DNA from: Thalassospira profundimaris
Lineage (GTDB): Bacteria > Pseudomonadota > Alphaproteobacteria > Rhodospirillales > Thalassospiraceae
Length of the DNA: 24,000 nucleotides
Reading direction: 5' to 3'
Assembly (NCBI RefSeq): GCF_003326755.1
Contig: NZ_JPWH01000001.1
Span: forward strand, 94,227 to 118,226
Shown here: positions 1-24,000 of the stretch, in pieces
How the letters are laid out: every line of letters begins with the position of its first letter
Position numbering within the stretch: position 1 is the stretch's first letter
Translations under genes and position numbers: made by a program
The notes under the pieces: model-generated
Told to the model about the DNA's origin: nothing
The model's input: only the letters and a program-made list of their open reading frames with translations
Database searches by the model: none

Positions 1-197
1 AACCGGCGGCGCTGACCAACCATCATCAGAAGACCACGACGGCTGTGGAAGTCGTGGTTATGTTCTTTCATGTGTTCGGTCAGGTTTTTGATCCGTTCGG
101 TCAGAATGGCAACCTGGACCTCGGGGGAACCGGTGTCGCCTTCTTTCTGGCCAAATTCTTTGATCAGGTCGGTTTTACGTTCAGCAGTAATCGACAT
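1..197 (-). CDS. rpsO: 30S ribosomal protein S15, 5' part only (the gene's 3' end runs off the left edge of the window)
   Basis: My own translation of the reverse complement from the ATG at 197-195 gives [64 protein letters not shown], a typical S15 sequence. An AAGGA Shine-Dalgarno lies upstream. This ORF is absent from the ORF track because it is truncated by the window edge. Confidence 0.93.
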
Positions 198-214
198 CAG
201 GCATCCTTTCGCCT

Positions 215-1141
215 TTAAAGATTAAATACACGCACCGGGCGGATTTCGCCGCCATGAATCTCGGCCAGCGCAACAGCGCGGTCGTTCAGCATGGCACAGA
301 CGATCCCGTCCCGGGCGACGGAGGTACCGAGTTCGCTCCGCTTGACCACCGGCAACAGCCCGACAGGCTGCCCGCTGGCAAGACGTTGCGCCTCGACTTC
401 GGTCAGGGCCAGCGCCGGGATGTCGTCCAGCGCGGTCTCGACCGGAAGCAGTTTTTCCATTACCGCCTCGGGATCCATCTCCAGCAGTTCCTGCAGGGGA
501 ATGGAATCACCTTCCGCAAACGGCCCCGCCGATGTCCGGCGCAGGGCGGCAATGTGGCCGACAGTGCCAAGGCGCAGCGCAATATCGCGCGCCAGCGACC
601 GCATATATGCCCCTTTGCCCGACATTACATCGAACACGGCATGATCGCGATCAGGCATGTCAACCAGACGAAGATCTTTTATCAAAATCGGACGCGCTTT
701 CAAAACCACGTCTTCATCGCGGCGCGCAAGGTCATAGGCCCGTTTGCCATTCACCTTGATTGCCGAAAATTTTGGCGGCACCTGCTGAATTTCGCCAATG
801 AATTCACCCAGCACGGCCTCGATCTCGTCGCGAGTCGGGCGATGATCCGATGTGGCAGTTACATCGCCTTCGGCATCATCGGTGCTGCGTGATTCCCCGA
901 ATTTCAGGGTAACGCGGTAACTTTTACTTCCATCCATGACATAGGCGACGGTTTTTGTCGCCTCGCCAAAGGCAATGGGCAAAACGCCGGTCGCCAGCGG
1001 GTCCAGTGTCCCGCCGTGCCCGGCCTTGGCCGCATCAAGCAGACGACGCACCTGGTTAACCACGGTTGAAGACGTGATTTCCAGGGGTTTGTCAACTGCC
1101 AGCCAGCCGCTGATTATTTTGCCGCGACGCCGACGCGCCAT
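215..1141 (-). CDS. truB: tRNA pseudouridine(55) synthase TruB
   Basis: 308-aa ORF. It contains the TruB motif [15 protein letters not shown] with the catalytic Asp. It sits in the conserved infB-rbfA-truB-rpsO context. Confidence 0.95.
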
Positions 1142-1563
1142 CAGTCGTCCTCTTTGTCGTAATCATCCGAATCGCTCTCGGATGACAGGTCCTGTGCCAC
1201 ATGCGGGTCGCGCAACAGCTCCCCGATATGATCGGACATATCAAAGCTGGTGTCTTCGACAAATCGCAATGCCGGGACATATTTCATATGCACGCTATTG
1301 GCAACATGACTTCGCAAAATACCCTTCTGGCGTTTCAGCGCCTCTAGGGTCGGTTTGGCATCACCACCGCCTAACGGGGTGACGGCCACCATTGCATTGC
1401 GCATGTCGGGACTCAGGTCAACCTTGGTCACGGTAATCGGACGACGCGACAATTCCGGGTCGTAAATATCACCGCGCTCAAGCGCATAGGACAGCGCCTG
1501 GCGGATTTCCTCCGCCACGCGTAACTGTCGCTGACTGGGGCCTTTGGCTGATTGCTTCGACAT
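1141..1563 (-). CDS. rbfA: Ribosome-binding factor A
   Basis: 140-aa ORF beginning ...SQRQLRVAEEIRQALS..., with an acidic C-terminal tail. It lies directly downstream of infB and overlaps the truB start by 1 nt. Confidence 0.92.
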   Translation of the reverse strand: MSKQSAKGPSQRQLRVAEEIRQALSYALERGDIYDPELSRRPITVTKVDLSPDMRNAMVAVTPLGGGDAKPTLEALKRQKGILRSHVANSVHMKYVPALRFVEDTSFDMSDHIGELLRDPHVAQDLSSESDSDDYDKEDD

Positions 1564-1585
1564 ATCAGTATCAATCGCGTCTTGC

Positions 1586-4387
1586 TTAAAGCTCGACTGC
1601 GACTTCCTCCTGCTCGAAGCACTCGATCACGTCGCCAACGGCAATGTCATTGTATTTCGCAAAGGACATCCCGCATTCATAACCCTCGCGGACTTCCTTG
1701 ACTTCGTCCTTGAAGCGACGCAGCGTCGAAAGTTCGCCGGTATGAATGACAACGTTGTCGCGCAGCAGGCGCACGCCCGCACCACGCTTGACCGTGCCTT
1801 CGGTAATCATACAACCGGCAATGCGGTTGCCCGAAATGGTGAACACTTCGCGGATCTGCGCATAGCCCAGGAACTTCTCGCGAACTTCCGGCGAGAGCAT
1901 GCCGCTCAGCATGGCCTTGGTGTCATCGGCAACATCGTAAATGATCGAATAATACCGAATATCGACATTGTCACGGCGGGCCTGTTCACGGGCCTGCTGG
2001 TTGGCACGCACGTTAAAGCCGATGATCAGCGCGTTCGAGGCACGGGCCAGGGTCACATCGGATTCGTTGATCCCGCCAACACCGCTGTGAAGGACGCGAA
2101 CACTGACTTCCTCGTTACCCAGCTTCTGCAGGGTGCCAATAAGAGCCTCGACCGAGCCCTGCACGTCACCCTTGATGACAACCGGCAGTTCCTTAAGGTC
2201 GCCATTGCTGGTGAACATGTTTTCAAGCGCCGATTTCTTCATCGCGGCAGCCTGCTGTTCACGAATGCGACGCTGGCGGAAGTCGGAAACTTCACGGGCC
2301 TTGGCTTCGCTTTCGACCACAACAAAGTCATCACCGGCAGATGGCACACCGTTAAGGCCGTTAACCTCGACCGGCATCCCCGGAATGGCTTCCTGAACGC
2401 GCGTCCCGTGATCGTCGATCAGGGCGCGGACACGGCCCCATTCAGCACCGGTGACAAAGATATCGCCGGTTTTAAGCGTCCCACGCTGCACCAGAACCGT
2501 GGCAACCGGGCCACGACCCTTTTCCATACGCGCTTCAACGACGACGCCATCGGCAACGCGGTTCGGGTTGGCTTTCAGGTCCAGCACTTCCGCCTGCAAC
2601 AGGATGGCTTCCTCAAGGTCGGTCAGTCCCATGCCAGCCTTGGCCGAAACTTCAACCGCCTGCACATCACCGCCCATTTCTTCCACAACAACTTCGTGCT
2701 GGAGCAGTTCGGTTTTCACGCGGTTGGCATCGGCACCCGGCTTGTCCATCTTGTTGATGGCAACAATCATCGGTACTTCGGCGGCCTTGGCATGGCTGAT
2801 GGCTTCGATGGTTTGCGGCATGACGGAATCGTCAGCAGCCACCACCAGAACAACAATGTCCGTGACCTGGGCACCGCGCGAGCGCATTTCGGTAAAGGCG
2901 GCGTGGCCCGGCGTATCGATAAAGGTAATTTTGGCACTGTTGGCCATCGTCACCTGATAGGCACCGATATGCTGGGTAATGCCACCGGCTTCGCCGCTAA
3001 CCACGTCGGTTTTACGCAGCGCATCCAGCAACGAGGTTTTACCGTGGTCAACGTGCCCCATCACGGTCACGACCGGCGGACGGGAAATAAGCTGCTCGTC
3101 GGTATCATCGGCAACAACCAGCGCCTCTTCAACGTCGGCATCGGAAACGCGCTTCATGTTGTGGCCGAATTCCTCGACAACAAGCTGGGCGGTATCGGGG
3201 TCAAGGCTCTGGTTGATGGTGGCCATAACACCAAGACCCATCAGGCACTTGATCACATCGGCGGCACGTTCGGCCATACGGTTGGCAAGTTCCTGGACCG
3301 TAATGGTATCGGGAACAATAACTTCGCGAATAACTTTTTCTTTCGGTTTCTGCTGGCCCTGGTTACGGGCTTTGGCTTTGGCCTGCTGGCGCTTGATCGA
3401 GGCCATCGACCGGCGACGACCGCCTTCATCACCACTCATGGCGGTGTTGATCGACAGCTTGCCACGGCGGCGGCTGGTATCTTCGGTCTTGCCACGCGAC
3501 CCGCGACCGGCAATTTCGGCTTCTTCCGCCCGCTTGCGCGCAGCTGCCGAACGGACTTCTTCCTCGTCCAGTTCCTTGCGGCTTTTGGGCTTGGAAGCAG
3601 ACGGGGCGGCACGGCGACGTTCTTCGGGTACCAGCGGTTCAGCCGGTGCGCCCGGAATGACTTCTTCCTCAACCTTCTTGCGGGCTTCGGGTTTCGGACG
3701 CGGCTGGGCCTTGGTGCGCGGTGCGGACGCATCGCGGGCCGGTTCACTGCCATCATCTGCTGCTTTTTTCGCAGCAGGTGCCTTTGCCGGTTCAGCAGCG
3801 GCCTCGGTTTTGGCCTGGGCGGCCTCTGCCTTCGCCTTTTCTTCGGCCTGGCGGGCGGCTTCTTCAGCTTCGGCTTTCTTGCGCGCGGCTTCCTCTTCGG
3901 CCTTGCGGGCCGCTTCCTTGCGCGCCTGTTCAGCGGCAGCTTCTTCCTGCTTGCGGCGTTCCTCGGCGGCCATCAGGGCGGCCATACGGGCGGCACGCTC
4001 GTTCTGGGTCAGGCTGCCCTGGTCATCATTGCGCGGGCGCTGCGGGGCCGGTTTGGGCTTGTGGCGCTGCGGCGATGCCGGTTTGGACGCGGCTGGCGCA
4101 GGCTTCTTGGGTGCCGGGGCCGGGGCCGGTTTGCTTTCCGGTGCCGACGAAGGCGTGCTTGCCGGGGCCGCATTTTCAGCCTTGGCAGCATCATCCTTGT
4201 TCACTTCGCGGAAGCGGCCGGATTCGTTCTGTTCAAAAGTACGCTTCTTGCGCACTTCCACGGCCACAGATTTGGACCGTCCGTGCGAGAAGCTTTGGCG
4301 CACCTGCCCAGCCTCGACCGTCTTGCGTAATTCAAGCTTCGATCGATTGAGGCTTAGCGGCTTCTTCTCCTGATCGCGATCACTCAT
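1586..4387 (-). CDS. infB: Translation initiation factor IF-2
   Basis: 933-aa ORF. GTPase motifs are present: [19 protein letters not shown] and NKMD. The N-terminal region is low-complexity and rich in Ala/Glu/Lys/Pro, as is typical of IF-2. Confidence 0.97.
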
Positions 4388-4467
4388 AATCCGTCCAACT
4401 TCCTCATTTCCTGCGGGATCGGTCGCCTGGCGGCCAATCCTGTTCTTCCGTACGGCGCGGCCTGCCT

Positions 4468-5058
4468 TCAGGCTGCGCGAAATCCTTCAAGCCGCTCTAG
4501 TGCCCGGCTTAGGCGTTGCGCCAGACCACCTGGAGCAACAGCCGCATGTACTGCGTGATCGCGGCCAAAAGCCGCTGCAATCTCGGCAGCATCCAGAACG
4601 GAAAAAACCGCTATATCGGCAGCTTTCGCCGCGATACGCGCCTTTCCGTCCGCAGCACCGTCACGTGCCGCCAATATCAGTTCCGCGCCGTCATCTATCT
4701 GGGCGCGAACCTTCTCAAACCCGGCGACAGCCTGCCCGGCACGACGCGCCAGAGACAGCAGATCAACGCATTTTTGCGACAGCATTGCTTCAATCCTGTC
4801 TGCCAGCGCCGGGTCAATCACGACTTTTTGCCGCGCCGCCCGGGCAAAGGCATTTTTTGCACAGGCGGTATTTACCACATCCCGCGACGGGCACAACCAT
4901 AATCCCCGTCCGGGCAACCGTTCATCCAGATCGGGAACGACACTGTTATCCGGGCCGATCACAAATCTGATAAGGTCTTCTTTTAACCGGACCTCGCCGG
5001 TGACAATGCACCGGCGCTCCGGGAGCTCGCGTTCCTTGCCGCCTTTACGGTGCGACAT
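4468..5058 (-). CDS. YlxR/RnpM-like (DUF448) RNA-binding protein with a C-terminal L7Ae-like extension
   Basis: 196-aa ORF. It contains RRCIVTGEV...LIRFV...GRGLWLC, the DUF448/YlxR signature. It occupies the conserved position between nusA and infB. Confidence 0.85.
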
Positions 5059-5077
5059 GGTCCCCTCCGATCAGCGA

Positions 5078-6643
5078 TCAGGCGTCTTCGCCTTCCGCTC
5101 CGGCTTCGCCGGTTTCTTCTTCCAGGTCATCAAACCAACCCAGACGACGGCGGGCTTCCATGATCAGTTCATTGGCCTGGTCAAGGGTGATGGTTTCGGC
5201 AGAGCCGGCAAATTCAATCAGCTCGTCGCTGGCAAGATCGGCGAAATCTTCAAGATTCTTGACGCCATTTTCGCCAAGCTGAACCGCAACCGCAAGCGAG
5301 ATTCCCGGGAATTCGACCAGATCATCCTGAACGCCAAGTTCGTCGCGGCGGCCCTGAAGGCGCTCGGCTTCCTCGGCAAGATAGCTCCGCGCACGACCGC
5401 GCAGTTCTTCGGCAAGTTCTTCCTCGAAACCTTCGATTTCCGCCAGTTCGGCCAGCGGCACATAACCGACTTCCTCGATCGAGGTAAAGCCTTCAGCCAC
5501 GAGGAGATGGGCAATCACCTCATCCACGTCAAGGGCCTTGATGAACATTTCAGCGCGCTTGCGGGCTTCTTCCTGGCGACGTTCGCTTTCGTCTTCCTCG
5601 GTCAGGATATCAATATCCCACCCGGTCAGCTGGGATGCCAGACGCACATTCTGACCACGACGGCCAATAGCGAGGCTCAACTGATCGTCGGGCACAACCA
5701 CTTCGATGCGGTTGGCGTCTTCATCAATCACAACCTTGGTGACTTCGGCCGGAGCCAGCGCATTCACCACAAAGGTTGCCGGGTCTTCCGACCACTGGAT
5801 GATATCGATTTTTTCGCCCTGCAATTCGCCAACAACCGCCTGGACGCGCGACCCGCGCATACCAACGCAAGCCCCGACCGGATCAATCGAGCTGTCCGAG
5901 GACTGAACCGAAATCTTGGCGCGCGACCCGGGGTCACGGGCAACCGATTTGATGGTGATAATATTGTCGTAAATTTCCGGCACTTCCTGGGCAAACAGTT
6001 TTGCCATGAAAGTCGGATGGGTTCGCGACAGGAAAATCTGCGGGCCGCGCTGTTCACGACGCACATCCAGGATCAGGGCACGCACCCGGTCCCCCTGGCG
6101 CATGGTTTCACGCGGGATCAGTTCTTCACGGCGCAAAATGGCTTCGGCCCGGCCCAGATCGACCAGAACATTGCCAAATTCGACACGTTTGACGGCACCA
6201 TTGATGACTTCGCCAATACGGTCCTGATATTCGTTGAACTGGCGTTCACGTTCGGCATCACGCACCTTTTGCACAATCACCTGTTTGGCGGTTTGTGCAG
6301 CGATACGGCCAAAGTCAATCGGCGGCAGCGGATCGATCAGATATTCGCCAAGCTGGATGTTTTCGTCACGAATACGCGCCTGTTCCAGCGACATCTGGGT
6401 GAAATCGTTTTCGATGTCATCGGTGACTTCGATAAAACGTGCCAGGCGAATTTCGCCGGTTTTGCGGTCGATATGCGCACGAATGTCATGTTCATGGCCA
6501 TAACGCGAACGGCCGGCCTTTTGAATGGCCTGCTCCATCGCCCCCAGAACCTCGTCCCGATCAATGCCTTTTTCGCGGGCGACAGCATCAGCGACCTGCA
6601 AAAGCTCCGGCCGCGGCATTCCCGAAGTTGCTTCCATATCCAA
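5078..6643 (-). CDS. nusA: Transcription termination/antitermination factor NusA
   Basis: 521-aa ORF with an S1-like region, KH regions (IGRRGQNVRLASQLTGWDIDI) and an acidic C-terminal repeat domain. It lies in the rimP-nusA-infB operon context. Confidence 0.96.
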   Translation of the reverse strand: MDMEATSGMPRPELLQVADAVAREKGIDRDEVLGAMEQAIQKAGRSRYGHEHDIRAHIDRKTGEIRLARFIEVTDDIENDFTQMSLEQARIRDENIQLGEYLIDPLPPIDFGRIAAQTAKQVIVQKVRDAERERQFNEYQDRIGEVINGAVKRVEFGNVLVDLGRAEAILRREELIPRETMRQGDRVRALILDVRREQRGPQIFLSRTHPTFMAKLFAQEVPEIYDNIITIKSVARDPGSRAKISVQSSDSSIDPVGACVGMRGSRVQAVVGELQGEKIDIIQWSEDPATFVVNALAPAEVTKVVIDEDANRIEVVVPDDQLSLAIGRRGQNVRLASQLTGWDIDILTEEDESERRQEEARKRAEMFIKALDVDEVIAHLLVAEGFTSIEEVGYVPLAELAEIEGFEEELAEELRGRARSYLAEEAERLQGRRDELGVQDDLVEFPGISLAVAVQLGENGVKNLEDFADLASDELIEFAGSAETITLDQANELIMEARRRLGWFDDLEEETGEAGAEGEDA

Positions 6644-6646
6644 CCT

Positions 6647-7234
6647 CTATTCTGCGTTGTCGTCAGACCGGCGCGGGCCGGTGACATGCGCGATCAATTC
6701 ATCTGTCAGCACGAGTTTCGCCTTTGCGATATCGGCCAACGGCAACAATTCGCGTTCGCCGTCCACTATTATGGCGACCGCATCATCTTCGAGTCCATCC
6801 AGCTTTCCGCTGAAACGGCGGCGACCGGCAACAGCCACCACCAGTTCGACCTTGGCGTCAAAACCGCGCCAAACATCAAAATCCTTGCGCCGGGTCAGGG
6901 GCCGGTCAATTCCCGGCGAACTGACTTCAAGATTGTAAGCACCGGAAATCGGGTCATCGACATCCAGCAATGCCGACACCGTGCGGCTGATTTCAGCGCA
7001 ATCCTCGACATTGATGGTGCCTTTTCCTTCGGGGCGATCCGCCATAATTTGCAGGATCTGGCTGTCCTTGCCCATCATGGACACACGTACCAGTTCAAAC
7101 CCCAGTGCCTCTATCGACGGTGCAATAATATCCGCGATCCGCGACAAAAGCGGGTCTTTCAACTGCTGTCCGATCAGTTCAGCCATATAGAATGCCATAC
7201 CCCAAAATGCACAAAAGAGCGGGCCGGGGCCCAC
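6647..7234 (-). CDS. rimP: Ribosome maturation factor RimP
   Basis: The ORF contains ...IAPSIEALGFELVRV... and LEVSSPGIDRPL, both typical of RimP, and lies immediately upstream of nusA. The true start is probably internal, at the ATG ending at 7198 or 7186, because the first 12-16 codons look non-native. Confidence 0.9.
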   Translation of the reverse strand: MGPGPLFCAFWGMAFYMAELIGQQLKDPLLSRIADIIAPSIEALGFELVRVSMMGKDSQILQIMADRPEGKGTINVEDCAEISRTVSALLDVDDPISGAYNLEVSSPGIDRPLTRRKDFDVWRGFDAKVELVVAVAGRRRFSGKLDGLEDDAVAIIVDGERELLPLADIAKAKLVLTDELIAHVTGPRRSDDNAE

Positions 7235-7350
7235 TCTTTGTTACGTTTTACAAAAAGCTTGCGCGCTGTATAACGCCATTTTCCACAGAAATCAAGTCAC
7301 GATCCTGTCTGTAACGGGCTTTCAACCAAGGGATAACCTGCCCTTGCGCG

Positions 7351-7992
7351 CTAGGCGGCCAGTCGTTGATCCTCAAGCAGAAGACCGTGAAAAAATGCAA
7401 ACGCATCATGGGCCCCCTGCATGAATTCCGCTTCTTCGGCTTCATCCAGCTCAAGTTCGTTTAATTGCGCAACAAATTCGCGCCAGTGCCTGCCACGGCC
7501 ATCGGCATGGCCGCGCAAATGACGGGCCCCAAATGTGTCATCCAGGCCAATATTGCCTGCCGCCTTTAACAAAAAGGCCGCCCCGAGGCTCGACCCTTCA
7601 CAGACATAAAGCCAGCCCAACCGGCCCGGCCCTTTTTGCGGGGCTGCCATGTGTGCCGCTGACGGCGTGGTATCTTTTGGCCGGGCAACATCAAGATCGG
7701 CCAAATCCGCACAAACATCGTCAAACCGGCTGCGCGATGACAGGCCGGGGATCAGATCATTCAAATCCGGCGCCGCATAAAGCGGCTTCATCACCCGGTG
7801 AAAGCAATATTGCATTTTGAGAAAGCGGGCATAATTGACCCGGCTGTCAAACGGCTTCATCGCCATGACCATATCGTCAATTTGCTGATGATCATCGCGG
7901 GTTGCGGCTTTTACCCGTTCGATCCGGGTCATGGCTTGCGCGCTTGCCCCTTGTGAAGACTGGTTCACATTTGCAGACTGATTGGCATTCAT
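7351..7992 (-). CDS. Heme oxygenase (biliverdin-producing, HemO/BphO-like)
   Basis: 213-aa ORF. The N-terminal helix RIERVKAATRDDHQQID carries a candidate proximal His. The distal-helix motif GWLYVCEGSSLGAAFL resembles the bacterial heme-oxygenase 'YVLEGSxLGG' motif. It is the last gene of the heme cluster. The first ~21 codons are low-complexity, so Met22 is an alternative start. Confidence 0.8.
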   Translation of the reverse strand: MNANQSANVNQSSQGASAQAMTRIERVKAATRDDHQQIDDMVMAMKPFDSRVNYARFLKMQYCFHRVMKPLYAAPDLNDLIPGLSSRSRFDDVCADLADLDVARPKDTTPSAAHMAAPQKGPGRLGWLYVCEGSSLGAAFLLKAAGNIGLDDTFGARHLRGHADGRGRHWREFVAQLNELELDEAEEAEFMQGAHDAFAFFHGLLLEDQRLAA

Positions 7993-8119
7993 TGTGGCTG
8001 GCCCCCTTCATCTCGTCCTGAAAATGGCAGGTCTGCACATTGTGTGCATGTCCCTTTGAATCTGAAACGAACCAGCCCTGCCCATATCTGACATTCGCAC
8101 AAAATAAATCGGCATGGCG

Positions 8120-9517
8120 TTATTCCTCACGAAAGGCGCGGGCGAACTGGTCGGCCAGCGGTTTTAGGAAATAACTGAGTGCAGAGCGTTCGCCCGTGGC
8201 AATAAAGGTTTCCACCGGCATACCGGGCATCAGCGGATGATCGCCAAGCCGCGCCAACTCGCCCGGTGTGATGTGCATCCGTACCGGATAGAAATTTTCA
8301 CCCGTTACCTCGTCACGCGACAAATCGGCTGCGACAAAATCCACCTGACCGGCCAGTTCCGGCGTGGTCCGGCGGTTAAAGGCGGTAAAGCGCAACATCG
8401 CCTTTTGCCCCGGATGGATCTGGTCCACATCCTGCGGGCGGGTGCGAACCTCGACCACCAGCGCATCCTGATCCGGCACAATGCCCATAATCTTTTCGCC
8501 CGCGGCAATCACCCCGCCTTCACTATGCACCTGCATTTGATAAATCGTGCCCGCATAAGGGGCGCGAATGTCGGTGCGCTGCAACTGGTCCACCAGGGCA
8601 ATTTGCCGTTGCCGTAGTTCGGCCAATTGGCGTTCCACATCCGAAAGATCGGTCAAAACTTCGGTACGCCGATCCCGTTCCAATTGCAAAATGGCCATTT
8701 CGGTTTCGGCGATTTGGGTTTGAATCGCGGCAATTTCGGATGTCAGCTCGCCATGCTGCCCCTCAAGACGGGCCTTTTCACGGCGCAAGGCCGCCACACG
8801 GGTCACGGGCACCAATTGCTTGGCAAACAGCATTTCCAGCCCGGAAAGCTCGTCCGCAATATGGCGGCCTTGTTCAATATTGGCCGTTTTCTGTGCTTTA
8901 AGGCCGCCAATCCGTTCTTCCAGTTGCAAGCGTTTTTGCTGCAATTGCTGTTTTTCGCCATTCAGGCTGTTTTTGCGGGCCTCAAACAGGCGCGTTTGCG
9001 CATGGATCAAATCGGCAATATCGGGCTGATCGCGCCGGGATGCCAAAACAGCGGGCACGACCGGCACATCCTGTTCATCACGTTCCGCCAACAGGCGCAT
9101 ATGGCGCGCCGTCAACGCATCAATCTGGCTTTCGACAATGCCAAGGCTGGCCCTGGCCCGTGTATCATCCAGCCGCACCAGCATATCCCCGGCCTGCACA
9201 TGATCACCATTGCGGACATATATCTGTCCAACAATGCCGCCATCCGGATGCTGGACAACCTTGGCATTGCTTTCCACGACAATCTTGCCGTTTGCCACCA
9301 CCGCGCCGGACAGATCCGCCAGCATCAGCCATGCCATAAACAGGGCAAATAACGCCAAAATTGATCCGGCACCAAAGAGCATATGCCGCCGCAGCGAATA
9401 TAGGGCCAGGCTTGGTTTATCCCCGTATGGCCGCGCCAGACCCGGCATGCCGGCAACGGGCTGCGTCCCCGCAACTGCCCCGGCGGAAGCGATCATGCGT
9501 TTAAACGGATGAATCAT
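8120..9517 (-). CDS. Type I secretion membrane fusion protein, HlyD family (HasE/PrtE-like)
   Basis: 465-aa ORF with a single N-terminal transmembrane segment, a long coiled-coil region (QQLQQKRLQLEERIGGLKAQK...) and a C-terminal HlyD beta-barrel region. Its start overlaps the ABC gene stop by 4 nt (9514-9517), which suggests translational coupling. Confidence 0.92.
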   Translation of the reverse strand: MIHPFKRMIASAGAVAGTQPVAGMPGLARPYGDKPSLALYSLRRHMLFGAGSILALFALFMAWLMLADLSGAVVANGKIVVESNAKVVQHPDGGIVGQIYVRNGDHVQAGDMLVRLDDTRARASLGIVESQIDALTARHMRLLAERDEQDVPVVPAVLASRRDQPDIADLIHAQTRLFEARKNSLNGEKQQLQQKRLQLEERIGGLKAQKTANIEQGRHIADELSGLEMLFAKQLVPVTRVAALRREKARLEGQHGELTSEIAAIQTQIAETEMAILQLERDRRTEVLTDLSDVERQLAELRQRQIALVDQLQRTDIRAPYAGTIYQMQVHSEGGVIAAGEKIMGIVPDQDALVVEVRTRPQDVDQIHPGQKAMLRFTAFNRRTTPELAGQVDFVAADLSRDEVTGENFYPVRMHITPGELARLGDHPLMPGMPVETFIATGERSALSYFLKPLADQFARAFREE

Positions 9518-11373
9518 GCGCTTTCTCCGACCTGGCGCAGGGTTTTGCGCAAAATGTCATCGCGGCTGCCAAAGGCAACCTGCTGACCGTTCTGGATCAC
9601 GGTGGCGTAATTGACACAGGCCAGAATATGCGGCCGATGGGCAATCATCACCACGATCGCGCCGCGTTCCCGCAAGGCGACCACCGCCTTGATCAGGGCC
9701 TGTTCGCCATCGGCATCCAGGCTGGCATTGGGTTCGTCAAGCACCACCAGAAACGGATCATCAAACAGGGCCCGGGCCAGACCAATCCGCTGGCGCTGCC
9801 CGCCCGAGAGCACAATGCCGCCCGCGCCGATTTGTGTGTCATAGCCATTGGGAAAGGACTGGATCAGGTCATGCACCCCGGCCATTTTGGCTGCGGCAAT
9901 CACCTTTTGCGCATCGGGCCGGGCGGCGAGGCGGGCAATATTGCGCGCAATCGTATCCTCGAACAATTCCACGTCCTGTGGCAGATAACCCACATGCCGC
10001 CCCAGATCATCGCGCGACCAGTGCGACAGTTCCGCCCCGTCAAGGCGGATGGTCCCCTGCAAACAGTGACCAATACCGACAAGGGCACGGGCGAGCGTTG
10101 ATTTTCCTGACCCGCTGGGGCCAATCACGCCCAGGCCATCTCCGGCCTTAAGCTCCAGCCTTGTCACCTTCAATAAAACACGCCCCGTCCCGCTGCCGGT
10201 TCTGATACCGGTTTTACCAGCCGGTCGGGCCGACCGCACCGATGGCGCATGCACAGCCAGAGTTTGTACGGTCAAACTTTCGCACGGGGCGGGCAGGGAC
10301 AGGCGGGGTTGATCCCCCCCGGCGGAAAAGGCGGTTGTGTCCCTGAGTATTTTACCAATCCTGCGATAGGCCTGCCGGGCAGAAACAAATCCGCGCCAAT
10401 TGCCAATCGCCTGTTCCACCGGCGACAGGGCGCGTGCCGTCAGGATCGAGGCTGCCACCATCGCCCCGGGCGAGACTTCCTGCAAAATCGCCAGATACGC
10501 CCCCAGCGCCAGCACCCCCGACTGCATGGCAAGGCGAATGACCTTTATATAGGCGGTAAAGGTCGAGGTGACGTCGCCAGCGGCGGTGTTGGTTTGCAAA
10601 TAGCGGTCATTGACCATTGCCCAGCGGCCCAGAAACGCCGGGACCATCCCCATAGCGCGCAACACCTCGGCATTGCGGCGCCCGGCTTCCAGCAACAGGC
10701 TGCGCCGGGCGGATTGATGATTCAGCCGTTTGACATGACGGCGGGAGAGGATTTCGCTGATCAGGGTCAGGCCGATCAACACCGCCCCACCGGCCAGGGC
10801 CAGCACACCCAGCCAGGGATGCAATAAAAACACAATCCCCATAAAAAGCGGCATCCAGGGCAGGTCGCAAATTGCCACCGGCCCGGCACTGCCGACAAAC
10901 TGGCGGATCTGGTCGAGATCATGCACCGGCCGTGCCTCGGAGCCCGGATGATCCAGCGGATTGCTCAGGGCATGTCGCAAAACATCCGGCCCAGTCTCTT
11001 CATCCACACGCCAGCCGATCCGCACCAGCATCCGGGCACGCAAGGCATCGGCCGTGCCCAAAAACAGATACAGCACCAAAACCAGAATGGTCAGCGCCAA
11101 AAGAGTGGGCATGCTTTGGCTGGCCAGCACCCGGTCATAGACCTGAAGCATGAAAAGCGGGCCGGTCAGCATCAGAATATTGGAAACGCCACTGAGCGCG
11201 GCAACACAATAAAAGGCGCGCCGCAGCGACGCCATGACCCGCGCCAGAGATGACCCGGACGACCCGGACGAACCGGCAGCCCCGGACAAACCTGATGCGC
11301 CGGATGCCCCGACAGATGGGGCAGCGGAATAGGAGGAGGGGGAATAGGCAGCGGTGCTGGCACGCCAAAGCAT
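9514..11373 (-). CDS. Type I secretion ABC transporter, permease/ATPase, PrtD/HasD/AprD class (no C39 peptidase domain)
   Basis: 619-aa ORF. The transmembrane domain begins ...NILMLTGPLFMLQVYDRVL, typical of the PrtD family. ATPase motifs are Walker A GPSGSGKST, signature LSGGQRQRIGLARAL and Walker B FLVVLDEPNASLD. The first 46 codons are a Ser/Gly/Ala low-complexity tract, so an alternative start exists at Met47 (ATG ending at 11235). Confidence 0.93.
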   Translation of the reverse strand: MLWRASTAAYSPSSYSAAPSVGASGASGLSGAAGSSGSSGSSLARVMASLRRAFYCVAALSGVSNILMLTGPLFMLQVYDRVLASQSMPTLLALTILVLVLYLFLGTADALRARMLVRIGWRVDEETGPDVLRHALSNPLDHPGSEARPVHDLDQIRQFVGSAGPVAICDLPWMPLFMGIVFLLHPWLGVLALAGGAVLIGLTLISEILSRRHVKRLNHQSARRSLLLEAGRRNAEVLRAMGMVPAFLGRWAMVNDRYLQTNTAAGDVTSTFTAYIKVIRLAMQSGVLALGAYLAILQEVSPGAMVAASILTARALSPVEQAIGNWRGFVSARQAYRRIGKILRDTTAFSAGGDQPRLSLPAPCESLTVQTLAVHAPSVRSARPAGKTGIRTGSGTGRVLLKVTRLELKAGDGLGVIGPSGSGKSTLARALVGIGHCLQGTIRLDGAELSHWSRDDLGRHVGYLPQDVELFEDTIARNIARLAARPDAQKVIAAAKMAGVHDLIQSFPNGYDTQIGAGGIVLSGGQRQRIGLARALFDDPFLVVLDEPNASLDADGEQALIKAVVALRERGAIVVMIAHRPHILACVNYATVIQNGQQVAFGSRDDILRKTLRQVGESA

Positions 11374-11413
11374 GACTATTGGTGTTCCCGTGATTTGCCG
11401 GTAAGGTAAGGGT

Positions 11414-11445
11414 GGGTGTCGCCCATTTTGCCGTGCGCGACACCC
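11414..11445 (-). other. RNA hairpin (9-bp stem) in the hemophore-exporter intergenic region
   Basis: gggtgtcgc (11414-11422) is the exact reverse complement of gcgacaccc (11437-11445). The loop is 14 nt. Confidence 0.5.
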
Positions 11446-11459
11446 GAGCAGACCATACG

Positions 11460-11499
11460 CCCGTTCCGTGATGAGCCGTCGCGGAACGGGTTTTATTTT
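11460..11499 (-). terminator. Hairpin 13 nt downstream of the hemophore-like gene stop codon; possible attenuator or 3'-end stabiliser
   Basis: cccgttccg (11460-11468) pairs with cggaacggg (11482-11490). The T-tract ttttatttt (11491-11499) follows the stem on the plus strand only. On the coding (minus) strand the hairpin is preceded by an A-tract and has no trailing U-tract, so it is not a canonical intrinsic terminator for this operon. Confidence 0.45.
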
Positions 11500-11502
11500 G
11501 CC

Positions 11503-12231
11503 TTAGACAAAATCATTCTGGTCAATGGTTGCAAAATCAACGCCCGCCAGGGTCACGGTACCATTGGCATGGGTGATGACGGTGTGGCTGGAATCACCGC
11601 TGATGGTGACATCATTGTAATCCAGCCCGATCTGGTCGCTGCCATTTTCAAAATCGGTGATCGTGTCATCGCCAAAGCTGGCACTGGCATCGAATTCAAA
11701 AACGTCTGCACCGCCATTGCCGGTCAAAACGTCATCACCCGACCAGCCTTCAATCACATCAGCCCCGGCACTGCCGTTAATGGCAACACCCTGGGATGCA
11801 AAAATGTTGTCCAGGCTGTCGGTCGAACCGCCGCGCAAGTCAGCCAACACATCATTGGTGTCTGAATTTCCAAGATTGAGCCCGGAAATATCAACCGAAG
11901 AATCAGTGTATTCAGCAAGGCCCGTTGAACTGTCCACACTAAGCGTTTCGCCAAATGATACGGAATCGAGATTCCCAGAAACGGTGTGATTCATGAAGTT
12001 GTAACTGAATTCGCCGGTACCTGTTTCAGCAATAAAACCACCCGTATAGCTGCTGGCACTATCCTGATCATCAAGGGTGAATTGCTCACCTGTAAACGGC
12101 GTAGCGCCCCCGCGAAACTGGCAATAATTGCCAGAACCGGCAGAAAAGTTGGTATTAAAGTCATTCAGAGCGGCCTGCAGATCAACACCATTACCCGAAG
12201 AATCTGCCGTCAGATCAATTTGAATAGCCAT
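11503..12231 (-). CDS. Secreted HasA-like hemophore domain fused to RTX calcium-binding repeats and a T1SS C-terminal secretion domain
   Basis: 242-aa ORF with an AGGAG Shine-Dalgarno 8 nt upstream and no N-terminal signal peptide. By-eye alignment to Serratia HasA: [26 protein letters not shown]...[11 protein letters not shown] versus [29 protein letters not shown]...[10 protein letters not shown]. Residues 153-179 form three RTX nonapeptides: [18 protein letters not shown] and GNGGADVFE. The C-terminus ([21 protein letters not shown]...DQNDFV) resembles RTX-type T1SS target domains. The gene occupies the hasA position between the receptor and the exporter. Confidence 0.75.
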   Translation of the reverse strand: [242 protein letters not shown]

Positions 12232-12271
12232 TACTAACTCCTGTGATATGTGCTTCCCATCATCGGGAAGT

Positions 12272-12296
12272 AATAATGATTATGATTATCATTATT
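12272..12296. promoter_or_regulatory. Two overlapping Fur boxes upstream of the hemophore-like gene
   Basis: aataatgattatgattatc (12272-12290) matches the Fur consensus GATAATGATAATCATTATC at 16/19 positions. gattatgattatcattatt (12278-12296) also matches at 16/19. The two sites are offset by 6 bp and lie 41-65 bp upstream of the ATG at 12231. Confidence 0.8.
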
Positions 12297-12354
12297 TTGG
12301 AGTCAACAGAAAATATCGTTTTATTTCAAATACTTAATTAAAAAAGCACTAAGC

Positions 12355-12380
12355 AGTCGGCGACATATCTGTCGCCGACT
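12355..12380 (-). terminator. Perfect 11-bp hairpin downstream of the receptor gene
   Basis: agtcggcgaca (12355-12365) and tgtcgccgact (12370-12380) are exact reverse complements with a 4-nt loop. The hairpin starts 26 nt after the receptor stop codon. On the minus strand a U-run (from aaaaa at 12341-12345) begins 9 nt after the stem, so the geometry is not canonical for an intrinsic terminator. Confidence 0.55.
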
Positions 12381-12405
12381 TGATGGATACCCAATCTGGA
12401 AACCT

Positions 12406-15141
12406 TCAGAAATTTCCGCTTAAACTCACTGTGATGGTCCGACCTGGAGCCGGAACATAGCCACCTGTTGCGTAAGCCTCATCTGTCAAATTGTTCACGG
12501 AAAATCCCACACTCACCGCTTTGTCGACTTCATAGCTGCCGTAAAGATCATACGTCCGATAACGGTAGAAAATTCCGTTATCGACAGTGGTTGAGGATTC
12601 CGAAATATTACGCGACGGATAAACAAAGGTAGCGCGAGCCCCCAACACCAGATCTTCATCAAACAGGCGAACACCACCATCAACCGTGAATTTGCGTTTG
12701 GGCAAGGTGTAGACTGTCGAAATGCCCTGAATATTTCCGTAGCCCTGCGTATAAACTTGGGTCCCTGCCGGAAAATTCAAAGGAAAAATGACCGGATTGT
12801 AATCGCCAACCATATCTGTATCTGCCTGGGAGAAAGTCCCGCCGATGTAAAAAGTCCGGGCATCGTAAGAAGCTTCAATTTCGGTACCAGTAATATCAAC
12901 CGGATCATACAGATTTACAAAAGCTTCCGCTTGCTCTGAAACACAAAATCCGAAATTGCACCCTGGCGTAGGCTGGTAAACCTGCCCCAAAACCACATAA
13001 TTATCGATCCGCGTATGATATCGGGCAATTCTGGCGCGAAATCCGTCCTGCTTAAACAAAACATTGTCATACTTGAAATTGATACCAACTTCACGCGTGA
13101 CAGATTCTTCAGCTTTAAGATTGTTGTTTGGAAGAAATGCAATTGGCACGCCAGCAACATGTGAGCCTTTAATCATACTTTCCATGATTGAAGGCGGACG
13201 CATGTTTTCCCGATAACTTCCATAAAACTGGATACCGTCGATCGGTGTTACAGCCAGCCGGGCAGAGGGAGAAACCTTTTGACCATTCATATCAATGTCA
13301 ACCGGCGTACCACCCGTGTCACAGTTTTGATCTGCTACCGGTGTAAAAAAGCCGGTTTTACACCAATAAGACGTACCCCTTAGCTGATAACGATCAAACC
13401 GAAGCCCAGCCGTCAGCTCGAAGATACCATTATAGTCAAATGTCGCATTTCCAAACGACCCATAAACATCACGGCGACCACTTGGTGTTGAACCCTCGAG
13501 TTCATAAGCAGCCCCATTCGCCTGATTTCCTATAGACTCGGAAGACGTTTCCGCTTCATCGCGAAATGCTTCAACACCATAATCGAATGTAACATTGCTG
13601 TTCTCAAGTCCCGGATTATCCGGATAGACCCGGCTGGTATTTTCTGCATCAAACCCATAAGTATCAACACGATACAGTGTTTGATACGCCTTCGTATTGC
13701 TTCTCGGCGGACGATATTGGTTATTTTGGGTCCGCGTCCACCAGACGCTGCTTTTAAGATCAACAATTTCGGAATCAGGATTCCAGTGATGTTTCGCTGT
13801 TACAGTATGCGTCTCGACATCATTGAAATCATTATAGATATTGTTTGCGTCTGTCGTTTTGCCAAAGCTGCTGGTAAAACCAACATATCCAAGATTTAAA
13901 TCCTGTTCCTCGTTGAAATGAATATTGGCCTTTACCAACCCGGAAGTCTGACGTTGATAAGTATAAGCCTCATGCCCATTATCGGCTGATACGGTTGTTG
14001 GGGTCCCGCCACTATCAAAGGTGGTATAAAGGGCAGGATTATTTGTGCCTCCCTTATAATCACCAACCACTTTCCGACTTACGGCTGCCGCCATGTCAAA
14101 TTTTGGGGAAAATCGCATCCCGGCGGAAATATCACCGGCAAAATTATACTCGTTTGTCCCGCGACGGATATCATATTTGCCCCCCCATTTTTCGTCGGCA
14201 TCAAGAATATCGTCGGTATTCAAGGTACGCATGGTAACGATACCGCCAGAGGTTCCGGCACCGCCAACCCCTGACAAATCGGTTTTTTCCACAACAACAT
14301 CTGCCAATAAGGCCGTATCAACATACGCCGAGTTGGAAATGCCGTGACCAGACTGGTTGTAATTCTGTCGTGCACCATCAATATTCATGTTGACCCGGCC
14401 TTGATCCTGCTGTCCTCGCACATTAATCGACAGCCCGGGAACCTGTTGATTTCCATCAACCTTTACACCAGCCAGGGGTTCAAAAATATCTCCTGCCGTT
14501 CGGCCTGGAACTTTACGCATTTGTTCTCGCGTAATGACACTTGTTGACCCTGGTGTTTCATAAACCCAGTCAGGATTTCCCATATATCCCGGTTCATTCA
14601 TTGTTCGTGCCGAAATAACCACCGGCGCAGTCATGACGGCAGAAGATGACTGATCCATCTGGTCAGTCTGATGCGCCACAATCGACACCGTATGTGAATC
14701 CAGCACCTGCCATGTCAGGCCGCTACCACCTAATAAACGATCCAGCGCCTGGCGCGCCGTCATGTCACCGGCAAAGGCAGCCGTCAGGCGATTGGTCGGC
14801 AGGCTGCCATCAACCACCACATCAATGCCGGTGATTTTTGAATATTCCACCAGCGCCAGAGCGAGCTTTTGGGCCGGAATATCAAAACGGTACGATTGAT
14901 CCAGGGTACCACTTTGTGCCAGTTCATCCCTCGCAGGACGGGCATCTGCCCCCACATCGGTCCCCGCCAGTGCCCCCTGCGGGATAAATGCCAGCAAACA
15001 TCCGCAAAGCGCGGTCGCAGCAAGCGTTTGCGCCAAATCGCTGCGTCTTCGTCCCAATGTCATGTCCCCTGACACCAACGTCCGGCAGATCCCCACGGAT
15101 AGTCCATTTATGCGTCTCCTAAATATGCAAATGCTTCGCAT
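12406..15141 (-). CDS. TonB-dependent heme/hemophore receptor with an N-terminal signalling (STN) domain, HasR-like transducer
   Basis: 911-aa ORF. The STN-type extension spans about aa 84-150 (FDIPAQKLALALVEYSKITGIDVVV...ARQALDRLLGGSGLTW). A plug domain and a beta-barrel follow, ending in a terminal aromatic residue (...SLSGNF). A heme-receptor FRAP/NPNL-like pair with an intervening His is present: YRENMRPPSIMESMIKGSHVAGVPIAFLPNNNLKAEES (aa 643-680). A more plausible start with a signal peptide is Met27 (ATG ending at 15063; MTLGRRRSDLAQTLAATALCGCLLAFIPQGALA). Confidence 0.9.
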   Translation of the reverse strand: MRSICIFRRRINGLSVGICRTLVSGDMTLGRRRSDLAQTLAATALCGCLLAFIPQGALAGTDVGADARPARDELAQSGTLDQSYRFDIPAQKLALALVEYSKITGIDVVVDGSLPTNRLTAAFAGDMTARQALDRLLGGSGLTWQVLDSHTVSIVAHQTDQMDQSSSAVMTAPVVISARTMNEPGYMGNPDWVYETPGSTSVITREQMRKVPGRTAGDIFEPLAGVKVDGNQQVPGLSINVRGQQDQGRVNMNIDGARQNYNQSGHGISNSAYVDTALLADVVVEKTDLSGVGGAGTSGGIVTMRTLNTDDILDADEKWGGKYDIRRGTNEYNFAGDISAGMRFSPKFDMAAAVSRKVVGDYKGGTNNPALYTTFDSGGTPTTVSADNGHEAYTYQRQTSGLVKANIHFNEEQDLNLGYVGFTSSFGKTTDANNIYNDFNDVETHTVTAKHHWNPDSEIVDLKSSVWWTRTQNNQYRPPRSNTKAYQTLYRVDTYGFDAENTSRVYPDNPGLENSNVTFDYGVEAFRDEAETSSESIGNQANGAAYELEGSTPSGRRDVYGSFGNATFDYNGIFELTAGLRFDRYQLRGTSYWCKTGFFTPVADQNCDTGGTPVDIDMNGQKVSPSARLAVTPIDGIQFYGSYRENMRPPSIMESMIKGSHVAGVPIAFLPNNNLKAEESVTREVGINFKYDNVLFKQDGFRARIARYHTRIDNYVVLGQVYQPTPGCNFGFCVSEQAEAFVNLYDPVDITGTEIEASYDARTFYIGGTFSQADTDMVGDYNPVIFPLNFPAGTQVYTQGYGNIQGISTVYTLPKRKFTVDGGVRLFDEDLVLGARATFVYPSRNISESSTTVDNGIFYRYRTYDLYGSYEVDKAVSVGFSVNNLTDEAYATGGYVPAPGRTITVSLSGNF

Positions 15142-15207
15142 TATCTTTGTCTATCCATTATGACGAACTGAAACGTCAGATATCCGAAAGGAGGGGAAAC
15201 ATTTTTT

Positions 15208-15226
15208 GCAAATAATTTTTATTATC
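15208..15226. promoter_or_regulatory. Candidate weaker Fur box in the receptor upstream region
   Basis: The reverse complement gataataaaaattatttgc matches the 19-bp Fur consensus at 13/19 positions. It sits in the AT-rich part of the 229-bp gap between the anti-sigma and receptor genes. Confidence 0.4.
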
Positions 15227-15370
15227 AAAACAGAAAGGCAAAAAGGAGGACAAGGAACAGTTCTGTCGAAGGAGCAGGAGCAAGCCAGCAAGACGGGCAA
15301 TGCCAAAAACGGATGAAGAAAGGATCGTAAAAACCTGCTTATTGGGCCCAAAGACCCCAGCCACAGCGCA

Positions 15371-16318
15371 TCATGCGGCACGTAAAATGGTCAGATAGCG
15401 GCCGATCTGATCAACCTCGACATTCAGCGCCTTGCCCATCAACGGTAAAATATCGGCTGTACGGTCAAGATTAACCACCAGCGTCACAGGGCGCTTTTTA
15501 AGCTGTTCGCCCAGCACGATGATTTTCCCCGGTTGCCAGCGTTGTAAAACAGTTGCCACATGGGCCAGCGGATCTCCGACAAAAACCAGCTTCCCCTGCC
15601 GCCAGGCCAGCCGAACAGCCAGATCCACCGGACGTGGCATCCCCATATCGCCCGGTGCAAAAGACATGGCCTGGCCCGGCAAAATGCTGTGATGACCGGC
15701 ATTTAGGGTCACATCCAGCGACCCGTTCGCGGCGATCACGTCCCCACCCGCATCATAATGGGAAATGTCAAACCGGGCTGCTTCACGCGGCCGGGTGACA
15801 AGACCCGCCGCCTGAACAAAGAAGCCCGGCTGACGACCATCATGTTCAATAAAAACCTCGCCCTCATGAAGGGCAAGGCCGGTCTGCCCAAACTGGTTTT
15901 GCACCAGCGACAGCGATGTCTGACTGGCCAGTTCGGCCTGAATACCCGGCATGACGGTTATGTTGCGCCTCTCCCCCCTGGAAGCGGCAAAATCGGCAAA
16001 GGGATGATGGGGAATGATCCTGCCATACCAGCCTGCGGCCCCAACCAGACCAACCGCCAGCCCCGCCCCCAAAAAGGCCCTTCGGCCAAGGGTCCGTGCT
16101 GGTTCCGACATATCCAGGCTGGAGGTGCCAGCCCAAAGACGTTCGATGTCAAGAAAAGCCTGGCGATGGGTTTCATCGGCTTCAATCCAGCGGGCAAATG
16201 CCTGCCGGTCCTGATCCGTTTCCGCCCCGTCCAGCAGCAGGGCAAACCAGTAAATTGCCTGCTCGGAGACATCATCTGCCGGTGGATTTTCAAAGATCGC
16301 GTTGCTTCGTTCCATCAT
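15371..16318 (-). CDS. FecR-family transmembrane anti-sigma factor / sigma regulator (HasS-like)
   Basis: The N-terminal anti-sigma region reads AIYWFALLLDG...DRQAFARWIEADETHRQAF. A single transmembrane segment (AFLGAGLAVGLVGAAGWYG) is followed by a periplasmic FecR domain. The track ORF starts at a TTG at 16342. I place the start at the tandem ATGs at 16318/16315 (MMERSN...). Confidence 0.88.
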   Translation of the reverse strand: MMERSNAIFENPPADDVSEQAIYWFALLLDGAETDQDRQAFARWIEADETHRQAFLDIERLWAGTSSLDMSEPARTLGRRAFLGAGLAVGLVGAAGWYGRIIPHHPFADFAASRGERRNITVMPGIQAELASQTSLSLVQNQFGQTGLALHEGEVFIEHDGRQPGFFVQAAGLVTRPREAARFDISHYDAGGDVIAANGSLDVTLNAGHHSILPGQAMSFAPGDMGMPRPVDLAVRLAWRQGKLVFVGDPLAHVATVLQRWQPGKIIVLGEQLKKRPVTLVVNLDRTADILPLMGKALNVEVDQIGRYLTILRAA

Positions 16319-16406
16319 GCGTCTGTCCCAACTGCACAACAAACCCGCACATAAAGCAGGGCTTTTTCTTATGACGAAGCAGCCACGACAATATCCGAGG
16401 GGAATT

Positions 16407-16916
16407 TCAGTTTTTTTCGTCGATTTTGGTTTGATCGCGCAGCAGTGTTAAGGCACGCACCATCCGGCTAAAGGCCGTTTGTGGCGGAATACCAAGTTTC
16501 TCGCCAATTTCGGCATAGGTTTTGCCTTCAAGACGGGCCAGAACAAAAACCTCGCGGGTGGATGCTGGCAATTTGTTAATTGCACTCTGCAATCGGCGTA
16601 ATTCCTGCCGGGACCAAACGATCTGGTCCGGCAAAGGGCTGTCACTGGCGACATATTCGAGGCTTTTTTCCGCATCCGGCACGAATTTCAAAATCCGTTC
16701 GCGGCGAAAATGGTCAACAACCAGATTTTGCGCCGTGCGATACAAATAGGATTGCGCATATTTCACGTCGGGCAGGGACGGCGTTGCCACAACCCGCAAA
16801 AATGTATCCTGCACGATGTCATCGGCGGTGTACCAGGCCAGTTTCCGCTTCTGAACAAAATGCCGCAATCGCGCGTGATACGTGCGAAAAAGCTGATTGA
16901 TATCCCACTGAGTCAC
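16407..16916 (-). CDS. ECF sigma-70 family sigma factor, FecI-like (HasI-like)
   Basis: 169-aa ORF with a GTG start. Region 2 reads DIVQDTFLRV...YLYRTAQNLVVDHFR. Region 4 carries the HTH motif YAEIGEKLGIPPQTAFSRMVRAL. The gene lies directly upstream of the FecR-like gene. Confidence 0.9.
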   Translation of the reverse strand: MTQWDINQLFRTYHARLRHFVQKRKLAWYTADDIVQDTFLRVVATPSLPDVKYAQSYLYRTAQNLVVDHFRRERILKFVPDAEKSLEYVASDSPLPDQIVWSRQELRRLQSAINKLPASTREVFVLARLEGKTYAEIGEKLGIPPQTAFSRMVRALTLLRDQTKIDEKN

Positions 16917-17008
16917 GAACCTGACCTTCTGAAACGCAGCCGTCCATTATCTGTCGCTTTGCGACAACGGGACGGACAATGTCATGTTGGTGTTACAGCA
17001 GGAATATC

Positions 17009-17027
17009 GCATATGAAAATCATTCTC
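17009..17027. promoter_or_regulatory. Fur box upstream of the ECF sigma gene
   Basis: gcatatgaaaatcattctc matches the Fur consensus at 14/19 positions. The core tgaaaatcattctc matches TGATAATCATTATC at 12/14. It lies about 93-111 bp upstream of the sigma start codon. Confidence 0.65.
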
Positions 17028-17074
17028 AATAAAATTTTACATCAATGTATCGATGAATGCTGCCTTCTGACATC

Positions 17075-17108
17075 ATGAAAAAGGCCCTTCGAGCATGCGA
17101 AGAGCCTT
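17075..17108 (-). terminator. Rho-independent terminator of trmB
   Basis: The minus-strand RNA reads GGCUCUUCG-CAUGCU-CGAAGGGCC, a 9-bp stem including one G.U pair, followed by UUUUUCAU. It begins 27 nt after the trmB stop codon. Confidence 0.8.
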
Positions 17109-17134
17109 GAATTGATGGTTTTCTGCCACCGTTA

Positions 17135-17905
17135 TCAGCTACGGGCTTTCCGGCGAAACCGCAAATAGTTGCACTTTTTACCCTGGCGCAATGCCTTTTG
17201 CTCATAGCGGGTTTTTACCCAGTCTTCCGGCGGATTGCGCCAGTCATCCGGGCTTTCGGCCAGCCATTCAAAATCCGGATGATTATGCAGGTGCTGGAGC
17301 GTCCAGGAAATATACTGCATATCATCGCTGGCCACCCGAAACTCGCCGCCATCCTTGATCAAGCGTGCCAGCAACGCCAGATTTTTCGGACCGACAAAGC
17401 GCCGTTCGGCATGGCGCTTTTTCGGCCACGGATCGGGGAACAGCAAAAACACCCGGGCAAAGCAGGCATCCTGCAACTTATAGAGCAGCGGGCGGGAATC
17501 ATCGGGCACGATGCGCACATTTTCCAAATTCCGCTCGCTGATATGGCGGACCATGCTGCTGACCCCATCCATATAGGGTTCACAGCCGATAATACCGATA
17601 TCCGGGTTGGCTTCGGCCTGCCCGGCCAAATGTTCACCGCCACCAAACCCGATTTCCAGCCACACTTCCCGGCGATCGGGCGCAAAATAGCTGCGCGGAT
17701 CAATTCCGGCCTGGTCGGGATAATCGATGGTCAGTTTGGGCAACAGTTCATCCATCAGAACTTTGCGCGACGCCTTGGGCGCACGGCTGCCACGGCGGCC
17801 ATAAAAATTGGGGCGGTCTGGGGTCGGAATGGGTCTGTTGCTACGCATGGTTTTTCTGGCAATTTTAAAGGCGAAACGGGCGGGTTTAAAAACCCCCCGC
17901 CTCAT
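17135..17905 (-). CDS. trmB: tRNA (guanine46-N7)-methyltransferase TrmB
   Basis: The ORF contains LEIGFGGGEH (SAM-binding motif) and LLFPDPWPKKRHAERRF, the hallmark TrmB motif. The start may be internal, at Met20 (ATG ending at 17848). Confidence 0.92.
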   Translation of the reverse strand: MRRGVFKPARFAFKIARKTMRSNRPIPTPDRPNFYGRRGSRAPKASRKVLMDELLPKLTIDYPDQAGIDPRSYFAPDRREVWLEIGFGGGEHLAGQAEANPDIGIIGCEPYMDGVSSMVRHISERNLENVRIVPDDSRPLLYKLQDACFARVFLLFPDPWPKKRHAERRFVGPKNLALLARLIKDGGEFRVASDDMQYISWTLQHLHNHPDFEWLAESPDDWRNPPEDWVKTRYEQKALRQGKKCNYLRFRRKARS

Positions 17906-17962
17906 AACATGTCTGGCGATTTTGGCAAATCACCAATCACCTATCGATGGTCACTGGCACCA

Positions 17963-19138
17963 TCAGGCACCAAATGCCGATTTAAGATCACCCACCAGGT
18001 CGGTTTTCTCCCACGAGAAGAAACCGCCATCACGCGGCTGGCGGCCAAAATGACCATAAGCCGAGGTCGGCGTATAGATCGGCGCGCAAAGGTTCAGATG
18101 TTCGCGAATGCCGCGCGGGCTCAGATCCATCAATTCGCGCAGGACCTTGCCCAGCCTGATTTCGTCAACTTCACCTGTTTGATGGGTGTTGACATACAGC
18201 GCCAGCGGCTTGGAAACACCAATGGCATAAGCCACCTGAATGGTGCATTTACCAGCCAGACCCGCAGCAACCACGTTTTTCGCGAGGTAACGCGCGGCAT
18301 AAGCAGCCGAACGGTCCACCTTCGTCGGGTCCTTGCCCGAGAATGCGCCGCCGCCATGCGGTGCCGCACCGCCATAGGTATCGACAATGATTTTACGACC
18401 GGTCAGGCCCGCATCACCATCCGGTCCGCCAATCACGAAACGGCCCGTCGGGTTGATGTAAATTTCGTCCTGGGAGGGCAGCCAGCCGTCCGGCAGGGCG
18501 GCTTCGATATAAGGCAGTACGGCTGCACGAACCTCGTCCTGGCTGACACCATCATTATGCTGGGTCGAAACCACAACCGAGGTTGCACCAACCGGTTTGC
18601 CGTCAATATAGCGCAACGTGACCTGGCTTTTGGCATCCGGGCCAAAAATGGCCGATGCGCCAGAATGGCGATCTTCTGCCATGCGACGCAGGATCCGGTG
18701 CGAAAACTGGATCGGAGCGGGCATCAATTCGTCGGTTTCATCGCAGGCATAGCCAAACATGATACCCTGGTCGCCCGCGCCAAGGTCCTTGTTGTCCTTG
18801 GAATCAACGCCCTGGGCAATATCGACAGACTGTTCATGCACATGGCAGGAAATATCAGCCGTTTTCCAGCTAAAACCTTCCTGTTCATATCCAATGGCGC
18901 GAATGGCTTCGCGCGCGGCTTCGATCATGGTTTCATCATTGGCAACGCTTGCCGGACCACGAACTTCACCCGCCAGGACCACACGGTTGGTCGTCGCCAG
19001 GGTTTCAACAGCCACGCGGGCATCCGGGTCAGCGGCCAAAAAGGCATCAACAATCGAGTCGGAAATACGATCGCAAACCTTGTCCGGATGACCCTCAGAC
19101 ACGGATTCGCTCGTGAACAGATATTCTTTATGAGACAT
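17963..19138 (-). CDS. metK: S-adenosylmethionine synthetase
   Basis: From the ATG ending at 19138 the sequence reads [27 protein letters not shown]..., and it contains [12 protein letters not shown] and DTYGG. The 27 upstream codons of the track ORF (19139-19219) look like translated leader sequence and are excluded. Confidence 0.96.
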
Positions 19139-19380
19139 ATAAACCTTCTCCGGTGAAAAGGGAGTTTCCAAAAAACTGGACCGGAGGGCCGCGATACGAA
19201 CGTATCGTTCAGCGCCCACTTAGCCTTTTTTTGCGTGGTGGCAAGCGGTCCAAATCCGTCCACGTCATCGGGTTGTCATATCCCAAATGGAAACATGACC
19301 CAAGCATTTTAAGACTGATGACGGAAAATAGTTATGAATTTGCCCCTGTCAGGTGACAAATGAAACAATCTGGCCTGGCA

Positions 19381-19420
19381 AAACCACAAAAGCGCATCCG
19401 GCAAAAAAGACCGGATGCGC
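19381..19420 (-). terminator. Rho-independent terminator of the XRE regulator gene
   Basis: gcgcatccgg (19392-19401) and ccggatgcgc (19411-19420) form a perfect 10-bp stem with a 9-nt loop. On the minus strand the stem is followed by UUUUGUGGUUU. Confidence 0.85.
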
Positions 19421-19470
19421 CCAGTTCAAAGTGCTAAATATCGCCAGGTCTTTCTGTGCGACAGGCAGGC

Positions 19471-19971
19471 TTATTTGCTCTCGCCTTCATCGGCCGAATG
19501 CAGAACACCCATTGCCTTGACCAGTTCAAAAACGCGTTTGCGCTGAACCGGATCCACAATACGGTAATAAGCCCGCACCAGTTCCAGCGTTTCACGACGA
19601 TTCATCGGATCATTGTCAAACGGATCCGGGCTTTCCGACATTTCACGGCGTTCATGCACCGATTTTGCCGAAATCTCGTCAGGCATATCATCAAAAAAGA
19701 ATGAAACCGGGACTTCAAGCACACGCGACAGATCATACAGGCGCGACGCACCTACACGGTTGGCACCACGTTCGTATTTTTGCACCTGCTGAAATGTCAG
19801 GCCAATCGCTTCACCCAGCTTTTCCTGGCTCATACCTAAAAGAGTACGCCGCAACCGCACCCGGGAACCCACGTGAATATCCACCGGATTTGGTTTGCCA
19901 TTGGCCGTGCGACCACGGCCACGACCACGCGTATTCTTTACAATCATCACACTGTCATCCTTCGGCGACAT
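19471..19971 (-). CDS. XRE/Cro-family helix-turn-helix transcriptional regulator
   Basis: 166-aa ORF. The HTH region is RTLLGMSQEKLGEAIGLTFQQVQKYERGANRVGASRLYDLSRVL. The N-terminal tail is rich in Arg and Gly. It sits between lnt and metK. Confidence 0.85.
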   Translation of the reverse strand: MSPKDDSVMIVKNTRGRGRGRTANGKPNPVDIHVGSRVRLRRTLLGMSQEKLGEAIGLTFQQVQKYERGANRVGASRLYDLSRVLEVPVSFFFDDMPDEISAKSVHERREMSESPDPFDNDPMNRRETLELVRAYYRIVDPVQRKRVFELVKAMGVLHSADEGESK

Positions 19972-20043
19972 CGTCTTGTCCTTCTCACACTCCGACCTGC
20001 CGCCCTGTTCTTATGGGGGACACTTTTTGGGCGGTCCGGTAAA

Positions 20044-21627
20044 TTATTTTTTCGTCCCAGGAGATTTTCTAACCTGTTGATATCCCAATACGAGAACGAA
20101 AATCAGGATTACAATACCGTAAAATGGTATATTGCGCCACAAATAATATACGGTGGTATGGTTTTTCCCCACCAAAAGTGGGGAAACCAAAATGCCCTTT
20201 TTCGTCAAGGGCAGTTCTTTTTGGAAGCGACCATAAGAATCAAAGACAGCCGATACACCCGTATAGGCCGCCCGCACCAGCGGCAAACCTTCTTCAACCG
20301 CGCGAAACCGGGCTGCCGCCAGATGCTGATAGGGGCCGGCACTGTGTCCGAACCAGCCATCATTGGTGACATTCAACAGCCATTCCGGGCGGTCCTGATC
20401 ATCGGTTACGGCACCAGGAAAAATAATTTCATAACATATTAGCGGAGAAAAAGGCGGTAAATTATTTACATGCAAGGTTGCCGGCCCCGGCCCCGCAGAA
20501 AAATCCGTTCGTCCGGCTGTTAATTTGGGAAATGGCAGGATGGACCGGAACGGCACATATTCGCCAAATGGCACCAGATGAAACTTGTCAAAACTGGCAA
20601 CAATATCACCCAGACCATCTATGACCTCGACAGAATTCCAAACCTGGAATTCCCGGCTTTTACGCGGGAAAGTTCTTGGTGCTCCCGTAATCAGAACATC
20701 CTTTGCGCCCAAAATACCGGCGATCAATGCCCGACGTGTCGGATCGGTTTCAAGAAAAAAAGTCGCCGCCGTTTCCGGCCAGATCACAATGCGTTGCCGA
20801 CTGGCCGGAAGATTATCCGGACGCCGCGACATTGCCAGCAATTCACGAAAATGGACATCCTCAAGCGATTTTTCCCATTTTTCCGATTGTGGAATATTGG
20901 GCTGAACCACCTGCAAAACCGGGGCATTTGACGGGGCGTCGGCAAGTTCAGTTGCCACATCAGGCACGCCGGAAAGACGGATTGCCCCGCCCCCCCACAA
21001 AAGCACCGCAATCAACACGCCCGCAACCGCGCAAAACCGCCCGCTACGTCCGACAACCCACAAAGAGGGCAGGGTTGCAAACAGGGCGGTCACGGCACTT
21101 AGCCCATAAATGCCAACAACCGATGCAAACTGCATCGGGGCCGGATCAATCGCCCAGATATGCCCCAAAAGGTTCCAGGGAAAACCGGTCAGAACATGCC
21201 CACGGGCAAATTCGGCAATGGCCCAGAAGGATGCCAGCAAAAAGGCCCGGGCGATCGGCCCCTTGCCCAACTGCCAGCTCCCCCATACCGCCAGCATGGG
21301 GAAAATCGCCAATCCGCCGCCAAGGCCAAGCAAAGCAAAGGGGATCATCCAGCCATAAATTTCGGGTTGAACCAAAAAGGCATGGCTGATCCAGTAAAAC
21401 CCGGCGGCGAAATGACCCGTCCCGAACCACCAGCCCGCCGCCAGCGCACTTTTGCGGGTTTTAACCCCCTCCAGTGACCAAAGCAAAATGGCAAAACCCA
21501 GCGGCAATGCAGGAATAATAAAGAAAGGCGGCAAAGCCAATACTGCCGCCGCCCCCGATAACAGCCACACCAAACGGCGCGGCCAGCCTGTTAAAGCGGC
21601 CACACGGTTGGCCAGGCGATTCATCAT
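20044..21627 (-). CDS. lnt: Apolipoprotein N-acyltransferase
   Basis: 527-aa ORF with a multi-pass N-terminal membrane domain and a C-terminal nitrilase-like domain (IVIWPETA...LICYEIIFPG...NVTNDGWFG). Its start overlaps the upstream corC-like gene's stop codon by 4 nt. Confidence 0.94.
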   Translation of the reverse strand: MMNRLANRVAALTGWPRRLVWLLSGAAAVLALPPFFIIPALPLGFAILLWSLEGVKTRKSALAAGWWFGTGHFAAGFYWISHAFLVQPEIYGWMIPFALLGLGGGLAIFPMLAVWGSWQLGKGPIARAFLLASFWAIAEFARGHVLTGFPWNLLGHIWAIDPAPMQFASVVGIYGLSAVTALFATLPSLWVVGRSGRFCAVAGVLIAVLLWGGGAIRLSGVPDVATELADAPSNAPVLQVVQPNIPQSEKWEKSLEDVHFRELLAMSRRPDNLPASRQRIVIWPETAATFFLETDPTRRALIAGILGAKDVLITGAPRTFPRKSREFQVWNSVEVIDGLGDIVASFDKFHLVPFGEYVPFRSILPFPKLTAGRTDFSAGPGPATLHVNNLPPFSPLICYEIIFPGAVTDDQDRPEWLLNVTNDGWFGHSAGPYQHLAAARFRAVEEGLPLVRAAYTGVSAVFDSYGRFQKELPLTKKGILVSPLLVGKNHTTVYYLWRNIPFYGIVILIFVLVLGYQQVRKSPGTKK

Positions 21628-22607
21628 TTAAGCAATTCCTGAGAATTTTCCCCTTCCGGAACAGAAGGAGTGGAGGGATCGGTTCGATGCAAATGAATGC
21701 GCAAACGCCGAACACGGCGCGGATCGGCATCGAGAACCTCGAATTGCAGCCCCAGCGGATGTTCGATCAACTCACCGCGCGCCGGCACCCGGCCCGCCAG
21801 CGAAAACACCAACCCGCCCAGCGTGTCGATATCCTCGTCCTCTTCTTCGTCCAGCAGGCCAAAACCCAGCTTTTCCTCAAGATCTTCAATCTCGTAGCGG
21901 GCATCGGCAATAAAACAGCCATCCGAAAGACGAATCAGCTTTGGCGTCTGGTCCACATCGTGTTCATCATCAATTTCGCCAACAATTTCCTCGACCAGAT
22001 CCTCGATGGTGATCAGGCCGTCAATGCCGCCAAATTCATCAACCACCAGCGCCATATGGGTGCGCGACAGCCGCATTTCCGACAACAGATCAAGTACGCG
22101 AATGGCCGGTGAAACAAACAATACCCGGCGCAACAGGGCCGACAGCCGGTAATCCCGGCCCGCAGCATGGCAGGCCAGCACATCCTTGATATGAACCATG
22201 CCAACAATGTCATCAAGGGTATCGCCATAAACCGGCAGGCGCGAATGCGCCTTTGTCACCATTTCATTAACAAGATCGGGCAGGCTGATTTTTTTCGGAA
22301 CCGCAACAATATCGGTGCGCGGAATCATCACGTCCTCTGCCGTCATGTCGCGCAGGGCAATGATATTTTCAAACAGCGACCGTTCGTGCAGCGACACCGG
22401 TTCGTCGTCTTCTTCGGTGCGTTCGGCCAGTTCTTCCAGCGTATCGCTGAGCGAGGCCTCGCCATTGCGGGCGCGCGGCTTGCGCAGCCCCATCACCGAA
22501 GCAACATTACCCCAAAACGAAGCCCCATCGGCTTCTTCCTGTAACTCCCCACCTGTGCGGGGCGTCATACTGTCCTTGTCTTCGTCGCGTTCACTTATGT
22601 CGTTCAT
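21624..22607 (-). CDS. corC: CBS-pair / CorC-HlyC domain protein (CorC/YbeX family)
   Basis: 327-aa ORF with tandem CBS domains (VMIPRTDIVAV..., HIKDVL...) and a C-terminal transporter-associated domain. It follows the conserved phoH-ybeY-corC-lnt order. Both ends overlap the neighbouring genes by 4 nt. Confidence 0.88.
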   Translation of the reverse strand: MNDISERDEDKDSMTPRTGGELQEEADGASFWGNVASVMGLRKPRARNGEASLSDTLEELAERTEEDDEPVSLHERSLFENIIALRDMTAEDVMIPRTDIVAVPKKISLPDLVNEMVTKAHSRLPVYGDTLDDIVGMVHIKDVLACHAAGRDYRLSALLRRVLFVSPAIRVLDLLSEMRLSRTHMALVVDEFGGIDGLITIEDLVEEIVGEIDDEHDVDQTPKLIRLSDGCFIADARYEIEDLEEKLGFGLLDEEEDEDIDTLGGLVFSLAGRVPARGELIEHPLGLQFEVLDADPRRVRRLRIHLHRTDPSTPSVPEGENSQELLK

Positions 22608-23173
22608 TGTCCTGTTTCGACATCCTGATCTTCGATAGGGGCGTAGGGATCATCAATTCCCATCCCGGCAAGAATATGGCGCTCAAGCTGCTCCATATGT
22701 TCGGCTTCATCATCAACCATATGATCATAACCGACAAGATGAAGAGTCCCATGCACCGATAAATGAATAAGATGATGCAAAAGCGGCTTGTTTTGTTCGA
22801 TCGCCTCACGTTCGCAGGTTTCGCGCGCAATCACAATATCCCCCAGCATCAGGGGCATATCGGATGCCATCGCAAAATCGCTCGCACCCTCGTCACTTTC
22901 AAGGGCGGCAAAGGATAACACATTGGTCGGCGCATCCTTGCCACGATAATCCCGGTTCAAATCGCGCACGCGGGCATCGTCCGACAGCGTGACACTCACC
23001 TCGATCACACCGGCCTGATCGAGCAGGGATTGGTCACACGCCTCGTCCCACAGGGCGCCATCTTGCGTCGCCGCGCGCAAGGCTGCTTTAACGGCACCCA
23101 TGATGGCTTCCTGCTCGGCGTCACTCCAGTTTCCCGCCTCAATGGCAACATCAAGATCAAGCTGTGCTGTCAT
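22604..23173 (-). CDS. ybeY: Endoribonuclease YbeY (rRNA maturation)
   Basis: The zinc motif [15 protein letters not shown] is present. I place the start at Met34 of the track ORF (ATG ending at 23173; [12 protein letters not shown]...). The longer ORF, starting at 23272, would overlap phoH by 116 nt. Confidence 0.9.
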
Positions 23174-24000
23174 CACCGGCAATCTCTTGTGCATCACGCG
23201 GGCCATGCCCCTGACGATAGCTTTTGCCAATCCGCTCGCGTAGGGCATCGGCGGCGTCATAGGCCTTGACAATCCGTGTCACCAGGGCGTGGCGCACCAC
23301 GTCGCGCTGGTCAAACTGAATGCGCCCCACACCGTCAACATCTTCCAGCGTTTCCATCGCATCGCGCAGACCCGATTTCACACCCGAGGGCAGGTCGATC
23401 TGCGTCAAATCGCCGGTAATCACCATGCGTGACCCTTCGCCCAGGCGGGTCAGGAACATTTTCATTTGCATTGGCGTGGTGTTCTGGGCTTCGTCAAGAA
23501 TGACAAACGCATGTGACAGGGTACGACCGCGCATAAAGGCCAGCGGTGCCACCTCGATTTCACCGCGTTCCATGCGTTTGATCACCACATCGCCCGGCAA
23601 CGTGTCATGCAGCGCATCATATAGCGGCCGCAGATAGGGATCGACCTTGTCTTTCAGATCGCCAGGCAAAAACCCCAGATGTTCGCCCGCTTCCACCGCC
23701 GGACGTGACAGCACGATCCGGTCCACATGCCCCTGGGAGAGCATCTGAACCGCCATTGCCACCGCCAGATAGGTTTTGCCCGTACCTGCCGGACCGACAC
23801 CAAAAACCAGTTCATGCTCCAGCATCGCCTTGACATAGTTTTTCTGGCGTTTGGAGCGCGGGGAAATCCGGCGTTTTTTGGTCTGAATCACCAGTTCCGA
23901 CCCGCCAAACATGCCTGCCCCGGGCGATGCCGGGTCATCCCACGGATTACCTTCATCAGGTTCCGACAGGCGAATGGCCGCATCCACCGTTTCTCCATCC
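23157..24000 (-). CDS. PhoH-like ATPase (PhoH/YbeZ), probably 5'-truncated by the window edge
   Basis: Walker A is [12 protein letters not shown] and Walker B is FVILDEAQN, followed by the PhoH C-terminal region. The reading frame stays open from 23987 to position 24000, and the track start is a GTG, so the true start probably lies outside the window. Confidence 0.9.

What the first reader, a model, noticed from the sequence alone, without database searches (positions are those of the whole stretch)
7351..17027. Complete Has-type hemophore heme-acquisition locus with an appended heme oxygenase
Seven co-directional genes reproduce the hasI-hasS-hasR-hasA-hasD-hasE order of the Serratia and Pseudomonas hemophore systems. 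They are an ECF sigma factor, a FecR anti-sigma factor, a TonB-dependent transducer with an STN domain, a small secreted protein, a PrtD-class ABC exporter and an HlyD-family MFP. A heme oxygenase then occupies the position held by hasB (tonB paralog) in Serratia. Sensing, capture, secretion and heme degradation are therefore encoded in one block. Has systems are best characterised in gammaproteobacteria, whereas the flanking backbone here looks alphaproteobacterial.
Basis: partly seen in the sequence, partly recalled or inferred. Interest (0 to 1): 0.75.

Follow-up and report, generated by a model that had tools for sequence, protein, structure and literature searches.

The report
Has-type heme-capture locus with RTX-fused hemophore
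A marine alphaproteobacterium (Thalassospira) carries a complete, iron-regulated system that secretes a small heme-scavenging protein, but that protein differs from the textbook one: it is fused to a calcium-binding "RTX" secretion module, a variant that is common in environmental bacteria and, as far as I could find, undescribed.

Summary
Seven co-directional minus-strand genes (7351-16916) encode an ECF sigma factor, a FecR-like anti-sigma factor, a HasR-type transducer, a HasA-like protein, a PrtD-class ABC exporter, an HlyD-family adaptor and a HemO-type heme oxygenase. Each was confirmed by HMM or PDB sequence match, and HasA also by fold.

- The 242-aa protein passes Pfam HasA. Its AlphaFold model hits 44 HasA structures first. 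It keeps the Tyr75/His83 dyad as Tyr77/His82.
- The receptor's best solved relative is HasR, and both heme-ligand histidines are conserved.

New points:
- The hemophore is a HasA-fold domain fused to three RTX repeats, with a protease/lipase-type C-terminus (…DFV). Classical HasA has no RTX domain.
- About two thirds of HasA-like cluster representatives in public data share this build. They are usually annotated "calcium-binding protein".
- The locus sits at the same chromosomal site in 18/18 Thalassospira species genomes.
- Conserved Fur boxes lie upstream of the sigma gene, hasR and hasA. One ECF-type motif precedes the anti-sigma gene, hasR and the oxygenase gene.
- hasR and the HasA-fold half of hasA co-vary as an exchangeable cassette. 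The RTX half tracks the exporter.

Verdict: a new variant of a known kind. Function is untested.

The parts
17009..17027 (-). Fur box upstream of the sigma-factor gene (GAGAATGATTTTCATATGC)
   Evidence: The box has 5-6 mismatches to the 19-mer Fur consensus. It lies inside the motif ATTGAGAATGATTxTCATxTGCGATA, which is kept in all 19 Thalassospira loci (at least 15 of 19 at every consensus position; the two x positions vary).
16407..16916 (-). hasI-like ECF sigma factor (169 aa, GTG start)
   Evidence: Pfam Sigma70_r2, Sigma70_r4_2 and Sigma70_ECF. TIGR02937 scores 88 bits against a cut-off of 43, and the protein is FecI-like. The GTG start and its ribosome-binding site are conserved in the relatives.
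16374..16398 (-). ECF-type promoter motif TCGGATAT-N13-TCGT upstream of the anti-sigma gene
   Evidence: One of only three exact matches in the 24-kb window. The motif is found at the same position in many Thalassospira loci.
15371..16342 (-). hasS-like FecR-family anti-sigma factor (323 aa from TTG; probable ATG start at 16318)
   Evidence: Pfam DUF4880 at 51 bits; the FecR and FecR_C matches are weak. NF007296 FecR matches over residues 28-318. Start region read.
15208..15226 (-). Fur-like box just upstream of the hasR promoter (GATAATAAAAATTATTTGC)
   Evidence: 5 mismatches to the consensus. It is conserved as TG..AATAA.AATTATT..CAAAAAA across 19 loci.
15163..15187 (-). ECF-type promoter motif TCGGATAT-N13-TCGT upstream of hasR
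   Evidence: Exact match. Conserved in the alignment of 19 loci.
15127..15145 (-). Conserved dyad or Fur-like box (GATAATGCGAAGCATTTGC) in the hasR 5' leader
   Evidence: 5 mismatches to the Fur consensus. The sequence AATGCGAxGCATTTGCAT is conserved, and it lies upstream of the conserved GGAGA ribosome-binding site.
12406..15141 (-). hasR-like TonB-dependent heme/hemophore transducer. Key positions: STN signalling domain 14677-14823; His266 codon 14344-14346; His661 codon 13159-13161; probable true start 15063.
   Evidence: TIGR01785 at 434 bits. STN, Plug and barrel domains. Best PDB relative is HasR, E 1e-80, with both heme-ligand histidines and the boxes that flank them conserved. Start-codon analysis.
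12356..12379 (-). Terminator-like hairpin after hasR (GTCGGCGAC-AGATAT-GTCGCCGAC, T-run at 12340-12346)
   Evidence: Read directly from the sequence. Relatives have hairpins of different sequence at the same place.
12272..12306 (-). hasA promoter: -35 TTGACT (12301-12306), -10 CATAAT (12279-12284), overlapped by two Fur boxes (12272-12296)
   Evidence: Best sigma-70 match in the locus, 10 of 12 positions. The Fur boxes have 2 mismatches; none is expected at 3 mismatches or fewer in shuffles. A Fur-like box at this position occurs in 16 of 18 relatives.
11788..12231 (-). HasA-fold heme-binding domain of the hemophore (residues 1-148; Tyr77 codon 12001-12003, His82 codon 11986-11988)
   Evidence: Pfam HasA at 35.3 bits. 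hhalign probability 97.8%. Foldseek hits to HasA structures. Tyr77 and His82 are invariant in 23 family members.
11503..11787 (-). RTX and secretion half of the hemophore (residues 149-242): three GGxGxD nonapeptides at 11695-11775, then a beta-roll cap and a C-terminal ...DQNDFV signal
   Evidence: PF00353 at 27.5 bits. Foldseek matches the RTX beta-roll of the Pseudomonas MIS38 lipase, E 1e-4. The C-terminus is conserved across the family.
11459..11491 (.). Conserved hairpin between hasA and hasD. It has no U-tail on the hasA strand, so it may act as an attenuator or transcript stabiliser.
9514..11373 (-). hasD-like PrtD-class type I secretion ABC exporter. It has no C39/CLD domain. The N-terminal 47 residues are a low-complexity Ser/Gly stretch, so the start is uncertain.
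   Evidence: TIGR01842 at 677 bits over residues 48-610.
8120..9517 (-). hasE-like HlyD-family type I secretion adaptor; its ATG overlaps the hasD stop
   Evidence: TIGR01843 at 394 bits; coordinates.
8067..8091 (-). ECF-type promoter motif TCAGATAT-N13-TCGT upstream of the heme oxygenase gene
   Evidence: Exact match. Conserved as TC.GATAT...TCGT across the loci.
7351..7992 (-). HemO-type heme oxygenase (213 aa; proximal His35 codon 7888-7890)
   Evidence: PF01126 at 86.9 bits. Best PDB relatives are Neisseria HemO, E 7e-45, and pa-HO, E 2e-40; the proximal histidine and the EGSxLGAAFL helix align.

Best explanation
This is a chromosomal, genus-conserved Has-type hemophore system for acquiring and sensing heme in Thalassospira. 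Its hemophore belongs to an RTX-fused class. Steps marked "inferred" are not shown by the sequence evidence.

Proposed mechanism:
1. Low iron lifts Fur repression at three promoters: the sigma gene, hasR and hasA (inferred from the Fur boxes).
2. hasA is transcribed from its own strong sigma-70 promoter. Read-through past a tail-less hairpin supplies hasD and hasE (inferred).
3. The 242-aa protein leaves the cell unfolded through the PrtD-class ABC exporter, the HlyD-family adaptor and a TolC-like channel encoded elsewhere. The exporter recognises the C-terminal RTX/...DFV signal, as it does for serralysin-type proteases and lipases.
4. Outside the cell, about 10 mM seawater Ca2+ folds the beta-roll, which templates folding of the HasA domain. 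This probably removes the SecB dependence that classical HasA has (inferred).
5. The HasA domain binds heme through Tyr77, which is activated by His82. The second axial ligand, His32 in the classical protein, is not conserved. This resembles Yersinia HasA (inferred).
6. The loaded hemophore docks on the HasR-like receptor. Heme passes to His266 and His661 and enters the periplasm using TonB energy.
7. The receptor's N-terminal STN domain signals to the FecR-like anti-sigma factor and frees the ECF sigma factor.
8. The sigma factor drives the three promoters that carry TCRGATA-N14-TCGT: the anti-sigma gene, hasR and the oxygenase gene (inferred).
9. An unlinked ABC importer brings heme into the cytoplasm. 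The HemO-type oxygenase opens it to biliverdin, CO and iron.
For: Component identities:
- All seven proteins match the expected families.
- The receptor matches HasR, with its ligand histidines kept.
- The oxygenase matches HemO.
- The hemophore has the HasA fold plus an RTX beta-roll.
- The Tyr/His dyad aligns with classical HasA and is invariant in the family. It is present in nearly all of the 95 HasA-like representatives.

Regulation:
- Fur boxes: two mismatches upstream of hasA, where none is expected by chance. They are conserved in relatives.
- The hasA site is the best sigma-70 promoter match in the locus.
- The ECF-type motif has exactly three exact hits in 24 kb, all intergenic and on the coding strand, against 0.25 expected. 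It recurs at the same three sites in Thalassospira loci and only twice in the other loci.

Conservation and linkage:
- The same seven genes lie between trmB/metK and rimP/nusA in 18 of 18 Thalassospira species genomes.
- Receptor and HasA-domain divergence are tightly coupled (r = 0.90, Mantel p = 0.0005). The RTX half tracks the exporter (r = 0.75). This is the pattern expected of physically interacting partners.
- Distant RTX-HasA genes also sit next to TonB-dependent receptors (L019, L020, L023, L025). One sits between a receptor and a heme oxygenase. One lies beside a heme-type ABC importer.

Literature:
- Classical HasA has no RTX domain and needs SecB (PMC8277102; PMC3034196).
- The HasR-HasS-HasI signalling scheme is described in PMC12670364.
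Against: - Nothing here has been tested experimentally: not heme binding, secretion, Ca2+ dependence, SecB independence or induction.
- The His32 ligand is not conserved. It aligns to Gly34, and the nearby position 36 is Tyr, His or Phe across the family.
- The Tyr-to-His hairpin is three residues shorter than in classical HasA.
- The Pfam HasA score (35 bits) is modest, and the match starts at profile position 38.
- The window has no channel, TonB or inner-membrane importer.
- Assigning the TCRGATA-N14-TCGT motif to this particular sigma factor is an inference from position and conservation only.
- Whether Thalassospira Fur recognises these boxes is not shown.
- One RTX-HasA homolog, in Shinella, has no receptor nearby.
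- In the window the hasR 5' end is frameshifted relative to the relatives. The receptor therefore depends on an internal start.
Confidence: 0.8

Rival explanations
1. The system is mainly a cell-surface heme sensor rather than the bulk uptake route, as is argued for Pseudomonas aeruginosa Has. In this view the hemophore-receptor pair reports extracellular heme to the ECF sigma factor, and another receptor carries most of the flux.
For: The signalling parts are complete: an STN domain, an anti-sigma factor, a sigma factor and three putative sigma-dependent promoters. The window encodes no periplasmic or inner-membrane importer. PMC12670364 describes Has as the primary sensor and Phu as the main importer in P. 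aeruginosa.
Against: The receptor keeps both heme-ligand histidines, the plug and a TonB-box region. A dedicated heme oxygenase is under the same putative promoter type, which suggests real heme flux. The two roles do not exclude each other.
Confidence: 0.3
2. The 242-aa protein is an ordinary RTX calcium-binding exoprotein, as it is annotated, for example an adhesin or a surface-associated protein. Its N-terminal domain would only resemble HasA. The receptor would take up free heme directly.
For: Databases call it 'calcium-binding protein'. The Pfam HasA score is modest and the His32 ligand is missing. A Shinella homolog is not linked to a receptor.
Against: Fold, profile and motif evidence all point to HasA, and the Tyr/His dyad is invariant. 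The gene sits exactly in the hasA slot in 18 of 18 genomes. It co-varies with the receptor at r = 0.90. Marine gammaproteobacterial members (L023, L025) carry near-classical YTLFSxPxHTLYGQLDSL and GVVHKVLYGLM motifs followed by RTX repeats.
Confidence: 0.07
3. The ligand is a different tetrapyrrole or metalloporphyrin that is abundant in the sea, for example a chlorophyll breakdown product or another metal-porphyrin, rather than iron-heme.
For: Solved HasA structures hold many non-heme planar complexes, including phthalocyanine, salophen and tetraphenylporphyrins (titles listed). The variable second ligand could change specificity.
Against: The receptor passes the heme-receptor model and keeps the bis-His site. 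A canonical heme oxygenase is co-located and apparently co-regulated. The Fur boxes imply an iron-starvation response.
Confidence: 0.05

Closest known systems
Serratia marcescens hasI-hasS-hasR-hasA-hasD-hasE-hasB
   Same: The order of the first six genes is the same. The shared parts are an ECF sigma factor, an anti-sigma factor, a receptor with an STN signalling domain, a HasA-fold hemophore with the Tyr/His dyad, a PrtD-class ABC exporter without a C39/CLD domain, and an HlyD-family adaptor. Fur boxes are present. The anti-sigma gene appears to be under the system's own sigma factor (a putative ECF promoter lies upstream of it). The outer-membrane channel is encoded outside the operon in both.
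   Different: The hemophore is 242 aa and carries three RTX repeats and a ...DFV end. Serratia HasA is 188 aa, has no RTX and ends in ...ELLAA. The His32 ligand is absent. There is no TonB paralog hasB; a heme oxygenase takes that slot. hasA has its own Fur-controlled sigma-70 promoter behind a hairpin, rather than being a simple member of the hasR operon. The host is a marine alphaproteobacterium.
Pseudomonas aeruginosa hasIS / hasR-hasAp-hasD-hasE-hasF with unlinked hemO
   Same: The signalling scheme is the same (PMC12670364). HasAp structures are the best structural matches. The oxygenase is a close pa-HO homolog (E 2e-40). Both systems rely on an importer encoded elsewhere.
   Different: The Pseudomonas locus ends in the channel gene hasF, and hemO lies elsewhere in that genome (my own knowledge). 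Here the oxygenase is in the locus behind the same promoter motif as hasR. HasAp has no RTX repeats.
Yersinia pestis HasA (PDB 4jet, 4jer)
   Same: It has the HasA fold and is among the top hits (TM-score normalised to the target 0.65). The His32-type second ligand is absent, so heme is held by the Tyr/His dyad alone. That description of Yersinia HasA comes from my own knowledge of the published structure.
   Different: The Yersinia protein has no RTX repeats and keeps the classical ...LAA-type C-terminus.
RTX substrates of PrtDEF/LipBCD-type type I secretion systems (serralysin proteases, Pseudomonas MIS38 and Serratia lipases)
   Same: The C-terminal half contains GGxGxD nonapeptides that form a beta-roll, followed by an acidic residue and a hydrophobic tail (...DFV). 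It matches the lipase beta-roll structurally. The exporter is of the same PrtD subfamily.
   Different: The passenger domain is a heme-binding HasA fold rather than an enzyme.
Neisseria hemO-hmbR arrangement
   Same: The oxygenase is most similar to Neisseria HemO (E 7e-45). In both cases the oxygenase gene is physically linked to a TonB-dependent heme receptor gene; the Neisseria arrangement is from my own knowledge.
   Different: Neisseria has no hemophore, no type I secretion genes and no ECF signalling pair at that locus.

Membership tests
HasA hemophore family (Pfam PF06438) | Sequence match to the family HMM above the gathering score | tested here: met
   35.3 bits against a cut-off of 26.3. 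Residues 31-152 match profile positions 38-167 of 206. hhalign against Serratia and Pseudomonas HasA gives 97.8% probability, E 1.3e-12.
HasA hemophore family (Pfam PF06438) | HasA alpha/beta fold | tested here: met
   The AlphaFold model has pLDDT 93 and pTM 0.88. Its top 44 Foldseek PDB hits are all HasA, with E down to 6.6e-10 and TM-scores normalised to the target of 0.58-0.69.
HasA hemophore family (Pfam PF06438) | Tyr75 axial ligand with His83 as its hydrogen-bond partner | tested here: met
   Tyr77 and His82 align to Tyr75 and His83. They are invariant in 23 family members and present in nearly all of the 95 representatives. The hairpin between them is three residues shorter.
HasA hemophore family (Pfam PF06438) | His32 as the second axial ligand | tested here: not met
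   His32 aligns to Gly34. The nearest variable aromatic position, 36, is Tyr here and His or Phe in relatives. This feature is also absent from Yersinia HasA, so it does not define the whole family.
HasA hemophore family (Pfam PF06438) | Classical architecture: about 185-220 aa, no RTX repeats, C-terminal ...LAA-type signal, SecB-dependent secretion | tested here: not met
   The protein is 242 aa, has three RTX nonapeptides (PF00353, 27.5 bits) and ends in ...DQNDFV. The literature states that HasA has no RTX domain (PMC8277102). SecB dependence cannot be tested here.
HasA hemophore family (Pfam PF06438) | Binds heme and delivers it to HasR | not testable with these tools
   This needs biochemistry and genetics.
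HasR-type hemophore receptor / heme TonB-dependent transducer | Heme-receptor subfamily HMM; plug and barrel domains; N-terminal STN signalling domain | tested here: met
   TIGR01785 scores 434 bits against 317, while the siderophore model TIGR01783 scores only 65 bits. STN, Plug and barrel domains are present. The best PDB relative is HasR at 275 bits, against 63 bits for ShuA.
HasR-type hemophore receptor / heme TonB-dependent transducer | Heme-iron ligands His189 (plug) and His603 (loop, between the FRAP and NPNL boxes) | tested here: met
   SGHG is conserved, which places His266 opposite His189. MRPP-x10-His661...PNNNL corresponds to WRPP...His603...PNPFL, with a one-residue shift in the alignment.
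ECF sigma / FecR-type anti-sigma cell-surface signalling pair (HasI/HasS-like) | Sigma regions 2 and 4; an anti-sigma factor with the DUF4880 N-terminal domain and the FecR periplasmic domain; adjacency to a transducer with an STN domain | tested here: met
   Domain matches; the FecR core and FecR_C matches fall just below their gathering scores. No HasI- or HasS-specific model exists in the libraries used.
ECF sigma / FecR-type anti-sigma cell-surface signalling pair (HasI/HasS-like) | Sigma-dependent promoters at the receptor and anti-sigma genes | tested here: inconclusive
   TCRGATA-N14-TCGT is found only upstream of the anti-sigma, hasR and oxygenase genes and is conserved. That this sigma factor uses the motif is an inference.
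Type I secretion system, PrtD/HasD class | ABC exporter of the PrtD subfamily without a C39/CLD domain, plus an HlyD adaptor | tested here: met
   TIGR01842 scores 677 bits against 510 over residues 48-610. TIGR01843 scores 394 bits against 209.
Type I secretion system, PrtD/HasD class | Outer-membrane channel (TolC/HasF) | tested here: not met
   The 24-kb window contains no such gene. It must lie elsewhere in the genome, as tolC does for Serratia Has.
RTX exoproteins | GGxGxD nonapeptide repeats that form a beta-roll, next to an uncleaved C-terminal secretion signal | tested here: met
   PF00353 scores 27.5 bits against 23. Three consecutive nonapeptides span residues 153-179. The region matches the lipase beta-roll structurally.
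Canonical heme oxygenase (HemO / pa-HO, PF01126) | Family HMM, proximal histidine, distal glycine-rich helix | tested here: met
   86.9 bits against 23. In the alignment to 1j77 and 1sk7, His35 lies opposite the proximal histidine and EGSSLGAAFL lies opposite EGSNLGAAFL.
Fur regulon | Fur boxes that overlap the promoters | tested here: met
   Two boxes with 2 mismatches overlap the hasA -10 element, where none is expected by chance. Conserved boxes also precede the sigma gene and hasR. Binding by Thalassospira Fur cannot be tested here.

The most novel reading that the evidence does not exclude
RTX-fused HasA proteins may be a large and unrecognised class of functional hemophores. In cluster diversity they outnumber the classical proteins from pathogens, and they are spread through marine and soil Alpha-, Beta- and Gammaproteobacteria under the label "calcium-binding protein". 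In this class, Ca2+-driven folding of the beta-roll would replace the SecB-dependent secretion of classical HasA. In Thalassospira the receptor gene and the heme-binding half of the hemophore gene would be swapped between lineages as one specificity cassette. The recombination joint would lie at the HasA/RTX domain boundary. Each lineage would then keep its secreted heme scavenger private while reusing a conserved secretion module.
Probability: 0.45. Interest if true: 0.72.

Novelty: new variant of a known kind. Interest (0 to 1): 0.6.

Why it matters
HasA is the textbook exception among type I secretion substrates. It has no RTX domain, it folds fast and it needs SecB. A natural and widespread HasA-RTX fusion is a ready-made comparison for asking what RTX repeats do for secretion and folding.

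It would also extend hemophore-mediated heme capture from a handful of pathogens to free-living marine and soil bacteria. Heme recycling is thought to be an important iron source in those habitats, and secreted scavengers face loss by diffusion and exploitation by cheaters.

The coupled turnover of the receptor and the heme-binding domain, set against a conserved exporter module, points to selection on hemophore-receptor specificity. That can be tested directly with cross-feeding experiments.

In practice, many proteins labelled "calcium-binding protein" next to heme receptors could be re-annotated.

Tried and rejected
- **17027 as the sigma-factor start.** Rejected. An in-frame TAA closes the frame upstream, and the conserved GTG at 16916 with its ribosome-binding site is the start.
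- **ATG 15141 as the hasR start.** Judged unlikely. It lies inside a conserved leader dyad upstream of the conserved GGAGA site. 15063 gives a normal signal peptide.
- **The GC dip (0.45 at 12-14 kb) as a sign of recent horizontal transfer.** Rejected. hasR and hasA have lower GC than their neighbours in all 18 relatives, so the dip reflects composition.
- **The FecR periplasmic half as part of the divergent cassette.** The nucleotide-identity plot suggested this. I rejected it because at protein level it is 81% identical to L003, like the rest of the gene.
- **A second word-indexed protein search with the N-domain profile**. It returned only the Thalassospira family and added nothing. The exhaustive representative search was needed to reach distant relatives.
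- **Literature searches.** I searched for an RTX-fused hemophore, for Thalassospira heme uptake and for marine hemophores and found no description. This is absence within an open-access library only, not proof that the fusion is new.
- **A cited Pseudomonas paper (PMC6393591).** I tried to read it, but it is not held.
- **NCBIfam for the heme oxygenase and the hemophore.** It gave no HasA or HemO family match. Pfam and PDB comparisons were used instead.

Full report
**1. What is in the sequence**

The region 7351-16916 holds seven ORFs, all on the minus strand, separated by short gaps or overlaps.

| Gene | Coordinates | Evidence |
|---|---|---|
| ECF sigma factor | 16407-16916 | Sigma70_r2 and r4_2; TIGR02937 88 bits |
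| FecR-like anti-sigma factor | 15371-16342 | DUF4880 51 bits; weak FecR and FecR_C |
| TonB-dependent transducer | 12406-15141 | STN 31.8 bits, Plug, barrel; TIGR01785 "TonB-hemin" 434 bits vs cut-off 317; siderophore model only 65 bits |
| 242-aa protein | 11503-12231 | Pfam HasA 35.3 bits vs cut-off 26.3 |
| ABC exporter | 9514-11373 | TIGR01842 PrtD class, 677 bits |
| Adaptor | 8120-9517 | TIGR01843, 394 bits |
| Heme oxygenase | 7351-7992 | PF01126, 86.9 bits |

The flanks are housekeeping genes: truB, rbfA, infB, ylxR, nusA and rimP on one side, and trmB, metK, an HTH protein, lnt, corC, ybeY and phoH on the other. A protein 100% identical to the 242-aa product is recorded from Thalassospira profundimaris, Rhodospirillales, Alphaproteobacteria.

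The frame is closed by a TAA upstream of the conserved GTG at 16916.

**2. The critical test: is the small protein a hemophore homolog?**

Yes.
- An alignment of 23 family members gave a confident AlphaFold model, with pLDDT 93 and pTM 0.88.
- The model's first 44 Foldseek PDB hits are all HasA, from Pseudomonas, Yersinia and Serratia. They include HasA in complex with HasR. The best E-value is 6.6e-10, and TM-scores normalised to the target reach 0.69.
- A profile-profile alignment of the family to Serratia and Pseudomonas HasA gives 97.8% probability, E 1.3e-12. It pairs Tyr77 with Tyr75 and His82 with His83, across a hairpin three residues shorter. Both residues are invariant in the family.
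- The second classical ligand, His32, is not conserved. It aligns to Gly34, and the nearby position 36 is Tyr here and His or Phe in relatives.

**3. The twist: an RTX fusion**

- Residues 153-179 are three perfect GGxGxD nonapeptides (PF00353, 27.5 bits vs cut-off 23).
- The C-terminal 95 residues model as a beta-roll that matches the RTX domain of the Pseudomonas MIS38 lipase.
- The protein ends in ...DQNDFV. This is the acidic-plus-hydrophobic tail typical of protease and lipase substrates of PrtD-type exporters (my own knowledge of that motif), not the ...LAA end of classical HasA.
- Reviews state that HasA "contains no RTX domain" and needs SecB to stay unfolded (PMC8277102; PMC3034196).

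**4. How common is this build?**

An exhaustive profile search with the HasA-fold domain alone returned 95 cluster representatives at E <= 1e-3. When tabulated they fall into two classes.
- The classical class is 184-218 aa, has no RTX motif and ends in ...LAA.
- The other class has about twice as many representatives (61 of the 94 that re-aligned to the profile carry at least one RTX motif). Its members are 240-530 aa, with a few over 1000 aa. They carry 1-27 RTX motifs and mostly end in D-F-x-F-V-like tails.

The Tyr/His dyad is kept in nearly all members of both classes. Named members of the RTX class include Shinella and Ensifer/Ciceribacter proteins annotated "calcium-binding protein".

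Marine gammaproteobacterial examples (Bacterioplanoides L023 and a Pseudomonadales MAG, L025) have near-classical YTLFSxPxHTLYGQLDSL and GVVHKVLYGLM motifs followed by RTX repeats. They bridge the two classes.

The gene neighbourhoods support a heme role.
- A TonB-dependent receptor lies directly upstream in Pseudovibrio, Comamonas, Bacterioplanoides and the Pseudomonadales MAG.
- One metagenomic locus reads receptor, HasA-RTX, heme oxygenase.
- Another reads STN-receptor, HasA-RTX.
- In Ensifer/Ciceribacter the gene follows an ABM-receptor/binding-protein/FecCD/ATPase cluster.
- A Shinella homolog lacks a nearby receptor, so the link is not universal.

I found no paper describing an RTX-fused hemophore or a Thalassospira heme system.

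**5. Receptor and oxygenase**

The receptor's best solved relative is Serratia HasR, at E 1e-80 and 275 bits over residues 76-892. The signalling domain is included in the match. ShuA scores 63 bits. HasR His189 lies in a conserved SGHG, which gives His266 here. HasR His603, between the FRAP-like and NPNL-like boxes, corresponds to His661 (MRPP-x10-H...PNNNL).

The oxygenase aligns end to end with Neisseria HemO (E 7e-45) and pa-HO (E 2e-40). The alignment includes the proximal histidine (His35) and the EGSxLGAAFL helix.

**6. Regulation read from the DNA**

- A scan for the 19-mer Fur consensus finds two overlapping boxes with two mismatches at 12272-12296. None is expected at three mismatches or fewer. 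They overlap the best sigma-70 promoter match in the locus, TTGACT-16-CATAAT, about 45 bp upstream of hasA. A Fur-like box occurs at this position in 16 of 18 relatives.
- Weaker boxes lie upstream of the sigma gene (17009-17027, inside a motif kept in all 19 loci) and on either side of the hasR promoter (15208-15226 and 15127-15145). Both are conserved.
- A second motif, TCRGATA-N14-TCGT, has exactly three exact matches in the 24 kb. All are on the coding strand and in intergenic DNA: upstream of the anti-sigma gene (16374-16398), hasR (15163-15187) and the oxygenase gene (8067-8091). The chance expectation is 0.25.
- That motif recurs at the same three sites across the 18 Thalassospira loci and only twice in all the other loci fetched. 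Its two-block layout with a CGT-containing downstream block is typical of ECF promoters (my own knowledge). Assigning it to this sigma factor is an inference.
- A hairpin with a T-run follows hasR (12356-12379). A conserved hairpin without a tail follows hasA (11459-11491).

The picture is as follows. Fur controls the sigma gene and hasA. The sigma factor controls the anti-sigma gene, the receptor and the oxygenase. The anti-sigma gene is also sigma-controlled in Serratia (my own knowledge). The canonical HasR-HasS-HasI circuit is summarised in PMC12670364.

**7. Conservation and mosaic evolution**

All 18 Thalassospira species genomes retrieved carry the same seven genes between trmB/metK and rimP/nusA. 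The locus is therefore ancestral to the genus and not a recent island.

It is nevertheless a mosaic.
- Against the nearest relative (L003), nucleotide identity is 85-95% in the flanks, the sigma gene, hasD, hasE and the oxygenase gene.
- Identity is also high (92%) in the RTX half of hasA.
- It falls to 47-67% across hasR and the HasA-fold half of hasA.
- Over 171 genome pairs, divergence of the HasA-fold half is almost uncorrelated with nusA (r = 0.13). It is tightly correlated with hasR (r = 0.90, Mantel p = 0.0005).
- The RTX half tracks hasD instead (r = 0.75).
- Some pairs share 94-96% identical sigma, exporter and RTX sequences but only 55% identical receptor and heme-binding domain (L001 vs L005). 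Other pairs show the reverse (L003 vs L005).

The lower GC of hasR and hasA is seen in every species, so it is a matter of composition and not evidence of recent import.

**8. Verdict**

It is not a plain new member, for three reasons.
- The hemophore fails two classical features: it has an RTX domain, and it lacks His32.
- The promoter wiring differs from the classical operon.
- hasB is replaced by an oxygenase.

I file it as a new variant of a known kind. All functional statements remain predictions.

Noticed in passing
window 11788-15370 (hasR plus the HasA-fold half of hasA), compared with loci L001-L018: The receptor gene and the heme-binding half of the hemophore gene evolve as one exchangeable cassette (r = 0.90). 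They are uncoupled from species phylogeny (r = 0.13-0.35 with nusA). The RTX half of the same gene tracks the exporter (r = 0.75). The joint lies at the boundary between the HasA and RTX domains.
   Followed up: yes
window 15063-15145: In the relatives, hasR starts at the ATG after a conserved GGAGA site. In the window, that ATG (about 15105) opens a 15-codon out-of-frame ORF (MDYPWGSAGRWCQGT*). Its TGA overlaps an in-frame ATG at 15063 (ATGA), which gives a normal signal peptide (MTLGRRRSD...). This is either a real frameshift with coupled re-initiation or an assembly error. The ATG at 15141 that the ORF finder listed lies inside a conserved leader dyad.
   Followed up: partly
window 11233-11373 (HasD residues 1-47): The listed start of the ABC exporter adds a low-complexity Ser/Gly/Ala-rich extension of 47 residues (…GASGASGLSGAAGSSGSSGSS…) that lies outside the TIGR01842 match. 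The true start may be further downstream, or this may be a lineage-specific tail. The relatives differ in this region.
   Followed up: no
window 1544-4330 (+), 5000-7273 (+), 17198-19156 (+): Very long ORFs (928, 757 and 652 aa) run antisense to infB, nusA/rimP and metK/trmB. Their translations are low-complexity and they sit opposite well-supported genes. They look like shadow ORFs, not genes.
   Followed up: no
L081 10001-11128 (Shinella-type contig): This HasA-like/RTX protein (P0052, 375 aa, 9 RTX motifs, Tyr/His dyad kept) has no TonB-dependent receptor nearby. It sits next to sulfate-assimilation genes (PAPS reductase-family and a GTPase). A type I secretion ABC exporter and an AprE-like adaptor lie about 4-7 kb upstream. 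Not every member of the RTX class is receptor-linked.
   Followed up: partly
proteins P0067 (1453 aa), P0080 (934 aa), P0126 (1299 aa), P0127 (3118 aa), P0094 (1301 aa, 12 matched stretches): HasA-like domains with the Tyr/His dyad also occur in giant RTX proteins. In some the domain is internal (residues 2112-2214 of P0127). P0094 shows 12 separate matched stretches to part of the HasA-fold profile. Their function is unknown; they may be surface-anchored heme binders.
   Followed up: no
L083 1739-5695 (metagenome contig): This is a minimal triad of TonB-dependent receptor, HasA-RTX and heme oxygenase, with a periplasmic binding protein encoded divergently. It independently repeats the hemophore-oxygenase linkage seen in Thalassospira.
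   Followed up: partly
L003, intergenic region between the fecR-like gene and hasR (about 6720-7000): The closest relative carries a CT-rich simple repeat (…CTCCCTCTCCCTCTCCCTCTCC…) inserted upstream of the conserved hasR promoter block. It is absent from the window and from the other loci.
   Followed up: no
window 11459-11491: The hairpin between hasA and hasD is flanked by an A-run on one side and so reads as a terminator on the plus strand. On the hasA strand it has no U-tail. Its stem is conserved across species, which suggests a role in hasA transcript stability or in partial termination before hasD and hasE.
   Followed up: partly

Follow-up and report, generated by a model that had tools for sequence, protein, structure and literature searches.

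Among the substrates of type I secretion, HasA is the usual example of a protein that has no RTX repeats. It lacks an RTX domain, requires SecB, and its 'primary recognition sites' are spread along the chain (PMC8277102, PMC4648471). The window analysed here, a stretch of 24,000 nucleotides from Thalassospira profundimaris, contains a gene that was proposed, in a sequence-only reading, to encode a chimeric hemophore with a HasA-like domain followed by RTX nonapeptides. How is such a protein to be understood: as a singular fusion, as an RTX exoprotein that merely resembles HasA, or as a member of a hemophore subfamily with its own heme-uptake system? Judged by its sequence, the gene product is a HasA-type heme-scavenging protein with RTX repeats as a predicted export tail, which textbook HasA does not have. 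It matches a Thalassospira profundimaris protein named 'calcium-binding protein' at 100% identity, and its parts are as follows.

11503..12231, minus strand: RTX-tailed hemophore gene, 242 aa; ATG start, AGGAG 8 nt upstream
11788..12231, minus strand: HasA-like, predicted heme-binding domain, aa 1-148; Tyr77/His82 dyad, without the His32 loop
11695..11775, minus strand: three RTX nonapeptides, aa 153-179 (PF00353, GxxGxDxUx regex)
11503..11694, minus strand: beta-rich C-terminal cap and putative uncleaved type I secretion (T1SS) signal ending D-F-V, plus stop codon

The HasA-like domain and the RTX tail

The proposed likeness of residues 1-145 to HasA is supported by profile and structure comparisons. 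The Pfam HasA profile (PF06438) matches aa 31-152 with 35.3 bits against a gathering threshold of 26.3 (E=1.2e-8), and the HemolysinCabind profile (PF00353) matches aa 151-177 with 27.5 bits against 23. Profile and fold together give the HasA match as residues 1-148. A single-sequence phmmer search of the PDB gave a weak match to HasAp (E=0.003), and alignment of the RTX-type N-domain profile with a canonical HasA profile by hhalign gave 99.7% probability and E=4e-26 over 140 columns. An AlphaFold (AF2) model of the hemophore reached pLDDT 91.5 and pTM 0.85, pLDDT exceeding 81 in only one of five models. Foldseek comparison with the PDB returned HasA structures as all of the best 44 matches (HasAp at E=5.7e-10; target TM 0.59-0.68). 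The modelled N-domain thus has the HasA alpha+beta fold, the same as in HasA of Serratia marcescens, Pseudomonas aeruginosa (HasAp) and P. protegens (PF06438; PDB 1b2v, 1dkh, 3ell, 8ki1). The region encoding it is low in GC (0.46-0.47).

The Tyr75/His83 dyad of Serratia and Pseudomonas HasA is shared. Both hhalign and an 89-sequence alignment place Y77 on Tyr75 and H82 on His83, the former using HasA proteins taken from databases and so giving the key positions a second, independent time. Both residues are invariant in the 22-member family, and across the 89 sequences the tyrosine is present in 87 and the histidine in 83. The same two alignments show the His32 loop to be deleted in the hemophore. 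Histidine is missing from the His32 column in 55 of the 57 RTX-type representatives, and the loop is deleted in 52/57 RTX-type representatives keeping the dyad. Since the dyad is kept but the loop is missing, heme would probably be five-coordinate through tyrosine, with Y77 as axial ligand and H82 as its hydrogen-bond partner.

His32 is not universal among canonical HasA proteins either, as P0136 carries Gln at this position; Yersinia pestis HasA has Gln32. Yersinia HasA reportedly holds heme by Tyr75 alone, with His32 not a ligand, a result said to come from work by Kumar et al. in 2013. The structures from Y. pestis and Y. pseudotuberculosis (PDB 4jes, 4jet, 4jer, 4y1q) are good fold matches to the model (query TM at most 0.51, target TM at most 0.68). 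However, in Yersinia HasA the loop is present with a substituted residue and no RTX tail follows, whereas here the loop itself is deleted.

The repeats were correctly located and counted from the sequence, at aa 153-179. The nonapeptides GSAGADVIE (153), GWSGDDVLT (162) and GNGGADVFE (171) lie in tandem with 9-residue spacing, all three fit GxxGxDxUx, and each is without the second Gly that a strict GGxGxD consensus requires. In the AF2 model, strands recur every nine residues (149-152, 159-161, 168-170, 177-179). On the strength of the motif, the tail would bind Ca2+ and fold in response to it, a dependence that may be weak because there are only three degenerate repeats, none with a strict GG.

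The remaining tail, likened in the sequence-only reading to that of RTX proteases and adhesins, proved similar to the tails of RTX proteases and lipases. The C-terminal ~90 aa partly match the RTX and C-terminal regions of serralysin, RTX hemolysin/toxin and EglC models, as well as AlgE4, CyaA and HlyA chains in the PDB, and in the Foldseek comparison the tail matches the MIS38 lipase of Pseudomonas in its RTX region (E=4e-5). The protein ends in ...QNDFV, with D237, D240, F241 and V242 invariant in the family. It thereby has features of the RTX class, namely a predicted uncleaved C-terminal signal, an acidic composition (pI 4.05; 39 D/E against 2 K/R), and ABC and membrane-fusion protein (MFP) genes immediately downstream.

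The serralysin metalloproteases and family I.3 lipases (MIS38 lipase, PDB 2z8x) likewise have an RTX beta-roll and an uncleaved C-terminal signal, in which, as here, an acidic residue is followed by hydrophobic residues. Substrates of PrtD/AprD/LipB-type systems use the same exporter subfamily (TIGR01842) and are similarly very acidic. In contrast to the serralysins and lipases, the passenger here is not an enzyme but a predicted heme-binding domain of 148 aa, and the repeats number only three. A motif scan of the whole protein confirmed that HEXXH is absent; because of this, and because there is no Peptidase_M10 match, a protease was ruled out.

Canonical HasA is 184-218 aa long, has no RTX or GG repeats, retains the His32 loop and ends in ..LAA. 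The LAA terminus is seen in 15/15 aligned canonical relatives. The protein described here has instead three RTX nonapeptides, a beta-roll tail ending D-F-V (NDFV at the terminus) and no His32 loop.

The surrounding has-type locus

The proposed hemophore gene lies in a single locus with genes for an ECF sigma factor, an anti-sigma factor, an STN-bearing TonB-dependent receptor (TBDR) for heme, an ABC exporter, an MFP and a heme oxygenase.

16407..16916, minus strand: ECF sigma factor (HasI/FecI-like); Pfam Sigma70_r2, Sigma70_r4_2, Sigma70_ECF
15371..16342, minus strand: anti-sigma/sigma regulator (HasS/FecR-like); Pfam DUF4880 (51 bits) and FecR, NCBIfam FecR partial
12406..15141, minus strand: HasR-like TonB-dependent heme receptor with N-terminal STN; Pfam STN, Plug, TonB_dep_Rec_b-barrel
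9514..11373, minus strand: HasD/PrtD-type T1SS ABC exporter without C39/CLD domain; Pfam ABC_membrane, ABC_tran
8120..9517, minus strand: HasE/HlyD-type membrane-fusion adaptor; NCBIfam type_I_hlyD TIGR01843, Pfam HlyD_3
7351..7992, minus strand: heme oxygenase; Pfam PF01126, 86.9 bits
12306..12279, minus strand: promoter-like site TTGACT-16-CATAAT (promoter scan, 10/12 positions)
12272-12296, minus strand: two mutually overlapping Fur boxes, overlapping the -10 of the promoter-like site of the hemophore gene
12340..12380, minus strand: terminator-like hairpin and U-run after the hasR stop codon, AGTCGGCGAC-AGAT-ATGTCGCCGACT then GCTTTTTT
11459..11491, no strand assigned: hasA-hasD intergenic hairpin (terminator scan, + strand)

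The sigma factor matches NCBIfam sigma70-ECF with 88 bits and gives FecI-like partial matches. The receptor scores 434 bits against NCBIfam TonB-hemin TIGR01785 (cutoff 317) and carries a FRAP-like MRPPS (aa 647), then a His, then NNNL (aa 672); its plug and barrel are low in GC (0.42-0.49) and hypervariable across strains. As the sequence-only reading had it, exporter genes adjoin the hemophore gene: a PrtD-type ABC gene (NCBIfam type_I_sec_PrtD TIGR01842, 677 bits against 510, aa 48-610; translation probably begins at M47, position 11235) and an HlyD-type MFP gene (TIGR01843, 394 bits against 209), which overlap by 4 nt, lie directly downstream.

This arrangement shares with hasISRADE(F)B the ECF sigma and anti-sigma factors, the signalling HasR-type receptor, the hemophore, the PrtD-family ABC protein and the MFP, and in both the ABC protein lacks an N-terminal peptidase-like domain. 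It differs in having a heme oxygenase gene, at the same position in 14/14 Thalassospira loci, and in lacking hasF and hasB: no gene for a TolC/HasF outer-membrane factor or a dedicated TonB (HasB) was found between metK/trmB and rimP/nusA. HasF is unlinked in Serratia too. There is no secB gene within the window.

Fur control, a known feature of the Serratia has system, is predicted here as well. Each of the two Fur boxes has 2 mismatches to the consensus, with 0.00 expected in 100 shuffles, and Fur-like boxes are found 49-73 nt upstream of the hemophore orthologues in three other loci (L004, L007, L008). A weak Fur-like site with 5 mismatches lies at 17009-17027, upstream of the ECF sigma gene. 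The hairpin after hasR has a fold z of -5.4, equalled in 0/200 shuffles. As a minus-strand RNA, the hasA-hasD hairpin has a 9-bp GC-rich stem but no U-run, and its z of only -0.96 does not set it apart from shuffled sequence; a role as an attenuator setting the hasA:hasDE ratio is not claimed.

From these components the following mechanism can be proposed. Under iron limitation, Fur would leave the box overlapping the hemophore gene's own promoter, and the hemophore would leave the cell unfolded and in a single step, through the adjacent PrtD-type ABC protein, the HlyD adaptor and a TolC-like channel encoded elsewhere. Binding of extracellular Ca2+ would then fold the RTX tail, and the N-domain would capture heme and dock on the adjacent HasR-like receptor, which would import the heme for the locus-encoded heme oxygenase. 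Signalling from the receptor STN domain through the FecR-like anti-sigma factor to the ECF sigma factor would up-regulate the system.

As the domain has no His32 arm to close over heme, its ligand could be something else: another metalloporphyrin, a chlorophyll or cobalamin breakdown product, or a hemoprotein surface. The deletion is seen across most RTX-type representatives, the N-domain is hypervariable across strains, and several of the matched PDB HasA entries hold non-natural metal complexes (tetraphenylporphyrin, phthalocyanine, salophen). We nevertheless consider a non-heme ligand quite improbable, given an almost invariant Tyr/His dyad that is specific to heme-iron coordination, a receptor that scores as TonB-hemin and keeps a FRAP/His/NPNL-like signature, an operon that closes with a heme oxygenase gene, and relatives that lie in hmu heme-uptake loci.

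Heme capture could also take place at the cell surface. The Ca2+-loaded RTX tail would then retain the protein there, as in RTX S-layer or adhesin-type proteins, making it a cell-associated heme receptor that catches heme beside the TBDR without loss by diffusion in seawater. Such a role would suit a marine host, where secreted public goods would be diluted, and would give a purpose to an RTX tail that has no obvious one beyond secretion in a 25-kDa binding protein. HasA-like domains are also found N-terminal or internal in giant RTX proteins of 781-3118 aa (P0093, P0080, P0065, P0128, P0133), a class that is typically surface-associated. However, no anchoring motif, retention module or LapG-type site is seen in the hemophore, the closest likeness of its tail is to serralysins and lipases, which are secreted freely, and the rest of the locus fits the diffusible HasA paradigm. 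Surface retention is therefore unlikely in our view, though less so than a non-heme ligand, and a diffusible hemophore is the reading we follow below.

Distribution of the subfamily and co-variation of its modules

The word 'chimeric', in the sense of a singular fusion, does not survive a wider comparison. The HasA + RTX architecture is common to at least 57 clusters at 50% identity, in which every named member is alphaproteobacterial; it is old and widespread. The same synteny is found in 14 Thalassospira/Rhodospirillales loci. Outside Thalassospira, 6/8 RTX-type homologues adjoin TBDR or hmu-type heme-uptake genes, and the contexts of the other two (L003, L010) contain no heme genes. One non-Thalassospira context (L005) has sigma factor, anti-sigma factor, TBDR and hemophore genes, and another (L006) has the same with ABC and MFP genes added. 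A protein search with a broad subfamily alignment recovered the close Thalassospira family alone.

Most relatives are named 'calcium-binding protein', 'Ca2+-binding RTX toxin-like protein', 'hemolysin' or 'serralysin', and NCBI already annotates some members automatically as 'heme acquisition protein HasA'. Among the latter, proteins of Pseudovibrio, Shinella and Rhizobium (WP_008546373.1, WP_241949299.1, WP_137155827.1) have the same architecture and has-type contexts (L005, L006) like that described here; they are known as database annotations only, and their N-domains are only ~30% identical to that of the hemophore. A full-text literature search found no description of an RTX-bearing HasA, the sole 'HasA-like + RTX' paper retrieved being concerned with a Dechloromonas filamentous haemagglutinin. 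Of the possibility that the architecture was already both widespread and characterised, the first half has thus proved true and the second has not. The suggestion of a distinct subfamily stands: by sequence, the hemophore belongs to a widespread alphaproteobacterial HasA subfamily distinguished by the missing His32 loop and by an end in D-F-x-F-V rather than ..LAA.

These data bear equally on the view that the protein is a generic RTX exoprotein (a toxin, adhesin or 'calcium-binding protein') with an N-terminus merely like HasA, or an artefact of assembly or fusion. The database names and the weak single-sequence HasAp match would be in keeping with it. The names derive from the RTX Pfam match only, however, and HasA is strongly supported by profile, profile-profile and fold comparisons, while the heme-uptake context and the Fur box are specific. 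The architecture recurs in 14 independent Thalassospira loci as well as in the clusters above, and an assembly chimera was ruled out because the same ORF is found again in those 14 loci. We regard these readings as scarcely credible and as already largely refuted by the computations.

Within Thalassospira, pairwise identities were compared across the 14 loci, and the correlations given here come from non-independent pairs. Identity of the hemophore N-domain co-varies with that of the receptor barrel (Spearman rho 0.87, partial r 0.90), identity of the RTX tail tracks hasD (rho 0.82) and hasE (rho 0.75), and identity of the anti-sigma factor goes with that of the sigma factor (rho 0.92) and of the receptor STN domain (rho 0.65). 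Near-isogenic natural strains can carry different versions: between the L008 and L013 types, housekeeping genes are ~100% identical, the N-domain 64% and the barrel 62%. In comparison with the closest genome (locus L007), the HasA-like domain cannot be aligned by blastn and is 54% identical at the amino acid level, while the C-terminal region (11503..11694) is 95% identical at the nucleotide level. Identity rises from ~55% to 95-98% at ~11790, which corresponds to the aa 148/149 junction, placing a recombination breakpoint exactly at the domain junction of the hemophore. The co-variation of hemophore with receptor barrel and of tail with exporter, together with the junction breakpoint, is what is new here.

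Taking all this together, we think it likely that the protein is a two-module secreted HasA-family hemophore working by the has-type mechanism proposed above. The heme-receptor, heme-oxygenase and Fur context and the co-variation of N-domain with receptor barrel speak indirectly for heme binding and delivery to the receptor. In Thalassospira, as part of the same explanation, N-domain and receptor barrel would form a co-inherited, horizontally exchanged specificity cassette, and RTX tail, ABC exporter and adaptor a constant secretion module.

Evolution of HasA and heme uptake outside pathogens

More tentatively, RTX-tailed hemophores may represent the ancestral, modular form of HasA. The RTX-less, SecB-dependent HasA of gammaproteobacteria would then be derived by loss of the repeats, and the tail would be a universal Ca2+-driven secretion adaptor. 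In a neighbour-joining tree of N-domains, 17/19 canonical HasA sequences fall in a clade of 21, with two RTX-type and two unclassified sequences; the tree is unrooted and too rough to tell the ancestral form. We hold this order of events to be possible rather than probable. If it were true, a tail serving as universal secretion adaptor would leave the hemophore domain and receptor barrel free to swap between strains as a matched cassette. The likely driver would be negative frequency-dependent selection, for instance through heme piracy by neighbours or through phages and bacteriocins that target the receptor. This would parallel the pyoverdine/FpvA types, except that the 'siderophore' would be a protein and the bacteria free-living and marine.

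Whichever form came first, a large RTX-tailed HasA subfamily bears on HasA evolution and offers a natural comparison for the role of the repeats in SecB independence, a Ca2+ ratchet and exporter recognition. Hemophore-based heme uptake, whose study has been almost confined to pathogens, would also be extended to free-living Alphaproteobacteria of sea and soil, where heme recycling matters for the iron cycle. Most members carry the wrong annotation, 'calcium-binding protein' or 'hemolysin', and are therefore overlooked in present genome surveys of heme uptake. Finally, the sharp junction breakpoint and the hemophore-receptor co-variation point to strain-specific hemophore/receptor pairs in Thalassospira, which would bear on cooperation and cheating over protein-based public goods.

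A HasA domain followed by an RTX tail

The hemophore gene occupies the open reading frame proposed by the sequence-only reading (11503-12231, minus strand, 242 aa). It starts with an ATG preceded by AGGAG, and its product matches a database entry, 'calcium-binding protein [Thalassospira profundimaris]', at 100% identity. The suggested combination of a HasA-like domain with RTX repeats was borne out by Pfam, in which both HasA (PF06438; aa 31-152, 35.3 bits, E=1.2e-8) and HemolysinCabind (PF00353; aa 151-177, 27.5 bits) score above their curated thresholds of 26.3 and 23 bits.

Three independent lines identify the N-terminal half as HasA. A single-sequence phmmer search of the PDB returned HasAp chains only as its top matches (E~0.003). 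An AlphaFold2 model built from the alignment of 22 close family members (mean pLDDT 91.5, pTM 0.85; the remaining four models were weaker, with pLDDT 64-81) was compared with the PDB by Foldseek, and its best 44 matches were without exception structures of HasA, from P. aeruginosa, P. protegens, S. marcescens and Yersinia (E down to 5.7e-10, target-normalised TM 0.59-0.68); these were followed by the MIS38 lipase of Pseudomonas, matched in its RTX beta-roll region (E=4e-5). Finally, a profile of 26 RTX-type N-domains aligned with one built from 15 canonical HasA proteins over 140 columns (99.7% probability, E=4e-26). Profile, predicted fold and a Tyr/His dyad thus all place the protein in the HasA family. 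That it is a generic RTX exoprotein, as its database name would suggest, or an artefact, has next to no probability beside these matches.

In HasA, Tyr75 is an axial heme ligand and His83 its hydrogen-bond partner. Y77 and H82 of the window protein align to these residues, both in the profile-profile alignment and in an independent MAFFT alignment of 89 sequences, and the hairpin linking them has three residues fewer than that of HasA. Neither residue varies within the close family; across the 89 sequences the Tyr is present in 87 and the His in 83. The loop carrying His32, the second axial ligand, is deleted. Among representatives that lack RTX repeats, 16 of 30 have His in this column, essentially the canonical ones ending in ..LAA; among those of the RTX type, only 2 of 57 do. 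Because the His32 loop is deleted and Y77 and H82 are retained, heme ligation is expected to be five-coordinate and Tyr-only, as in Yersinia pestis HasA; Yersinia HasA structures are among the Foldseek matches. The missing His32 arm could also mean that the HasA fold holds a ligand other than heme, which the retained dyad makes decidedly unlikely. The shortened segment replacing the loop contains a lone Cys37 (12121-12123), at a site occupied by Gly in 76 of 89 relatives. It adjoins Y36; at residue 36 the close family has Y, H or F, and the wider subfamily R, Y, F or W. This feature could represent a strain-specific distal ligand or be without meaning.

The three nonapeptides lie where they were first noticed, and fit GxxGxDxUx rather than the stricter consensus with a second glycine:

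11695-11775, minus strand: three RTX nonapeptides at aa 153, 162 and 171, the last being GNGGADVFE

The last ~90 residues, which end in ..QNDFV, partially match the RTX or C-terminal portions of models for serralysin, RTX hemolysin and EglC, in line with the protease-like tail already proposed, and also AlgE, CyaA and HlyA chains. The protein is very strongly acidic (pI 4.05; 39 D/E, 2 K/R) and, as also anticipated, no HEXXH motif was found in it. Its sequence features are those of an RTX substrate of a type I secretion system (T1SS), and the tail would serve in exporter recognition and in Ca2+-dependent folding outside the cell. Such a tail might instead retain the protein at the cell surface, an alternative to which we assign a low probability.

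The has-type locus and its predicted iron control

The hemophore gene belongs to a complete has-type set encoded on one strand, including the ABC and adaptor genes expected beside it:

16407-16916, minus strand: ECF sigma factor
15371-16342, minus strand: FecR/DUF4880 anti-sigma factor
12406-15141, minus strand: TonB-dependent receptor (911 aa) with STN signalling domain, plug and barrel; TonB-hemin model, 434 bits
directly 3' of the hemophore gene, minus strand: PrtD-type T1SS ABC exporter (hasD; TIGR01842, 677 bits), without a C39/CLD domain
minus strand: HlyD-type adaptor (hasE; 394 bits)
7351-7992, minus strand: heme oxygenase

The receptor carries a FRAP-like/His/NPNL-like signature. Housekeeping genes flank the cluster (metK and trmB at one end; rimP, nusA and infB at the opposite end), and no TolC-like or TonB-like gene was found within it. 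The first 46 residues of the exporter reading frame (11236-11373) are of low complexity (Ser/Gly/Ala) and lie outside the match to the PrtD-family model, which begins at aa 48; M47, at 11235, is probably the real initiation codon. Orthologues are called at 551, 578 and 595 aa, and nucleotide identity to two related loci, L007 and L008, collapses at ~11270-11315 within this start region.

The receptor gene is followed by a strong hairpin with a U-run (z=-5.4). Downstream of this, a promoter-like site of its own, TTGACT-16-CATAAT (10 of 12 positions matching), precedes the hemophore gene. Two overlapping Fur-box matches (12272-12296), with two mismatches each, cover the promoter spacer and the -10 region; the chance expectation at two mismatches was 0.00 in shuffles. 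Fur-like boxes also lie 49-73 nt upstream of the orthologues in three other Thalassospira loci, and were absent upstream of hemophore homologues in the Rhizobiales loci examined. Within the 24-kb window, the only further sites with at most five mismatches are three weak ones (five of 19 positions mismatched) at 17009-17027, 15208-15226 and 15127-15145, located 5' of the ECF sigma gene and around the start of the receptor gene. Iron-responsive expression of the hemophore gene is well supported by this predicted promoter architecture.

Just 3' of the hemophore stop codon lies a 33-nt inverted repeat (11459-11491; 89-95% conserved with L007), which scores as a terminator on the plus strand only (T-run TTTATTTT), a strand on which no gene terminates here; read on the coding strand, it lacks a U-run (z -0.96).

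The protein is probably an iron-regulated, T1SS-exported hemophore of the HasA family that feeds the adjacent HasR-like receptor. It would be expressed under iron control and exported by the T1SS, would hold heme via Tyr77/His82 and would hand it to this receptor, whose STN domain may take part in signalling.

Distribution of RTX-type HasA proteins

An N-domain-only profile, searched against 1.84 billion cluster representatives, retrieved 95 proteins at E<=1e-3, and the 87 shorter than 700 aa were inspected. In 57 of these, at least two RTX-like nonapeptides directly follow the HasA-like domain, and most of the 57 end in D-F-x-F-V or similar. Canonical HasA proteins have 184-218 aa, no repeats, a C-terminus ending in ..LAA and a His32 loop; the window protein has neither this loop nor the repeat-less ..LAA terminus. 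A rough neighbour-joining tree placed 17 of 19 canonical proteins in a clade of 21 with two RTX-type and two unclassified ones, essentially separate from the RTX-type, as the suggestion of a distinct subfamily would have it.

All named RTX-type members are from Alphaproteobacteria (Thalassospira, Pseudovibrio, Shinella, Rhizobium, Ensifer/Ciceribacter, Mycoplana, Methylobrevis and Pseudorhodoplanes). They are usually annotated as 'calcium-binding protein', 'RTX toxin-like', 'hemolysin' or 'serralysin', and some automatically as 'heme acquisition protein HasA'. The architecture is thus already in the databases, and the window protein is not a new system. The earlier reading allowed that it might be both widespread and characterised. 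It is widespread, with 57 representatives, and no paper describing an RTX-bearing HasA was found in the open-access full-text literature, although a description in a subscription journal is possible. Reviews describe HasA as SecB-dependent and lacking an RTX domain or GG repeats (PMC8277102, PMC4648471); the window protein may conceivably be independent of SecB.

Outside Thalassospira, six of the eight contexts examined are beside a TonB-dependent receptor (TBDR) or heme-uptake locus; no heme genes were found in the other two, L003 and L010.

Gene contexts of RTX-type hemophores outside Thalassospira
L006: sigma, anti-sigma, TBDR, hemophore, ABC, full MFP gene
L011: sigma, anti-sigma, TBDR, hemophore, ABC
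L005: sigma, anti-sigma, TBDR, hemophore
L001: TBDR, then hemophore
L002, L009: hmu-type loci with ABM heme-degrading genes

The homologue in L010 (P0075, 302 aa; 7001-7909) lies in a prophage-like region (portal, terminase, S78 peptidase, HicB). The same search found HasA-like domains at the N-terminus of, or within, giant RTX-repeat proteins (P0065, 1453 aa; P0080, 934 aa; P0093, 781 aa; P0122; P0128, 3118 aa; P0133, 2576 aa). In P0128 the domain spans aa 1024-1115 and there are 24 strict GGxGxD motifs. Such domains may be heme-binding modules on large surface RTX proteins. Two relatives, P0079 (269 aa) and P0092 (276 aa), combine a canonical-style ..LAA C-terminus with one or two RTX-like motifs behind the HasA domain. 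They may be intermediate between the two types and bear on which form is ancestral.

Probable exchange of hemophore domain and receptor barrel

GC content falls to 0.41-0.49 across ~11800-14500, a stretch running from the hemophore domain through the intergenic region to the receptor plug and barrel, against ~0.62 in the exporter and 0.52-0.55 in the RTX tail. Hemophore domain and barrel are also hypervariable among Thalassospira genomes. The closest genome found, that of L007, is 90%, 96% and 93% identical in nucleotides at metK, rimP and nusA, and its RTX tail (95% nt, 97% aa) and hasD (92% aa) are similarly close, whereas its hemophore domain is 54% identical in amino acids, with no blastn alignment, and its receptor barrel 48%. 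In a 60-nt sliding comparison, identity jumps from ~55% to 95-98% at ~11790-11800, that is, at codon 148/149, where HasA domain and RTX tail meet. At the opposite end, nucleotide identity falls gradually (sigma 90%, anti-sigma 80%, STN domain 74%, barrel barely alignable). It is the more distant L008, a TARA scaffold (metK 84% nt), that has the most similar hemophore domain (83% aa) and barrel (85% aa).

Scanning species-representative genomes brought in a further ten loci from Thalassospira/Rhodospirillales, which all keep this gene order. Identities were compared across 14 loci: that of the window, L004, L007, L008 and L012-L021.

Spearman correlations of amino-acid identity (91 pairs of 14 loci; pairs not independent)
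Hemophore domain vs receptor barrel: rho 0.87 (partial r 0.90, housekeeping identity controlled)
Hemophore domain vs RTX tail: rho 0.25
Hemophore domain vs hasD: rho 0.27
Hemophore domain vs housekeeping genes: rho 0.13
RTX tail vs hasD: rho 0.82
RTX tail vs hasE: rho 0.75
RTX tail vs housekeeping genes: rho 0.67

The correlation between hemophore domain and barrel is a large effect, and agrees with the breakpoint and the GC shift. L008 and L013 illustrate it: their housekeeping genes are essentially identical, with tails at 98% and hasD at 99%, whereas hemophore domains and barrels share 64% and 62%. Across the 14 loci, the receptor STN domain tracks the anti-sigma factor, not the barrel. The simplest reading is that a matched cassette of hemophore domain and receptor barrel has been repeatedly replaced by allelic exchange, and that RTX tail, exporter and adaptor have been inherited with the chromosome. 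This co-variation offers indirect evidence for two putative interactions, of the N-domain with the receptor and of the tail with the exporter. Tail types are also common to very different N-domains: P0030, with an N-domain 41% identical to that of the window protein, has the tail type of P0016 and P0007, and P0004 is 97% identical to the window protein in the tail and only 55% in the N-domain.

The cluster (7351-17905) lies between trmB and rimP-nusA-infB in all 14 loci; the locus is therefore ancient in the genus, with the inner cassette alone turning over. It offers evidence for strain-specific hemophore/receptor cassettes. More widely, the RTX-type hemophore contradicts the textbook generalisation on HasA, and provides a clean test case for the role of RTX repeats in a small, fast-folding passenger.
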